This document shows, piece after piece, positions 1 to 64,000 of a stretch of DNA of 64,000 nucleotides. The stretch lies in the NCBI GenBank assembly GCA_963702845.1, contig OY969763.1, forward strand, positions 4,192,001 to 4,256,000. Reading direction: 5' to 3'. A model generated the notes under the pieces. The model was given only the letters and a program-made list of their open reading frames with translations, did not search any database and had not been told where the DNA came from. This DNA comes from an uncultured Verrucomicrobiae bacterium (GTDB lineage: Bacteria > Verrucomicrobiota > Verrucomicrobiia > Limisphaerales > Palsa-1400). Within the stretch, counting starts at the first letter, position 1. Each line of letters begins with the position of its first letter. The position numbers and the translations under genes were made by a program.

Positions 1-173
1 GATTGTTCAGGTTCAAAAGAGGAATAGCCAAAGCCATTCCGACACAAAAACGTCATCAGCACTCGGTGATGCAGCACATACCACATTCGGCACTTGAGCA
101 CGTCCCACCTAGTAAGCGTGCATCGAATCACGTGCGTGTGGGACAGTATTGGCGGAACGGTTGGTTGATTCAT
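1..173 (-). CDS. Hypothetical protein, 5' part only (runs off window start)
   Basis: ATG at 173 opens a frame (MNQPTVPPILSHTHVIRCTLTRWDVLK...) with no stop to the window edge; no family recognised. Confidence 0.3.
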   Translation of the reverse strand, partial: MNQPTVPPILSHTHVIRCTLTRWDVLKCRMWYVLHHRVLMTFLCRNGFGYSSFEPEQ

Positions 174-406
174 GATTTTTGACCCGGTTGTCTAGGCAAC
201 AATACTAAAACCACTTGGCAAACTGGAAAGCAAATCTATCGTTAACCTCATCAGTCTGCCATGGCCGCGATTTTCATCACATCTTTCGACAACTCAGGGC
301 AGGCAAATCGATTCAGCAACTCATTCGGTCGGATCAGCCATTTACGAAATAATGTCCACAGGACCGCAAACCGAACACAGCATTTCGGGATTCTGTTGAC
401 GGAAGT

Positions 407-948
407 TCAAAAGGCAACCTCTCCGCCAGCGCTCCGCAACGATGGTTCCGCCAACGCATCACGAATCGTTTTCACCGGCAGAAACAACTCAAGCTCATTC
501 GACGGCATCGAAATAAATCCGAATTGCTCGTAATATCGCTTGGCCTGTTGATCTTTCGCATCCACAAAAAGACCGATCCCACCCGCCGAGTTGAAATTTC
601 CATAAACTTCTCCATTGCCGCAACCAACAATATTTTCCCGATGCCTTGCCGTTGCGACATCTTGGCAACGGCCAATCGCCCCAACCGAATGCCAGCTACA
701 TCCCGCGGCAGTTTTTTCGCCTCAACCGGCGTGAGTGACTCTGACTTTATTTGGCAAATGTTCAGTGAAAAGAAACCAAGAATCGGCTTCGGCTCGACTG
801 CCTCCGCATCGATCAAAACGAATGTGCGCGAAATTCCCCGCTCCGCGTGTTGCCGCGCCGTCTGTTTCAGAAACAAGTTCAGAGGCTCACTCCCGCAGTC
901 GAACCCGTCTCGATCGTGAGACTTCGCCAGCAATTCAATCTTACGCAC
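407..948 (-). CDS. GNAT-family acetyltransferase toxin (AtaT/TacT-like), one apparent frameshift near 597
   Basis: HDRDGFDCGSEPLNLFL...RLGRLAV...QRQGIGKILL GNAT-toxin motifs; adding one T in a T-run restores GGIGLFVDAKDQQAKRYYEQFGF...LFLP ending at TGA 407-409. Confidence 0.85.
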
Positions 949-1225
949 GCACCGTGCCCTTAAACGCTTTCACGGCGTCCTTCAAACGCGTGTTGGGTTT
1001 GGGCGGATGATCCAGCAGGGCCAGCACTTGGCGCGCGTCTTTCTGGGAAAGTCGAATGACCGACTCGCGCTCAATCACCCGTTGCGCCTCCAAATACGCC
1101 GTTTGCACTACGAACTGGTTCACCGTCGAACCCAATAGCTCCGCCGCCTGCTCCAACGTGTCTCGCACGCTATCAGACACGCGAGCGGTAATCCTCTTGC
1201 GAGGCTCTTCTAATACACGTTCCAT
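941..1225 (-). CDS. DUF1778 ribbon-helix-helix antitoxin (TacA/AtaR-like)
   Basis: RITARV...LEQAAELLGSTVNQFVVQTA...IRLS...LDHPPKPN..L pattern; overlaps the start of the downstream GNAT gene. Confidence 0.9.
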   Translation of the reverse strand: MERVLEEPRKRITARVSDSVRDTLEQAAELLGSTVNQFVVQTAYLEAQRVIERESVIRLSQKDARQVLALLDHPPKPNTRLKDAVKAFKGTVRA

Positions 1226-1318
1226 ATCTACATGGTGTCACTTTGGCACCAGCTCGTCAACCGTGAAGGTATTGAACGCTGATCTTCGGCTCCAGTTGAT
1301 TGGTCCCTTCGCGAATCT

Positions 1319-1957
1319 CTATTCCTGCGCCTTCACCGTGGCAGCAACCTTCATCACTTCCTTTGTCAATTCCGTGATCCGCCCCCAATTCCTCTCCGCA
1401 ATCAACTTCCGATCCGCCAGCCACGTCCCACCGATCGCCGCCGTCGCCGACATTGAAAGATACTCCGCCGCATTCGCCTGACTGACACCGCCCATCGGAA
1501 TGAACTTCACACCCGTGTGCGCAAATGGCGCAGCCAAAGCCTTCAACATCGCCGGCCCGCCAAGCACGCCCGCGGGGAACAACTTCAAAATGTAGCACCC
1601 CAACTCAATCGCCCGATCCGTTTCAGTTGGCGTCATCACCCCGGGAATAAACGGCACCTTCAAATCGCGCGCCGCCGTAACGACTTTTTCATTCAACCCC
1701 GGAGCAACAGCAAAAGTAGCCCCAGCATCAATCGCCTGCTTAAGCTGATCAGTCGAAAGCACAGTCCCCGCCCCAACATGCATCTGCGGAAACGTTTTCC
1801 GAATTGCGGCAATACTCGCCAGCGCACAACTAGTCCGCAACGGCACCTCGAGCATATCGAGCCCGCCCGCCAACAACGCTTCACAAACCGGCAACGTATC
1901 TTCGATCCGATCAAAGATGGCGATGTAGATGACCCTACGCTGCAACAGCACTTTCAT
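1319..1957 (-). CDS. eda: KDPG/KHG aldolase
   Basis: LEVPLRT, VGAGTV, PGVMTPTE, LKLFPA, FIPMGGV motifs. Confidence 0.92.
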   Translation of the reverse strand: MKVLLQRRVIYIAIFDRIEDTLPVCEALLAGGLDMLEVPLRTSCALASIAAIRKTFPQMHVGAGTVLSTDQLKQAIDAGATFAVAPGLNEKVVTAARDLKVPFIPGVMTPTETDRAIELGCYILKLFPAGVLGGPAMLKALAAPFAHTGVKFIPMGGVSQANAAEYLSMSATAAIGGTWLADRKLIAERNWGRITELTKEVMKVAATVKAQE

Positions 1958-2089
1958 ATCTCCGGCAATTATGAATTAAGGAACGAACGTTTCCAAGATG
2001 ACAAAACGCTGCGTTGCATCCCCGAAATCATTTCCCTCACTTTGCGCCTTTGCACCTCCGCGTCTTTGCGTTGAACAACACCTTCAATG

Positions 2090-2300
2090 TTGCAAACTTA
2101 GCTACTTCACTGTAAAACAACAAATGCCGACCAACGATGGTCGGCGTGTGGGCCTGACTCCCTTCGAAACGACGAATCCAAGCCCAGCCGCCAGCGGTGC
2201 GCGAAGGCGGATGCTCTTTGAAAATCAACAACTTAGATCAAAATTGCTAGCGAGAACCCTTGTAGCAACATTCCCGCATCACAATGGGCAACAATATGAT
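2090..2300 (+). promoter_or_regulatory. Divergent member of non-coding element family A: promoter-like sequence, hairpin, boxA-like motif, IHF-consensus site
   Basis: TTGCAA-N17-TAAAAC (2090-2118); hairpin GCCGACCA-acga-TGGTCGGC (2126-2145); TGCTCTTTGAAAA (2212-2224); AATCAACAACTTA = WATCAANNNNTTR (2223-2235). Confidence 0.45.
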
Positions 2301-2363
2301 CGGACTTCGCCACCCTATTTGACTGGCGAAACCACCGCTATGGGCACACACTTAAGGTAAGGA

Positions 2364-4329
2364 ATGAGCGACCTTCAAGCCATCGAAGCCGCCTTGGTTC
2401 GGGCTGTGCGCCGTCGGCGTTTGCAGCGCGCCTGGGCAAACTTATGGCGTGGGGTTTTCATCGGCGCGCTCCTCTGGCTCGTTGCTCTCTCCGTTTACAA
2501 ACTCGCCCCGGTTCCGTTCTCCATTGTTCCCATCGCGGGTGTTGCTGGACTTGTTTGCGTCATCGCCGGGTTTCTTTATGGCTGGTTTCATCGTCAAACC
2601 ATTCAGCAAACAGCGCGGTGGCTGGATGAAAAACAAAACCTCCAACAACGCCTCAGCACCGCCTTGGAAATGGCCGAAGGCAATCGCGATGAAAATTGGC
2701 GGCAGCTGTTGATTTCCGATGCCGCAAAGTTTGTGGAGAAGTTCGACCCGCGCAAGCTCCTGCCGTTTCACTTGCCCCGCATCAGCCGATGGTCCTTATT
2801 GATTCTCGCGCTCTGTGCCGGCTTGGGTTTCGTGCCCGAATATCGCAGCAAAGCTTATCTCGATAAAAAGCAGGATGCCGAAGTCATCAGAGCAGTCGGC
2901 GACAAACTGGTCGAACTGACCAAACAAAACCTGCAACGCCGCACGCCGATGATGGAACCGGTTCATAAAGCCGTCGAAAACGTCGAGAAAGTCGGTTTGC
3001 AACTTGGCAAGAATCCGATTACCCGCAGCGACGCGCTGAAAGACCTCGCCAAGGTCCAGGAACAGTTGAAGTCGCAAATGAAGGAGCTGGTCAAGAGCCC
3101 GGCCTATAAAGCGCTCGAACGCTCCGCCCGCAATGAAACCAAAGGCGGCAATACGTTGCCCGACCTGCAAAAGAAAATCGACGCCATGCAAAAGGCGCTT
3201 GGCGACAAAGCTAGCGCTGATGCGATGGACAAGCTGAATCAGAAAATGCATCAGGCCAAAGCCGCCGCCGCCGCGATGCCTAACGATGGCTCGGCAAAAT
3301 CCCAAGAGGCCAAAGCCCAGATGGAAAAGATGCTTTCCGAGCTGAACAAGGAAGCAAAGGACATGGGCCAGCAAATTCCAAATCTCGACGCCGCGATTGA
3401 AGCGTTGAAAAAGGGTGAAACAGAAAATTTCGCGAAGGACATGGAAGCAGCCACAACCGATTTGGAAAAGCTGAAGGACATGGCCAAGCAACTTGAATCG
3501 ATGCAGAAGGAAGCCGCGCAGATGGGCAAAGATCTTCCGCAACAATTGCAACGCGGCCAGGCCGAAGCGGCGCAGCAGACTTTGCAGAAGATGATCGAAC
3601 AATTGAAGTCCGGCAAACTGTCCAAGGAAGATGCACAGAAGATGCTCGACGAAGTTTCGCGTTCGGTTGATCCGGCGAGTCCTTACGGCAAAGCGGCAGA
3701 CTTTCTGAAACAAGCGACCAAGGAAATGCAGAACGGACAAAAGCCCGACGCAGCACAATCGCTCGCCAATGCTTCGAAGGAACTTCAGAACGCGATGGAA
3801 CAAATGCAGGACGCTCAATCGATGATGGCGTCGTTGGACGCACTGGACAAAGCCGAGACTGCCATCGCCAATCGCAAGGCATTTGGCACATGTCCGTGGT
3901 GCGGCAAGAAAGGTGGTACGTGAAGCGGTGGCATGTGCGCGAACGGTCGTTCGCGATCAGGCCCGGGAGGGCGAGGCGGGAATGGTGTCGGCACATGGGC
4001 CGATGAAAATGGTTTGTATCCCGGTTGGGCGAATGGCGAGAACACCGAAAACCGACCGGACATGGCTGGTAAAGGCCAGACGGACCGTGGCGATGGCCAA
4101 CTCGCCCAAAACCTGAATCCTGAAAAAGTTCACGGACAAGTCAGTCCTGGCGGCCAGATGCCGAGCATCACGCTCAAAGGTTTAAGCATCAAAGGAAACA
4201 GTTCAGTGGAGTAACCAGGAAGCCGCCAGTGCCGCACAAAGCGAAGCGCAGAGCGCGCTGAATCACGACCAGGTGCCGCGCGCTTACCAAGGCGCGGTGA
4301 AGGATTACTTCGACGATCTCAAGAAGTAG
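2364..4329 (+). CDS. Membrane-anchored long coiled-coil protein (DUF4175-like) with an in-frame TGA at 3921 and an apparent +1 indel at about 4213
   Basis: N-terminal TM helices, QRLSTALE motif, Gln/Lys/Met-rich coiled coil; frame continues past TGA 3921 (SGGMCANG...); removing one A at 4213 gives the tail EYQEAASAAQSEAQSALNHDQVPRAYQGAVKDYFDDLKK*. Confidence 0.75.
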
Positions 4330-4332
4330 AAC

Positions 4333-5172
4333 CTAGGAGTTAGGCTCAGTCTCCTCAGTGTCCTCTGATACCGATTGCGCATTTCCAGAGGCGTAACGGC
4401 GCAAATATTTAACAGCAACTGCGATGTCCCTCGGCCACGGCGCTTCGATCTTTACTTCGGCTTTGGTGATCGGATGAGTGACGATCAATTTTTCGGCGTG
4501 CAAAGCCACTCGATCCATCAGCGGTCGCTCGGTCTTACCTGGCTTCAGCCGATAGTCATGTTTCAACGACGAAAGTAGCAACGGTTGTCCGCCATAATCT
4601 TCGTCGCCGACAATCGGTAACCGCACGTGTCTCAGATGAATGCGAATCTGGTGACTGCGCCCGGTGAGCGGCCGGCATTCGATCAACAGAACTCTGCCGA
4701 ATTTTTCGCGAATCGTGAATTGCGTTTTGGAGCGTTTGCCGTTTTTCGGATCAATGCGCATCAGTCCAAGTCGTAGTTCGTTCGGGGCAAGCTTTGCGTC
4801 GACCTCAAACGTGTCACCCGGCGGAGTTCCACGAGCGAGTGCAACATAGACTTTGTGCGGTTTTTCCGAACCGAACTGAGCCGCGAGATCGATGAGGGCG
4901 GGTTTGTCTTTCGCGAGCAGGATGACACCGCTGGTTTGGAAATCGAGCCGGTGCGCGTTCATCAGGTAACTGAGGTTGCGCGACTTCGCCCACGGCTTCC
5001 CCTGCTCTATTCCGGCATGGAGTAGTTTCATCAGGTTGGGCCGATTCGGATCATAACGATCGGGAGAAACGAGCAAGCCCGCCGGCTTATCAACAGCGAG
5101 CAGGTGTTCGTCCTCGTACAGAACCGGGATTTCCCAGAACTCTTTTGTGGCCGGCGAAGAAAGTTTAATCAT
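4333..5172 (-). CDS. RluA-family pseudouridine synthase
   Basis: VDKPAGLLV, HRLDFQTSG (catalytic Asp), TGRSHQIRIHL, PIVGDEDYG, LHA motifs. Confidence 0.92.
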   Translation of the reverse strand: MIKLSSPATKEFWEIPVLYEDEHLLAVDKPAGLLVSPDRYDPNRPNLMKLLHAGIEQGKPWAKSRNLSYLMNAHRLDFQTSGVILLAKDKPALIDLAAQFGSEKPHKVYVALARGTPPGDTFEVDAKLAPNELRLGLMRIDPKNGKRSKTQFTIREKFGRVLLIECRPLTGRSHQIRIHLRHVRLPIVGDEDYGGQPLLLSSLKHDYRLKPGKTERPLMDRVALHAEKLIVTHPITKAEVKIEAPWPRDIAVAVKYLRRYASGNAQSVSEDTEETEPNS

Positions 5173-5366
5173 GTCTCCAGCCACTCAATCTGACACCGAC
5201 GCGACTTGCTTCAAGCCTAAATCGAGCCCAATCAATCCTACAATTCGCTTTAACAATCCCCCGATCGATCAACGCCTCGACACTTTGCGGAAGCGTCGCT
5301 CTCGGTGCCCTGTCAAGTTCGCGCATTGCGCGTTGCAGATTGCGGCGGTTGTGTCTAATTAACTGC

Positions 5367-5825
5367 ATGACGACGAGCACCACCCGCGGGCGAACGCCCG
5401 AAGGGGTCAAGCAATTCTCGATTTTCACGCCCAATCGGATGGGGCGTCTGTATGATTTGATTACGCTGCTGAGCTCGCACGCAATCACAGTGCTGGCGAC
5501 CACGGTGCTGGACACAACCGACAGCTCGATCATCCGTATCATCGTCGATGACCCGGACAAAGCCCGCGAGCTGTTGACCAAAGAAGGATTTGCTTTCACC
5601 GAAAGCGAAATGGTGGTCGTCGAAATCGATGCTGTGACGAATCTGAACAAGTTGATGGCCGCACTGCTCGAGGCGGAGCTGAACATGAATTACATGTACT
5701 CGTTCATCCCGCAGTCGCAGGGTAAATCGATGCTGGCGTTGAACATGGAAGACAATGATATCGGCGAGAAGGTTTTGAAGAAGCACCAGTTTCACGTCTT
5801 GAGGCAGTCGGACATCAGTCGCTGA
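5367..5825 (+). CDS. Tandem ACT-domain protein
   Basis: KQFSIFTPNRMGRL...RIIVDDPDKARELL...NMNYMYSF double-ACT pattern. Confidence 0.8.
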   Translation: MTTSTTRGRTPEGVKQFSIFTPNRMGRLYDLITLLSSHAITVLATTVLDTTDSSIIRIIVDDPDKARELLTKEGFAFTESEMVVVEIDAVTNLNKLMAALLEAELNMNYMYSFIPQSQGKSMLALNMEDNDIGEKVLKKHQFHVLRQSDISR

Positions 5826-5942
5826 TCGGGGATTGCCTGAGGGCGGGAACACGTCTTGGGAACAAAAAGTCATTGACCCGAATCAATGCTGTTTTAAGCT
5901 CCCCCTTCGCAGACTTTAACCAACACACACGCAATATTATTT

Positions 5943-6380
5943 ATGAATACGATTGTTCCATTGATTAGTTCTGGTGTCGCAGGTCCCTTGGGCGTTTTGC
6001 ATCTGCCCCGCCTGTGGCTGAAAGCTTCTCTCGAAGCATGCGGCAAACTCGCTCCCGGTTATCCCGGCGCCGGCCAAGGTTATGACCAGATGGTCATCAG
6101 CGGCCTCGGCCTGCAGCGTGACGCGGTTTTGAATTTCATCAAAACCAGCAAGCCGACCTATCCGCAATTCGAAGCTTGGGTCAAGAGTCAGCCCGGCGTG
6201 AAGCTCGACAAGGCTTCGATCGACAAGCTTAACGGCTCGATCGTCGGTTACATCCATGACGATGCGACTCGCAAAGAAATCCTCGGCGCCAGCGGTCTGC
6301 CGGACGGATCGCCTCGCGACGCCGTGAACCTCAACAACCTCGACGACTGGCAATGTTTCCATGCGGCGGTGTTGAAGTAA
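5943..6380 (+). CDS. DUF5069-family protein
   Basis: SSGVAGPLGVLHLPRLWLK...GYDQM...NNLDDW signature; followed by a terminator. Confidence 0.7.
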   Translation: MNTIVPLISSGVAGPLGVLHLPRLWLKASLEACGKLAPGYPGAGQGYDQMVISGLGLQRDAVLNFIKTSKPTYPQFEAWVKSQPGVKLDKASIDKLNGSIVGYIHDDATRKEILGASGLPDGSPRDAVNLNNLDDWQCFHAAVLK

Positions 6381-6400
6381 TCGCAGCACAAATAAGTTTG

Positions 6401-6437
6401 GCCGGCGCGAGAGACAATCTTGCGCCGGTCTTTTTTT
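6401..6437 (+). terminator. Intrinsic terminator
   Basis: GCCGGCGCGAGA-gacaa-TCTTGCGCCGGT followed by C and a T7 tract. Confidence 0.8.
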
Positions 6438-6528
6438 GGCTAGAACTGCGCATCAGCAAGCGGCTGTTTTGAAACTGCGCGACTTAACCCGCTTGCTCAC
6501 GCGCGCGGCTCTGTTATTGGTTACTAAT

Positions 6529-7071
6529 ATGAAACCGGAAACTCTTCACGTTGGAATGAAAGTGCGGCACCCCGATTACGGGCTCGGCACAGTCAAAAGC
6601 GTTTCAGAACATTTTGCTGATATTAGGTTTGATGAAGGCCTCAAGACAATCGCGCCGGATCAAACCGATTTGCAACCGGCCGAAGCGCAGGCCGAGATCA
6701 CCGGAAGCTCCGTTCCGCTGAGCGTCATCATTGGCGAAACGGTGGCGGCGCTGGCAAAGGAACTTGGATTCGAAAAAGACGACAGCATTGTAGAAGAATT
6801 GGGCGCACGCTGGCAAAAAGGCACGATGGTTTTGCGTCCCGCCGATGGGAGTTTGCAGCCGAAAGAGATTCCGCTGGAAACGTTCTTCCACAAGATCGTC
6901 ATGATGCGGAACAATTTTCGCGTGCTGGAACAAAAGATCAACGGCCACCCGCAATTGAGCGACGCGGAAAAGGTTGAGATGCAGCAATACATCTCACGCT
7001 GCTATGGCTCGATGACGACGTTCAATATTTTGTTCAAGCGTGAGCGCGACCAATTCAAGTCGGGGATGTAA
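6529..7071 (+). CDS. Conserved hypothetical protein with N-terminal SH3/Tudor-like segment
   Basis: VGMKVRHPDYGLGTV; C-terminal FFHKIVMMRNNFRVLEQKIN...QYISRCYGSMTTFNILF. Confidence 0.7.
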   Translation: MKPETLHVGMKVRHPDYGLGTVKSVSEHFADIRFDEGLKTIAPDQTDLQPAEAQAEITGSSVPLSVIIGETVAALAKELGFEKDDSIVEELGARWQKGTMVLRPADGSLQPKEIPLETFFHKIVMMRNNFRVLEQKINGHPQLSDAEKVEMQQYISRCYGSMTTFNILFKRERDQFKSGM

Positions 7072-8995
7072 TTGGGTTGGGTTGAGTATTGCGTTGCTGC
7101 TCGCGTTCGTTGACGTGAACGCAGAATCGTTGCCGAAAGGCTACACGGCGATCAAAGCGTCGGCGCATCGGCTTCAAACAGGCGAGCGTGTTACCGAACT
7201 GGGGGAATTCGTTTTACCCACGCAGATTACCGCAAAGCAAAACGCACTGCTTGTTTCGCCGATTCGGCTCAAGATCGAGTGCGAGTCGGAGGTGAAAGGC
7301 ACCTCGAAACTCGTCTCGAAAACGAAACAAACCGCGACGTGGACCTGGAACGGCGATTCAAGCGACATCTCGACTGATGTGAAAATGACGGGCGAGTGCG
7401 ATGGATTTTGCTGGTATGAAATCCGTGTCACTCCAAAACATCCGGTGAAGGTTCGTTCGATCGCTCTCGAAGTTCCGCGAACAACCAATACCGCTCGCTT
7501 CCTGCACACCGCGAACTATTCGTGGTCGAATCCGTCGGGCGGCTTTCCGGAAATGGGTGGGAAATGGAATGGGGCGTTCATGCCTTACATCTGGCTGGGC
7601 AACGAAGATTGCGGTTTGGCGTGGTGTGCGGAATCGGATCAAAGTTGGAATCTGCGCGATGCATCGCATGCGCTCGCCATCACGACGCGAACGAACGATG
7701 TATTGTTTAAAGCGACTTTCCTCGACCACGAAGAAACCATCACGAACGCACTCACTTTTCGTTTCGGTTTGCAGGCAACTCCAGTGAAACCGGTGTCGTT
7801 TGCGTGGCGCGCGAATGCGCGGATTTTGCACGACATTCATTTTGAATCTGCCGATGTCGGCACGAATGGCAGATGCGAATTGGACGACATTGCAGCGGGT
7901 GGCGCTAAGACAGTCGTGATCCACGATTCGTGGACAAAATATTTCGGACAAATAGTTCCAGCGGATGCGGCGCGCTTTCGCAAATTGATCGATGTCTGCC
8001 ACACACGCGGGATGCGCCTGCTCGTTTACATTGGATACGGTGTCGCGCGCACCGCGCCCGAATTGCAGGGCAAGCATGACGAATGGTCGACTGTTCCTTT
8101 GATCCCGTGGGACCCGGGTTACAAGCCTGAGATGCGCGCGTTCGACGCGACGTGTCCGCGCAGCGGTTGGTCGGATTGGCTCGTGGCTGGCACGGATAAA
8201 TTGTTCACCGATTTTGATTTGGATGGTTTGTATTTCGATGGCACGAGCGAAGCGTGGGTTTGCCATAACCAGGCGCATGGCTGTGGGTGGAAAGATGCCA
8301 GCGGCAATTTACATTCAAACTACCCAATGCTCGACTCGCGCAAACTGATGCGCCGGATGGCGGACACGGTTCATCGCCACAAACCGGATGCCATTCTCGA
8401 TGTGCACATGTCATCGAACTTCACCGTGCCGACCCTTTCGTTTTGTGACAGCATTTGGAACGGCGAACAGTTCGAAGGCCACACCGTCGGTGAAAAGTTC
8501 CAGGTACCGTTGCACGCATTCCGCACCGAATTCATGGGCTACGCGCAGGGTCTCGATGCGGAATTTCTCTGTTACGAAAATCGGCCGTTCACTTTTGACG
8601 AAGCCATTGCACTGGCATGGTTGCACGGGGTCGAGGTGCGTCCCTATCCGAAAACATTGGTCAAGGTCACGCCAATCTGGCGCGCGATGGACCGATTCGG
8701 GGTCACGAAAGCCGAATGGAAACCGTATTGGAACACACCGATTGTGATGCCCAATTCAGCGGCCGTGAAGATTAGCGCGTGGACACGCACCAGTTCAGCG
8801 CTGCTTTTTGTCAGTCATCTGGAGCGCAAACCGGAAGTCGTGCATATCACGCTTCCAGGAAAGAAGGTCAGCGTAACCGACGCTGTAACCGGCGCGCCGG
8901 TAACGGTCACCAACAAAACCGTGACGATCGACTTTTCAGGAATGACCTATCGACTATTGGAAGTGCGCGGGATCAGTCGGAGTTTTCGTGACTAA
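7040..8995 (+). CDS. Secreted glycoside-hydrolase-like protein (DUF6067-like); start uncertain
   Basis: Hydrophobic signal-like segment, PYIWLGNEDCGLAW, FGLQATPVKP, LDGLYFDGT motifs. Confidence 0.7.
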   Translation: MSATNSSRGCNWVGLSIALLLAFVDVNAESLPKGYTAIKASAHRLQTGERVTELGEFVLPTQITAKQNALLVSPIRLKIECESEVKGTSKLVSKTKQTATWTWNGDSSDISTDVKMTGECDGFCWYEIRVTPKHPVKVRSIALEVPRTTNTARFLHTANYSWSNPSGGFPEMGGKWNGAFMPYIWLGNEDCGLAWCAESDQSWNLRDASHALAITTRTNDVLFKATFLDHEETITNALTFRFGLQATPVKPVSFAWRANARILHDIHFESADVGTNGRCELDDIAAGGAKTVVIHDSWTKYFGQIVPADAARFRKLIDVCHTRGMRLLVYIGYGVARTAPELQGKHDEWSTVPLIPWDPGYKPEMRAFDATCPRSGWSDWLVAGTDKLFTDFDLDGLYFDGTSEAWVCHNQAHGCGWKDASGNLHSNYPMLDSRKLMRRMADTVHRHKPDAILDVHMSSNFTVPTLSFCDSIWNGEQFEGHTVGEKFQVPLHAFRTEFMGYAQGLDAEFLCYENRPFTFDEAIALAWLHGVEVRPYPKTLVKVTPIWRAMDRFGVTKAEWKPYWNTPIVMPNSAAVKISAWTRTSSALLFVSHLERKPEVVHITLPGKKVSVTDAVTGAPVTVTNKTVTIDFSGMTYRLLEVRGISRSFRD

Positions 8996-9052
8996 TAATT
9001 CATTTGCGCCTGATTGACGATGGGCCGTTGGTGCAGTTGTATTCGAGGCGTG

Positions 9053-10042
9053 ATGAAATGGACCTTTACCATTGGTTTCGCGTTCGGGTGTTTAATTCTG
9101 AATTCCGCAACTGCGGCATTGCTCGAGAAAGTCGCGGACGTTCCTCTTCCCGGAGGCGCCACACGTTTTGATTATTGTTCGTTGGATGCCAATGGCGCGC
9201 GACTCTACTTCTCGCACATGGGCGACGGTGAGTTGATGGTCTTCGATACAAAGACCGATAAGTTGGTGGCGCACTTGCCCGGGTTTCCAACGATAACCGG
9301 CGTGCTCGTCGTGCCCGAGCTGAAGCGGGTCTATGGCTCGGTGACTAAAAATCATGAAGTCGCGGTTATCGACACCGATACGCTCAAAGTGGTGAAGAGG
9401 GTTCCGGACGGAAAATTTCCAGATGGCTTGGCGTTCTCACCTGAAACACAAAAGCTCTACGTGTCCGACGAGGCGGGTGGCGTTGATACCGTCATCGATA
9501 CGAAAACGAATCAGAAACTGCGCACGATTGATTTAGGAGGTGAGGCTGGGAACACGCAATATGATCCAACCTCGCATCTGATCTTCGTCGCGGTGCAAAC
9601 GCGTAACCAGATGGTCAGCATCGATCCGAAGACCGACAAGATTGTCGGTCGCATCGATTTGAAGGGAGGCAAACATCCGCACGGCTTCTATATCTGTGCC
9701 GAGGCCAACCGCGCTTTCATTTCATGCCAGGACGACAACAAATTGGTCGTTTTCAATTTGGCTTCGCACGCTGAAGAACAGGTGTTTGACGTTGGTCGCG
9801 ATCCCGACGTGCTCGCGTTTGATGGTGATTTAAAACTGCTCTACGTCGCCTGCGAAGGAGGCGGTGTTTCCATTTTCAAATGGCGCGGTGACAAATTGAC
9901 GAAGGAGGGCGACGAGGAGGTCGGCCCCAACTCGCACACCGTGGCGGTCGATTCCAAAACGCACAAATCCTATTTTCCGCTAAAGAACATCAATGGAAAA
10001 CCAATCCTGCGCATCATGCATCCGGGCGCTGCGCTACAGTAA
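9053..10042 (+). CDS. YncE/YVTN-family beta-propeller protein
   Basis: Signal peptide; repeated PDGLAF..KLYV / HPHG / PDVLAFD blades. Confidence 0.85.
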   Translation: MKWTFTIGFAFGCLILNSATAALLEKVADVPLPGGATRFDYCSLDANGARLYFSHMGDGELMVFDTKTDKLVAHLPGFPTITGVLVVPELKRVYGSVTKNHEVAVIDTDTLKVVKRVPDGKFPDGLAFSPETQKLYVSDEAGGVDTVIDTKTNQKLRTIDLGGEAGNTQYDPTSHLIFVAVQTRNQMVSIDPKTDKIVGRIDLKGGKHPHGFYICAEANRAFISCQDDNKLVVFNLASHAEEQVFDVGRDPDVLAFDGDLKLLYVACEGGGVSIFKWRGDKLTKEGDEEVGPNSHTVAVDSKTHKSYFPLKNINGKPILRIMHPGAALQ

Positions 10043-10116
10043 GCTGCCACTTAACGTGTAATGTATTGACTCACAGGTTTGTCGGTTTATGATGCGTAAG
10101 TTGTTCCACGTGCCCA

Positions 10117-13100
10117 TTGAGTACATTAGCTTCCACTTCTTGCCGTTTGTATGTTCGATTGTTCGGTCACCGATTAATTTGGTTATTTCTCCTGGTTTGC
10201 TTTGCACCCAGGCTTTACGCACAAACTGTCGTTGTCACTAATTCGAATCTTGCGCTGACGATCAGTGGCAAACCGGTTTTCGGTTTAGCCGTTTCGCCCG
10301 GACCACCGGTGGGTGCTGTGGCAGCAACCGGCATCGATGCGCTGGACGAGCTTCGTAGCGGCGGAATCCAGCTTTATCGAATTCCGGTATCGCCGACGTG
10401 GAAGGCGACGTCGAACACGTTGAACTCGGCGATGGTCGCGACGAATCAAGCGGCGCTGGATTGGTGTGCGGCGCACGGGATGCTGTCGTTGGTGAATCTC
10501 AATGACCTTTCCTCCTTCACCTCCAGCGACACGAACACACCGGCGCTCCTTAGAACAATTCTCAACATGTGGCAGAACCATCCCGGACTGGGGATGTGGA
10601 AAAACAAAGACGAAGCATGGTGGGGCGGCACCTCTGAAGCCGATCTGCAGCGCGGCTTTGACATCATCCGCACGCAGGATCCGAATCATCTCGTCGAACA
10701 AACGCACGCGCCGCGCGGCCAGGTTTCCGATCTTCAACCGTACAACAACGCCGCCAGCGTGTTGATGGTGGACAACTATCCGGTTGTGATTCCTGCCGGT
10801 AGCGCATCGAATCCGCCGATCACCAATACGCAAGTCAGCCAGTTCGGAGATTGGACGCACGAACTGTCTCAAGTCGCCAACGGCACACGAACATTTTGGA
10901 TGGTCGAACAAATTGCCTTCAGCGGCACAGTGCCGCCGAGTCACGTGCTCGTGTTTCCAACATTTCAACAGGAACGGTTCATGGCGTATCAAGCAATCGT
11001 CAACGGCGCGCGCGGGTTGATGTTTTTTGGCGGTAACGTCGCGAGCACTTTGACTAATTCGACTGATTTCGCTCTCGGATGGAACTGGAGTTTTTGGACG
11101 AACACACTCAAGCCGCTCACGCTTCAACTCACGACCAACACACCGCTTTCCGATGCGTTGGTTGCGCCGGAAAGTTCTGCATTCATTACGATATCCGGGA
11201 CATCGTATCCGGACATTGAATTCTGCGGTCCGCGAATCCGGCACGAACCTTTATATTCTCGCAACGAAACGCGAGGGCGCGACGGTGGATGTTACGTTCA
11301 GCGGGTTGCCGAATTGGGCAAATTCCGGCGCAGTGCTGTTTGAATCGAATCGGACGGTGAGCGTTTCCGGCGGGCAGTTCACTGATTCTTTTGCGCAATG
11401 GGATGTGCACGCCTACAAATTTACTTACACCGGCACTGCGCCAGTGTTCGATTTGATACCGTCGAGTCGCACCAATGTGACGAACTCGACGTCGGTATTC
11501 ACTGCGTCGGCAATTGGCCCCGGCACGTTGTCGTATCGCTGGCGCAAAAATGGCACGCCTCTGACTGATGGTGCGAACGTCGCTGGTTCGCTGACGGCGA
11601 AGCTAACAGTTTCGAATATCGCGCCGACTGATGCCGGAAGTTATGACCTCGTTGTGACGGGCACAGCGACGATCACGAGCGCGCCTCCTGCGGTGCTGAC
11701 TGTCGTGACGGATTTGCCGCCTGTCTTCGCGACTCAACCAAAGGGCCAGACGAATTATCTCGGCAATCTGGCAAACTTTTCCGTGACCGTCTCGAACGCG
11801 ACTTCTGCGACGTATCAATGGCGTCATAACGGAACGAACATTTCCAACGACGCACATGTTTTTGGCAGCACAGCGAGTTCATTGACGATTAGTCCACTGA
11901 CGATTTCAGATGTGGGCAGTTATTCCGTTGTCGCCGTGAATGCGGCTGGTTCTACGACCAGTTCAGACGCGGTTCTCGGCGTCGTGGTTCCACCCAGCAC
12001 CGCGAATTGGATCGCGATGTGGTCGTGCACGCCTGGCGTGAATGCCTGGTCGACTGCGAATGGCGGTGCGAACACGCCGAACGAACGCACGATTGGCTAC
12101 AGCGCTCTTTCAAACCAGCTCTTCATCGTCCAACGCAGCGGGTCAAATCCGACGATCTACGTGCTCAACGCGACGAACGGAACATTTCTCTACACGCTCA
12201 ATACGAATGGTCTCAACTTCACCAATTACAATGGAAACATTCCGCTTTGTGGAATCGCGGTCGCTGATGATGGCACGGTTTACGCCTGCAACAACGACAC
12301 GTCCGGCACCGGTTTGCCGACATTGAAGATTTATCGTTGGCCAAATTCCGCGCCGACGACGCGACCATTACTAATTTATTCCGGCGATCCGCTCGGTGGC
12401 GTGAATGCGCGTTGGGGCGACTCTTTCGACGTTCGCGGCAGCGGCATGAGCACGGTGCTAATGACCGACAATCATCAGCCGAACACTTCGAATAATTCGC
12501 TCAATCCAGACATCTTTGTGCTGACACCATTGGAAGTGACGCTCAGCAATTGGACGGGAAAATATTACGCTGAAGATATCGTTAACAATCCGTCCTTCAG
12601 TTCCACCATTGGTCACAGTCTTCAATTCGACAGCACTGGAACGAATTTCTGGCAGAAACATTCCGGCCAACCACTCGCGAAAAATTCATACAACCCGAGC
12701 GGCACAAACGGCAGCTCTGCGAAATGGGTCACCAACTACACCACGTGGCCAGCGAATGAAGGCCCGGTCGCCTATGTGACTCAAAGCAACTTGGTGGCAG
12801 GCATCAACTTCTCCGGAACGGCAGGCACCTCGCCGGACACGATTGAACTTTACAGCGTTACAAATTTCAACTCCCCCACCCTGCTTTGCTCGGCGAATTT
12901 TCCCGTGAACGAGGTGGTGAATGTAAATCGCATCGGACAGGTGATCATCACAACCAACTACGTATTCGCATTGGACGCGAACAACGGTTTGCTCGCCTTC
13001 CGTCTGACCGGACCAGCGGCACCAAGTTTTCTTTTGCAGCCGCAGTCCCAGACGGTCCCGACTAATACCGCAGTCACGTTCAGCGCCGTGGCACAAGGAA

Positions 13101-14974
13101 CGGATCCGCTGATTTACCAATGGAAACTCAATGGCTCACCCATTTCAGGTGCGACCACCAACGTGTTTGCCATTGGTTCAGCGCAAACAACGGATGCGGG
13201 AACCTATTCCCTTGTCGTTACGAACCAATATGGTTCGGTCACCGCGACCGTAGTTATTGTTGTCACCGTTCCACCGGCTATCGCTACGCAACCAACTGAC
13301 CAGACGGCAAACCTTGGCGGCCCGTTCGAATTTTCGGTTTCGGCTACCGGCACACCTGCGCCAAGTTACCAGTGGTTTCACGACGACGTTGCAATTGCGG
13401 GTGCAACCACCTCGGCCTATTCCAAGAGTAACGCGCAACTAAGCGATTCGGGCATTTACTACGTCGTCATCACTAACCTCGCCGACGAAATCACGAGCTT
13501 CGAAGCAATGCTCGCGATCATTCCGCAAATTACAACGCAGCCACAAAACCAGACTGTCTTGCAGGGGAACACAGCCGCGTTCAGTGTTAGTGCGCAAGGC
13601 ACGGCCCCGCTAAGCTATCAATGGAATTTCAACAACGCTCCAATCGCAGGCGCGACCACGCCCACTTACACACTTGCAAACGCGCAATTAGGTAACGCTG
13701 GGAGCTACTCGGTTGCTGTTTCCAATAGCGCTGCGTTGGTAACGAGCGCAACAGTGACACTGTCCGTCGTCCCTTCGGCGACGCGTCTGCTGAACATCAA
13801 CGTCGCATCAAATCACACCGCCACGATGCTTTGGAACACGGACATCGCCGCGAACTACACGCTCCAATACAAAAACAGTCTTCTCGACGCGCAGTGGACT
13901 TCGCTCTCAAATATCACCGCGTCCACATCAACAATCTCAGTTTCTGACAGCGCTGGCACGAACAGGCAACGATTCTACCAGTTGAATCGAGCGGGCCGAG
14001 CCAGCGACATTGGCGGGTTCGTCACAGTCGATTTACTCGGCAATTCCGACTCGTATGTATCGCACGCCTTCGTCCGTCCCGCCTCGACAGTCACTCTTGT
14101 CGGATCGATTGGCGGAAACATAATCACTGTCAGCGATGCACCAAATTGGATAGCAAACCAGTTCGTTTACGCCTCGGGTTCTCAATCGAATACCTATTAC
14201 GTTCGATTCACCTCCGGTGCAGCCGAAGGCCGGATTTACACGGTCACGGCAAACTCAGCCAATTCGGTAACATTGAATCTCGGCGGCGACACGTTGGCAG
14301 GAGTGCAGGCCAGCGACGGATTCTCGATTGAACCGTATTGGACGCTTGGCACGGCTTTCCCGAATGGCGCCGGCATTTTTGCATCGCCCACCCCGGGCAA
14401 CCGCTTCACAGAAATTCTTCTGGCCTCCACCAACAACGGCGTGAACCTCAGCGCGTCGGCCGTTTGTTTTTTTAACGCCGGGATCTGGAAAGAAGTCGGC
14501 CTGGGCAACACAAGTGAAAATGATTTAGTTCTCCCGTTGAATTCGCATTTTATCGTGCGCCACAATATTCCGACAAATTCGACCATGATTTGCGTCGGGG
14601 TCGTCGCCGGATCGAAGCTCATTCTTCCGCTGCGCACCGGAACGACGACAGCGCAAGACAACTACGTCAGTCTAGCACGGCCTCTACCGATCACTCTGAG
14701 TGATTCTGGACTCATTTCGAGCGGCGCGTTTTCCGCGAGTCCATTGCCCGGAAGCCGCACCGACGAATTGCTCTACTTCGACAACACCATCGCGGCGCGA
14801 AACAAATCGGCAACCGCTGTTTATTATTATTGGAGCGGAGCTTGGCGGCAGGTGGGTGTCGGCACGGTTGACGTTGGTTCGACTCCAGTCTTCGGCGCGG
14901 GCAACGCTGCTATCATTCGCAAAACGACCAATAACGTCTCGCCGGTGTTTTGGACGAACGCGCCGAATTGGTAA
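10117..14974 (+). CDS. About 1,600-aa secreted multidomain protein (GH-like TIM barrel, Ig repeats, DUF4623-like propeller, Ig repeats, TIGR02597-like C-terminus); one apparent frameshift at about 11227
   Basis: ORFs 10117-11343 and 11153-14974 join by removing one G (IEFCVRESGTNLY); Ig repeats with YQW...DxGxYxxVVxN; C-terminal GFVTVDLLGNSDSYVS..F.RP...PYWTLGT.FP. Confidence 0.8.
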
Positions 14975-14976
14975 AG

Positions 14977-15933
14977 CTACACGGCAAGAATGTCGCGCAT
15001 GACATCTGCGTCCACATTGCCGCCGCTGAGAATAATCCCGACCCGTCCTTGCACCTTCACCGCTTTGCTTAAAATCGCAGCCAGGCCGAGCGCGCCCGAC
15101 GGTTCCACGACCAACTTCATTCGGTAAAACAAAAATCGGACTGCATCTTTAATTGCCGCCTCCGAAACCGTGTGCATTGCATCCACGTTTCCGAGAATCA
15201 ACTTAAACGTGTGATTACCCAGCGACGGCGTGCGCACACCATCCGCGATCGTTTGCGGTTTTTCAACGCGCTGCAATGTCTTCGAGTAAAATGATCGATT
15301 GGCATCGTCAGCACCGACCGGCTCAATTCCAATCACGCTGCATTTCGGCGCGAGATGCTTTGCGGCCACTGCGGTCCCGCTGAGCAAGCCACCGCCACCA
15401 CATGGCGCGAGCAGACAATCAAGGGACTTCACCTCGTCGATCAGTTCTGCGGTCGCGGTGCCCTGCCCGGCTATTACGTTCAAATCATCAAAAGGTGGCA
15501 CCATCGTGTAGCCCTGCTGCGCTTGCAAATCGTTCGCGAGTTTCTCGCGTGTGTTCGTGTCGCCGTCATACAGTACCACTTCAGCGCCGTATCCCTCAGT
15601 CGCAGCGCGCTTGCTGGCGGGAGCCGTTCGCGGCATGACGACACTGGCGTGGATCCCAAACATTTTACACGAGAGCGCTACCGCTTGCGCGTGATTGCCG
15701 GAAGAATAAGTCACCACACCACGCTTTTTCTGCCCAGGCGTGAGTTGTGAAATCGCGTTGTAAGCGCCGCGGAATTTGAACGCGCCAATCCGTTGCAGGT
15801 TCTCACACTTGAAGAAAACTTCCGCTCCCATCATTTCATTGAGAGTCCGCGAAGTGGCAACGGGCGTCACATGAGCCTGCCCACGCAAACGTTCGCGAGC
15901 CTCGCAGATTTTTTTAAAAACTTCAGATGACAT
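14977..15933 (-). CDS. PLP-dependent serine/threonine dehydratase (threo-3-hydroxyaspartate ammonia-lyase-like)
   Basis: KCENLQRIGAFKFRGA, SSGNHAQ, GGGGLLSG, VEPSGA, ILSGGN; no ACT tail. Confidence 0.9.
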   Translation of the reverse strand: MSSEVFKKICEARERLRGQAHVTPVATSRTLNEMMGAEVFFKCENLQRIGAFKFRGAYNAISQLTPGQKKRGVVTYSSGNHAQAVALSCKMFGIHASVVMPRTAPASKRAATEGYGAEVVLYDGDTNTREKLANDLQAQQGYTMVPPFDDLNVIAGQGTATAELIDEVKSLDCLLAPCGGGGLLSGTAVAAKHLAPKCSVIGIEPVGADDANRSFYSKTLQRVEKPQTIADGVRTPSLGNHTFKLILGNVDAMHTVSEAAIKDAVRFLFYRMKLVVEPSGALGLAAILSKAVKVQGRVGIILSGGNVDADVMRDILAV

Positions 15934-15954
15934 CGACGCCTGACAGACTAGCAG

Positions 15955-17535
15955 CTAAGCAGCGCCAACGTCCACACCGGTCGCGCGCGTATTCAAAACC
16001 CGGCGCTGAGCTTCGTCGCGTCGCACGCGCGCCGGCGATGCAAACCAGGTTCTCCAACCTTCCGTCAACTCGATCCGAAACCAATCAATCATCGCCCAGC
16101 CAACGCGTTTGCCGGTTTCAAAACCGAAGTTGAATCCGGGCACCAAATAGCGCCGGCCGACGTTCGACTTTCCGCGCACGCCGCGCGCGCGTCGGTCACG
16201 AGCGATTGCGGCAAGTCGTCGATTATATTGCCGCATCAGCATGTAAACGGGATTGGCTGGCGCCGTTGAAAACACTGGTTCGAGAAAACTTTCCGTGCCA
16301 CGCCGAAACGGCTGCGCCACCACGCCCATGTAATACAGACCGATATCCATCGCGAACGCCAACCGCATCAGATCGTATTCGCCCATGTAATCGTATTTAT
16401 CCTTGTAGACGGCGCGGAACCAACGGTCGTAACTGCGGGCGAAGCGCATGTTATGCCGCACCAAACGCTCTTTGATACACTCGCCGTTCAACTGCGGGAT
16501 GATCAGTTTCACCGTCGAGATAGTTGTAAACGAAACCCAATCCATTCCCGGACTGTAAAACGGATCAAGAAAGGCCGACGCGTCGCCGACCAGCGCGAAG
16601 CCGTCTCCGGCGAACACGTTGCTCACGTAGGGCAAGTTCTTGCGCCAATGCACGTCGCCTTCGAGCCACTGCGAATCGCACATGATCTCGCGACCGACCG
16701 GATGTTCGCACAAAAACTTTTTCAATCGTTCTCCGAGCGAGCCGCCTTCCGGGATCTGCACGGTGCGTTGATCGAACACCACGCCGATACTGGTGTCCCC
16801 GCCCTTAAGTGGAATCAGCCAGGCCCACCAGCCATCGCCGACCAGATGATTCGTCGCCGTGGTGCGAGTTCCGAAACAGGCCTGGCGCCACTTCGGAAAT
16901 TTCTCAGCCAGTTCGCGCCCGTCCCAATCCTTCACGCCGCGCCAACGCGACCACAGTGCAGCCGTCGGGTGTTCGGTATTCGGCTTAAGCCATCCATTTT
17001 TGCGTGCCAGCAACGCGCCGACACCTGAGGCGTCGATCACCCAACGCGCTTCCACTGTTCGCAACTCGCCGTTGACCTTGGCATGTACTTTCTGCACGCC
17101 CCCGGATTTCAACTCAACATTCTGAACGTCTGCCGGACGCCAAAGCTCCGCACCCGCGGCACAAGCGCGATTCAACACTTCCTGGTCAAGCACCGAGCGG
17201 TCCACCTGAAATGCCGGCAATCGCGCCAACGATAATCCACCGACTTCGCTGCATTGATCGAGCGATTTGGTGTGTTCGTTAAAAAACCAAAACCGCATCC
17301 CCTGTTTCACGAGATGCGATTCGTTCAAGTGCTGCGTCAGCCCGAGAACCCTAGTGAGGAAATAGCCGCTGACCTCAACCGTCGCTTCACCCACGCGTCG
17401 CCCGAACGCTTCCGACTTCTCCATCACGAGAATGCGCAGGGTCGGCTTCTCGCGCAGGAGTAGCAACGCCGCTGAAGCTCCGGCTAAAGCACCGCCGATA
17501 ATGGCCACGTCATACCTGTGCGATTGGGGTTGCAT
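15955..17535 (-). CDS. Flavin-dependent halogenase-like oxidoreductase
   Basis: IIGGALAG FAD fold, WAWLIP (WxWxIP), GDASAFLDPFYSPG. Confidence 0.8.
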   Translation of the reverse strand: MQPQSHRYDVAIIGGALAGASAALLLLREKPTLRILVMEKSEAFGRRVGEATVEVSGYFLTRVLGLTQHLNESHLVKQGMRFWFFNEHTKSLDQCSEVGGLSLARLPAFQVDRSVLDQEVLNRACAAGAELWRPADVQNVELKSGGVQKVHAKVNGELRTVEARWVIDASGVGALLARKNGWLKPNTEHPTAALWSRWRGVKDWDGRELAEKFPKWRQACFGTRTTATNHLVGDGWWAWLIPLKGGDTSIGVVFDQRTVQIPEGGSLGERLKKFLCEHPVGREIMCDSQWLEGDVHWRKNLPYVSNVFAGDGFALVGDASAFLDPFYSPGMDWVSFTTISTVKLIIPQLNGECIKERLVRHNMRFARSYDRWFRAVYKDKYDYMGEYDLMRLAFAMDIGLYYMGVVAQPFRRGTESFLEPVFSTAPANPVYMLMRQYNRRLAAIARDRRARGVRGKSNVGRRYLVPGFNFGFETGKRVGWAMIDWFRIELTEGWRTWFASPARVRRDEAQRRVLNTRATGVDVGAA

Positions 17536-17631
17536 GAGTTCCTTCTATCACGTTCCCACCTGCTCGGCAATCAGGGGTGAAAACCTTATATTGACAACCA
17601 ACGACTGACCACGGACAACTGACAAACATTT

Positions 17632-18378
17632 ATGAGCCAACTTTCCAACCAGGTTGCTGTTGTTACCGGAGCCGGTCGTGGTATCGGTCGCGCTATTGCT
17701 TTGAAATTCGCAGCTGAAGGCGCGGACATCGTCTGCGTCTCGCGCAGCGCGGAAAACGCTGAGAAAGCCGCCGATGAAGTCCGCGCCACTGGCCGCAAAG
17801 CCTGGGCGCATGCCGTCGATGTTTCCGATACTGCTACTGTCGCGGCGGCCGGCGAAAAGATTTTAGCCGAAGCCGGCAAAGTCGACATCCTCATCAACAA
17901 CGCCGGGGTCACCCGCGACGGCTTGCTCATGCGCATGAGCGACGCCGATTGGGACGCAGTGCTCGACACCAATTTGAAAGGCGCGTTTTCTTTTACGAAA
18001 GCGTTCACCCGCGCGTTCCTCAAACAACGTTCCGGCCGCATCATTAATATCGCGAGCGTCATCGGCCTCATCGGCAATGCCGGCCAGGCCAACTACAGCG
18101 CCAGCAAAGCCGGCCTGATCGGTTTCACCAAAGCGTGCGCCCGCGAAATGGCATCACGCGGCGTGACCGTTAACGCCCTCGCTCCCGGTTTCATCGAAAC
18201 CGACATGACCAAAGTCTTGAAGGAAGAAATGCGCGCCGAGTTGTTGAAGCACATCCCGCTGAATTGCTTCGGCCACCCCGACGACATCGCCAATGCCGCG
18301 CTCTTCCTCGCCAGTCCTGCCGCCCGTTATATCACCGGCCAGGTGCTGACCGTCGACGGTGGCATGGTCATGTCCTAG
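17632..18378 (+). CDS. fabG: 3-oxoacyl-ACP reductase
   Basis: TGAGRGIG, NNAGVTRD, GNAGQANYSASK, PGFIETDMT. Confidence 0.95.
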   Translation: MSQLSNQVAVVTGAGRGIGRAIALKFAAEGADIVCVSRSAENAEKAADEVRATGRKAWAHAVDVSDTATVAAAGEKILAEAGKVDILINNAGVTRDGLLMRMSDADWDAVLDTNLKGAFSFTKAFTRAFLKQRSGRIINIASVIGLIGNAGQANYSASKAGLIGFTKACAREMASRGVTVNALAPGFIETDMTKVLKEEMRAELLKHIPLNCFGHPDDIANAALFLASPAARYITGQVLTVDGGMVMS

Positions 18379-19028
18379 AAGTGAAACGTATACGTCGCCA
18401 CCGCCGCGTGGTTGTTGGCCATACTCCCATTCAAAAACACCCCGAGATATTTGTAACCGATTCCAATCTCTTGATTTGGCAATAGCAAATACCGCACGCC
18501 TCCCATCGCTTGAACCGCGCCGTCGATTGCGCTGCTACTTCTATTCCCACCCATCACGTTATCGATCGCGTGCTCGTGCAACCCGCTAAAAACCCCGCCG
18601 CCACCGCCACCCACATAAAACGACCATCTCGGCGCTGGATGACAAACCAACACGCCATTCACAATAAACGGCAGTTGAAAATAATACCCTTGCAGGGCCG
18701 CCGACCGCGCGACGCCACCAGCCATGCCTGAAATGTTATTCAGCGAATTCACCAACGCGCCCGTTTCAAACTCCAGCCCGACACTCGTCTTCCCCATCAA
18801 CGGCACCATGTATCCGACTGACGCAGTGCCACGCACGCCCGGATGCGTCGAAAGCGTTCCTGAAATACCACCGACCGACGCTGTGATATTCTGCATGACA
18901 TTCGCGCCCGCGTTCGCATGCACATAAAACCCCAGCAACGAATCATCACGCTGCTGCTGCGCGCGAGCGCTCGCAGCCAGGGCGAGAGCCGTAAGAGTGG
19001 TTGCGGCAAAAACATTCAGCAATTTCAT
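18375..19028 (-). CDS. Outer-membrane beta-barrel protein (OmpA-like membrane domain), paralog 1
   Basis: Signal peptide, alternating beta-strands, FYVGGGGG, C-terminal YTFHF. Confidence 0.8.
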   Translation of the reverse strand: MKLLNVFAATTLTALALAASARAQQQRDDSLLGFYVHANAGANVMQNITASVGGISGTLSTHPGVRGTASVGYMVPLMGKTSVGLEFETGALVNSLNNISGMAGGVARSAALQGYYFQLPFIVNGVLVCHPAPRWSFYVGGGGGGVFSGLHEHAIDNVMGGNRSSSAIDGAVQAMGGVRYLLLPNQEIGIGYKYLGVFLNGSMANNHAAVATYTFHF

Positions 19029-19298
19029 AGATGCTCCCTCCCTGTTGGTATGTTGCCCGTATTAAAACCCGATGCGGCATTCAAAACCGCGTAAGCCACT
19101 CTCAAACCAAATTCAGTCCTGTCAACCAGCCGTTCAGGTGCGGGATTCGACTATGCCTCCTGTCCAGAACGCCAGTTTCCAACCGGCGTTGTCCCCTGAT
19201 CGGCCTTCCAGCCCGCTTGTCCCAACATGAATCCGCCGCAATGTTTACATCATTGCGGCGGCTCTTTATTTGAGATTTGAAATCTGAAATTTGAAATC

Positions 19299-19955
19299 TT
19301 AGAAATGAAACGTATACGTCGCCACCACCGCGTGGTTGTTGACCGTATCCGTATCTTTCACAAACACCGCGAGATACTTGTAAGCGATGCCGACCTCGCT
19401 GCACGGATTCAACTGATAACGCGCGCCGCCCATCGCCTGGAAAGCGGCGTCCGTCTCCTCGCTATCCGCGTCCACTTCCACGTCATTGATGCGATGGAAA
19501 TGCAACCGGCTGTAAACCCCACCGCCGCCGATGCCCGCATAAAACGTGAACCTCGGCACCGCATGACAAACCAACACGCCATTCACCAGGAACGGCAATT
19601 GATAATAATAACCATCTAGATCATCCGTCGTAGTGATGCCTGGCGACGTTATCGTGCGCTTATCCAACGCGTTCACGATTGCTCCCGTTTCAAACTCAAG
19701 TCCAATACTCGTCTTCGACGCCAGCGGCACCGTGTAGCCGACGCTGAGCGAGATGCGTTCACCGACATCGGTTTTCAACTTCGCTTCCGCATCGCCGAAC
19801 GACGCTTTGATGTCGCCCAAAATATTCACACCGATGCCCGCGTTCGCATAAAACCCATTCAACGGATCTTTATAATAATTGGCCTGCGCCCGAGCTGATA
19901 CAGCCAGTGCGAGAGCAGTGAGAGCGATTGCACTAAATACATTTAGAAGTTTCAT
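19299..19955 (-). CDS. Outer-membrane beta-barrel protein, paralog 2
   Basis: Same signal start (MKLLNVF), GLEFETGA, QLPF.VNGVLVCH and identical NNHAxVATYTFHF end. Confidence 0.8.
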   Translation of the reverse strand: MKLLNVFSAIALTALALAVSARAQANYYKDPLNGFYANAGIGVNILGDIKASFGDAEAKLKTDVGERISLSVGYTVPLASKTSIGLEFETGAIVNALDKRTITSPGITTTDDLDGYYYQLPFLVNGVLVCHAVPRFTFYAGIGGGGVYSRLHFHRINDVEVDADSEETDAAFQAMGGARYQLNPCSEVGIAYKYLAVFVKDTDTVNNHAVVATYTFHF

Positions 19956-20147
19956 TGGTAGTAATCCTGTTCGTTGTTTGTTCCAGACCGATGCGCGTAT
20001 CAAATGCGCGGCCACCATTCTCAAACTTTAGCGGCACCTGTCAACCAACCAAATTGTGGCCACAGAAGCAGACGTTGGTCAGGTCGCGCCCATTCACCAA
20101 AAATGTCACAGCAAACGGCCAGAATCCCACGTAATCGCGCCTCGCAC

Positions 20148-20480
20148 AAAAAATTTCATCGGAATGTTTCTACTTCCGGCAACTTCCTTCTACTTCCGGC
20201 AATTAGTTGCCAAGTGGAGAAAATTAGGAGAAGGAAATGTTTCTACTTTTACCAAAGGCCGAACGTCGGCCTCGCAACGCGGACTCCGGAAGAAAATATC
20301 ACGGAAAGTCGCACATTGCCCCACATTCCCGCACATTGTCACACTTTGGTGGGAATTAAGTTGCACATTGGTGCAGTTTTCAAAGAACGAACCCGGGAAA
20401 GTCGCACATTCGCGACCGCCCCTAGGGCCGGTAAGGACCGACAGCCGAAGGAATTATAGCGTGAAGCTACGGCGTGTCAA
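20148..20480 (-). repeat. Dispersed non-coding element family A, copy 1
   Basis: Aligns end to end with 50847-51175; TTGACA-N16-TATAAT on the minus strand (20480-20453), hairpin, GTTCTTTGAAAA (20388-20377), two 10-bp-phased arrays. Confidence 0.85.
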
Positions 20481-20576
20481 CGTCGCGTAGCAAACACCTC
20501 AGGGTTTCCCGAAGATTTGCCTGGATCCTTGCCTCATCCGCGCTTGAACCCTCTCGACTGACTCCCAAAGGGATAT

Positions 20577-20900
20577 TTACACAGGCTGTGATGGAGAAGA
20601 ACGCGCTGCCTGCGCCATTTCAGCAACAATCCGCCCGAAGTCCTCCAAACCGGTGGATGGAACGATGACGTTGTCGCGGCGACCGTTGACATCCTCGGTG
20701 ATGCGCAGAAAACGACCGCGAGGATTTTCCTTCAGGGTGAGTATGAAGGTCTTGCGCTCGATCTGGATAGTTACCCTTTGAAGGGTGTCCTCCTCAACAT
20801 ACGGCTTTTGGGGTCCCGATTGATAGGAGCGTTCAGCACTATGGGAACGCGCCTTATAAGCGGGACGCAATGAGGAGTTTGAGTGTTCGTTCGATAGCAT
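20577..20900 (-). CDS. PUR-alpha-like (DUF3276) ssDNA/RNA-binding protein
   Basis: IQIERKTFILTLKENPRGRFLRITEDVNGRRDNVIVP matches the PUR repeat. Confidence 0.85.
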   Translation of the reverse strand: MLSNEHSNSSLRPAYKARSHSAERSYQSGPQKPYVEEDTLQRVTIQIERKTFILTLKENPRGRFLRITEDVNGRRDNVIVPSTGLEDFGRIVAEMAQAARSSPSQPV

Positions 20901-21083
20901 ATAGCCCTTCGCTTTTTGTCTCCGGTATTCTCTTGACAGCAGGAACGTAACTGTGAGATCGCACAAGGGCTATCACTCAAATGAGTGACTATGTGGCGGA
21001 TTCCACAGGTGGATTCTCATTCAAGAAAGCAGCATTTCAGCATGCTAAGGGCCCGGTTAAACCGGCCTGAACTGCAAACCGCT

Positions 21084-22590
21084 CTACGGTTTCCCCTGCG
21101 CATCGGAGATCTTTGTTCCCACCTCAGAAGCAAGTTTGACTACTGCAGCATTAGGATCTTCCTTCAGCGCTACAATTGCCGAAAGAGCGGATTTTGCATC
21201 AGGACCAATTTCCCCCAGAACTCCAAGCGCCTCCCGTTGGGTTTGGGAATAGTAATAGGATTGGTATTTTGACCGGTCCAATGCGTCGACGAGAATTGGC
21301 ACGACAATCTTAGCATCGCGATGTTTGAGCCAATGGATTTTTGCAGCGTCAACCCGAACACTGACATTGTCATCGCGAAGCAGAGCGCCTTCATTTAAGT
21401 CGGCGGTTGGGCGTTTTACAGCGACATCCGCCAACAATCCGGCGGCTTGAATACGATAGTAATCCTCGCTGTAGCCCAACCCATCGCGACAAACTTTAAC
21501 GCACTTTTCTGTCGGATAACCAAGGTCGAGCATGGCAGGAAGAAGCAGCATGCGGATAAAAATGCGTTTCGATTTTTTTTCGGCGAAGGTCCGCAGGATC
21601 GACAAAGCTTTGGCCCGTTCCGGATCCTTTAGATTCATTTTTTGGAACAACCCCGCGGCTTGAAGAATATTCTCCTCGTGCTCGTTGACACCCTGGCCGC
21701 CCTCGTCACCCCCCGAAGAGAATGACGCAAACTGGTTCAACACCGTTCCCAAAGCTTTGAAAACCATATCGAACGATTCTTTAGAATCCCTTTTCCAGGT
21801 CCCACAGCGCACTGGAACAATTGATAATCACAGCGCTGCTGGTCGAGGAAGACCGCGCCAGTTTTAGAGCCGACACGACTTCGGGACTATTTACGCCAAG
21901 TTCGCCCAATGATCGCGCGGCCCGCGGCTGCATCTGCGTCAATGGGCTTTTTAACGCCGCCAGCAGCACTTTCGTCGTGCGCGGGGAAGGCGGCTTAACC
22001 GTACCGGCGATCATAACAATGGAGTAACTTGCGAAGTTGGTAGGATAATTTTCAAAAACCTCGTCGAGCCGGTTACAGATATCCGCATCGAAGCCGATTT
22101 CCGAAAGCGCCATCATCACACCATTCACTTCTGTTGGGTTGTTTTCGTTCAGAATCGCAACGAGCTCGGGCACAGCCGGACGAGCGCTCGGGCCAAAACT
22201 TTCCAACACCTGACAAGCCGTCCAGCGACGTTCGGTCAACAGGTTTGGGTCGGGAAAAAACGAAAAACGTTTGGCGACTTTGGGCCATTTAGCTTTTATC
22301 CAAAGCAAGGTGCGAACCGACGCGCTGTTTTTTTCCCGCAACACAGAACGCAGTAAAGGGATGGCCTCCGGCCCGAGTTGCCGGATTTTAAGTAGATCAG
22401 GATTAGCCCAGCGTTCTGAGAGCGTTATCTTTGAAAGACGATCCAGCGCCGGGCGCATCACATCGTCGGGAGTCGGTCGGAAAAACAGGTATCCTCCCAA
22501 AATCAACACCAGCACAGCCGCGACAATCCACCACAGCCGACGAGAACGAACTTGAATTAACGATGATCCACCCGCCACTTCAGCGCACAA
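21084..22590 (-). CDS. Membrane-anchored HEAT-repeat protein, one apparent frameshift at about 21790; start uncertain
   Basis: LGPEAIPLL, GPSARPAVPELV, LGEIGPDAKSAL HEAT repeats; two ORFs join as ALWDLEKDSKESF. Confidence 0.75.
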
Positions 22591-22687
22591 TTACAGCTTG
22601 GATTACGAATTGCAAGCTACAGGTGGCACTCACCTTGATCCGAAACAAAACGGCTCGGTCCATGGTGTTGAAATATTTCAACAAGCT

Positions 22688-22772
22688 ATCAGAGCATCCC
22701 GTTTTCTGTCTCTCGAATTCCGGCAAGGACCGGCGGTCGAAAGGATTATAAAGTGCATCGGCGGCTCGTCAA
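22688..22772 (-). promoter_or_regulatory. Partial family A element (promoter plus first hairpin) upstream of the HEAT-repeat gene
   Basis: TTGACG-N16-TATAAT (22772-22745) followed by CCGGT-cctt-GCCGG hairpin, as in copies 1 and 2. Confidence 0.7.
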
Positions 22773-22980
22773 TGTAGTGTAGGTAACCAGGAGTTAACTG
22801 CCACCACTCTTTTTATTCGCATTGTCTCACGCCTCCGCCGTCTTGACTCTCAACCCTCAACCATCAACTCAGTCGGGGTTCAGCAGTAGGACAATTGGTC
22901 GTGGACATCGCAGCCCACGAGCAATCGTTTATCTTTGACAGACCGACCACAAGGCAGTGCAATCACCTCAGGAGGAACCT

Positions 22981-23730
22981 ATGCGATTTCGAAAGCTTTT
23001 TATCCGGCGCGGATTCACCGCAATCGAACTAATGGTTGTTATCGGCGTAATCGCGGTTCTCACGGCGATCTTACTTCCAACGTTGGCTCGTAACCGCGAA
23101 AAGTCGAAACGCATCCAATGCGTCAGCAACCTGAAACAAATCGGTACTGCCTATCGAATTTGGCCCGAGGTTTCGGACAAGTATCCAGCGCAGACTGAAT
23201 TCAGCCGAGGCGGATGGCAAAATTACCTGGAACAGACAAACTCCGGCCAATATTGCTGGACGAACTATGCGCTCATGCGAAACGAGCTCGGGGGGTCACC
23301 ATTGATTCTCACCTGCCCTGCAGACGAACGTCAACCGGCGCCAAACTTCGGCACCCTCAGAAACACGAATGTCTCTTACTTTGTCGGAGCCGATGCAAAC
23401 GAGAATTGGCCGTTGTCGATATTGGGCGGCGACCGCAACCTCGCGCGCGGTCGGACACCAAAGGAGGACTATGGCTTTTCTAAGCCAAACGGCGAAGGCA
23501 ATGATGTTTGGATAAAAACAAACTCCGCGATCGACCCGATTTGCTGGTCGCTCAAGATGCATTCCCACGGTGACACAAACGGAGCGGGCAACATTCTGTT
23601 AGGCGACGGCAGCGTTCAGCAATTGTCCTCGGCCAACTTCCGCACCGACTTTCAAACAAACGCCGCGGTGGCGTCGGGATACAATCCAGCTGAACAACAT
23701 CAGATTTCATTTCGGCTAATCTTCCCTTGA
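22981..23730 (+). CDS. Prepilin-type N-methylation domain protein (PVC pseudopilin with H-X9-DG-like C-terminal motif)
   Basis: RRG|FTAIELMVVIGVIAVL..ILLP, CVSNLKQIG, H...GNILLGDGSV. Confidence 0.9.
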   Translation: MRFRKLFIRRGFTAIELMVVIGVIAVLTAILLPTLARNREKSKRIQCVSNLKQIGTAYRIWPEVSDKYPAQTEFSRGGWQNYLEQTNSGQYCWTNYALMRNELGGSPLILTCPADERQPAPNFGTLRNTNVSYFVGADANENWPLSILGGDRNLARGRTPKEDYGFSKPNGEGNDVWIKTNSAIDPICWSLKMHSHGDTNGAGNILLGDGSVQQLSSANFRTDFQTNAAVASGYNPAEQHQISFRLIFP

Positions 23731-23748
23731 AAGGTTTTTCGGTTTCCA

Positions 23749-23934
23749 ATCCGTGTTTCATCAGTGGCTAAAAACCCACCCAGCAACCTTCGTGCCTTGG
23801 CGTCGTATTGGCTGAATTTAGTGCAGAAAAAGTGCTGCTTCTTTCCCTCCTTTCCTTGGCTTCCCTACATTTTTTTACGAGTAGCACCTTTATGTCATCA
23901 TCACTCGCATTATGCGAACGATACAACATAAAGA
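23749..23934. repeat. Dispersed non-coding element family B, copy 1
   Basis: Aligns with 55522-55708; shared TTTAGTGCAGAAAAAGTGCTG and 46-bp CTTTATG...CATAAAG inverted repeat. Confidence 0.85.
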
Positions 23935-24345
23935 ATACAGTAAGCCGTTAACCGAAGGTCTCGCTCAACAAAGCGCGGCTCACCCAACCCTTGTCTGCTA
24001 CTCGCGACCACCCGTAGCTGCAAAGTGTCTCGGTTCGTCATCACTCAGTCTCAGGACGTCATCACACGTCCTCGGTTGTCATCACTTGTCACGACTTGTC
24101 ATCACATTTGCCCAATAGAAATAAATTCCCATAACCACCCTATGTACACCGAAACGATTATTAACGAGCCAATTACAACCGCCGCACCATCTGAAACGAA
24201 CTGCGTCGTTGCCACCATTTCAACTCCGTCCATTGTGCCAGCTCCGGAGTTACCAAAGCCTTCCACTTGGAGTTTGAAGTTTGAAGGTTCCCCGTCCTCA
24301 CTTTCACTTTCACTTTACGCGCACAGCCGCTATGTTGCCCCTCCT

Positions 24346-25125
24346 GTGACAAAACCGCTCGTCATCGCCGGTCGCCAATTCAGGTCCCGACTCTTCGTCG
24401 GCACCGGCAAATTTTCGTCGCCCGAACTGATGCGCGACGCGCTCGAAGCCAGTGGCGCGGAAATCGTTACCGTGGCCCTGCGTCGCGCCGACCTCTCGGG
24501 CAAAGGCGATCCGTTCGCCAATATTTTGGAATTCGTTGACCCGAAACGTTTCCTCGTCCTTCCCAACACAAGCGGCGCGATGAACGCCGAGGAAGCCGTG
24601 CGCCTGGCCAAACTCGCTCGCGCCGCCGGTCTGCCGAACTGGGTGAAGCTCGAAATCCATCCCGACCCGCGCTATCTCTTGCCCGACCCGGTCGAAACTT
24701 TGAAAGCCGCCGAGATTCTCGTCAAAGACGGTTTCGTGGTGTTGCCATATATAAATGCCGATCCTGTCCTGGCGAAACGTTTGCAAGACGTCGGCACCGC
24801 CACGGTCATGCCGCTTGGTTCGCCGATTGGTTCTAATCGCGGTCTCGAAACACGCGAGCAACTCCTCATCATCATCGAACAGGCCACTGTGCCTGTCGTG
24901 ATCGACGCCGGTATCGGCGCGCCAAGTCACGCGGCTGAAGCGATGGAGATGGGAGCCGACGCCGTCCTGGTCAACACCGCCATCGCCATCGCCAACGATC
25001 CGTGCCGCATGGCGCGCGCGTTTGCCGCAGGCGTCCAATGCGGTCGCGACGCTTACGAGTGCGGTCTGCCCGGCGCGCAACTGAACGCCGCGCCGACGAG
25101 CCCTCTAACTGCTTTCCTTCAATGA
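24346..25125 (+). CDS. thiG: Thiazole synthase (probable GTG start)
   Basis: [54 protein letters not shown]. Confidence 0.95.
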
Positions 25126-26150
25126 AAAAGCGAGCCGAATCCACACGCCATTTGTCTGAAAAGCGAGTCACACAAATACTCGCCGCCGCACCGCGCACGC
25201 GCGTCTTTGTTGTTGGCGACGTCATGCTCGACCAATTCGTCTGGGGCAAAGTCGCGCGCATTTCACCCGAAGCTCCCGTGCCGGTGGTTGAATTCGAACG
25301 CGAAAGTTTCATTCCCGGTGGCGCTGCCAACGTCGCGCGCAACCTGGCCGACCTGAAAGTTTGCACACAGATTCTCGGAGCAGTCGGTCACGACGATGCC
25401 GCCGCCAAATTAAAAGATTTGCTCCGCGCCGGCCACATTGGTTGCAGCGGATTGCTTTCATTTGACGGCCGCGCGACTAGCATCAAAACGCGTATCGTTG
25501 CTCATCGACAACAGGTCGTGCGCATTGATCGCGAAACCCGCAGCGACATCGACTCGAAGCTGACCGATAAATTGATTAGCACCCTCGAAGGCGACTTGAG
25601 AAAAGCCGACGCGCTCATCATCGGCGACTACGCCAAAGGCACCGTCACGCAACGTTTGCTCGAGGAAGCCAAGCGCATCTGCCGCGCGCGCGGCGTGTGG
25701 CTGAGCGTTGATCCCAAGCCGTCGCACAAATTGGACTTGAGCGGCGTTTCGTTGCTGACGCCAAATCGCAAAGAAGCTTTCGAACTCGCCGAAATGGTTG
25801 ATGACAACACAGGCGAAATTCCATCACGTGATCCGATTTTGCTGCGAGTCGCCGACAAACTTTTGCACGACCTGCACCCGGCGTTGCTGCTGATTACTTT
25901 GGGCGAACAAGGAATTTTGCTCTGCCAACGCGGCCAAAAACCATTTCACATCCCGACTGTCGCCCAGGAAGTGTTCGATGTTTCGGGTGCCGGCGACACG
26001 GTGATTGCGTCGTTTACGTTTGCCATCGCCGCAGGCGCATCGCCCATCGAAGCTGCCATATTCTCGAACCACGCCGCTGGTGTTGTTGTAGGAAAACTCG
26101 GCACGGCGACGGTGCAACCGGAAGAGTTGCTGGCCAGTTTTCAGTGGTAG
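25122..26150 (+). CDS. rfaE1: D-glycero-beta-D-manno-heptose-7-phosphate kinase (HldE kinase domain)
   Basis: [52 protein letters not shown]. Confidence 0.92.
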
Positions 26151-26162
26151 ATTGGAGCTTGT

Positions 26163-26941
26163 ATGAGCACGAGGAAGATCACTGCCGCTGACATTCAAGC
26201 GATGAAAGGCCGCGAACGCATCGCCGCTCTCACTGCTTACGATTATGCGATGGCGCGCCTGCTCGACGACGCAGGCATACCGCTACTGCTCGTGGGCGAT
26301 TCGCTCGGCATGGTTGTTCTCGGCTATCCGGACACGACGCACGTGACGCAGGCCGAAATGGAACACCACGTCCGCGCCGCCGCTCGTGCCAAGCCCAACG
26401 CGACTGCTCGCCGCCGACCTGCCGTATCGCAGTTACGAAACAGTTGAAGACGCAGTCAAAAACGCCAAAGCACTGGTCGCCGCAGGCGCTGAAGCAGTGA
26501 AGGCCGAAGGCGGTCGGAATATTCTGCCGCAAGTGAAAGCGATCATTGCCGCCGGCATCCCGTTCCTCGGCCATTTGGGAATGTTGCCACAACACGTGCT
26601 CGAAGAAGGCGGTTATCACATCAAAGGCAAACAGGAATCCGAACGCACCGATTTGCTGGCGGACGCCGAAAGCGTTGGCCGATGCGGGCGCGTTCGCGAT
26701 CGTGCTCGAACTCGTCACCGGCACAGTCGCCGCGGAGATTACGGCTCAAATTCCGATTCCAACAATCGGCATCGCTTCAGGCCGCAATTGTGATGGCGAA
26801 ATTTTGGTGACGACCGATCTGCTCGGCACGTCGCCCGACTACATTCCGAAGCACGCCAAAAACAACGCGCATCTGGGAGACCAGATGCGCATCGCGGTAA
26901 CAGACTGGAAGAACAGCGTTATCTCAGTGCCTCGAAAATAA
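26163..26941 (+). CDS. panB: 3-methyl-2-oxobutanoate hydroxymethyltransferase, two apparent frameshifts (about 26400 and 26670)
   Basis: LTAYD, LLVGDSLGM, ADLP, AVKAEGG, GHLG, IPTIGI...CDGEILV spread over three frames. Confidence 0.9.
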
Positions 26942-27695
26942 GCCGAAGATTTTGCGGCTCATCGGCCGTTCCGATTCCAGTCGAGCAACTCGTTTCTGAA
27001 GACGTTCGGTGCGGCGCTCGGTTCTCGCCGCTGACACGATTCTTCAAAATGCGGCCACCGAGATATCCGGTCGCCAAACTCGCGGCGAGCGTGCGCATCG
27101 GATGCGAGTGAACATTGCGCGCGACCGCAGCATTAAGGTTCGTTCGCTGGCGGAGTTCTTGCGGTCGTGCGCCGAACTTCCGCGCGTGTATGTTCAAAGC
27201 GTTTGCGCAATTCTGCGGAGCTCTCGTGATGGTCGCCGTTATGTCTATGGGCCTTTTTTGTCTTTCACATCGACCTTCGGTGCATAGCGTTTGCCGGTCA
27301 GTTCGCGCATCGTATCGATGGTCTGCTGCGGCGCGAGGCTCTTCGCGCTAAACGCCTTGATGCCTTTCATCAGGAACGCCAACGCCAATGAGCGCAACGA
27401 GGATTCCCATGCCGCCGATTCCCACTGCATAGGAAAGACCGGGATCCCACCCGAGTTTCGTGAATCCATAACCCGCCACAACGCCAATGCCGAGAAAGAG
27501 CAACTCCGCACCGATTAACGCGACGATTCCGCCCGCCGCCGCATAGATGGCGTTGCGCATCATTTTGGAAACTTTTTCCATGATCTCCGTTTTGGCGAGC
27601 TGAACCTCCTCGCGGATTAGTCGCATGACCTCGTGTCGCCAATGGCCGAGCAGTCCGAAAAATGAACTTCTGTGGGTCGTTTCAGTGGTTTCCAT
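26919..27695 (-). CDS. Phage-holin-family (YqjE-like) membrane protein probably continuing into a DUF3618-like segment; several apparent frameshifts; end uncertain
   Basis: RLIREEVQLAKTEI, two TM helices, LAPQQTIDTMRE, then ELRKRFEHTRAEV...HPMRTLAASLATGY in shifted frames. Confidence 0.6.
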
Positions 27696-27860
27696 AAAAA
27701 TCCTCCTGGACAAAACGTCACGCTAAAACTGGTCTTTTTCAAGGCAGGCCGACCTGAAAGAAAATCGGTAATTGCCCGATTACTGGAAAGGAATTTGCCC
27801 CATCGGTTTTTAAACAACGCAGGGTTTCGCGGGCGCGCTAAATTTGAACCGGGTGGAACC

Positions 27861-28892
27861 ATGACGGCAAAAAAACTTCTCGGTATCGGCAAGCAAACTT
27901 TCAAATGTTTCGGTGAAGACAAGGCGATGCGCCTCGCCTCTTCGCTCGCGTATTACGCTATTTTTTCGATCGGCCCGTTGATGTTCATCATGCTCATCAT
28001 CGCCGGGGCGATCTTCGGCGAGGACACGGTCAAACAGACATTGCATCAGCAAATCAGCAGCATGATGGGCGAGAAAGCCGGGAGCACAATTGAATCGATG
28101 ATGAACGCGCGCAAGATTGGTGGCAGCGCTGTCACGACGATTATTGGAATGGTGACGCTGGTGTTTGGCGCGACCGGGGTGTTCGGCGAGTTGCAGGATG
28201 CGTCTGAACACGATCTGGGGCGTGAAAGCCAAACCGAACGCCGGAATTTGGACTTATTTGCGCAATCGGTTTTTGTCGATGAGCATGGTGCTTGGTCTGG
28301 GTTTCTTGCTCCTGATTTCAATGGTGTTGACCACGGTGGCGTAGGCGGCATCAAATAGTGTTGAGCGCGCATGTTCCATGTTCCACAGGCGATGGTGTGC
28401 GGGTTTAAGCGCGTCGGTCAGTTTCGTTGTCGTCGCAATTTTCTTCGCGTTGCTCTTCAAGTATTTGCCTGACGTGAAGGTTCGATGGAGACCGATTTGG
28501 CTGGGCGCGATCGTGACAGCGGCCTTGTTCACTATTGGTAGATATTTTTTGAGCATGTATCTGGGCAAGCAGGCGACGAGTTCGAGCTATGGCGCTGCAG
28601 GTTCTGTCGTCGTGATATTGCTGTGGGTGTATTACGCGTCGGTGATAATGTTCCTTGGCGCGGAGTTCACGCAAGGCTTATGCGAACGAAACGGGAGGCG
28701 ATGCAACCGGACGAATACGCCGTGCGGACCGACCAGGACGCCAACGGCCAACCGAAACGCCGAGGGCAAGGTGAGCGCGAGAAGGTTGATGTTCGACCGG
28801 CAAGCTGTCGCACCAGTCGCGCCGATGGTTGCATTTGCTGTTGGCTTGGGCGCAGCGTTCGGGTTCCGGCGGCAAGCGCTAATTTGCTGTAG
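27861..28892 (+). CDS. YihY/BrkB-family inner-membrane protein, several apparent frameshifts; end uncertain
   Basis: DKAMRLASSLAYYAIFS, GATGVFGELQDA, LFKYLPD, YGAAGSVVVILLWVYY...GAEF. Confidence 0.85.
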
Positions 28893-28923
28893 TTCTAGGC
28901 GACGGTTTAGTAAATGTTTGCGC

Positions 28924-30320
28924 GTGTCGCGACCACCGAAACTCGAAAAAATTTCATCCGTTGAAGCGCTGAAGTCCGCCCGCGAAACGCGCGGCCTGCT
29001 TGTTGCCGCAGGTGCATTGGACAAGCACTGCGGAATTTTTTCAAAGCTTATTTCCAGGTCGCACGGCTGCGGTCGATTGCTGACACGAAAACGTTCGATG
29101 TCGCAGGCCGGACCGTGCTTGCAAATCCTGCAAAAGAATGGCGTCAAATGCATTCAGCCGTACATCTTCACCGACCCAAAATTTTACGCCGCTTACAATT
29201 ATGTGGAGGAACTCGAACACGAGTTGAAGTCGCACGATGCGGTGCCGGTGGCCGTTGGCTCCGGCAGCATCAATGACGTGACAAAGCTCGCGTCGCACCA
29301 AAGTCGGCCGACAATACATGGCGGTCGGCACAGCTGCTTCGATGGACGGCTACACCGCTTCCGGCGCGTCGATCACTTACAAAGATTCCAAGCAGACATT
29401 CGGTTGTCCTGCTCCGTTGGCTGTTTTGGCTGACACAGAAATTCTTGCGCCGCGCGCCGCGCGAAATGACGGCCTCGGGTTACGCCGATCTTGTCGGCGA
29501 AACTGACTGCCGGCGCAGATTGGATCGTTGCCGATGCGCTCGGAATCGAAGCAATTGACACAACGGCTTGGCGATTGGCTCAAGCGGGTTTGCGCGATGC
29601 TTTGGGAAGTCCGGATGAAAATTTCGCGCGGCTGACGCTGCATGCGATTGGCGGTGTTGACCGAAGCATTCATGCTCGGTGGTTTCTCGATGCAATGGAG
29701 CAACACCAGCCGCCCGGCGTCTGGCGCGGAACATCAATTCAGCCATTTGTGGGACATGCAACATCACACCCACAAGGCAAAGCACCGTCGCACGGGTTCA
29801 AAGTCGGCGTGGCCACAGTGACAATCACTGCGCTATATGAATATTTGCTGACTCAACCGATCGAGAAATTGGACGTCGAGGGTTGTTGCGCGAAGTGGCC
29901 GAGTCTTGCGGAATTCGAAAAACAAATCCGCACACGTTACGCAGCGGAAAATTTTGTCGAAAAGTGGTGGAGGAATTTCGTGCGAAATATCCGACGCCTG
30001 AAATATCTGCGCGAGCGGTTGAACAAACTGCGTTCGCAGCCTGGCCGCAGATCCGCGAGGAAATCCGCCAGCAATTGATTCCTGCAGCAGCAGTTAAAAT
30101 CGATGCTGCAAAACGGTCGGCGCTCCAGTTGAACCGGAGCAAATCGGAATTACCGCGCACGCGTTTGCGCGACAGCTTCGTGCAGGCGTGGTATATTCGC
30201 CGACGATTTACCGTGCTCGACGTCATTTACCAAACGCAACTCGCTGACCAGTGTCTTGAACATTTGTTCGGCGCGAACGGCGCCCTTGCGCGCATGAACC
30301 CGCAGACCGGAACATACGAT
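28924..30320 (+). CDS. sn-glycerol-1-phosphate dehydrogenase (AraM/EgsA-like), heavily frameshifted; ends approximate
   Basis: AVGSGSINDVTK, TAASMDGY, ADWIVAD, SRPASGAEHQFSHLW, SHGFKVGV, RRRFTVLD fragments in order. Confidence 0.8.
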
Positions 30321-31600
30321 TACTGCACCATCACCTGGGTCAACAACGAATTCCGCTACTGGCAACGCCGCATCCTCATCACTAGCCTGGTCGGTTACGC
30401 GTTTTTTTATCTCGTTCGCAAAAACATCAGCTTCGCGATGCCTGGCATCAAAGCACAACTCGGGCTGACCAAAGCTGATCTCGGACTTTTCCTCACGTTG
30501 CACGGCGTTGTATACGGACTTTCGAAATTTCTTAACGGGTTTGTCGCGGATCGAGTGAATGCCCGATGGTATATGGTCATCGGGCTTGTTCTTTCTGCGG
30601 CGATGAATATTTGTTTCGGGTTCGGCTCGGCCGCGGTGACGCTTGGGCGTTTTTTGGGTGCTCAATGGCTGGTTCCAAGGGATGGGTTTTCCACCGTGTG
30701 CGCGATTAATGACGCACTGGTTTTCGCCAAAACAACTCGCAACAAAAATGTCGATTTGGAACACGTCGCATTCGTTCGGCGCCGGGGCGGTGGCGATTTT
30801 TGCAGGGTATCTCGCGGCTTACGGATGGCGCTATATGTTTTTGGGTGCCCGGTGGACTGGCGATCGTAGCCGCAGATTGTGATGGCGTTCCGACTGCGCG
30901 ACACGCCGCAATTCGGTTGGTTTGCCGGAATTGCCCGACACGCACATCGCGGATGCCGGGCCGGAAGATACAAACCGATTTTAAACGATTCATTTGGCGT
31001 CAGGTCCTGACGAATCCCGGAATTTGGGTTTTTGCGGTCGCGAACTTTTTCGTCTACGTCCTGCGTTATTCGATTCTTGACTGGGGCCCGACTCTGCTGG
31101 CAGAAACGAAAGGCGTGAAACTACAGGAAAGCGGCTGGATGATTGCGGCGTTCGAAGCGTCTGGCGTGGCTGGAATGTTGTTGAGCGGTTGGATCACGGA
31201 CAGGGTTTTCGGCGGACGCGGGGCGCGCACGTGTGTGTTTTGCATGTTCATGGCATCGGTTTCTGCACTGGCATTTTGGTATGCCCCGTCTTCGACGCTC
31301 GTCAACGCGGTCTTGCTGGGATGCGCGGGATTTTTCATTTACGGTCCGCAAGCGCTGGTGGGCATTTGCGCTGCCAATCTCGCGACCAAAAAAGCCGCTG
31401 CAACGGCAGTTGGTTTCACAGGCGTCTTCGGTTACTTGAGCACGACGCTTTCCGGTTGGGGCCTCGGCAAATTGGTCGATTCGTTCGGATGGCACGCCGG
31501 TTTTCTCGCAATCATTGCATTCGGCATCGTCGGCACGGCAATCTTCGCTTTAGGCTGGAACCTGAAACCACACGGTTACGCAAACACGCCAACGCACTAG
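30310..31600 (+). CDS. OPA-family MFS transporter (GlpT/UhpC-like), frameshifted; start approximate
   Basis: GYAFFYLVRKN, YGLSKF, NGWFQGMGFPP...THWF...WNTSH, NFFVYVLRY..LDWGP, IYGPQAL. Confidence 0.85.
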
Positions 31601-31647
31601 TTTTTCTTTTCGGAATCGCAGACAGGGTTCACAATGCGCCTGCCGCA

Positions 31648-33290
31648 ATGTTAAGCACGTTGCGCATCAAAAATCTTGCCCTGGTCAGCGACCTCACGCT
31701 GCACCTCCAGCCCGGCTACAACGTCATCACTGGTGAAACCGGCGCGGGGAAGTCGATCATCATCGGTGCGCTCAATCTAGTGCTTGGTCAACGCGCTGAT
31801 CGCGATGCGATTCGTGCCGGGGCGGATCAATGCTCGGTCGAAGCGGTGTTCGAAATCGGAAAGCGCAAAGTCGATCGATACACTGCTGGAGGATAACGGC
31901 GCGGAACCGTGCGCCGATGGCCAACTTATCATCAAACGAACGTTCAGCGCGGCTGGTTCGAATCGCCAGTTCATCAACGGTTCGCCCACCACTTTGCAAA
32001 CCCTCGCGCTGCTCGGTGAGCACTTGGTCGACATGCACGGACCGCACGAGCATCAATCGTTGTTGCGACAACGCAGTCAGTTGGATGCGTTTGGATGGAT
32101 TTGCCGGACTGTTGCCATTGCGCAAGGAATTCGAGTCGGCGGCCCGTTTATGCCGCACGATCGAAGGGGACAAGTCCACCTTGATCGTCGACGAGCAAAC
32201 TTACGCGCAGCAACTGGATCTTCTTCGATTTCAAACGAACGAAATCAGCGCTGCGCGTTTGGAGCCCGGTGAAGGAGCGGAAGTCGAACAGGAGTTTCAA
32301 CGGGCGAGCAATGCCGCGCGCCTTCTTGAACTTACCCAAGCCGCACTCGACGTCCTAAGCGAAGCGGATAACTCGCTGCTCACTCAATCTGCCGAGATCG
32401 GCCGCAATCTTCAGGAACTGCAACGGATTGATTCCGGCGCGACTGAAGTGCTCGGCGCGCATGAACAAGTCACGTCGTCCTTGCGAGAACTCCAGGCGGC
32501 ACTCGGCCATTACTCGGAACGCATTGACGTCGATCCCGCTCGCCTGCGCGAACTGGAAGCACGCGTCGACCTGTTGCACAGCCTGAAACGGAAGTACGGC
32601 CCGAAGCTCGAAGATGTGATTGCATTTGGCGAGTCAGCGAAACAGAAGCTGCAAAATCTGGAACAGCGCGATGTCGAACTGGAGCGCCTGAATTCGCAGT
32701 TGATGAAAGCCAAGAAGGAAGTCTTGCGAATCGGGCGCGAGCTAACGGCTCAACGCAAAAAGGCCATACCGAAATTTGCCAAAGCGGTGACCAAACAGTT
32801 GAACGATCTCGGCTTTGCACAAAGCCAATTTGACGTAGCGCTCACATCGGCCTCCGACGGCGAAGATGCCATTGAATTTCAGTTCGCGCCTAACCCTGGC
32901 GAACCGCCCCGACCGCTTCGCGCGGTTGCCTCATCGGGAGAACTTTCTCGCGTGATGCTGGCGCTCAAAACAGTCCTGGCTTCCGAAGATCAAATCCCGG
33001 TGCTCGTATTTGATGAGATCGACGCGAACGTCGGCGGCGAAACCGCCGGTGTTGTCGGCGAAAAAATGTTACAGATTGCGCACACGCACCAGGTAATCTG
33101 CATCACGCACTTGCCACCGGTTGCTGCCACAGCTTCGACCCATTTTGTTGTCTCCAAACGCCAACACGAAGGTCGCACGATTTCGGAAATTCATCTTCTA
33201 GAACGCGCTCAACGTGTCAATGAAATCGCCCGCATGCTCGGTGGCCAAAGCGAAGCCGCGCGCAAACACGCGCAATCGCTGCTGGGTTAA
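31648..33290 (+). CDS. recN: DNA repair protein RecN, apparent frameshifts at about 31860-32100
   Basis: LRIKNLALV...TGETGAGKS, DMHGPHEHQSL, ASSGELSRVML, VFDEIDANVGG, QVICITHLP, EIARMLGG. Confidence 0.93.
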
Positions 33291-33437
33291 AAACTTATTA
33301 AAATGTTAATAAGTCCGGGCTTTTTTTGCGCAAAAACAAATGTGGTGGTTAAAAAGTGACAGCGCTGCGTGCGCGACTCTAACCATTTTTTAATCCCTCA
33401 GCTGCCTTCGCATTTTCTTCTAGGGGAAATCACGAGT

Positions 33438-33453
33438 TGGCATTGCCGGTGCT
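33438..33453 (+). promoter_or_regulatory. sigma54 (-24/-12) promoter of the first PII-amt operon
   Basis: TGGCATTGCCGGTGCT = GG-N10-GC, about 56 bp before the PII start. Confidence 0.7.
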
Positions 33454-33455
33454 AA

Positions 33456-33848
<393 letters not shown>

Positions 33849-33875
33849 CGCAAACCAAAAACTAAAACTACCAAG

Positions 33876-35720
33876 ATGAAGAAATATCTAGCACTCGCAA
33901 CGATTCTGGCTGGCTTAACCATCGGCGCATTCGCCCAAGCGCCGGCAGACACCAATGCCGCTCCACCCGCTGCCGCGCCAGCTTCAAATAACGACCCCGG
34001 CGGCGGCGCCACGGGAACGATTGGCGACGTCGGTGGCTCCGGCGGATCTTATAGTTATCCTGGGTTTCAAGTCAGTGCTCCTACGCCGCTAAGCGACGAC
34101 GACAAAAAGGACACGAATAAAGTCGCCGCGTTCAACGATGCCACTAAAGCTGCGGCAGATTATACGGCGCAAACCAAAGTTGAACCGCTCGCGGTGAAAC
34201 TGGCTGACGCAGTCGGTCACAACCGCATCTCGATCAACTTCGTCTGGGTGCTGATCACCGGCTTCATGGTCATGTTCATGCAAGCTGGTTTCGCGCTGGT
34301 TGAAACCGGTCTTTGCCGCGCCAAAAATGCCGCGCACGTCATGACGATGAACATGCTGATCTATCCGCTCGGCATGTTGGGTTTTTGGTTGTGCGGCTTT
34401 GCATTCATGTTCGGTGGCGTTGGTACGCCCGGCGCCGGAACGCTCGGTTCCTGCACGAGCTTGAACCATGAAGTCACCTGGACGCTGTTCGGAAAACCTT
34501 TCGGTATCATCGGTTGGAAAGGCTTCTGCCTCTCCGGTGATACCTACGATGTCGGTTTGTTCACCCTGTTCCTCTTCCAGATGGTGTTCATGGATACCAC
34601 TGCAACGATTCCCACTGGAGCAGCTGCAGAACGTTGGAAGTTCTCCTCCTTCTGCCTCTACGGCTGTTTCATCGGCACCGTTATGTATCCCTTATTCGGC
34701 AACTGGGTCTGGGGCGGCGGCTGGTTGTCGCAGCTCGGTGTGAATTTCGGTTTAGGCCACGGCCACGTGGATTTCGCAGGGTCATCAGTTGTTCACTTAC
34801 AAGGAGGTGTCATTGGATTGATCTTCGCGTGGCTGATCGGCCCTCGTCTCGGCAAATACAATAAAGACGGCAGCATCAACCCCATGCCGCCGCACAACAT
34901 TCCTTACGCGATTCTTGGCACGTTCATTCTCGCGTTCGGTTGGTTCGGATTTAATCCTGGTTCAACTCTCGCCGGCACGGACATGCGCATGGCCGTCGTT
35001 GCAGTGAACACGATGCTCGCTTCTGCCTCGGGTTGCATGGCGTCGGTTGTCTGGATGTGGTGGTTCCGCACCAAAAAACCAGATCCGAGCATGGCCTGTA
35101 ACGGCATGCTCGCCGGCCTGGTCGCGATCACTGCGCCTTGCGCATTCGTCACCGCCGGTGGCTCATTAATCATTGGGTTGATTTCCGGTATCCTTGTCGT
35201 CGAATCAGTCTTCTTCTTCGACAAAATCAAAATTGATGATCCGGTTGGCGCGATCTCCGTCCACGGAATCAACGGCGCTTGGGGTTGCCTCGCGCTTGGA
35301 TTGTTCAGTGACGGCACCTACGGGCAGGGCTGGAATGGTGTGCACTGGTTCAAATTGCTCGACGGCACCTACAAAATTCTGGATCCGTCCGCCGCACCGA
35401 AAGGTGCGATCGAACAAGGCATCCTCGGCACCTTCTACGGTGGCGGCATGAGCCAATTCTGGGCCGAATTCGTCGGCGTCCTCACTTGCTTCATCACACT
35501 GTCGATCCTGTCGCTGATTGTTTACGGACTTGTTGCTCTGATAACAAAGGGCCAGCGCGTTTCCCCCGAAATGGAATTGGACGGTTTGGACGTTCCGGAA
35601 ATGGGTGTCGCTGCTTACTCCGGTATCGTGATGGACAAACAATCTGAAACTCCGATGTCGAAAGGCTACGGATCGTCACCTCTACCAGCAAAAGCTCCGA
35701 AGGATTCGGTCAATGCTTGA
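33876..35720 (+). CDS. amt: Ammonium transporter (long form)
   Basis: FMQAGF, AERWKF, DFAGSSVVH, WFGFNPGS, DDPVGAISVHG; both pore His residues present. Confidence 0.95.
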   Translation: MKKYLALATILAGLTIGAFAQAPADTNAAPPAAAPASNNDPGGGATGTIGDVGGSGGSYSYPGFQVSAPTPLSDDDKKDTNKVAAFNDATKAAADYTAQTKVEPLAVKLADAVGHNRISINFVWVLITGFMVMFMQAGFALVETGLCRAKNAAHVMTMNMLIYPLGMLGFWLCGFAFMFGGVGTPGAGTLGSCTSLNHEVTWTLFGKPFGIIGWKGFCLSGDTYDVGLFTLFLFQMVFMDTTATIPTGAAAERWKFSSFCLYGCFIGTVMYPLFGNWVWGGGWLSQLGVNFGLGHGHVDFAGSSVVHLQGGVIGLIFAWLIGPRLGKYNKDGSINPMPPHNIPYAILGTFILAFGWFGFNPGSTLAGTDMRMAVVAVNTMLASASGCMASVVWMWWFRTKKPDPSMACNGMLAGLVAITAPCAFVTAGGSLIIGLISGILVVESVFFFDKIKIDDPVGAISVHGINGAWGCLALGLFSDGTYGQGWNGVHWFKLLDGTYKILDPSAAPKGAIEQGILGTFYGGGMSQFWAEFVGVLTCFITLSILSLIVYGLVALITKGQRVSPEMELDGLDVPEMGVAAYSGIVMDKQSETPMSKGYGSSPLPAKAPKDSVNA

Positions 35721-35794
35721 TTAACCACCCCACCCTCCCGGTTGCGCTAAGTAAAACCAAATGGCGCAACCGGGGTCTGGGGCGGAGGTAAAAT

Positions 35795-36118
35795 ATGAAA
35801 ATGTTTGAAATATTCCAAATGTTCGGCGCAACGATCGTGGGCGGCGCAATCGGTTGGGGATTCGGCCTGCTCCAACAAGCCGCCACCCGCCACAATGAAC
35901 GACTCCAAACCACCGGCAAACTTAACAAGGTCTGGTCGCTGATGCCCGGCTCGATGACGCGCGTCGCGTTTCTCCTGGTCGCGCTCGCACTCGTTCAGGT
36001 CGTTTGCCCGTTATTTTTCACGAGCACTGCGCAATGGGGTGTCTCGGCTGGCGTGATCGCCGGTTACGGCTGGACGCTGTATCAGAGCATGCGCGCGCGC
36101 CTCGCCGCCCGTGTTTAG
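35795..36118 (+). CDS. Small hypothetical membrane protein (about 3 TM)
   Basis: GGAGG before ATG; hydrophobic segments; operon position. Confidence 0.6.
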
Positions 36119-36155
36119 TCCACTCCACTTTTTAACCTCAACAAAAACTACATTA

Positions 36156-36374
36156 ATGAGCACTCCAAAGAGTGTAATTGATAATGCAAAGAAACAGGGC
36201 GCGAAGATGGTCGACGTGAAGTTCGTCGACACCTTCGGCACCGCGTTCTTGTTGAAAGGCGACGTGTTCACTGCCGACTTTTTGGAGATGTGGATCAGCC
36301 ACAAACGCAAAGAGCACGACGCCCTGCGTTTGCGCCCACATCCCTACGAATTCTTCCTCTACTACGATGTGTAG
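36156..36374 (+). CDS. Mini-GlnA: in-frame fusion of the first 29 and last 43 residues of glutamine synthetase (small protein or deletion remnant)
   Basis: 70 of 72 aa identical to the termini of glnA at 42338-43751; all catalytic regions absent. Confidence 0.75.
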
Positions 36375-36396
36375 TTCGTAGTTCAGGCGGAGTGCT

Positions 36397-36431
36397 AAAC
36401 GCCCCGACGCTGTTCGTCGGGGCGTTTCTTT
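36397..36431 (+). terminator. Intrinsic terminator after mini-glnA
   Basis: AAACGCCCCGACG-ctgtt-CGTCGGGGCGTTT then CTTT. Confidence 0.8.
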
Positions 36432-36446
36432 AATTTAATACCCCCA

Positions 36447-37850
36447 ATGAATTACAGCGTTAGCCCCTGGATGATCCTGCCGTTCGGGCTGTTGCTCGGC
36501 ATGATCGCGCTCGCGCCATTGTTCTTCTCGAGCTGGTGGGGCAAACATTACATCAAAATCGCCGTCGGCCTCGCAGCGGTAATGGTCCTCTACTATTTCT
36601 TCGGCTTGGGCGCAAAAATGCGCATCGTCGAAACGGCGCACAATTACATCAGCTTCATCGTTTTTATCGGGGCACTGTTCGTTGTTTCCGGTGGAATTCA
36701 CATCCGGGTGAAAGGCGAAGCAACGCCGATGGCCAACGTGCTCTTCCTTGCCATCGGGGCACTGGTGGCAAACGCCCTCGGAACAACCGGCGCATCCATG
36801 TTGCTGATCCGGCCCTGGATTCGAATGAACCGCCATCGCATCACCGGCTATCATGTCGTGTTCTTCATCTTCATCGTCTCGAATGTCGGCGGCTGCCTGA
36901 CCCCTGTTGGCGATCCGCCGTTGTTCATTGGTTACCTCATGGGCGTGCCCTTCTGGTGGGTGACAAAGCAATGCTGGCCGATGTGGCTGACAGGCGTCGG
37001 CGTTCTCCTTGCGATGTTCTACGCGCTCGACCTGCGCAATTACAAACATGCCAGCAAAGACGTTCGCGATCATCTCACTGCCCACGAAGAATGGCGCTTC
37101 GACGGCTTGCGCAATTTGATTTTCCTCGCGGTCATTTTCGGCGCTGTCTTTATCGAACGCATTCCGTTCCTGCGCGAAGCCTTGATGCTTGGCGCCGCTG
37201 CGGCTTCGTACCATTACACTCACGACACCGTTCACGAATCCAACGAGTTCACCTTTCACCCGGTCAAAGAAGTTGCAGTTCTGTTCCTCGGGATCTTTGC
37301 CACAATGATGCCAGCACTCGATTGGTTGCAGGCAAATGCCCGGCTTTTCGGCACTCCGACACCAACATTGATGTATTTCGGCTCGGGCGCGCTCTCGAGT
37401 GTTTTGGATAATGCGCCCACCTACTGGAGTTTCTTGAGCGCTTCCATCGCAACTTTGGTGAGTCCGGAAACCGTGGCCGGTGTTAAATCGGTCATCGCCT
37501 CCGGCGGCACTCACGCAATGGCAGGTTCGGATGTCGCTCAAACGTTCGCGGTGTTGCAGAAATTTCATCCCGTTGAACTCGCTGCCAAAAACCTCACGAC
37601 CGAACACATCCAAGTCGCGAATCTGCTAGGGAACCCGTCGAGCAAGCTTTACGTCATCGCCGTGACCGTCGGCTCGGTCTTTTTCGGTGCGAACACTTAT
37701 ATCGGCAATGGCCCAAACTTCATGGTCAAAGCCATCGCCGACCAACAGAAAGTGACGACACCGGACTTCCTCAATTACATTTTCAAATACACGCTGCCCT
37801 TCATGGCCCCGATGTTGCTACTGGTCTGGTGGCTATTCTTCAGACAGTGA
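36447..37850 (+). CDS. Putative sodium:proton antiporter (ion-transporter superfamily)
   Basis: GTTGASMLLIRP, SNVGGCLTPVGDPPLFIG, LSSVLDNAPTY, GANTYIGNGPNFMVKAIA; many TM helices. Confidence 0.8.
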   Translation: MNYSVSPWMILPFGLLLGMIALAPLFFSSWWGKHYIKIAVGLAAVMVLYYFFGLGAKMRIVETAHNYISFIVFIGALFVVSGGIHIRVKGEATPMANVLFLAIGALVANALGTTGASMLLIRPWIRMNRHRITGYHVVFFIFIVSNVGGCLTPVGDPPLFIGYLMGVPFWWVTKQCWPMWLTGVGVLLAMFYALDLRNYKHASKDVRDHLTAHEEWRFDGLRNLIFLAVIFGAVFIERIPFLREALMLGAAAASYHYTHDTVHESNEFTFHPVKEVAVLFLGIFATMMPALDWLQANARLFGTPTPTLMYFGSGALSSVLDNAPTYWSFLSASIATLVSPETVAGVKSVIASGGTHAMAGSDVAQTFAVLQKFHPVELAAKNLTTEHIQVANLLGNPSSKLYVIAVTVGSVFFGANTYIGNGPNFMVKAIADQQKVTTPDFLNYIFKYTLPFMAPMLLLVWWLFFRQ

Positions 37851-37867
37851 AGCGGTGGCCGGTTTTC

Positions 37868-39433
37868 ATGCCGTTCGCATCTGAAATCATGAGTCGCAAC
37901 GGCGTGGCAGTTTCAAAAATGAAGCTGTTCACGCACGGGTCGGCAACGTCTCAATACGCTGCTGCGACGGCGGCGGTCGCGGCTGCAACTGCCGGTGGTT
38001 TTATTTTCAATCCACTGATCGGCCCGCATTCGACCGCATTTATTTTCCTCCTGTTCGTGGTTGCGCTCGCGCTGTTTCTTGGACGCGGCCCAACGCTGCT
38101 GGCAGCGACTCTTAGTGCCATTTCCTGGGACTTTTTCTTTCTGCCACCAGTTTTTGCATTTCGCATCACGCACCTGGAAGACGCGATTTTGCTGGCGATG
38201 TATTTCGTCGTGTCGGTCGTGCTCGGGCAACTCACCACACGAATCCGCCGACAGGAAGCGATCGAGCGACGCCGCGAGGAAAGGGTCACGGCATTGTTTC
38301 TGCTAGCTCGAGATCTCACCGAGTCGAAAGACATCAACGAAATGCTCGAGAACGCCGCCAGTCATATCGAAAAGACCTTCGATGCCAAAGCCGCCGTTCT
38401 TCTCCCCGACCGCACCCAAAGGTTGAAACGTTACCCGTATCCCGCGGGCGCATTCACCATCGACGATCGCGATCGCCAGGTCGCCGCGCACGTTTTTGCC
38501 CACGGCAAACCTGCCGGCAGTTTCACCCAAAACATGCCCGTCATTGCGGCGATGTTTGTTCCGCTCGCGACGAGCAATGAAACCCTCGGCGTGATGGGCC
38601 TGAAGTTTTCTGACCCACTCGGTCCGAGCACCAACCAGAAAATTTTACTCGAGGATTTCAATCAGCAGATTGCCACGTCACTCGCTCGTCTGCGCCTGCG
38701 TGAAGTTTCGGAAAAAACAAAACTGCTCACCGAATCAGAGCGTTTGAGCAAGACTCTGTTGAATTCCGTTTCGCACGAAATCCGCACGCCAATAGCGGCC
38801 ATTAAAAGCGCTGTCACCAATCTCGCCGAAATCAAAGACGCTCCTCTGTCAGAGTCCCAGAAACAAATGGTCGGCGAAATCCAGGAAGCCACCGAGCGGC
38901 TCGACCGCGTCGTTGGGAATGTTCTCGAAATCACGCGTCTGGAAGCCGGTCGCGTGCAACCAAAAATCAATTTGTGCGACGTGCGCGACTTGATTCAAGT
39001 CGCGTTGAAAGACGTGAAAAACAAAATGTCGGCGCACAAAATCACCGTCGCAATCACGCCGGATTTGCCACTCGTGCAATTGGATTTCGTTCTCACCCAA
39101 CAAGCGTTGCACAACCTGCTTTCCAATGCCGCATTTCACACGCCGCCGGGCACCGCGGTGAACGTCGGAGCCCGCGTCGATGGCACGTGGCTCTTACTTA
39201 CCATCGCCGACAACGGCCCGGGAATCCCGCCAGAATGTATCGCGCGAATTTTCGATAAATTTTATCGCGGCCCCAGCGCATTGGCTGGCGGAATCGGACT
39301 TGGCCTTTCAGTGACTGAAGGCCTGATTCTGGCGCAAAATGGCAATATTCAGGTCGAAAACCGGCCCGATGGCGGCGCACTTTTTACCATTCGTCTCCCA
39401 ATCAACCGCAGCGCTGCTGCAATCAAATCGTGA
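37868..39433 (+). CDS. KdpD-like sensor histidine kinase (DUF4118 membrane domain, GAF, HisKA, HATPase) lacking the N-terminal KdpD/Usp domains; start uncertain
   Basis: WDFFFLPPVFAFRI, ERLSKTLLNSVSHEIRTP, NLLSNA, DNGPGIP, IFDKFYR, GIGLGL. Confidence 0.88.
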   Translation: MPFASEIMSRNGVAVSKMKLFTHGSATSQYAAATAAVAAATAGGFIFNPLIGPHSTAFIFLLFVVALALFLGRGPTLLAATLSAISWDFFFLPPVFAFRITHLEDAILLAMYFVVSVVLGQLTTRIRRQEAIERRREERVTALFLLARDLTESKDINEMLENAASHIEKTFDAKAAVLLPDRTQRLKRYPYPAGAFTIDDRDRQVAAHVFAHGKPAGSFTQNMPVIAAMFVPLATSNETLGVMGLKFSDPLGPSTNQKILLEDFNQQIATSLARLRLREVSEKTKLLTESERLSKTLLNSVSHEIRTPIAAIKSAVTNLAEIKDAPLSESQKQMVGEIQEATERLDRVVGNVLEITRLEAGRVQPKINLCDVRDLIQVALKDVKNKMSAHKITVAITPDLPLVQLDFVLTQQALHNLLSNAAFHTPPGTAVNVGARVDGTWLLLTIADNGPGIPPECIARIFDKFYRGPSALAGGIGLGLSVTEGLILAQNGNIQVENRPDGGALFTIRLPINRSAAAIKS

Positions 39434-40143
39434 ACATCGAAACGCCCATCAAATCAAAGGTCCTCATCGTCGATGACGAATCGCAAATGCGCCGTTTGTT
39501 GCGCGTGTCGCTCGAGCGAAACGGGTATGAAGTGTCCGAAGCGTCCAACGGCAAACAAGCTCTGGCCGAAGCAGTGCGTACGCAACCGGACCTTGTCGTA
39601 CTCGACCTCGGTTTGCCGGACAGTGATGGCATTGAAGTTTTAAAACGTTTGCGCGAGTGGACGCAGGCACCAATCGTTATCGTCTCCGTTCGCTATCACG
39701 AAGACGAAAAGATCAACGCTCTCGACAATGGCGCCGACGATTACGTCACAAAACCTTTCGGCACACGTGAATTGCTCGCCAGGTTGCGCGTGGCCGAACG
39801 TCACCGGAAAATTTCCACCGCCACGACGTCGTTTCATGCCGGTGCACTTTCCGTCGATTTCGAAACGCGCACAGTCAAACGCGGTGATCAAAAAATCAAA
39901 CTGACCGCCACCGAATATTCAATTCTGCGCCTGTTCATTCAGCACGCCGGGAAAGTTCTGACTCACGGTCAAATCCTGCGCGCGATTTGGGGAACCGAAG
40001 ACATGGAAAAAACTGGTTACCTTCGGGTCTACATGGCTTACCTCCGCGAGAAACTCGAAGAGAATCCTTCCGAGCCAACGCTGCTCGTGACAGAGCCGGG
40101 CGTGGGCTATCGATTGGTCATCGACGACCCAGCTCCTCATTAA
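39430..40143 (+). CDS. kdpE: KdpE-like OmpR-family response regulator
   Basis: LDLGLPDSDGIEVLKRLREW, GADDYVTKPF, GKVLTH..IL..IWG, YLRVYMAYLREKLE, TEPGVGYR. Confidence 0.85.
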   Translation: MNIETPIKSKVLIVDDESQMRRLLRVSLERNGYEVSEASNGKQALAEAVRTQPDLVVLDLGLPDSDGIEVLKRLREWTQAPIVIVSVRYHEDEKINALDNGADDYVTKPFGTRELLARLRVAERHRKISTATTSFHAGALSVDFETRTVKRGDQKIKLTATEYSILRLFIQHAGKVLTHGQILRAIWGTEDMEKTGYLRVYMAYLREKLEENPSEPTLLVTEPGVGYRLVIDDPAPH

Positions 40144-40152
40144 AAAGGTGTT

Positions 40153-40192
40153 AAAAAAACGACAGTTCAAATCGTTCCAATTGTCGTTTTTT
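40153..40192 (+). terminator. Probable bidirectional intrinsic terminator
   Basis: AAAAAACGACAG...TTGTCGTTTTTT. Confidence 0.55.
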
Positions 40193-40240
40193 GCTCACCG
40201 CGGGCTTTCACACATCTTCCCCGAAAAAAATTTCAAATAA

Positions 40241-40289
40241 TTAAAATCTTATTAAAACCGCGCCAGACTTGGTTTTAATACGATTTTAA
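40241..40289. promoter_or_regulatory. Two inverted TTAAAA-N5-TTAAAA direct-repeat boxes (candidate OmpR/KdpE-type sites)
   Basis: TTAAAAtcttaTTAAAA (40241-40257) and TTTTAAtacgaTTTTAA (40273-40289); further copies at 40140-40156 and 33287-33303. Confidence 0.55.
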
Positions 40290-40319
40290 CATCCACCGAA
40301 CCTCACTGGCACGGTCCAC

Positions 40320-40335
40320 TGGTACTCCGGTTGCT
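40320..40335 (+). promoter_or_regulatory. sigma54 (-24/-12) promoter of PII-amtB-glnA
   Basis: TGGTACTCCGGTTGCT = GG-N10-GC, 36 bp before the PII start. Confidence 0.75.
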
Positions 40336-40365
40336 ATCCCTTCTTCAAAGGCTAAAGCTTTGTAA

Positions 40366-40710
<345 letters not shown>

Positions 40711-40743
40711 CCCTCAACCACAGACTTTCTACTAATCAACCAC

Positions 40744-42249
40744 ATGAAAAACCTTGTCCTGAGCCTAACCATTGTTTGCGCGATCCTGATGCACGCCGTG
40801 CCGTCGTTTGCGCAAGCACCTGCTGCTACCAACGCGCCTGCTGCACCTGCGCTGAAAGATCCCTCGCTTGAACAGCGCATCACAGATCTCGAGGCCTATA
40901 TCAACAACGGCGCGCGTGTGAACGCCGCGGTAACAAACATCTCCACGAAAGTCGGCGGGCCTGGCCCCGGCCACAATGCCTGGCAAATGGTTTGCACGGC
41001 GCTCGTATTGTTCATGACCCTGCCCGGCCTCGCCCTGTTCTATGGCGGCTTGGTTCGCAGGAAGAACGTGCTCTCTGTGCTCGCGCAATGCCTCGGCATC
41101 GCGGGATTGGTGACGATCCTTTGGTGGTTGTTCGGCTACAGCATGGCGTTTCATGCCGGTAAGCCTTACATGGGAACCTTCGACTGGGCGTTTCTCAAAG
41201 GCGTCGATTCGAATCCGAACACCGATTACAGCGCGTGGGTCTCGCACAACGTCTTCTCCATGTATCAACTGATGTTCGCGATCATCACACCCGCGCTGAT
41301 CATCGGCGCGATTGCCGAACGCATGAAGTTCTCCGCGATTCTCCTGTTCGTCACCCTCTGGATGGTCCTCATCTACTTCCCGCTCGCGCACATGGTATGG
41401 GGCGTCGACGGATTGATGAACGGCGTTTGGAATGCAGACGCGAAGATTAAAGCCATCGACTTCGCCGGCGGCACCGTCGTCCACATGTCCTCCGGTTGGT
41501 CAGCGTTGATCTTGTGCATGATCCTCGGCAAACGCCTCGGCTTCGGCAAAGAACCGATGCCGCCACACAGCATGGTGCTTTGTATGGTCGGCACGGGAAT
41601 GCTCTGGGTCGGTTGGTATGGATTTAATGCGGGCAGCGCCGTCGCTGCTGACGTCATCGCGGCGAACGCGTTCACCACGACAACGATTGCAACCGCCGTC
41701 GCCTCGTTCGCATGGGCGATGGCCGAATACATCTTGCGGGGCAAGCCGAGTATTCTCGGTTTTTGTTCCGGCGCTGTCGCCGGCCTGGTAGTGATTACGC
41801 CAGCGTGCGGGTTTGTTGATGTCTCCGGCTCGGTAATTATCGGGATCTGCGCCGGTGTCATTCCGTTCTTCTTCGTCACCAAAGTGAAAGGTTGGCTCGG
41901 CTACGATGACGCGCTCGACACCTTCGGTGTTCACGCCGTCGGCGGAACCATGGGCGCGTTACTTACTGGGTTTCTCGCGACTGACAAAGTGAACGGTAAC
42001 TTGAGCTTGATCGCTGACGCGGCCTCAGCCAATCCCGCCACCAAAAACGGCCTCGCCAAACTCGTCGCCAACGGCGGCCTTTGGGTCGAACAACTCAAGG
42101 CCATCGGCGTGACTCTCGCCATGGCAATTATCGGCACCGTCGTTATCGCCTACATCGTCAAAGCCACCATCGGCCTGCGCGTCAGCGATGAAGTTGAAAC
42201 TGTCGGCCTCGACCTCGCCGAACACGGCGAAGAAGGCTATCACGGATAA
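40744..42249 (+). CDS. amtB: Ammonium transporter AmtB
   Basis: LFMTLPGLALFYGGLVRRKN, FAIITPALI, DFAGGTVVH, WYGFNAGS, YDDALDTFGVH, GLDLAEHGEEGY. Confidence 0.96.
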   Translation: MKNLVLSLTIVCAILMHAVPSFAQAPAATNAPAAPALKDPSLEQRITDLEAYINNGARVNAAVTNISTKVGGPGPGHNAWQMVCTALVLFMTLPGLALFYGGLVRRKNVLSVLAQCLGIAGLVTILWWLFGYSMAFHAGKPYMGTFDWAFLKGVDSNPNTDYSAWVSHNVFSMYQLMFAIITPALIIGAIAERMKFSAILLFVTLWMVLIYFPLAHMVWGVDGLMNGVWNADAKIKAIDFAGGTVVHMSSGWSALILCMILGKRLGFGKEPMPPHSMVLCMVGTGMLWVGWYGFNAGSAVAADVIAANAFTTTTIATAVASFAWAMAEYILRGKPSILGFCSGAVAGLVVITPACGFVDVSGSVIIGICAGVIPFFFVTKVKGWLGYDDALDTFGVHAVGGTMGALLTGFLATDKVNGNLSLIADAASANPATKNGLAKLVANGGLWVEQLKAIGVTLAMAIIGTVVIAYIVKATIGLRVSDEVETVGLDLAEHGEEGYHG

Positions 42250-42337
42250 TTCCACCGTAGCCCTAAAGGTAGGGCGCTCGCTTCCGCGCGCGCCCTACCT
42301 CGACGGGCGAAAGCGGAAAACAAAACAGACAAACAAC

Positions 42338-43751
42338 ATGAGCACTCCTAAAAGCGTAATTGATAGTGCGAAGAAACAGGGTGCGAAGATGGTTGACGTG
42401 AAGTTCGTCGATACCTTCGGCACCTGGCAACATTTCACAGTCCCGATGGGCGAACTGACCGAAGAAGTCTTCGAAGAAGGTTTCGGTTTCGATGGTTCCT
42501 CAATCCGCGGATGGAAATCGATCGAAGCCTCCGACATGCTCGCCATGCCTGACCCGGCGACCGCCTTCATCGATCCTTTCTGCGCTGTCCCGACTCTGTC
42601 GCTGACCTGCACCATTGCCGAAACAGGAACGAAGGAAGCTTACAATCGTGACCCTCGTGGCATCGCACAACGTGGTGAAGCCTATCTCAAATCCACCAAG
42701 ATCGCCGACACCGCAGTGTTTGGTCCCGAAGCTGAGTTCTTCATCTTCGACAACGTCCAATATGATTCCAAAGCCAACGGCACCTTCTACTCGGTCGATT
42801 CCGAAGAAGGCGATTTGGAACACCGGCCGCGATGAAATGCCGAACCTCGGCTACAAGATTCGCTACAAGGAAGGTTACTTCCCTGTCGCGCCGACCGACA
42901 CTCAGCAAGACATCCGCACCGAGATGTGTTTGGTCATGGAACAACTCGGGATCAAGGTGGAACGTCAACACCACGAAGTCGCCACTGCTGGTCAGGCTGA
43001 AATCGATTTTCGTTTCGATACGCTGGTCAAGACCGCCGACACGATGATGCTTTACAAATACATCATCAAGAACGTCGCACGGAAACACGGCAAGACCGTC
43101 ACCTTCATGCCCAAGCCGCTCTTCGGTGATAACGGTTCCGGCATGCACACGCATCAATCGTTGTGGTCCAAGGGTAAGCCGTTGTTCGCTGGTAAAGAAT
43201 ATGCCGGCTTGAGCCAGATGGCCCTGTACTACATCGGCGGCATTTTGAAGCACGCGAAAGCCCTGTGCGCGATCTGCAATCCGACGACGAACTCCTACAA
43301 ACGCTTGGTTCCTGGCTACGAAGCTCCGGTTAACCTCGCTTACAGCGCGCGTAATCGTTCCGCTGCGATTCGTATCCCGACCTTCAGCGAAAGCCCGAAA
43401 GCCAAGCGCATTGAGTATCGTCCGCCGGATCCGGCTGCGAACCCTTACCTCGCCTACACCGCCCTGCTCATGGCAGGTCTCGATGGCGTGTTGAACAAGA
43501 TTGAACCGGGCGAACCGCTGGACAAAAACATCTACGAACTGCCTCCGGAAGAACTGAAGAAGGTTCCGAATGTCCCCGGCAGCCTCGGCGAAGCGCTGGA
43601 TTGTTTGGAGAAGGACAATGCATTCCTGCTCAAGGGCGACGTATTCACCGCTGACTTCCTGGAAATGTGGATAACTCACAAGCGCAAGGAACATGATGCG
43701 CTGCGTTTGCGTCCGCATCCTTACGAATTCTTCCTCTACTACGATGTGTAG
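42338..43751 (+). CDS. glnA: Glutamine synthetase type I, one apparent frameshift at about 42810
   Basis: [66 protein letters not shown] (adenylylation Tyr, GSI-beta). Confidence 0.97.
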
Positions 43752-43774
43752 TTCGTAGTTCAGGCGGAGTGCTA

Positions 43775-43811
43775 AACGCCCCGACGCTGTTCGTCGGGGC
43801 GTTATTTTTTT
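43775..43811 (+). terminator. Intrinsic terminator after glnA
   Basis: AACGCCCCGACG-ctgtt-CGTCGGGGCGTT then A and T7; same stem as after mini-glnA. Confidence 0.85.
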
Positions 43812-44133
43812 ATGGATAAACGTGCGTTGTAATCGAGCAATGCGGCGGGTTCGTCACAGCATTGATGATGTATTTCCCCATTCCCGGACATTCCGGCATT
43901 TTGTTTTTCGGCAAATACGGCAGAAGTTGATCAACCGGCGGAACAGCATCGGGCGCTTGCTTATGGTCGTTCGTCCATTTCACTTTCGCGCGTTGAATTT
44001 CATCTAACTGGGCGTGGCAAATCTCTCGGGTCGGATCGTCTGTCGGTGGTGACTCGCCAGTGAACAAAAAAGATATTCCCCAAACCCCAAGCGCCAGCCC
44101 CACGATCAGCAGGTTGCGCGTGAGCTTGTCCAT
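43810..44133 (-). CDS. Small membrane-anchored hypothetical protein with pilin-like Cys C-terminus
   Basis: N-terminal TM; C..QL..IQ.AK..W...CPGMGKY.I......PHCS. Confidence 0.65.
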   Translation of the reverse strand: MDKLTRNLLIVGLALGVWGISFLFTGESPPTDDPTREICHAQLDEIQRAKVKWTNDHKQAPDAVPPVDQLLPYLPKNKMPECPGMGKYIINAVTNPPHCSITTHVYP

Positions 44134-44637
44134 TTACCAACTCCCATCAGCGAGACTGGAAATGGCATTGCGTGCTAAATCTTCAGCCAGGAGCGGCACG
44201 GCCTGGCGTTCGGCGGCGGCAAGGTCGGTCCCGACACGAACAGTGGTGCGGCCATAAAGGGTGCGATTCAAATTGGTTTTGCCGGTGGAACGTTCGACAG
44301 CGGTAATGTCGGCGAACATCGTTAAGGTGTAGTCCTGCGGAGTTAAAACGTCGGTGGGATTAGCGGCCAATTCGCTGCGGTCGAACCTTGTGATTTTTCC
44401 GCTGAGCACAATGTCGCCGGTCCCTTGGGTTTCAAGACGGAAGGTGCCTTCCTGTTGGATGCGCTTGCGCAATGACAAGCTCACGTAATCCGTCAGACGC
44501 GGCTCCAATGTCTCATTGCGAAACGTTTCAACCGACACTGACCTGCTCCCGGCAACATCGCCGTTGGTTGGCCCCAACCTGTATCCAGCGCAACCGCACA
44601 GGGCGGCGACCAGAACGAGTGAGAGCATCGCGCGCAT
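44134..44637 (-). CDS. lptE: LPS assembly lipoprotein LptE-like
   Basis: Lipobox LCGC followed by AGYRLG; FRNETLEP; downstream of bamD. Confidence 0.75.
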   Translation of the reverse strand: MRAMLSLVLVAALCGCAGYRLGPTNGDVAGSRSVSVETFRNETLEPRLTDYVSLSLRKRIQQEGTFRLETQGTGDIVLSGKITRFDRSELAANPTDVLTPQDYTLTMFADITAVERSTGKTNLNRTLYGRTTVRVGTDLAAAERQAVPLLAEDLARNAISSLADGSW

Positions 44638-45654
44638 TTATTTCGGGTTGGTACTCGGCGCTGTCGTCCCTTCGGCGCCACTCGTTTTTTTCTTCAACGC
44701 TTCGATCCGTTGACGTGCCTGGGTGCCCATTGGTGAGTTCGCGTCGATCGCGTAAGCCGCGTTATAATAAATCCGCGCCGCTTCCCACTTATTTCCTTTT
44801 TCGTAATACTGCGCAATGCGGAAATTGCCGCGCGCTTCTTCAGACTTCAACGAGGCAATGCGCCGTTGCGCATCCGGCACACGCGGATCATCGTCGTAAA
44901 GCGCCATAAAATCCGTGAATGTGGCGATCGCTTTTCCGGCAACACTCTGGTCGTAATCCGCCGTGCGCGCTTCCTTCTGATATGCCAATCCGGCCTTGAA
45001 CGTCGCGTCGGCAGCGACCTGCCGTTGATCCGCGTAGCGGTCAGCCGCGCGTTCATACGCTTTCACTGCCAGCGGATATTCTTTCTGCTTTTCACGGGCC
45101 GCGCCGACGTCCATTTGCGCCTGCGGAGCAATCGGGCTATACGGACCGTTCTTCACCACCTTGTCGAACAATCCCGCCGTTTTTTCCCACGACCGATAGA
45201 GCGGAACGTAACCAAACAGCCGATAGAACTGCCCATTGAGATAACGCACTGCGATATCGAATTGCCGTTTTTGCACATCCTGGTAGTCCGTGAACTTCGG
45301 ATATTTTTCCAGCACTTCCTGGTAAGCCTTGAACGCCTTCTCATCCTTGTGCTGCGCTTCATAGCAACGCCCGATCAGATACTGCGCTTGCGGCGCAAAG
45401 TCCGAAAGCTTGCGCATCTTCACCGTTCGTTTGGCCGCTTTCATTGCGAGCCCGTAATCCTTTTTGTCGAACGCCTCCTGCGCGACCTGCAACTGTTCGC
45501 GCGCGCTTTGCCGCTGCCACTTGCCTTTTTCCTCACCGGGCCATTCATAGGTGAAACCTTCCCCCTGCCGATAAATCAAAGGCGCGGGCGAACGAAAAGG
45601 AAACGCGATCAACGCGAGTAATAACAGGACGATACGAAACAAACGGCCACGCAT
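44638..45654 (-). CDS. bamD: Outer membrane protein assembly factor BamD (TPR)
   Basis: TPR repeats, DYDQS...AIATFTDF, RIAQYY...AARIYY. Confidence 0.8.
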   Translation of the reverse strand: MRGRLFRIVLLLLALIAFPFRSPAPLIYRQGEGFTYEWPGEEKGKWQRQSAREQLQVAQEAFDKKDYGLAMKAAKRTVKMRKLSDFAPQAQYLIGRCYEAQHKDEKAFKAYQEVLEKYPKFTDYQDVQKRQFDIAVRYLNGQFYRLFGYVPLYRSWEKTAGLFDKVVKNGPYSPIAPQAQMDVGAAREKQKEYPLAVKAYERAADRYADQRQVAADATFKAGLAYQKEARTADYDQSVAGKAIATFTDFMALYDDDPRVPDAQRRIASLKSEEARGNFRIAQYYEKGNKWEAARIYYNAAYAIDANSPMGTQARQRIEALKKKTSGAEGTTAPSTNPK

Positions 45655-45731
45655 GTCGGTGACTTTAATTAACGGTCTACTACAAGTCAACGGTGGTGAG
45701 CCATTGAGAAAAACGTTCGTCGTCGCCAAAC

Positions 45732-45768
45732 AAAAAAACGCAGCAAAGGAAACCTCTGCTGCGTTTTC
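45732..45768 (-). terminator. Intrinsic terminator after rho
   Basis: A7-CGCAGCA...TGCTGCG-TTTT; on the minus strand the stem is followed by T7. Confidence 0.8.
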
Positions 45769-45787
45769 AATTCTGTTTGTGGGCGAG

Positions 45788-47395
45788 TTACACCGCCATG
45801 CCGAGCAGAAACTCGATGTTCGAGTTGGTCTTCTTTAGCTTGCCGAGCAAAAGTTCCATCGCTTCGACCGGTGGCACGCCAGTGAGCGCGCGACGCAGCA
45901 TGACGACCTTGCCGTATTCGTCCGGATGATAGAGCAGTTCTTCTTTGCGCGTGCCGGACAGCTCGACGTTAATCGAAGGGAATATGCGGCGATCGACGAG
46001 GTGACGGTCCAAATGGACTTCCATGTTGCCGGTGCCTTTAAATTCTTCGAAAATGACTTCGTCCATGCGCGAACCGGTATCGACCAGCGCCGTCGCCATA
46101 ATCGTCAGCGAACCGCCTTCTTCGATGTTACGCGCCGCGCCAAAAAACCGCTTGGGCTTGTGCAACGCATTCGCATCCACACCGCCTGACAGAATTTTGC
46201 CCGAATGCGGCTGAATCGTGTTGTAAGCGCGCGCCAGACGAGTGATGGAATCGAGCAAGATCACGCAATCGCGTTTGTGCTCGACCATGCGCTTGGCCTT
46301 TTCGATGACCATTTCGGCGACCTGCACATGGCGCTCCGGTGGTTCATCGAACGTCGAGCTGATCACTTCCGCGCCTTTGCAGGAACGTTCCATGTCCGTG
46401 ACTTCTTCAGGTCGCTCGTCGATGAGCAGGATGAAGAGATACGACTCTGGATTATTCTTCAAAATCGCGTTCGCCAACTTCTGCATCAACACCGTCTTAC
46501 CAGTGCGAGGCGGCGCAACGATCAATCCGCGCGTGCCTTTGCCAACGGGGCAAACGAGGTCGAGGACACGCGTCGAAAGTTCTTCCGGGCCGGTCTCCAA
46601 CAGGAAACGCTTATGCGGGAACAACGGCGTCAGGTTATCAAAATGAGTCTTATCCTTCGCCTTGTCCGGATCTTCACCGTCGACCGCCTCAACCTTCAGC
46701 AACGCAAAAAAGCGTTCCTTATCTTTCGGCGGACGAATCTGGCCGGTGATCAAATTGCCGGTCTGCAAATCAAACCGGCGAATCTGCGACGGCGACACGT
46801 AAATATCTTCCGGGCACGGCAGATAATTGAAACTGCGCGAGCGCAAGAAACCGAAACCTTCCGGCAAAATTTCCAGCACGCCTTCAGAGAACAAAACACC
46901 GGAGCGTTCCGCGTTGCTCTGCAAGATGTGGAAAATCAGCTCGTGCTTGCGCATGGTGCCGAAGTTCTCGATCCCCATGTTTTTCGCCATGGTATTGAGG
47001 TCCGGCATGCTCATCGCCTGCAAAGCAGCGATATTGATCGACTGCCCCTTCGGCAAATCTTCACCGCGACCGCGATTACGATCGCGATTACGCTGTTCCC
47101 ACTCGCGCTGTTCCACGTCATCGGGCGGAAAATCGTGGCCGCGCATGTCTTTACCACGGGCGGGCTCTGCGGCGACCTGCTCAGACTTCATGCCGTCGGC
47201 TTGGACCGGCGCCGGCTCGTCGCGCGTAAACTCAGGTTCACGTTGGGGTTCGGATTGGCGTTCAGGCGCGCGTTCCACGACGGCCGGTTCGGCCACCGCT
47301 TGCGCGATCGATTCAGAAGCCTTTCGCTCCAGCACCTCGGTGCTGGCTGCTTTCGCGCCCTTCTTAGGGGTTTTTTTGGACGCAACTCTTGGCAT
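45788..47395 (-). CDS. rho: Transcription termination factor Rho with N-terminal low-complexity extension
   Basis: [57 protein letters not shown]. Confidence 0.98.
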
Positions 47396-47554
47396 ATAAA
47401 AAAATTAAAATGTGTGGCCTACAACTGGCAGGGAAATATCGGTCTCCTGCGGGAAAAGATCCTATTGGGTCTTTCCGGATTCCTCTTTACGACTGTTGGA
47501 CAGTGACAGCTGGAAAAGTATTCAAATGTAAATGTGGGGGAACTCTACCTGCCG

Positions 47555-49732
47555 TCAATACGGCAGAGGATATCTGGCCGTAAGTTCACGCACACGTTCT
47601 CGCACCTTTCGAGCTGTGTCAAGATTCTTAATATCCAGCAAAACTTCGCTGATCATGTCCGCAACTGCGGCCATCTCAGGCTCTTTCATCCCGCGCGTGG
47701 TCACCGCCGGAGTGCCCAAACGTATCCCGCTGCCCTGGAAAGGCGATCTCGTTTCAAACGGGATAGTGTTTTTATTGACAGTAATCCCCGCTTCGTCAAG
47801 CGCCAACTGGCAATCTTTTCCGGTCAATCCGCGCGCGCCCACATCCACCAGCATCAGATGATTATCCGTTCCGCCGCTCACAATCCGGAAATGATTACGC
47901 GCCATCCCTTCTGCCAGTGCCTTCGCATTGGTCACGATCTGCTGTTGATACGTCTTGAACGCCGGCTGCAACGCTTCGTGAAAACAAACCGCCTTCGCCG
48001 CGATCACATGCATCAACGGACCGCCTTGAATACCCGGGAAAATATTCGAATCGATGTCCTTCGCGAATTTCTCGCGGCACATGATCAAACCACCACGCGG
48101 TCCGCGTAAAGTTTTGTGCGTAGTCGTCGTGACAAAATCCGCATGCGGAAACGGGCTCGGATGCAATCCCGCCGCCACTAACCCCGCGATGTGCGCAATG
48201 TCCGCCAGCAAATAAGCGCCCACATCACGCGCGATTTCGCCCATGCGCTTGAAATCAATAGTGCGCGGATACGCGCTCGCGCCGACCGTGATCATCTTCG
48301 GCTTATGTTCCTGCGCCATCTTGTGCAGCTGATCGTAATCGATCCGCTCGTCGTCCTTGCGCACGCCGTAGTGAACGATTTCAAAAAACCTGCCGCTGAA
48401 ATTCGCTTTGTTCCCGTGCGTGAGATGGCCGCCATGCGACAAATCCATCGTCAACATCTTGTCACCGGGCTTCAGCACCGAAAAATAACAAGCCATGTTC
48501 GCCTGGCTGCCCGAGTGCGGCTGCACGTTCGCGTGTTCAGCGCCGAAAATCTGCTTCGCGCGGCTGATGGCCAATGTCTCCACCACATCCACGTGTTCAC
48601 AACCGCCATACCAACGCTTGCCCGGGTAACCTTCGGCATACTTGTTCGTCAGCACCGAACCTTGCGCTTCCATCACTGCTGGACTGACAAAGTTCTCACT
48701 GGCGATCAGCTCGATATTTTCCTGCTGCCGTTGGCGCTCCAGAAAAATCGCATCGGCGATTTCCGAATCGACAAACTTCAATTTCAGATTCGTGGGAGTA
48801 GAGTGTGGTTCCATTTTCTTAACGCGGCGTTCGTGACGACCGCCTTCAAATTGTGCTGCTAAAAATGCCTGTAAAATATTGCGGGCCTTGTCTGGCGGAA
48901 CAACGCTCGCGCCCAGGCAAAGGACATTTGCGTTATTATGCCGACGACAAAGCGCCCCCATTTGTTCATCAAAAACCAGCGCCGCGCGAATTCCCGGCAT
49001 CTTATTTGCCGTGATACTCATGCCGACGCCCGTCGAACAAACCAAAAGCCCAAACTCAGATCTTCCGTCCGTGACCGCCTCCGCCACCATCCGCGCGTGA
49101 TCCGGGTAATCCGTTGATTCGCCCGAATTCGTCCCAAAATCCACAAAGCTGATCGACTTGCTATGAAGGTAATCCTTCAAAAATTCTTTCAGCTCAAACC
49201 CGGCATGGTCCGAGCCAATCGCAAACATCGCCTTCTCACTATGCTGCTGCTGATCGGTCGCATGCTCCGGCGTACCTGTTTGCTGCAAAAAATTCAGCAT
49301 CGAGATGATCCCCTGCTCGATCTGGTCGCGCGTATACGCATACGTATCAAACGAGCCGCCAATGGGATCACTGATATCCTTCTCAAAGTCATCCAGCGTC
49401 TCGTCGAACTCCCGCAGCAAAAATGTTTTCTCCGACGCCTGCGGATACAGCAGGTTCACCGTATCCACGTGGCTGTGCGTCATCCCGAAAATAAAATCAG
49501 CCTGTTCCACCAGATCTGCCGATAACATCCGGCTGCGCTGGTGCGAAATATCAATGCCCAACTCCCGTAGGGCCCGCACCGCGTTCAAGCTCGGTACCTG
49601 GCCGTCGCAGGCGCCCACGCCCGCCGAAAACACCTGATATTCATTCGAGCCCCGCGTCGCATGCCGAAACAGCCCCTCGGCCATGGGGCTGCGGCAAATA
49701 TTACCAGTGCATATAAACAGGATGGTCTTCAT
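47555..49732 (-). CDS. glyA: Triple fusion: LMW protein phosphatase + ribose-5-phosphate isomerase B + serine hydroxymethyltransferase
   Basis: [12 protein letters not shown]...DPIG; GSDHAG...DYP...CSTGVG...HNNAN...[15 protein letters not shown]...YAEGYP...[13 protein letters not shown]. Confidence 0.95.
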
Positions 49733-50082
49733 TCCTTCGACAAGCTGTCAAGTTGGGCTTCAGACAAAAAATCGTCAATCGCGAAAATTCGCGCTGCGTC
49801 AATGTAGAGGGCAAAACCCTCACCGACAAGAGCGATGCAATTTTCGTTCCGAAAACCCGTCTGCGAAAATATTTTCATCACGATGCGCCAGCCTTCTAAT
49901 GATTTCACAAAATCAACCTCCCGCCAAACCAACTCTCGTTTTTGCCGACAGGCGTTTTTCGATACGCCTTGTTCCCGGAGGCAAGTGTTCGCTAGTGTTT
50001 TCCCCGATGCGGCGCTACGATTGTTACTCGTAGTCTATTGTGAATCCCGCGCTCATCGGGGCATTCTCTTCAAAAAATAAAT

Positions 50083-50799
50083 ATGTCGTTGATCAGCAGT
50101 CTTGGTAACGCCGTGCGGAAAATGCGCCGTGAACTGGGCATTTCGCAGGAGGAATTGGCCGAACGCGCCGATTTACATCGCACCTACATTGCCGGGATCG
50201 AACGCGGTGGCCGCAACATCACCCTGCGCAGTGTTGATAAACTGGCCAAAGCGCTAAAAGTTTCCGTCGCCACTCTGCTTACCCTATCAGCCGGTGATCT
50301 GACCGACAATGCCACTGCCGCCAATCACAGCTCCCCGGCCATCATCGACATTTTGCTCATCGAAGACGATCCCGACGACGCCGAACTCACCGTCAACGCA
50401 CTCGCCGCAGGACGCCTTGCCAACCGCGTCCACATCGTGGGCGATGGCCCTCAAGCGCTCGACTTCCTGTTCGCGGCCGGCGAATACAGCAATCGTCGCG
50501 ACGCTTTGCCGCAACTCATCATGCTCGACTTAACTCTGCCGAAGCTCAACGGCCTGGAAGTACTGCAACGCCTCAAACGCGACCCGCGCACCCAGAACAT
50601 CGCCGTCATCGTCCTGACCGGCTCGACCAACGAAGCCGACATAGACGAGTGCAAGCGTCTCGGCGTCGAGCAATTCATCGTTAAGCCCGTCGAGTTCTCC
50701 GCCTTCAACCGCGTCGTCCAACAACACAGCTTCCCCTGGGCACTATTGAAACCCGCCCCACAACTCCGCTCACAACCTGACCCATCGGTCCCAAGGTAG
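50083..50799 (+). CDS. XRE helix-turn-helix plus C-terminal receiver-domain protein
   Basis: SQEELAERADLHRTYIAGIERGGRNI; ILLIEDD...IMLDLTLPKLNGLEVL...LTGS...FIVKP. Confidence 0.88.
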   Translation: MSLISSLGNAVRKMRRELGISQEELAERADLHRTYIAGIERGGRNITLRSVDKLAKALKVSVATLLTLSAGDLTDNATAANHSSPAIIDILLIEDDPDDAELTVNALAAGRLANRVHIVGDGPQALDFLFAAGEYSNRRDALPQLIMLDLTLPKLNGLEVLQRLKRDPRTQNIAVIVLTGSTNEADIDECKRLGVEQFIVKPVEFSAFNRVVQQHSFPWALLKPAPQLRSQPDPSVPR

Positions 50800-50846
50800 A
50801 GCCCGCCGCTCCGCGCGGGCTGTCGGTGACAGCGGCAACAATATGC

Positions 50847-51175
50847 GAAAAATATCATCGGAATGTTGCAACCTCCTGCAACTTCCGCCTCCTTCCTGCA
50901 ATTAGTTGCAAAGCGGAGCGGTTTTGTAGCAGAAAATCCTGCAACTTTTGTCAAAGGCCGAACGTCGGTCTCGCATCACGCAGAAAATATCACGGGAAAG
51001 TCGCACATTGTCCCACATTCCCGCACATTGTTACACTTTTGGTGCGGATTAAGTCGCACTTTTAGTGCGGTTTTCAAAAAACGAACCGGGGAAAGTTGCA
51101 CATTCTGGACGGCCCCCCAGTGCCGGTAAAGACCGGCGTACGAAGGGATTATAATATGAAGCAACAGCATGTCAA
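50847..51175 (-). repeat. Dispersed non-coding element family A, copy 2
   Basis: Homologous to 20148-20480; TTGACA-N16-TATAAT (51175-51148). Confidence 0.85.
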
Positions 51176-51185
51176 TTACGTGTAA

Positions 51186-51250
51186 TAACCCCGAAGGAGT
51201 TTAGGCACTCAGCCCAGCGGTTGCGAGGAACGAGCTACCCTGGGTAAAAA
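51186..51250. repeat. REP-like palindromic sequence
   Basis: CCCAGCGGTTGC...GCTACCCTGGG imperfect stem. Confidence 0.4.
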
Positions 51251-51533
51251 CCAAAACGAAGTTTCACGTTCGCGGAGCGGCGACGAAGGAGTTAAAATGT
51301 CTTCTGTTCGCAGGCCATTGGTGCAGCGATTTCCTGAAAACAAGACACAGTATGGAATGTAGCCAACATAGACGCTGCGCCATTGGTTTCTCTAGCTTCT
51401 CGACATGGCGAAAAACAGAACCGACCCGAGCTCGAACGATGAGTTCGCAGGCAAGAAATGGTTAATATGACTTTAGCATTAATTCACCCCTTTTGGTCGC
51501 TCCGCGCGGACCGCTTTTGATTAAACCAATTCT

Positions 51534-54500
51534 CTACTGCGCCTGGATTCGATAAAACTTCGCGGGCGGAACCGGCGTAATCGTGTCACTCAACTGTTGA
51601 ACATCTCCCGTCCCAAAAGTTGAGTACACTGAGCGCCAAAATACCGGTGGATTCAGGTTAGTGGCCATCAACAAGGAATAGAGCATGCGCGGTTGCGTTT
51701 GAATGTTGAACTGAAGCACATTCGAAACGAGCGCTGATTGAATCGTTGGTTGCACAATCGGCAAAATGTTCACCGTCACGCTCGTGCTGACGCCATTAGG
51801 ATTGTCACCATTGTATGCGGTGAAATAAGCATTATAAGTTCCGGGGTTCGTCCACGTTGTGTACGTCGTCCAATTTGCATTCGTCGGTCCTGAATCGAAA
51901 GACCACCTCACGGCCGAGGCGTGGCCATTCACAATCCCATTAAAGGTCAGCCCATGAGCTGCAACCGAGTTCGTGCCGAGTGGCGTTTGAATGCTTACCG
52001 ACAACGCGCCGACTAAATCGCTATCGATGACTTCATCACATCCCATCGACGGCGTGCTCGTCCAGGTCTCCCCATCCATGTCCGTCCCACTCACGTACAA
52101 AGCACTGCCGACCCCACGACCGGGCGATGTTGCAGAAAGGTGGAAGTTGTCGACGAAGACCGGGGCAAACGTCGCTGAGTTAATGTTACCTGCACCAGTT
52201 GGCAAAGGCTGCGTGCAACAATAGTTTAACGTCGAAGCAGCGTTATAATTGTCGAGGCCAAAGCCAAACGGGTAATCGTCCCAATTTCCAATGACGATGC
52301 AGTTGTAAGCACTGCAATTGAAAAGCCCGGCACCAAACGATGAGCTGGGTGATCCGAACCACCGCAAATAATTCTGCGACACCGTGCAGTTGATGACGCC
52401 GCAGGATTGAGCGCCGCCGCCCTGCAATTCTGCGACATTGCCGGTGACGTACGAATTCATGAGGGTTCCAGAAAAAATGCCCGCTCCCGTAACCGCGTTG
52501 TTATTCGTCAGGATACAATTGATCACCATTGCACTTGTCGCACCATACACTCCTCCTCCCGACGTCGCAGTCGCGGGCGCGCCAGAGGAACGCGTGGCGC
52601 CATTGCGTAGCGTAAATCCCATCAACTTCGCTCCTCCGCCAACCCACGCGCATCGCACGGCCAACGGACCGTCGGCAACGTATAGTGGTGGAAGTCCTGC
52701 GCCGGACGGGTCGAACATTCCTTCGATGATCGTCGAAGCGCTGCCATGAACGCTTGTGATGGTGACGGGCTTGTCAATGGTAACTCGATTGGTGATGACT
52801 CCGTCAACCGATCGGCCGCCTGTCGCATACACGCCGTTAGTTACAACAATGAAATCGCCCGGATCTGCAGCATCAATTGCGTCCTGAATCGTATTTGCCG
52901 CAGTCGCCCACGATGTAAAAGGGCTCACCGGGTTTGCGCAGTTAACATCCACGCAGCGGACTACTATTTGCGCCACGCTGCTGGTTGCCATGCCGAACGC
53001 ATTGCTTACAACAACCTGGTATGTGCCTGCAGACTGCGGATCCAAACTGACAATGAGATTAGTCGTGCTGGAATTTGCGAAAAATGGTCCGTCTAGCAGT
53101 GGCACGCCATTCAAAGTCCAGATGCCGGTCAGCGGAAATTGCCCAGTCGCCGGAACGCTCACACTCAGTTTGCCCGGTGCAATCGCTTGTAGCGAAATCT
53201 GCGGGACGATAACAGGCTGCGGCACCCACTCACTGCAACCGATTGATGGCGGATTGCCCCAAGGTCTTCCGTCGATGTCATTGCCAAACACCACCGCGTT
53301 CGTGCCTGCACCGATACATGGTGACCCGGTTGCTAGATGGAGTCCGTCCGGTAACAACTTCGGATCAACAGCAATATTTCCGGTTCCCGCCGGCAATGGC
53401 ATCGTGTCCGAATAACTGATCGTGTCCGAACTGTAGTTCGAGATCGCGAACGCATACGAGGTATTGTTGTAGATGATGCAGTTGATTGCGGTCGCTGCGT
53501 AAACCGCCGCACCGGCCTGCGAAAATCCTCCGCGACTCACGTTATTCAGTACCTGTACAATTGACGAGAAATCGGCCTTGAGCTGCAGAGCCATATCCCT
53601 GCGTTGAATTGCCAATCAGCGCGCAATTGGTTAACGAACACAAATCGGTGCCCCCTGCAGCACTTGAGGCATAATTGCTCGTCACCAAACACTGTCGCAG
53701 AATACAAGACGAAGCCGCTCCGCCATACGTTCCTGCGGTGTTCCCGAGGAGCTGACACGACAAAAGCTTCACCTGATAGGCTGCCCCACCCCAATAACCG
53801 GCAGAATTGGTCACTAAACTGCAATTAAATACCGTTGCTGAATTTGAACTCCCCCACACCGCTCCGCCATTGATCGTTCCGTAATTGGGCGGCGAACTGA
53901 ATGTGCGAGTCGCCCCTGCTGTCAGTGTGAACCCACTCAAAACGGCGGTATTTGTCAGCCAAACACAACGAAGCGCTGAAGGCCCGTTCGTCGCTCCACC
54001 ACCTTGAATGGTCGTGAAAGCCGGTCCGTTGACACTTTGCACAATTATCCCTTTATCAACCACTACACGGTTGGTGATGATACCGTCCGTCGATTTACCT
54101 CCGCTCGCATAAATGCCGTTCGTGACAAAAATCAACTCCCCAGCGGCTGCCGCGCTGATGGCATCCTGAATGTTCGTCGCTGCAGTATTCCACGTCGTGT
54201 AGGGCGCGTTCACGTTTGTCGATGCCGGATCGACATAATGCGCGACCACATTCACCACAGAACTGGTGACTGCTCCGCTCGAATTGCTCGCGACCAGTTG
54301 ATAACCTCCGACGTCATTCAACCCAATCCCGAGTGCAACTAGATTGGTCGTCTGTGTGCCTGCAAAATGGCCGTTGTCCTGCAGCAAAACCCCATCCTTC
54401 AACCATCCAAAATTCAACGCAGACTGTCCGCTGCTGTTTGCCGTAATTGTGAATCCAACCGGATCACTCGCGAGAGCCAGTCGCGGCATTGCGACGATAG

Positions 54501-55398
54501 GATTCGGCTTCCACTCAGCACATCCGACCGACGGCGGATTCGCCCACGCGTTTCCGAAGATATCCGTTCCAAAAGTGATGTTCGTTCCTGCGCCAATGCA
54601 GGGCGAACCGCTGGTCAAATGCACCCCGTCGACAAACAACTGTGGTGCATTCGTAAAATTTCCCGGCCCAGCGGTAACCGATGACACACAACAATAGGCT
54701 ATCGATGAGGAGAAGTTAGGTGATGAATTGTAGTAAATGATGGAGTTAATTGCGGCACAATTTTGTAAACCCTCGGAATTCGTCACGACGGTACAGTTCC
54801 TCAACACACACTGATAAGCAGCGTAGGTGAGGTTTGCATTCGTAGCTATCAACGAGTTCCGGACCGAGGCCTGATACACCGCACCATTGGCGCTGTTATT
54901 TGATATAATCACAGAATTTGCTACCACCGCCAAATTCGATGACGCTCCATAAACCGCCCCCCCGAACAAGGACTGGCCCGATCCCGTTCTGGTCGCCCCC
55001 CACTTCAACGTGAACCCAATCAACGCCGCATTATTTGTTATCCACGCACACCGCACTGCACTCGTGCCATTTGTCGGGCCCCAACCCTGGATCGTTGTCA
55101 CAAACGGCCCGCTCGCACTCTGCACCGTAATGGCCTTATTCAACGATACGCGATTCGTAATCACGCCATCCATCGACCTGCCGCCGCTCGCATAAACGCC
55201 ATTCGTCACCAAAACAACGTCACCGTCGCTCGACGCATCAATAGCATCCTGGATATTCGTCGCCGCCGTATTCCAATCGACAAACGGCGCAACAGGGTTC
55301 GTCCCGTTTGCATCGACAAAAAAGGTGTTAGCACTGGCGTTGAGGGCAAGTAATAGACATCCGGCCGACAGGAAAGTTCTTTGGATAAAAGCCCGCAT
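51534..55398 (-). CDS. About 1,290-aa secreted protein with three beta-helix-like repeat modules, Ig and PKD-like domains; one apparent frameshift at about 53553
   Basis: Three copies of VD...N...P...W.TAA..IQDAI.A...G....VTNG.YA.GG.S.DG.ITNRV; ORFs join by removing one G (VNCTVLNNVSRG); ends FYRIQAQ. Confidence 0.82.
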
Positions 55399-55521
55399 TG
55401 GTTGTTTGAGGTCGTTGCAGGCGCCAAAGTACCACGCGAGTTTTCACAGTGTCGAGCGCGAACCGTAGCAAATCTCATCTCAGAAGCTTCTGTGCCCCTG
55501 CGGTTTCACCGATCCATGTTT

Positions 55522-55708
55522 CGTCTGTGTTTTATCCGTGGCTAAAAACCCGTTCAGCAATCTTCATGCCTTGGCGCCTTAGCGGTTAGATTTAGTGCAG
55601 AAAAAGTGCTGTTTCTTTCCCTGTCTTCCCTCCTTTCCCTACATTTTTTGACACGTAGCTACTTTATGGCATCATCGGTCGTGTTATGCGATATATGCAA
55701 CATAAAGA
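55522..55708. repeat. Dispersed non-coding element family B, copy 2
   Basis: Homologous to 23749-23934. Confidence 0.85.
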
Positions 55709-56152
55709 CAACGCGGGGATTCTGATTCCCGCACCGAACCAAGTGACCCACGACAGTTTTATGTCGATGGTGACTCCCGCTGGCTTGGTACGCACGCCTG
55801 CCCAATTTCGTCCATTTTCGACCGACGGGGGTGCCCACTTTCGTCCATTAACATCCACTTTCGACCAACAACGGCCGCCTACGTCCGCTAAAACCCAAAA
55901 AAATTATTTTTACCAAACGCTATGAACACTACTCAACAACTTGAAACCACCGACGTTCCATTCAGACCTTCGCGCCCATTGCGTCCTTCGCGAGACACCT
56001 CTTCGAGCAATTCCGTTGGACGTTGGATGTTGGATTGCGCACCGGACGATCCGGTCGGAAGTTCGACGTTCGCCTTCCCTTCCGCAACACCAACTAACGC
56101 CATCAAAACCGCTACAGTTGACAACCCCGGCTCTCGCGGCAAACTTCCGTGT

Positions 56153-57361
56153 ATGACTCGCAAGCTTTCCGTTTTAGCATTCGCGCTTTGCCTGGCCTCC
56201 TCCGTTCACGCCAATGATTGGCCCAATTGGCGCGGGCCCAATTACAACGGCATTTCGAGCGAGACCGGCTGGACCACAAAATGGCCGGCGGAAGGGCCCA
56301 AGCAGCTTTGGAAGGCGTCGGTCGGGACCGGGTTTTCGTCGATGTCAGTCGCGCGTAACCACGTCTATACGATGGGCAATGCGGCCGACCAGGACACGGT
56401 GTTTTGTTTTGATGCGGCGACGGGCAAGGTCGTTTGGAAACATTCTTACGCCTGCGCGCTCGATCCCAAATATTACGAAGGCGGGCCGAGCGTGACGCCG
56501 ACGGTCGCCGGCAATCGCGTGTTCACACTTTCGCGCAAAGGCGATGTGTTTTGTCTCGATGCCGACACCGGCAAAGTCATCTGGAATAAGAACGTTGCTA
56601 AAGAAGTCGGCGCTGAAATCCCGACTTGGGGTCTGGCCGGTTCGCCTTACTTTGAGAAAGGCCGCATTTACCTGGACGTTGGCTCGGCCGGCACCGCGCT
56701 TGACGCCAAGACCGGCAAAGTGATTTGGAAAAGCGGCCCTGATGCGGCCGGATATTCCACGCCACAACCCGCCACCTTCGACGGCAAAGAAGCGCTGGTG
56801 ATCATGGCCAAAAAGACGGTCGACGCAGTGTCTAAAACTGACGGGCACAAACTTTGGTCCTATCCATGGGAATCGAAGTATGACGTCAACGCCACCCAAC
56901 CGATCATCGACGGCGATAAAGTGTTCATTTCATCGGGCTACGATCACGGTTGCGCATTGCTGAACGTGAAAGGCAACAAACCGGAAAAGCTTTGGGAAAA
57001 TAAAAACCTGCGCAATCACATCAATTCCAGCGTGCTGCTCGAGCAATTCATTTATGGATTCGACGGCGACGCCAATCGCGGTGCCGGTTTTGTTTGCCTC
57101 AATATGAGCAGCGGCGACGTGAAATGGAAAAACGAAGATTACAAAACCGGCTCATTGATGGTGGCCAATCACAAACTGATTATTCTGAGTGATAAGGGCG
57201 AATTGGTCATCGCGGAAGTTTCCCCGGACGGGTTCAAGCCTTTGGCCCAGGCGCAGGTGCTCGGTGGCCGTTGCTGGACGCAACCGGTGCTTGCGAATGG
57301 ACGCATCTATTGTCGCAATGCGAAAGGCGATTTGGTTTGCCTCAACGTCAAACCGTCCTGA
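56153..57361 (+). CDS. PQQ-binding-like beta-propeller protein
   Basis: Signal peptide then DWPNWRGP; repeated CLDA.TGKVIW; WTQPVLANGRIYCRN; TTGACA at 56118. Confidence 0.9.
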   Translation: MTRKLSVLAFALCLASSVHANDWPNWRGPNYNGISSETGWTTKWPAEGPKQLWKASVGTGFSSMSVARNHVYTMGNAADQDTVFCFDAATGKVVWKHSYACALDPKYYEGGPSVTPTVAGNRVFTLSRKGDVFCLDADTGKVIWNKNVAKEVGAEIPTWGLAGSPYFEKGRIYLDVGSAGTALDAKTGKVIWKSGPDAAGYSTPQPATFDGKEALVIMAKKTVDAVSKTDGHKLWSYPWESKYDVNATQPIIDGDKVFISSGYDHGCALLNVKGNKPEKLWENKNLRNHINSSVLLEQFIYGFDGDANRGAGFVCLNMSSGDVKWKNEDYKTGSLMVANHKLIILSDKGELVIAEVSPDGFKPLAQAQVLGGRCWTQPVLANGRIYCRNAKGDLVCLNVKPS

Positions 57362-57390
57362 TGCCAGCCCGCTAAAGCGGGCGAGTTGCA

Positions 57391-57999
57391 CTAATGAACT
57401 GATTCGACGCGCAAAGCCGCTTCGTAATCGGCCGCGACATCGATATCAATCTCGAGCCCGGGATCATCGACATCGGATGGTTCAATATGCTGGCCATGGA
57501 GAAAGTCGCTCAAGACCTCAGCTTTGGTATCGGCGAGCTGAGCCAAACATTCGCGCGGCAAAATGACTGGATGACAGAACGTCCCGTTATGGCGCGGCTG
57601 GCAAATGCTGTCGAACTCTTCTTCCGCGGTGTGGAGCAGTTTCTGCAACGTCGCCCGCTTGAGATGCGGCTGATCGCCGAGGATGATGGCAAAATGGCTC
57701 GTCTCCGCCGGCCATGAGGCGCGCGCCGCGCATTGAATGGAACTAAACATACCGTCGTCAGGCCGTGGATTTAAGATGCGCGCTCGTTCGGGAATATCGA
57801 GCCGGTCGAGTTCGTCCTGGATCGGGTCAGGTTTTGGTCCGCACACCACACGAACCTCAGCGCCCAATTGGCGCCATGTTTCGACCTGATGCGCGAGAAT
57901 GGTTGACCCATGCCACGGCAACAAAAGCTTTGGTTTACCCATTCGACGCGAACGCCCGGCTCCGAGGATGACAGCCGCGAGATGAAGACGCGTGTTCAT
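57391..57999 (-). CDS. MocA/MobA-family nucleotidyltransferase
   Basis: ILGAGRSRRMGKPKLLLPW, GMFSSI, LGDQP, HPV, DIDVAADY. Confidence 0.85.
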   Translation of the reverse strand: MNTRLHLAAVILGAGRSRRMGKPKLLLPWHGSTILAHQVETWRQLGAEVRVVCGPKPDPIQDELDRLDIPERARILNPRPDDGMFSSIQCAARASWPAETSHFAIILGDQPHLKRATLQKLLHTAEEEFDSICQPRHNGTFCHPVILPRECLAQLADTKAEVLSDFLHGQHIEPSDVDDPGLEIDIDVAADYEAALRVESVH

Positions 58000-58134
58000 G
58001 TGTCAACGATTGCACCTTTTTGAGCGGTGTAAAGACACCAACTGTCGACTGGTTCATTTCCATTGAAACGTGGATGAGACAGTGCCACTCTGCGGCAAAC
58101 CCAGGTAATGACGCCGGGCGAGAATGAGGTTTCT

Positions 58135-58671
58135 ATGCAACGTCCCAAAGTAGCAACGGTTTTCGGAATTCTAAATATCGCCTTCGCGGCGATGGGTGTC
58201 GTTGGACTGATTGTCAGCATCGTTGTCCTACGCGTCGCCGCCGCGAGTCATTCGAACTCAATACTCCAGCAAAGTCCGGTGCTTGCCGCCTGGACAAAAA
58301 TTTCGATGCCGATCGGTTTCGTCAGTTCGATCGTGTTGGCGATCGCCGGAACGGGTTTGCTGCTATTCAAAAACTGGGGGCGGATTCTTTCGATCATTTA
58401 TGCGATCTATGGGCTGGTATTCGGAATCGTTGGCCTCTTTCTGACGTTTTTCTTCATGTGTCTTCCGATGATCCAACAGGCTCAGCAGAATCCCGGCCCG
58501 GAATCGATTGGCAGGACTGCCGGGGCGATTGGCGGGATGATCGGCGGTGTCATCGGTCTGGCATATCCAGTGCTGTTGCTGATTTTCATGCTGCGGCCGA
58601 AAGTGGTTGAGGCATTCCGGGCGGCGGAAGCGGCGTCGTCGCAAAGCCAGAGTTATCCATCGGCGAGCTGA
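58135..58671 (+). CDS. Hypothetical 4-TM membrane protein
   Basis: RPKVATVFGILNI...GLL...WGR...YPVLLLIFMLRPKV. Confidence 0.7.
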   Translation: MQRPKVATVFGILNIAFAAMGVVGLIVSIVVLRVAAASHSNSILQQSPVLAAWTKISMPIGFVSSIVLAIAGTGLLLFKNWGRILSIIYAIYGLVFGIVGLFLTFFFMCLPMIQQAQQNPGPESIGRTAGAIGGMIGGVIGLAYPVLLLIFMLRPKVVEAFRAAEAASSQSQSYPSAS

Positions 58672-58695
58672 CCGCTGATTACCGATTACTGATTT

Positions 58696-59428
58696 ATGGC
58701 CGGTCATAGTAAATGGTCGAAAGTTAAGCACATCAAAGGCCCGCTGGATGCGAAGCGCTCGAAGGTTTTCGCGAAGCTGAGCAAGGAAATTACGATCGCG
58801 GCCAAGATCGCCGGCGGCGATCCGGGGATGAACCCGCGCTTGCGAATGGCCCTGCTCAAATCGCGCGCGGCCAACATGCCCGCAGACAATATCGACCGAG
58901 CCATCCAGCGTGGGACGGGTGGTGGCGAAGCGATCAGTTACGAAGATTTGACCTACGAGGTTTATGGGCCACATGGCGTGGCAATTTTGGTTGAGTTGAG
59001 CACGGATAATCGCAATCGCACGGCGGCCGAGATTCGGAGTTTGTTGACCAAGAACGGCGGGACAATTGCGACCGCTGGTTCGGTCAGTCGTTTGTTCCAA
59101 CGCAAGGGCCAGATCATCATCGCACGGGAGGGCGCGAATGAAGATCAGTTGATGGAAGCCGCGCTGGAAGCGGGTGCGGAAGATTTTCGCAGTGATGAGC
59201 AGGGATTCGAAATTTTGACGGAACCGGCGCAATTCGAAGCGGTCAACAAAGCCGTCGAAGCGAAAGGCGTGAAACCGGCGCTTGGCGGAAGTGGCGTGGA
59301 TTCCGACATTAACGGTGCCGCTCAGTGACCCGAAATCGATTGGTGACGTGGCCAGGCTGATTGACCTGTTGGAAGAACACGACGACGTCAAAGAAGTGCA
59401 TTCGAACGAGGAAACGACGGCTTCGTAA
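58696..59428 (+). CDS. yebC: YebC/PmpR-family protein, apparent frameshift at about 59285
   Basis: MAGHSKW, NPRLR, YEVYGPHGVA, TDNRNRT; shifted tail LEEHDDVKEVHSN. Confidence 0.93.
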
Positions 59429-59720
59429 AAGGGCAAGTTTGCTCTAAATCAAAGCGACTGAGCGAAAAATTAGCGTTTTTTGGCGAAGTTTCACCATCTA
59501 CCCTATTTTGCGACAAGCACCCCAAAGACGATTGACTCCAGTCCTTCGTCTGTTAGATTCGCCGCGATTGGAGAAAACCAACGGGGCTGGGCCAGCAGCA
59601 CAAATGCCCACCCGAACTGGAATTTCCGGCATTTTCGGAGGGACGATTTCACGAGGCCGAAGGTGTGCTTACGCAGTCGCGCTCGTGTGATTCGTCCCCT
59701 TTTTTAGAAAGAATACAATT

Positions 59721-62457
59721 ATGGCTAAATCGCAGAAATACGTTTACCTCTTCGGAAACAAAAAAGCCGATGGCAATGGCGCAATGAAACCGTTGCTCGG
59801 CGGCAAAGGCGCTAACCTGGCGGAAATGACCCGCATCGGTCTTCCGGTTCCTCCCGGCTTCACCATCACCACCGAGGTCTGCACATATTATTATGCGCAC
59901 GGCCGCAGCTATCCGAAGGAACTCTGGGGCCAATGCAAAACTGGCGTCCAGAACATGGAGAAGATTCTCAATAAACGTTTCGGCGATATGCAACGTCCCC
60001 TGCTCGTCGCGGTCCGCTCCGGCGCACGCGATTCGATGCCGGGCATGATGGATACGATTTTGAACCTCGGCCTGAACGATCAAACAGTTGTCGCGCTTGA
60101 AAAAGCCAGTGGCAACGTTCGTTTTGCCTGGGATTGTTACCGCCGTTTTATCCAGATGTATGGCGACGTCGTCATGGGCGTGCAAAAGCGCGCTGGTGAA
60201 GATCATGAACCTTTCGAAACTGTCATCGATGATTTGAAGGAAGAATTGTTCCCCGGCCAAAAGCATGTCGAAGACACGAAGATCGACGCCGATGGTTTGA
60301 AGGAATTGGTGAAGCGTTTCAAAGCGCTTGTCAAAGAACGCACCGGCAAAGCATTCCCGAATGATCCCTGGCAGCAATTGCAAGGCGCAGTCGGCGCTGT
60401 GTTCAATTCCTGGATGAACGATCGCGCGAACGTTTATCGCCAGAAATACAACATCCCCTCCGAATGGGGAACGGCGGTGAACGTGCAAGCGATGGTGTTC
60501 GGTAATACCGGGGACACATCGGGTTCCGGCGTCGCTTTCACCCGCGACCCTGCGTCCGGTGAAAAAGTTTTCTACGGCGAATTTCTCATCAACGCTCAAG
60601 GCGAAGACGTCGTCGCTGGTGTGCGCACGCCGAATCCGGTTTCTGAACTCAAGGCCGCGATGCCGGGGCCTTTCGCCGAACTCGAGAAGGTTCGCAAAAC
60701 GCTCGAGAGCCATTTCCGCGATATGCAGGACTTCGAGTTCACTGTCGAAGAAGGCAAATTGTTCATGCTCCAAACTCGTAACGGCAAACGCACCGGCCTG
60801 GCGGCTGTTCGTTTGGCGGTCGAGATGGAAAAGGAAAAGTTGATCACGTGGGAAGAAGCGATTGCGCGCGTTCCTGCGGAACAGCTCGATCAAGTGCTCG
60901 CGCCGGTGTTCGATCGCGCGGCAGTTAAGTCTGCCAAGGTGATCGCCAAAGGTTTGCCAGCCGGCCCTGGCGCTGCCACTGGTCGTATTTATTTCAATGC
61001 CGAACGCTCTGTTGAAGCGGCCGCCAAAGGACGAAAAAGTTCTGTTGGTTCGCGTCGAAACTTCGCCTGAAGATCTTCGCGGCATGATTGCCGCCGAAGG
61101 TATTTTGACGGCACGCGGTGGTGTCAGTTCACACGCTGCACTCGTCGCGCGTCAGATGGGTAAAGTTTGCGTTTGCGGCGCGAGCGCGTTGCACGTGGAT
61201 TATCACAAGAAGACGCTCGAAGTCGGCGGCCAAATATTCAACGAAGGCGACTTCCTCTCCATCGACGGCACTGCCGGTGAAGTTTACGCGGGCGAAATTA
61301 AAACCGCTCCGTCGGAAATCATCCAGGTGCTCATCGAAAAGACGTTGCAGCCGAAGGACAGCCGCACATATCAAAACTTCGCGACAATTGATGAAGTGGT
61401 GCGATAAAGCCACGAAACTGGCTGTCCGCACCAACGCCGATTCACCGGACCAGACCGCCAACGCGGTTGCGTTCGGCGCGAGTGGCATTGGCCTTTGCCG
61501 CACCGAACACATGTTTTTTGAAGGCAAACGTATTGATGCGATGCGCGAAATGATTCTGGCGGAGAACACCGACGATCGCAAAAAAGCGCTCGCCAAGCTC
61601 TTGCCATTTCAGCGCGAAGACTTCCTCGGCATCTTCAAGGAATTGAAAGGTTTGCCGGCGACGATCCGTTTCCTCGATCCGCCGTTGCACGAATTCTTGC
61701 CGCACGATCGCAAGGCACAGGAAGAACTCGCGTCGAAGTCATCGGCGTGTCTGCCGACAAGATCGCCAAGCGCGTGAGCGAACTGCACGAGTTCAACCCG
61801 ATGCTCGGTCATCGCGGTTGCCGTCTCGGAATTGTTTATCCTGAAATCAGCGAAATGCAGGCGCGCGCCGTGTTCGAAGCCGCTGCGGAAGTGCAGAAAA
61901 AAGGCATCAAGGTTAAACCAGAAATCATGATCCCGCTCGTTGGTTTCCAAAAGGAACTGCAACTGCAAGTCGAAGTGGTCCACCGCGTCGCCAAAGAAGT
62001 CGCGAAGGAAAAGAAAACGAAATTGAACTATCTCGTCGGTACGATGATCGAAATTCCGCGCGCTGCGTTGGTCGCGGACGAAATCGCAAAGGACGCCCAA
62101 TTCTTCAGCTTCGGCACCAATGACCTGACGCAAACGACGCTCGGCATGAGCCGCGACGATTCCGGTTCGTTCCTGCCTAAATACCAGGAACTCGAAATCG
62201 TTAAGCAAAATCCGTTTGCAACCATCGACCAAAATGGCGTCGGCAAACTGATGCAGATCGCCGTTGAACTCGGCCGCAAGACTCGCCCTGACATCAAGCT
62301 CGGCATTTGCGGCGAACACGGTGGCGAACCCGCCAGCGTGAAGTTCTGCCATCGCATCGGCCTGGCCTACGTAAGCTGCTCGCCGTTCCGCGTGCCGATC
62401 GCACGTTTGGCCGCCGCGCAAGCCGCCTTGGAAGATAAGAAAAAGGCGAAGAAGTAA
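59721..62457 (+). CDS. ppdK: Pyruvate, phosphate dikinase, apparent frameshifts at about 61030, 61385 and 61740
   Basis: [38 protein letters not shown] (phospho-His), [35 protein letters not shown]. Confidence 0.96.
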
Positions 62458-62484
62458 ATTACCTGTCCGATCAGGACAAACGAG

Positions 62485-62517
62485 ATAGCCCGACGTGCAC
62501 ACGTCGGGCTATTTTTT
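62485..62517 (+). terminator. Intrinsic terminator after ppdK
   Basis: ATAGCCCGACGTG-ca-CACGTCGGGCTAT then T-tract. Confidence 0.85.
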
Positions 62518-62578
62518 GGTACAAAAATTTGCCGAAATTGTAATTGAGCGTTTTCCGTCCCAGCCCAAACTATCGACC

Positions 62579-63559
62579 ATGAACCTGACCAACTACACCG
62601 TTTCAAACGTTCGAACACGTTTGACCGGCCAACTATGGCCTCGTGGTTCGCAGAGTGGTCTGCCGACCTGGGGCACGTTTCTTTTCGGTTTGCCGTTTTT
62701 GGGGATGGGAACATGGATCGCGCTCATAGGTTTGGAAGTGGTTCATGTGAAGCCTTCCTCCATCCACGCCCCGTTATGGGTGCTGACCGTAGCTGGCCTG
62801 TCTTTTTTTCTAGGCGGCGTTTGGATGTGGACGATGGGCTGCAAACAACTCCGCGCCAATCTGCGTCGCAAAAGAGTAATATCACACGACTCCAGCGATG
62901 TCGCCCGCGCTGATTATGCGTGGGACGAAAAAGGATACATGCCACCGCGCTGGTCGACGCCGATAAAAATGGCGGCCATTGGATTGGCTGTGACGGCATT
63001 TCTGTCGATGTTCAACTGGTGGGCATTCATCCTCGGTGGGCCCGTATTTGTGAAGGTCATTGTAGGCCTGTTCGACGTCTTTCTAATCATGTTCTGGTGT
63101 CAGAACGTCATCGCTTTTTTACGTGCCATGAAATTCGGAAATTCCCAAATTGAGTTTACCCAGTTCCCATTTCACCTTGGCGAACCGGTCCTGCTGCGCT
63201 GGTTCACACCGTCTGGAATCAATCGCGCGGAAAGCGGAACCTTCAAATTGCGCTGCGTAGAACAGTGGTATGAAAGATCCGGTGGCGACCAAAATTCATC
63301 GGCGCAATTAATCCAGGAAGAACTTTGGAGCAGCACGGCATCGCTTACTTCGCCACAGGATGTTCCGCCTGGGAAAATCATCGAGTTGCGTTTTGATCCC
63401 CCTGGCAGCGCACTTCCAACCTGCATGAACGCAAAAAATACCAAACCGGTGTTTTGGGAACTAGTCGTAGCGTTCAAAGAGCGCGGTCTGGATTTCAATC
63501 AAACGTATCTCGTGCCGATTTACGCAAGGAAATCGGTCGCGCCGGTTATGGTTGCTTAA
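62579..63559 (+). CDS. Hypothetical membrane protein
   Basis: Long ORF with four hydrophobic segments and a soluble C-terminal domain. Confidence 0.7.
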   Translation: MNLTNYTVSNVRTRLTGQLWPRGSQSGLPTWGTFLFGLPFLGMGTWIALIGLEVVHVKPSSIHAPLWVLTVAGLSFFLGGVWMWTMGCKQLRANLRRKRVISHDSSDVARADYAWDEKGYMPPRWSTPIKMAAIGLAVTAFLSMFNWWAFILGGPVFVKVIVGLFDVFLIMFWCQNVIAFLRAMKFGNSQIEFTQFPFHLGEPVLLRWFTPSGINRAESGTFKLRCVEQWYERSGGDQNSSAQLIQEELWSSTASLTSPQDVPPGKIIELRFDPPGSALPTCMNAKNTKPVFWELVVAFKERGLDFNQTYLVPIYARKSVAPVMVA

Positions 63560-63562
63560 CGT

Positions 63563-63904
63563 TTAGTCCCGCAGCCAAACGATCAACGCCAACAATCCGG
63601 CAAAAATGGCGACGGTGTTCATCGTTTTGTAACTTCCAGTAATCGTCCGCGTCACTTCAGCAACTGCTGGTGAACTGACGAGTTCGTTTTTAAGATCGTC
63701 CAGCTTGTGCGTGATTTCTTTGGAAACCGGAAAAGTATGATCGATGCCGTTCATGTTCCAATATCTCTTCGTCCGGGCGTGATGCAATTGGGGAGTTTCC
63801 TTATTCTGCAACAGCAAGGTTCCCATGCGACGATTGCGTAACGTATAGCCTACCGCTACACTAGCCGTCGCGTGTATATCGGCTTCTACAATTTTTACCG
63901 CCAA
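63563..63904 (-). CDS. Hypothetical protein with C-terminal TM segment; start uncertain
   Basis: Open frame only; no family recognised. Confidence 0.3.
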   Translation of the reverse strand: MAVKIVEADIHATASVAVGYTLRNRRMGTLLLQNKETPQLHHARTKRYWNMNGIDHTFPVSKEITHKLDDLKNELVSSPAVAEVTRTITGSYKTMNTVAIFAGLLALIVWLRD

Positions 63905-64000
63905 TACAATGGCAACCGCATGTTCACCGATCCATCCTCACCGATCGGTGACGATTTGCTGTATCCGCTGGTTCGCCTCGGTGAGTTCCTGCGCAACCAG

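Follow-up and report, generated by a model that had tools for sequence, protein, structure and literature searches.

The closest described counterparts of the gene reported here are the bacterial selenoproteins made by the SelABCD/bSECIS system. As catalogued in Table 1 of PMC13188914, they resemble it in having a UGA codon on a Cys column, a hairpin, the full machinery, and a selenocysteine (Sec, U) near a Cys. Among them, subfamilies with differing Sec positions are also known, e.g. forms 1-5 of rhodanese. By gene order, the closest systems are the modules of MoxR, DUF58 and BatA-vWA proteins (Bat-type modules): in two loci of relatives (L188, L192) the gene lies just upstream of MoxR (AAA_3), followed by DUF58 and BatA+VWA_2. 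By architecture, it is reminiscent of DUF4175 (PF13779), which likewise combines N-terminal transmembrane (TM) segments with a long helical region, and of the Rad50/SMC zinc-hook proteins, with which it shares a CPxCG motif after a long helix and weak profile matches.

The window gene and its apparent ends

The window, i.e. the whole stretch of 64,000 nucleotides that was analyzed, belongs to a genome labelled G000; other G labels denote genomes of relatives used for comparison, and L labels denote individual loci. The features of the gene are collected in Table 1.

Table 1. Features of the window gene and of its predicted product
Feature	Position	Strand	Remark
Whole gene	2364..4329	+	helical protein with a membrane anchor and predicted Sec at codon 520; intact relatives have about 654 codons
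Three predicted TM helices (aa 27-45, 53-71, 140-158)	2442..2837	+	Kyte-Doolittle scan and AlphaFold helices; after an Arg-rich N-terminus
Helical-bundle region (aa ~163-503)	2850..3872	+	AlphaFold pLDDT mostly >85; matches to generic helical bundles only
CPWC (Cys510, Cys513)	3891..3902	+	present in the clade of G000's taxonomic family; absent from the other Sec lineages
In-frame TGA, very probably read as U520	3921..3923	+	Cys in aligned homologues; TGA at the same column in G002, L063 and L064
Cys525, partner in the U-x4-C pair	3936..3938	+	Cys 2-5 residues after U in 9/9 Sec loci
Putative bacterial SECIS hairpin, CGCGAAC-GGTC-GTTCGCG	3938..3955	+	GGUC loop at 3945-3948 on a 7-bp stem
Conserved C-terminal tail (GVGTW, PSITLKG, VPRAY...YF motifs)	3984..4326	+	invariant alignment columns; lost on UGA termination
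Extra A, apparent frameshift	4213	+	assembly error; the base is lacking in the X1, X6 and X7 run contigs; relatives intact

The ORF starts at 2364 and comprises 519 codons up to the TGA at 3921-3923; databases carry such genes as 519-aa truncated hypothetical proteins. The context of this codon, CPWCGKKGGT-TGA-SGGMC, confirms the in-frame UGA within a Cys motif reported in an earlier note on this DNA. The note had also described about 95 open codons leading to a plausible C-terminus. The open frame is there, with 96 codons up to a TAA at 4212-4214, but the real end lies elsewhere: the conserved C-terminus runs on in another frame (4213-4329) and stops at a TAG at 4327-4329. Judging from the sequences, the TAA at 4212 is a false gene end, the product of a +1 A frameshift at 4213; the intact relative L063 encodes 654 aa, 88% identical to the window protein. 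Of four public runs compared, three have contigs without base 4213, one such contig being otherwise identical over 151 nt, and we therefore regard the extra A as an error of the assembly.

The in-frame TGA and the comparisons below make it very probable that the gene encodes a selenoprotein whose in-frame TGA is decoded as Sec by SelB-dependent insertion.

A probable toxin-antitoxin pair lies on the minus strand of the window (472-1225), with a TacA1-like antitoxin (PF08681) first and a GNAT-like ORF after it. The GNAT-like ORF is seemingly frameshifted near its end and has no Pfam match at E<=0.001.

Cys and Sec forms among the homologues

The names of homologues (Limisphaerales, Verrucomicrobiae, Pedosphaera) point to Verrucomicrobiota as the phylum of the organism. 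Among 1161 homologues, 120 were listed and 115 of these could be classified by their linker: 62 have the CxxC-x6-C-x4/5-C spacing, 35 have CxxC-x4-CxxC, and 18 are of other types. The window TGA aligns to the third Cys of the homologues. Cys residues 513/516/523/529 of G003 have the same spacing as positions 510/513/U520/526 of L063. A TGA occupies the same column in the DNA of G002, a member of the same genus, and of two metagenome contigs, L063 and L064. The five remaining listed proteins (78-97% identical) end one codon before the TGA column, and a cluster look-up added four more that end at this point; all nine were compared at the level of the protein ends. Within G000's taxonomic family the gene region is present in 22 of 31 genomes, with TGA in two; the contig of a third genus member spans only the N-terminal 310 aa. 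The CxxC-x4-CxxC homologues (35/115), among them P0012, P0030, P0128, L218 and L219, form a second clade, whose linker shows GxG spacing and thus another Cys arrangement at this place.

Across the order, homologues were found in 260 of 401 genomes, and the best 150 of 280 matches, which were listed, comprise six with a single TGA and none with TAA or TAG. Altogether there are nine distinct DNA loci with a TGA in the linker, distributed over four families of the order. The forms outside G000's family come from family f19 (G130, G182 and G048, 3/3; motif IGSGK-U-LG-x2-C), family f77 (G106, 1/1; IGNGR-U-MGIGC) and family f81 (G364, one of the 12 with the gene; GWG-U-KGC). Searching these 401 genomes for a pattern that requires TGA-NNN-GG and GVGTW, and that other forms can escape, gave 19 matches, of which the six that are in frame within a homologue are the same six, and no further in-frame case. 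The unpublished genome G334 is counted only in the tallies of the 401-genome TGA scan and of this pattern search. Among the 80 matches listed from a degenerate DNA pattern scan, one was a homologous locus; it duplicates a known one and was counted once. In a sample of the whole phylum only two of 151 genomes, G000 included, have a homologue, so the protein family seems to occur for the most part within the order.

All seven TGA genomes have a selA match (in G130 a partial gene, below the cut-off), against a background of 39/101 in the order. For the three outside lineages the estimate for chance is about 0.39 cubed. Kin are not independent, however, and the nine loci amount to about four lineages, so the association gives modest support and is weak when taken by itself. 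selB was detected in four of the five TGA genomes outside G000's genus and not found in G130, whose genome is 78% complete.

Sec sits at three alignment columns. In a quick IQ-TREE tree (LG+G4, unrooted and without a mixture model), calculated from 56 of 81 rows after removal of the linker columns and of 25 redundant, partial or divergent rows, the Sec forms occupy four positions, each amid Cys-containing or Cys-less neighbors. The AU test rejects a single Sec clade (p 1.6e-80) but not a clade of f19 and f77, which share a column (p 0.45). Because of the three columns and the lack of a single Sec clade, Cys seems to have been converted to Sec on at least three separate occasions; repeated loss with shifts between columns would be a less simple account of the same alignment.

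Domain architecture and the linker

The third TM segment is borderline, exceeding the Kyte-Doolittle threshold in four of the seven proteins scanned. Membrane topology can be predicted by the positive-inside rule, which here suggests an N-in, C-out orientation with the remainder of the protein extracytoplasmic. AlphaFold models the helices with confidence up to residue 503, with the linker and the tail beyond at low confidence; for the tail folded alone, pLDDT stays <50 in the greater part of aa 529-633. Searching the PDB by sequence and by fold returned generic helical bundles only (best Z 11.8). An affinity to DUF4175, suspected at first sight, is weak: the window protein has no match to DUF4175 at E<=0.1. 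Five of 57 family members match it at E<=0.01, the best with 4.2e-5, a value of the order seen with generic helical models; more members, 12 of 57, match the generic helical BAR model.

The tail is the most conserved part of the protein. The alignments place the majority of invariant columns in it, and termination at the UGA would therefore strip them off. The distance from the UGA to the family C-terminus is 134-144 codons in seven complete, intact loci. By rough counting, dN/dS is 0.06-0.15 downstream of the UGA compared to 0.04-0.06 upstream, which on this sequence-based measure places the coding sequence past the UGA under purifying selection.

The linker itself is variable. Among the 58 distant representatives that could be classified (of 150 listed), 51 are without CxxC and 18 have no Cys at all within the 50 residues examined. 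This suggests a dispensable linker and argues against an essential catalytic role. None of the five Sec forms in the three other families has a CxxC ahead of U, which leaves U-x2-5-C as the unit shared by all Sec forms. Those f19, f77 and f81 forms that were scanned have no S/Se residue outside the TM region other than U and a single Cys.

These features bear on whether Sec, once inserted, serves a structural metal clasp, which could be a knot around Zn or Fe-S or, as in the Rad50 zinc hook, a link between subunits. In G000's genus the CxxC-x6-U-x4-C arrangement taken from the outset for a metal or redox site is indeed present and offers four S/Se ligands; four Cys residues are likewise available in the 62 and 35 homologues of the two main linker types. 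Moreover, CPxCG follows a long helix, a likeness to the Rad50 zinc hook, and weak Rad50 profile matches end there (28 bits against a cut-off of 700). The site does not extend to the five Sec forms elsewhere, in which U and a single Cys could not make up a four-ligand site within one chain, and many homologues possess no such ligand. We therefore consider a clasp possible, if somewhat unlikely, as the role of the Sec residue.

Gene neighborhood and proposed function

Genomic neighborhood analysis placed MoxR directly downstream in 29 of 61 gene ends. By group, these are 29 of 37 outside G000's family, none of 22 inside it and neither of two metagenome contigs; MoxR adjoins all five Sec forms outside the family. 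In L192 and L193 the cluster extends further, to genes for a solute-binding protein and for a permease fused to an NHL-repeat protein. The arrangement that is contiguous in other families is split in G000, where the partners lie megabases away from the window gene: MoxR+DUF58 at G000:C1 1193462-1195408, and BatA/vWA with the solute-binding protein and permease-NHL at 4940415-4945516.

From this gene order, the protein would most likely serve the MoxR AAA+/DUF58/BatA-vWA chaperone module as an accessory or client subunit. It would consist of the three-TM anchor and helical bundles, a flexible Gly/Cys-rich linker carrying U-x2-5-C, and the tail, which probably folds on a partner. We give about an even chance to the proposal that U and the nearby Cys form a reversible selenenylsulfide, probably extracytoplasmic, acting as a redox switch or an oxidant buffer for the MoxR/vWA module; in G000's genus a metal site may be present in addition, provided by the extra CxxC. 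The link of Bat operons to oxidative-stress survival, reported for Bacteroidota (PMC11834572), fits such a redox role by analogy. In the literature searched, no selenoprotein was found described for MoxR/vWA modules.

Alternatively, Sec could be decoded while its value lies in a selenium-gated switch between full-length and truncated protein, or it could be near-neutral in a tolerant linker. The change of Sec column between lineages (three columns) and the dispensability of the linker are in line with such readings, and termination would spare the anchor and helical bundles while removing the most conserved tail. Against them, U is always at or beside a Cys column and a Cys always follows 2-5 residues on, which points to chemistry, and the upkeep of a SECIS is costly; we consider this pair of readings unlikely. 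A more specific version, a gate sensing both selenium and redox state, for which several lineages would have placed the UGA independently in the linker of a MoxR/vWA-linked protein, appears quite improbable to us. With selenium, the full protein would be made, including the partner-binding tail and the U-C redox pair; lacking selenium, the cell would make a tail-less membrane protein and the chaperone module would be uncoupled. If this were true, selenocysteine would be serving regulation in a protein that is not an enzyme, and this use would have arisen repeatedly and at different positions.

SECIS-like hairpins and termination at the UGA

Under the selenoprotein reading, SelB would bind a hairpin with a G-containing loop 21-22 nt past the UGA and deliver Sec-tRNA(Sec), and the insertion of Sec would let translation run on into the conserved tail. 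The SECIS loop of E. coli fdhF contains GGUC. The hairpin noticed earlier in the window was recovered as described, with its 7-bp stem and a loop starting at +22, i.e. after a 21-nt spacer; its energy in isolation is -9.6 kcal/mol, and only four of 1000 synonymous-codon resamplings fold as stably.

The geometry is shared by all nine TGA loci, which have an uninterrupted stem of 6-8 bp, a spacer of 21-22 nt and an isolated energy of -7.6 to -14.2 kcal/mol, with five different stem sequences among them. In eight of the nine, G is at +23, as it is in G000's own Rdx, whose hairpin belongs to the same spacing class (spacer 22). Compared with G000, G002 and L063 have gained one codon before the stem and lost one within it, keeping the 21-nt spacer and the loop; in ungapped register all six pairs of their stems are unlike those of G000. 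Synonymous resampling yields 1-20/1000 for six loci and is not significant for the other three hairpins (G048, 72/1000; G002, 96/1000; L063, 99/1000). As judged by a custom script, the nine loci satisfy the bSECIS constraints given in the Fig. 2 legend of PMC13188914. No match was found in Rfam.

For background, we used a hairpin test demanding G in the first two loop positions, a spacer of 16-37 and an energy <= -7.5. A hairpin of this kind follows 89 of 3000 Cys codons sampled from G000 and 19 of 901 TGAs that serve there as ordinary stops; these strict filters were modelled on the target, and we do not read the pass rates as probabilities. The Rdx control scored only -6.5, so the sensitivity of the test is incomplete. 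Two of 12 Cys-form orthologues pass it, with spacers of 26-27, and four of the 12 have weak hairpins at spacer 21.

A true stop, with the gene naturally split and the tail made from a nearby ATG, or a pseudogene, would leave the UGA without a decoding role. An ATG does occur 1-5 codons past the UGA in five of the nine loci (G000, G002, L063, L064, G106), and UGA is a common stop in G000, ending 581 of 1642 long coding ORFs. In G130, G182 and G048, however, no ATG, GTG or TTG appears until codon 65-85, beyond the invariant GVGTW at codon 21-22, and a split is thereby excluded in these three f19 genes. The codon is TGA, never TAA or TAG, in 9/9 loci, it falls on Cys columns, and its hairpin keeps a fixed spacing; decay as a pseudogene is excluded by the purifying selection. 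Termination as the normal fate of the UGA is thus very improbable.

Still further from plausible is an error in the indel-prone single-contig assembly, the true codon being TGC or TGT; we rate it extremely improbable. The +1 A in the same gene is one instance of such errors, and a NuoG-like gene near C1 1436.9 kb is apparently frameshifted as well. The contigs of all four public runs, moreover, end short of the TGA at 3921-3923. Against this explanation stand the same-column TGA in G002 and in two independent metagenome contigs, and at least five other database proteins that end at the same point.

Selenium machinery and UGA use

In G000, selA, selB and selD all score over the NCBIfam cut-offs and form one cluster with a tRNA-Sec(UCA), the only UCA tRNA of the genome. 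On the minus strand of G000:C1, at ~2714.2-2719.0 kb (L010:7268-13032), the order is Rdx(Sec)-tRNA-Sec-selD(Sec)-selA-transglutaminase-like ORF (PF01841)-selB, followed by pntAB; the transglutaminase-like gene thus lies inside the Sec machinery cluster. Both SelD and SelW/Rdx of G000 have an in-frame UGA of their own, followed by GUU-loop hairpins after spacers of 33 and 22, and the same holds for SelD and Rdx of G002. The selenoprotein with a SECIS proposed in the earlier note, which had pointed to selA-selD and to Cys/TGA alternation as places to look, is therefore supported by a complete set of selA, selB, selC and selD in G000, by Cys in the homologues at the column where G002, L063 and L064 have TGA, by the conserved hairpin geometry, and by independent lineages.

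Genome-wide reassignment of UGA to Trp or Cys, of which the Trp variety is reported for some Verrucomicrobiota (PMC13462651), is on sequence grounds excluded for G000, its probability being practically nil, by the 581 of 1642 ORFs ending in TGA, a prfB over its cut-off, a sole UCA tRNA that is tRNA-Sec, and the Cys that homologues in G000's family carry at the TGA column.

A filtered dicodon scan of G000 for read-through UGAs gave 502 candidates and recovered SelD, Rdx and the target. Eleven further candidates were inspected and resembled adjoining genes or true ends. No Sec form was found among the molybdopterin and AhpC-TSA families of G000, the single TGA among these candidates being due to the frameshift in the NuoG-like gene. 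In other genera of G000's family (L201-L203, from G017, G008 and G005) selA is present, SelD is matched without a UGA in long open frames, and there is no Rdx match; the selenoproteins of these three genomes must therefore differ from SelD and Rdx.

Comparison with known systems

As far as our searches reach, the family is probably an uncatalogued selenoprotein family that uses the standard decoding mechanism, in line with the initial impression of an unfamiliar class. No NCBIfam selenoprotein model (June 2026) matches any of the five Sec forms, while the Rdx control was matched. In PMC13188914, a 2026 review, the text does not mention 'Verrucomicrob', 'coiled' or 'DUF4175', and Table 1, compared by name, has no row naming a membrane-anchored helical-bundle or MoxR/vWA-linked protein. 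The one supplement of PMC13326102 (BSepDB) contains no match to the terms searched. Literature on selenocysteine in Limisphaerales/Pedosphaera and on selenoproteins with MoxR yielded nothing relevant; subscription papers and the candidate lists of a groundwater MAG study (ref. 66 in PMC13188914) could hold the family.

Unlike the catalogued bacterial selenoproteins, the present family has no enzyme fold, and its predicted Sec lies in a variable, dispensable linker. As a selenoprotein family it would thus lie apart from the oxidoreductase folds that are usual in this group. At least three Cys-to-Sec conversions in one dispensable linker, with differing stems at the same spacing, would constitute a natural experiment on the origin of SECIS elements, and the same conversions inform on what SelB of this lineage reads.

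In contrast to the Rad50/SMC zinc-hook proteins, the present protein has no ATPase head, is membrane anchored and scores far below the cut-off; its last bundle helix leads into an unstructured Gly-rich linker, with no return helix.

For MoxR-DUF58-vWA modules, whose clients and oxidative-stress link are largely unexplained, the selenol would provide a chemical handle. Compared with Bat-type modules, the clusters described here additionally encode an NHL-repeat protein and, in L192 and L193, a solute-binding protein; in these two loci the NHL-repeat protein is fused to the permease. In G000's taxonomic family the gene has become detached from MoxR.

Follow-up and report, generated by a model that had tools for sequence, protein, structure and literature searches.

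A dispersed promoter-hairpin-boxA unit with phased 10-bp arrays pairs back-to-back with a second repeat in a Verrucomicrobiota genome

Introduction

What does a consensus promoter followed by a hairpin and a boxA-like motif do where no rRNA follows? The question is raised by a unit of about 330 bp in the window, a 64,000-nt stretch of a 6.03-Mb single-contig genome (G000) from a soil Verrucomicrobiota lineage. A first-pass annotation had described the unit as laid out like an rRNA leader, and indeed no rRNA, tRNA or CRISPR array lies downstream of it; either an undescribed multicopy non-coding RNA or a promoter-carrying non-autonomous element was suggested. We call the unit element A. Our analyses partly support that account: what we find is an undescribed, multicopy, gene-free, promoter-carrying and non-autonomous unit, while a stand-alone RNA is little supported beyond the first hairpin. 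The annotation missed two things: element A is one end of a back-to-back pair, and it is a member of a superfamily of 10-bp arrays found across the genome.

Anatomy of element A

Three copies of element A lie in the window, all on the minus strand. Copy A1 (20148..20491) is a long form made up, in order, of promoter, hairpin, boxA, module 1, a 19-bp palindrome, module 2 and a T-tract; it begins about 12 nt 5' of the -35 box, at 20491, and not at 20480 as first annotated. Its sigma-70 promoter (20453..20480) matches the consensus at 12 of 12 positions, with TTGACA at 20480-20475 and TATAAT at 20458-20453 separated by 16 nt, and the transcript is predicted to start near 20446. The boxB-like 6-bp hairpin (20427..20442), which pairs across copies, is followed on the same strand by the boxA-like GTTCTTTGAAAA (20388-20377), which resembles the boxA words of the genome's own rRNA spacer; these parts were correctly recognised from the start. 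Module 1 (20293..20410) carries copies of AATGTGCGAC at 20401-20410 and 20360-20369 and in tandem at 20308-20347, and ends in a T-tract. Its spacings are 41-43 nt, 22-23 nt and then steps of 10 nt in eight copies from this genome and two from a congener. In module 2 (20148..20257), a further boxA remnant and five decamers spaced at exactly 10 nt (about 20166-20215) are followed by a T-tract (20148-20153). Arrays found next to small-terminase-like genes are homologous to this module (nhmmer E 4e-7 and 4e-6).

The two modules meet at a REP-like 19-bp palindrome (20258..20276), which is a separate dispersed repeat with 26 matches genome-wide (up to three mismatches), the majority outside family A. 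It had been taken for a variant of the element's own hairpin that fits the plus strand, a reading that does not hold. The palindrome shows a sharp edge against unrelated sequence, forms a tandem run at genome positions 4439339-4439490 and also occurs inside REP-like sequences.

Copy A2 (50848..51186) is also a long form, with TTGACA at 51175-51170, TATAAT at 51153-51148 and a second module 2 allele; the homology first noticed between A1 and about 50847-51175 amounts to 79.5% identity over 336 nt (E 6e-77). The partial copy, first placed near 22688-22772, spans 22670..22782 and retains a promoter (TTGACG 22772-22767, TATAAT 22750-22745) and two hairpins, with boxA decayed and the arrays absent. 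A REP-type block (51181..51301, minus strand) abuts the upstream end of A2, and such blocks also lie 5' of four other copies, abutting five A copies in all. Directly 3' of A1 and on the same strand are two tandem outer-membrane beta-barrel paralogues (18375-20024).

Copy number and conservation of family A

Based on BLAST and nhmmer searches, family A has 23 copies in G000, far above chance. Seven are full-length, two have module 1 only, 11 are short forms with module 2 only, and three are partial or divergent; the promoter spacer is 16 nt long in 18 of 20 aligned promoters. All copies are intergenic, and the downstream gene is convergent in 16 of 23, so element A is not the leader of one gene class. 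The copies have no replichore bias (10 leading and 13 lagging, by our own reading of the skew).

The promoter hexamers are selectively conserved. Conservation over 27 aligned copies, drawn from G000, its congener G002 and a close metagenomic relative, reaches 98% in the hexamer columns, compared with 80-81% in the spacer and discriminator (p 6e-5). The rRNA spacer of G000 carries GTTCTTTGACAA and GTTCTTTAACAA, and short A copies carry the boxA ATGATCTTTGACAA, a word shared with that spacer and near the Bacillus subtilis consensus AUGAUCUUUGAAA. The B. subtilis boxA has been shown to bind NusB (PMC13753749), and there is precedent for boxA outside rRNA operons (PMC5725501). Both NusB-family and Rho genes are present in G000.

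RNA or DNA

The selective retention of promoter and boxA, together with the lack of a fixed downstream gene, would suit a small RNA gene in many copies, with a transcript of about 157 or 300 nt that runs from 20446 to a T-tract and, through its repeated words, titrates an RNA-binding protein as CsrB does, the DNA context being incidental. The 5' hairpin adds to this: 95% of its 162 cells are paired, with six double changes that fall in two of six pairs, and its covariation score exceeds 499 of 500 shuffles. The pair count is no better than in shuffles (290 of 500 reach the same count), and we grade the hairpin covariation as weak. G-U pairs, noted at first as favouring the minus strand, do so only weakly (12 G-U cells vs 8 unpaired cells over 27 copies). 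In the arrays, most double changes trace to a single two-allele split; the GGCAA/TGCAA exchange, first read as compensatory, is itself such a split (9 vs 7 of 16 sequences) and not independent covariation. Whole-unit folding z-scores of about -1 to -6 are alike on both strands, and element A has no terminator hairpin in its sequence. Rfam gave no match at the gathering threshold in the window and none at E <= 1 in six loci. The 10-nt period has a rationale at the level of DNA, and a small RNA leaves unexplained both the nine of nine back-to-back pairs described below and the turnover of copies between strains. We therefore regard a small RNA gene as unlikely.

The repeat word changes in concert at separated positions of a module (GTAGAA vs GTTGCA alleles; GTGCG in G000 vs GTGCC in G002). 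A docking protein would explain such concerted change, and we infer that the arrays are probably DNA sites where a protein docks, preceded by a leader that is transcribed. Two observations count against this: spacings of 22-23 nt in module 1 and 33 nt in module 2 do not fit the helical repeat exactly, and 10-nt steps can arise by slippage alone. We rejected a type I toxin-antitoxin repeat, since 18 copies share no small ORF on the opposite strand: reading frames and stops vary from copy to copy, and allele changes are radical.

A superfamily of 10-bp arrays

Element A belongs to a genome-wide superfamily of 10-bp arrays. Arrays with a lag of 10 occur at 156 loci in G000, compared with 2-39 loci at lags of 8, 9 and 11-14; at a lower threshold, the genome holds 209 arrays with 152 different consensus decamers, and an A/T-rich start lies behind just 13 of the 209. 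Of 144 array clusters, 50 have a boxA-like word directed into them, against a random expectation of 3.6% per strand. There are 20 intergenic units of promoter plus boxA: a detected array comes next in 13, and the other seven are, on inspection, family A or its kin. Array polarity derived from alignment was unreliable (30 of 65 neighbours concordant) and was left out of the results.

Other genes and motifs keep company with the arrays. A 123-aa helix-turn-helix (HTH) gene occurs in seven copies in array clusters (genome positions 812791, 877386, 1163814, 1556891, 2104811, 2551163 and 3260533); it has 83 homologues, nearly all on short contigs, and its profile matches are weak and of terminase type only. 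These seven copies adjoin other arrays and never an A copy. Upstream of recA (4978720-4979420) are a palindromic box, a short reading-frame start and three decamer arrays. This recA-type DNA-damage box has 29 sites in G000, several before small-terminase-like genes, and none of the 29 lies within 300 nt of any A copy. The central palindrome of module 2 loosely resembles the recA box, with no match within three mismatches.

Pairing with a second repeat

Each of the two units in the window is bracketed by element A and a second repeat, B, on the opposite strand. Partner end B1 (23815..24134, plus strand) has phased TTTCCC repeats, a related promoter (-35 at 23874), a leader and a decamer array (24056-24115), and an ATG behind it at 24142 reads in frame into thiG. 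The tetramer CTAC ends the phased TTTCCC repeats of B and also precedes the -35 box of A. Behind partner end B2 (55589..55904, plus strand; -35 at 55648), the N-terminal stub of a small terminase is fused in frame to a host PQQ-propeller gene (55922..57361, plus strand); the stub, MNTTQQLETTD, resembles MNTPEQLENTD of the full gene behind a B copy at genome position 1810800. A2 and B2 enclose two minus-strand ORFs of 693 and 618 aa (51534..55398). A1 and the partial copy share B1 in a nested arrangement: three minus-strand ORFs (20577..22590; PurA-like, unknown and HEAT-repeat) lie as inner cargo between A1 and the partial copy, and a plus-strand prepilin-type (N-methyl) ORF (22957..23730) between the partial copy and B1. 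Two of the three inner ORFs have no long match in the incomplete assemblies of G001 and G002, and PADLOC finds no defence system in the cargo (0 of 6), the two ORFs between A2 and B2 included.

The same geometry recurs across the genome. A promoter-family matrix, seeded with a pattern that we shaped on A and B sequences, finds 61 sites in G000 (seven in ORFs) and two in a reversed control. Nine promoter neighbours lie less than 12 kb apart; seven are back-to-back, each consisting of one A and one B, and none is face-to-face. Counting all 23 A and 33 B copies, we find nine upstream-divergent pairs within 6 kb and none in the three other geometries (0.38 expected per geometry). Eight of the 23 A copies take part (p 7e-4 from 20,000 circular shifts), and in all nine A/B neighbours within 6 kb the B copy lies 1-5 kb upstream of its A. 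The other 15 A copies have no B within 6 kb, which counts against a two-ended unit. Pairing was counted in G000 alone, as the assemblies of its relatives are fragmented. None of the 11 Phage_integrase matches in the genome falls inside the seven A-B segments.

Of 33 B heads, four lead to full small-terminase-like ORFs and at least seven to MNT-type stubs about 330 nt downstream; one stands before an operon for prohead protease and capsid, another before a connector-portal-terminase operon. In one stretch of the genome (5239500-5251500), genes for a capsid, a prohead protease, a connector and a portal stand with a large-terminase gene that contains one stop; a B promoter heads each block, and we saw no tail gene there.

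Link to terminase genes

ORFs that recur near arrays include 14 small-terminase-like loci. Eight of these lie within 250 nt of an array, compared with 59 of 1677 control ORFs (p 6e-9), and four have a family promoter upstream. Two of the 14 stand directly back-to-back with an A-like promoter-hairpin-boxA-array unit (short-form model E 4e-7 and 4e-6). None of the 23 A copies itself abuts a small-terminase gene; the link runs through B and through such homologous units. Four of the proteins were compared with the Pfam family Phage_Mu_Gp27; one scored over the cut-off, one below it, and two gave no match. G000 also has eight large-terminase loci, two of them broken, mostly amid host genes among the matches listed; two of two tested carry Terminase_6N/6C, and the closest relatives are B3-like phages at 46-47% identity. 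One viral contig has the layout terS-array-terL, a true Mu-like phage contig has no arrays, and two exact module patterns had no matches in viral contigs.

These terminases invite the reading that A and B are decaying relics of repeated phage satellite or prophage integrations, tolerated or recruited singly as host promoters. The many terminase stubs, the two broken large terminases among eight and the B stubs fused to host genes all fit, as do two of the six copies in the close relative, which are old orthologous insertions. Decay is hard to reconcile with hexamers and boxA that are conserved over 27 copies in two species while spacers drift. Most A copies face a convergent gene from its 3' side and thus cannot serve that gene, we saw no integrase or att context at A copies, and the viral contigs lack the exact module patterns. 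Altogether, we find it quite improbable that A and B are relics.

Relatives, synteny and mobility

A DNA search with A1 matched none of 40 relatives. This reflects a limit of sensitivity, since the promoter pattern is present in both of two congeners (and in none of 28 other family members) and longer queries recover homologues of 70% identity in G002. Among 300 genomes of the order, the promoter-boxA pattern matched one, from another family and with the same layout plus arrays; the pattern is strict, with two matches in G000, so that one in 300 is no measure of absence. A wider contig scan with the promoter pattern returned mostly ordinary promoters of unrelated taxa among the matches listed.

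Copies turn over between close strains. In the close metagenomic relative (contigs L051-L055 and L057), two of six A copies are orthologous insertions, and the flanks of the other four map far apart in G000. Contig L053 joins the upstream flank of the G000 copy at 2988782 to the downstream flank of the copy at 1640679; judged by its sequence, this joint is the product expected of a crossover between two A copies. The empty site that a mobile unit should leave was found once: contig L214 carries an A copy where G000 is empty (27971-27988), with ends blurred by divergence. In G001, a histidine-kinase-like ORF, identified by eye, replaces the whole A2-B2 unit of G000.

The comparison of synteny with G002 took in 140 of its approximately 680 contigs (817 kb). 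Arrays are found at 10 of 49 synteny breaks vs 2 of 96 collinear junctions, and intergenic regions that bear an array or an A copy are broken in 10 of 12 cases vs 60 of 167. Of 72 broken or indel junctions, 5 have an A copy next to them, as against none of 73 clean ones (p 0.028). The background of breakage is high (36%), and for this reason the enrichment does not show cause; the repeats may simply collect in plastic regions, which counts against a role in shuffling.

Several further arrangements deserve mention. At genome positions 697130-697186 two genes are neighbours; in the relative, each follows the T-tract end of an A copy of its own (L051 and L055). The short joint in G000 has no A but a REP-like remnant, and no simple single event accounts for it. 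The window includes rho (45788-47395, minus strand). In G002, a family-A copy points at rho from just 5' of the rho promoter region (L308:306-498), and A2 of G000 points toward rho likewise, 3.4 kb farther upstream; that a promoter with boxA should face rho may be coincidence. The window also holds duplicated blocks (33468-37850 and 40372-43808; repeat families D1, D2 and D8) of 79-91% identity, which by eye resemble nitrogen-regulation and glutamine-synthetase genes.

How the copies move was assessed against known routes. Target duplication is absent at A copies (4.32 vs 4.28 nt, 22 copies), as is a terminal repeat in the one copy examined. A MITE or IS-derived element was rejected on the absence of terminal inverted repeats and target duplication, with one pair showing filled and empty alleles. 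A retro-element (SINE-like or retron) was rejected too: G000, at 89.8% completeness, gives no RVT_1 match, and the promoter lies upstream of the predicted start. The IS110 bridge-RNA idea was also set aside: of 10 IS110 genes in G000, none is at an A copy.

Alternatively, element A could be a passenger of REP/RAYT (HUH) transposition. It would then be a mobile promoter of MITE type, transferred in the form of single-stranded DNA to sites behind a YTAC target, and its pairing with B would follow from a target preference common to both. G000 encodes seven Y1_Tnp genes, an upstream REP block is common to five copies, the -35 box has YTAC before it, the 19-bp palindrome forms sharp joints, and the lack of target duplication is as expected. 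Yet CTAC also closes the phased array at the upstream side of B, and it is conserved although the next 5-6 nt vary; on this account it looks like a binding site rather than a target scar. YTAC is absent from two G002 copies, most A copies have no REP, the right end has no subterminal hairpin, and a target preference would not fix one of four geometries. As a REP or REPIN, a RAYT substrate defined by a GTAG- or CGTC-tagged palindrome, alone or in an inverted doublet, next to a RAYT gene, element A was rejected: the flanks of the seven Y1 genes hold other repeats, and REP blocks merely abut five A copies. A passenger origin thus seems to us very doubtful. At 3392361-3392461 in G000, the REP block found before five A copies also ends at CTACAC, with other sequence behind it, a possible joint.

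Comparison with known systems

We found no description of element A in the mostly open-access literature searched. The PeSL cassettes of phages RB49 and phi1 (PMC2839356) are, like A, dispersed consensus sigma-70 promoters with a stem-loop in variable regions, and recombination between PeSL copies shuffles modules, as we propose for A. PeSLs reside in T4-type phage genomes and end in a Shine-Dalgarno sequence and start codon that drive the next gene, and their stem-loop terminates. Element A has the promoter and stem-loop in variable regions and lacks that ending and that phage setting: it is chromosomal, faces away from its cargo, is paired with a partner end of another kind, and includes 10-bp arrays as well as boxA.

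Leaders of rRNA operons with boxB-boxA antitermination (PMC5725501, PMC13753749) share with A the order of promoter, 5' hairpin and boxA, and the boxA of A, which resembles the genome's own rRNA boxA, lies 3' of the hairpin on the transcribed strand. Unlike an rRNA leader, A occurs in 23 dispersed copies, is followed by phased arrays and has no structural RNA operon downstream. SaPI/PICI satellites (PMC6687093) resemble A and B in having small-terminase-like genes outside full prophages and scattered candidate cognate or pac sites. In A-B units, any link to a small-terminase-like gene runs through B (with Phage_Mu_Gp27 over the cut-off in one of four), the terminases are of Mu/B3 type, and the sites have their own promoter and boxA; neither integrase, att sites nor replication genes were seen in the unit.

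Putative mobile promoters, REPINs and Correia elements (PMC3575422, PMC3733652) are, like A, non-autonomous intergenic sequences with promoter or hairpin that are lineage-restricted and present in some strains but not in others. Element A differs in having no terminal inverted repeat or target duplication and in its modular arrays and fixed back-to-back partner. The TAACTGA sets of Beggiatoaceae (PMC4679880), short direct repeats grouped in some 150-200 intergenic sets within a single genome, recall the arrays of G000; those sets use one heptamer upstream of start codons, whereas G000 has 152 consensus decamers in 209 arrays. By analogy, element A may work like a PeSL cassette, and it recalls satellite terminases with pac-like sites, although it fails the defining tests of both. 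It also fails those of MITEs, REPINs and known RNAs.

A possible two-ended cassette

The explanation that we prefer, and hold with middling confidence, is that element A is the gene-less outward end of a terminase-derived, two-ended cassette that is shuffled by recombination between copies and whose arrays act as docking sites. Such a unit would derive from a Mu/B3-type terminase operon, with the B end heading a small-terminase-like gene or stub and 1-5 kb of variable genes held between two back-to-back promoters. In minimal form it would consist of two divergent related promoters, of which B drives a small terminase and A an antiterminated, array-bearing blank. The unit may then have gained cargo between the promoters, lost its terminase gene to a stub, and multiplied via recombination among copies.

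Spread and cargo exchange would likewise proceed by recombination among A and B copies, with neither a transposase of its own nor an RNA intermediate: a double crossover would swap cargo, and a single crossover would rearrange the chromosome. The promoter would fire and NusB-NusE would load at boxA, so that RNA polymerase gets past Rho, crosses the untranslated arrays and reads on into the neighbouring host gene, mostly antisense. A small-terminase-like or HTH protein, supplied in trans, would dock on the DNA of the arrays. A bolder step, which we put forward tentatively and consider unlikely, is that the copies are self-promoted, antiterminated start sites of packaging, at whose arrays domesticated Mu/B3-type terminases dock and cut and from which they fill head particles with flanking DNA, so that A-cargo-B units and nearby host genes pass from cell to cell and recombine into other A or B copies; if true, this would be an integrase-free, terminase-driven system of gene shuffling.

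If the two-ended cassette holds, three puzzles of this genome would be tied together, namely orphan terminase genes, about 200 phased arrays, and boxA leaders without rRNA, and Nus antitermination would extend to a dispersed repeat. A lineage of soil Verrucomicrobiota would then rearrange its chromosome and swap accessory genes via phage packaging-control cassettes, with no transposase, integrase or reverse transcriptase inside the unit.

Follow-up and report, generated by a model that had tools for sequence, protein, structure and literature searches.

Genomic context of the mini gene

The window, a stretch of 64,000 nucleotides, contains a small open reading frame made up of the two ends of glnA, the gene for glutamine synthetase (GS), and is referred to here as the mini gene. 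It is the last member of a unit that also comprises a PII gene (PII1), an ammonium transporter gene (Amt1) and orf107, and the unit ends in an intrinsic terminator hairpin of -28.2 kcal/mol with a folding z-score of -4.35 (Table 1). This unit forms part of a 6.9-kb block (33400-40200) consisting of PII1, Amt1, orf107, the mini gene, a permease, a histidine kinase and a response regulator; the last two are of the DUF4118/GAF and OmpR types, respectively, and are located between the permease and a second sigma-54-like motif (40320-40335), which is followed by PII2, Amt2 and the paralogue glnA2.

Table 1. Coordinates of the mini gene, its parts and the neighbouring features in the window.
Feature	Position	Strand	Remarks
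GG-N10-GC motif resembling a sigma-54 promoter, ahead of PII gene 1	33438-33453	+	pattern match
PII (GlnB/GlnK-type) gene 1	33510-33848	+	PF00543, E 1.8e-33
Amt1, long ammonium transporter, 614 aa	33876-35720	+	PF00909, E 5e-104; syntenic in 10 relatives
orf107, conserved 107-aa ORF	35795-36118	+	no Pfam family; present in 10/40 relatives
Mini glnA ORF	36156-36374	+	72 codons plus stop, intact
Mini gene, N part (glnA codons 1-29)	36156-36242	+
Mini gene, C part (last 43 glnA codons plus stop)	36243-36374	+
Intrinsic terminator hairpin, end of the PII1-Amt1-orf107-mini unit	36397-36427	+	13 pairs, 9 G-C, then T-rich tail
perm467, CitMHS_2-type permease, downstream neighbour of the mini gene	36447-37850	+	PF16980, E 3e-130
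Second PII gene (40372-40710) and Amt2 (40744-42249)	40372-42249	+	Pfam search
glnA2, full-length glnA	42338-43751	+	two frames in the assembly, one extra G at 42809

The pattern GG-N10-GC, which we take to be the sigma-54 consensus, is matched three times in the window where 0.18 matches are expected (33438-33453, 40320-40335 and 58559-58574), and two of the three sites, all of them putative promoters, stand before PII genes. Similar A-rich and sigma-54-like sequences precede both PII genes. On the + strand between 33876 and 36156 only weak terminator candidates are seen, with stems of 5-7 pairs (35155 and 35952) that lie within coding regions; as Amt1, orf107 and the mini gene are not separated by a strong terminator, they are likely co-transcribed. 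The preliminary description of this DNA had placed the mini gene in the position that glnA occupies in the second operon, which is not quite correct, as orf107 intervenes after Amt1.

Of the other elements in this region, orf107 was found in 10 of 40 relatives and in each of these 10 loci stands directly after the Amt1 homologue, a long Amt1-type transporter; its product is a candidate for an accessory protein to the Amt1-type ammonium transporter. Scanning 32000-45000 against Rfam (E<=0.1) gave no hit at the mini gene. A sub-threshold match to the hammerhead HH9 was seen inside recN (32682-32746; 24 bits compared to a gathering score of 52, E 0.027) and is most likely due to chance.

Composition of the mini gene

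The mini gene was confirmed to be a 72-aa in-frame join of the N- and C-termini of GlnA, as the preliminary description had stated, both by the open reading frame itself and by tblastn of its two parts: residues 1-29 match the start of the glnA in the window (42338-43751) with 96.6% identity (E 1e-13), and residues 30-72 correspond to its C-terminal 43 residues with 95.5% identity (E 8e-25). Nucleotides 36242 and 36243 flank the deletion junction. As all 17 intact glnA genes recovered from the loci of relatives are 470 codons long, this length was taken for the full gene, and the mini gene therefore misses codons 30-427, i.e., 398 codons or 1194 nt. The ATG, the stop codon and the terminator are all present, again in agreement with the earlier account. 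A random internal deletion is expected to leave an in-frame junction in one case out of three; thus, the kept frame alone is no evidence of anything.

In the full gene the beta-grasp N-terminal domain (PF03951) spans residues 16-94, of which only those up to residue 29 are kept, and the catalytic domain (PF00120) with its active-site loops is missing along with codons 30-427. The 72-aa mini protein hits no Pfam family at E<=0.001, neither PF03951 nor PF00120. Judged by its predicted product, the mini gene encodes a protein without catalytic residues, which cannot be a glutamine synthetase.

A codon-by-codon count against the window's full glnA gives 29 of 72 codons that differ, 27 of them synonymously and two with a residue change, and 31 differences in 216 nt; the earlier manual estimate of about 27 synonymous codons and two residue changes (N/S and S/T) is thereby matched exactly. 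The two residue changes are N10, where glnA2 has S, and S48, where it has T, so that 42 of the last 43 residues are identical to those of glnA2. Both fall at sites that vary among functional GlnA proteins.

Relationship to the other glnA copies

The source genome is a single contig of 6.03 Mb with three glnA loci, the mini gene included, and a distant GS-like gene is also present. The third locus, glnA3 (C1:3401646-3403062), is found behind another PII gene. In comparing the three copies, abrupt changes in identity are seen along their length. The segment 36345-36426 (82 nt, of which 30 are coding and 52 non-coding), which covers the terminator stem, has an exact counterpart, with 100% identity, in 43722-43803 at the glnA2 3' end; in the 99 coding nucleotides just upstream of this tract the mini gene and glnA2 differ at 23 positions. 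Over the last 30 coding nucleotides glnA2 is identical to the mini gene and differs from glnA3 at 8 positions. Between glnA2 and glnA3, there are three differences in nt 1-95 and one in nt 1100-1383, with about 10% divergence in between. In total, the mini gene differs from the other two copies at 31 and 38 of 216 nt. These sharp identity switches among the glnA loci indicate gene conversion or a recent common origin of the tracts. The glnA 3' flanks of 17 relatives are too diverged to point to the donor locus of the 82-nt tract.

In an alignment of 21 sequences, just two bases occur in the mini gene and nowhere else, one in AAT (N10, non-synonymous) and one in CCA (P61, synonymous), and these are too few to separate neutrality from constraint. 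At 18 of its 31 differences the mini gene has the base that is commoner among 18 outgroup sequences, and S48 of the mini protein is the common state of the GlnA family. The synonymous-only pattern mostly goes back to the divergence of full-length, selected paralogues and to gene conversion between them, and it is no proof of selection on the mini gene itself.

The corresponding position in related genomes

The 10 relatives with orf107 allow the position of the mini gene to be followed beyond the source genome. In eight of them (G009, G010, G014, G015, G017, G018, G020 and G024) the permease follows orf107 within about 150 nt, and the spacer between the two genes carries a hairpin of its own. 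A short-word blastn search detected no glnA relic in these eight spacers, only chance matches of 8-10 nt. In G035, neither glnA nor the permease was found after orf107 within the 800 nt available.

The only relative with a glnA at the position of the mini gene is G003, and its copy is a long one, extending far beyond the 29 and 43 codons of the mini gene. At 95 nt after orf107, codons 1-306 of glnA run up to the end of contig C122; another contig, C322, opens with the final 141 codons of glnA, after which comes the permease at 75% identity. G003 would thus carry a full-length and intact glnA between orf107 and the permease, with about 22 codons left unassembled between the two contigs.

Two genomes of the same genus, G001 and G002, are 73% and 67% complete. 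In both, recN is directly followed by PII and Amt2, and in G001, where the contig reaches that far, Amt2 is followed by glnA; Amt1 and orf107 were not found in the assembled parts of either genome. Since recN adjoins PII-Amt2 in both, the 6.9-kb block that includes the mini gene is an insertion relative to them.

Distribution of the junction and other GlnA fusions

The joined sequence is confined to the source genome in all sets searched. A contiguous match to residues 1-72 was obtained in 1 of 41 genomes (the source genome itself, with 40 relatives searched), and, at E<=1e-26, a match across the junction in a single genome out of 401 from the order, again the source genome. In a set of 5.8 billion proteins, the exact mini protein stands alone in its cluster and occurs on a single contig. 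By these three measures, the mini ORF has no small-gene conservation across related genomes. The preliminary description had named, as observations that would speak against a functional small gene, a full-length glnA at this place in relatives together with a junction unique to this strain; G003 does carry a long glnA here, and the junction is unique in the sets searched.

Other recombined forms of GlnA were also encountered. The best 120 of 439 protein matches are mostly C-terminal GlnA fragments, and 12 sequences were inspected. Three metagenome proteins, with lengths of 79 aa (P0002), 81 aa (P0041) and 55 aa (P0071), are in-frame N-to-C fusions of GlnA with other junctions; their clusters comprise 1-2 sequences each, and the fusion search favours the detection of in-frame cases. 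In a further three (P0014, P0030 and P0118), the GlnA tail is preceded by an N-terminus of unrelated sequence. When metagenomes were scanned with P0002, 77 loci were obtained, among which P0002's own contig was not found; the sole long match, L082:1866-2126, joins the first 48 aa of GlnA to an unrelated CBS-like tail over residues 1-61. These matches show that apparently broken or rearranged glnA pieces are common in the assemblies of this group and do not constitute a conserved family; some of the chimeras of GlnA heads and tails may be assembly chimeras.

Two further observations concern glnA elsewhere in the group. The glnA of locus L052 (G008:C83) has a 78-nt in-frame deletion in its first 100 nt, corresponding to 26 residues of the N-terminal domain, with a direct repeat of TTGAC on either side. 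In G006, G023, G027, G034 and G035, the final 16-40 glnA codons are found twice, always at the ends of short-read contigs, which suggests that duplicated glnA 3' ends break the assemblies of these genomes too.

Authenticity of the junction

It could be supposed that a real full-length glnA is present at this locus and that the gap of 1.2 kb arose from mis-joined reads of the three glnA copies. The assembly is error-prone, with single-base insertions in glnA2, glnA3, recN and a gene of the MFS type, and no sequencing run contained more than 21% of the words sampled from the stretch. Relative to three relatives with a gene of 1413 nt, the two other glnA copies hold five extra bases, one G in glnA2 (42809) and four G/C in glnA3, so that the glnA that had been described as full is frameshifted in this assembly. 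The recN gene has two single-base insertions (31870 and 32090) compared to both same-genus genomes, and the MFS gene (29883-31600) is split over three ORFs in different frames that match consecutive profile positions. Of the seven indels inspected base by base, each is a +1 insertion. As all five insertions in the glnA copies are single G/C bases in otherwise conserved frames, the frameshifts are judged to be consensus errors of the assembly rather than signs of decay. The loss of 1.2 kb is a different kind of event from these single-base insertions.

The stretch was compared with the Logan contigs of four metagenome runs. In the soil metagenome run X2, a 151-nt unitig is exact over 36145-36295 with 0 differences and bridges the junction with 98 nt on the left and 53 nt on the right, at a depth of 2; X2 may share a sample with the source genome. 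The concern that reads might fail to support the junction is thus not borne out. Exact unitigs of X1, X2 and X3 cover stretches neighbouring the mini gene, indicating the same or a very close strain in those samples. Given the exact unitig across it, the junction is probably no assembly artefact. In addition, the two parts of the mini gene differ from both other glnA copies to the extent given above and so are not collapsed copies, and no repeat boundary coincides with the breakpoints. With these points set against the error-prone consensus, a mis-assembled full-length gene is considered extremely improbable.

Origin and possible function

The mini gene is very probably a young deletion remnant of a redundant third glnA copy and no purpose-built regulator. 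In the sequence of events proposed here, the PII1-Amt1-orf107 unit would once have been closed by a third, redundant glnA, from which one illegitimate internal deletion would have removed codons 30-427, by chance in frame. The start with its 29 codons would have stayed, as would the final 43 codons, the stop and the terminator. Of this remnant, the part most likely still to be useful would be the terminator, as the end of the operon; the mini ORF would probably be co-transcribed and maybe translated into a peptide without use. Both segments would have evolved inside full-length, selected genes, with the three glnA loci swapping tracts; the small number of residue changes relative to full glnA would follow from this history and from gene conversion, and the small number of mini-specific changes fits a deletion that is young relative to the divergence of the paralogues. 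We infer a single deletion event, a recent date, co-transcription and a functionless peptide. No microhomology was found at the junction, as the bases preceding the breakpoints have no more than 1 nt in common with the paralogues and with G003, and no repeat explains the deletion. The redundancy of the lost copy is given by the two other glnA loci of the source genome, an argument that fails if the frameshifts in glnA2 and glnA3 were real. The preliminary description had already put forward as an alternative that a second, previously selected glnA had recently lost an internal segment, and this view gains support from the long copy in G003, the unique junction and the mosaic of tracts.

The preferred reading of a remnant has to be weighed against a functional microprotein, in which the 72-aa peptide, produced alongside PII and Amt when nitrogen is limiting, would place its C-terminal thong into the inter-ring pocket of GlnA hexamers and so tune the assembly or activity of the dodecamer. 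This reading is very unlikely. In passages of PMC6076278, the ring-ring interface of GS I is described as C-terminal helices (the 'helical thong') inserting into the opposite ring, with the last ~21 residues making the interface in H. pylori GS, and the N-terminal domain is described as solvent-exposed. Of the inter-ring contacts ascribed earlier to both termini, those of the C-terminal thong agree with these passages; a contact role of the N-terminal helix finds no support in them, as they present the N-terminal part as solvent-exposed and not as an interface. All 43 C-terminal residues of GlnA are kept, and the mini protein retains the oligomerisation surface whose interface role is taken from these passages of PMC6076278; by this analogy, an action of the C part at the ring interface is physically conceivable. 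The mini ORF is intact with no strong terminator upstream of it within the unit, its start context resembles that of glnA2 in style (an A/C-rich leader), and both of its residue differences from glnA2 fall at positions that are variable in functional GlnA. As a counterpoint to the remnant, the ATG, frame and stop are kept in a unit headed by a sigma-54-like motif, and the peptide could therefore be made with nitrogen-stress genes.

The three differently joined fusions P0002, P0041 and P0071 also bear on this choice, as they could hint at a recurrent and possibly selected outcome. If so, the remnant might have been co-opted, with a peptide from a nitrogen-stress operon of the sigma-54 type capping GlnA hexamers and modulating the formation of dodecamers, and with the three fusions representing independent births of the same trick, which is regarded as very improbable. 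Their junctions differ, however, and with 1-2 sequences per cluster they form no conserved family. The junction of the mini gene itself is absent from the 40 relatives, from the 400 other genomes of the order and, outside its own one-member cluster, from the 5.8-billion-protein set; further, a long glnA occupies its position in G003 and none is found there in eight relatives, and one of the two mini-specific changes is non-synonymous. A single-sequence AlphaFold2 model of the 72 aa is of low confidence (mean pLDDT 60.2, pTM 0.42) and speaks neither for nor against an autonomous fold. With no orthologue of the junction and a low-confidence fold, the earlier suggestion of a microprotein acting on GS assembly finds no support, and the deletion remnant remains the preferred reading.

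Comparison with known systems

As a remnant, the mini gene mainly calls for caution: a neat short ORF whose differences from its paralogue are nearly all synonymous resembles a selected gene, and the same synonymous pattern arises from the recent cut of a long-selected gene with continued exchange between paralogues. The locus also points to an active turnover of glnA copies in a soil Verrucomicrobiota-like lineage (the label being taken from the source names of related proteins), comprising gain at an operon end, internal deletion and gene conversion.

To our knowledge, no bacterial GS-derived microprotein has been described, and none of the papers listed by a literature search deals, judged by title or abstract, with a small protein derived from bacterial GS. 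The small regulators of GS include the cyanobacterial inactivating factors IF7 and IF17, sP26 of Methanosarcina and the tails of GlnR and TnrA. Like these, the mini protein would be a small polypeptide proposed to bind GS directly under nitrogen control; unlike the mini protein, they are not known to be GS fragments and are conserved within their groups, a comparison made by description.

A parallel can be drawn with the microProteins (miPs) of plants and animals, described in PMC4807768 as small proteins that come from larger ones, hold only the interaction domain and sequester their relatives. The mini protein is likewise derived from a multi-subunit enzyme, keeping a segment of subunit contact with no catalytic domain; unlike in miPs, its gene is not conserved, and both the protein and its binding to GlnA are hypothetical. 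If the microprotein reading were true, it would be a first bacterial microprotein carved from its own target enzyme.

The remaining comparison is with gene remnants and pseudogenes. From typical remnants the mini gene differs in that the in-frame deletion keeps the start, the stop and the terminator, giving the appearance of a tidy small gene, and in that it still exchanges sequence with a full-length paralogue, as seen in the 82-nt identical tract. It is like them in being homologous to a functional gene of the same genome while lacking the catalytic parts, in its restriction to one lineage, and in the presence of a long copy at the same place in one relative with nothing there in most others.
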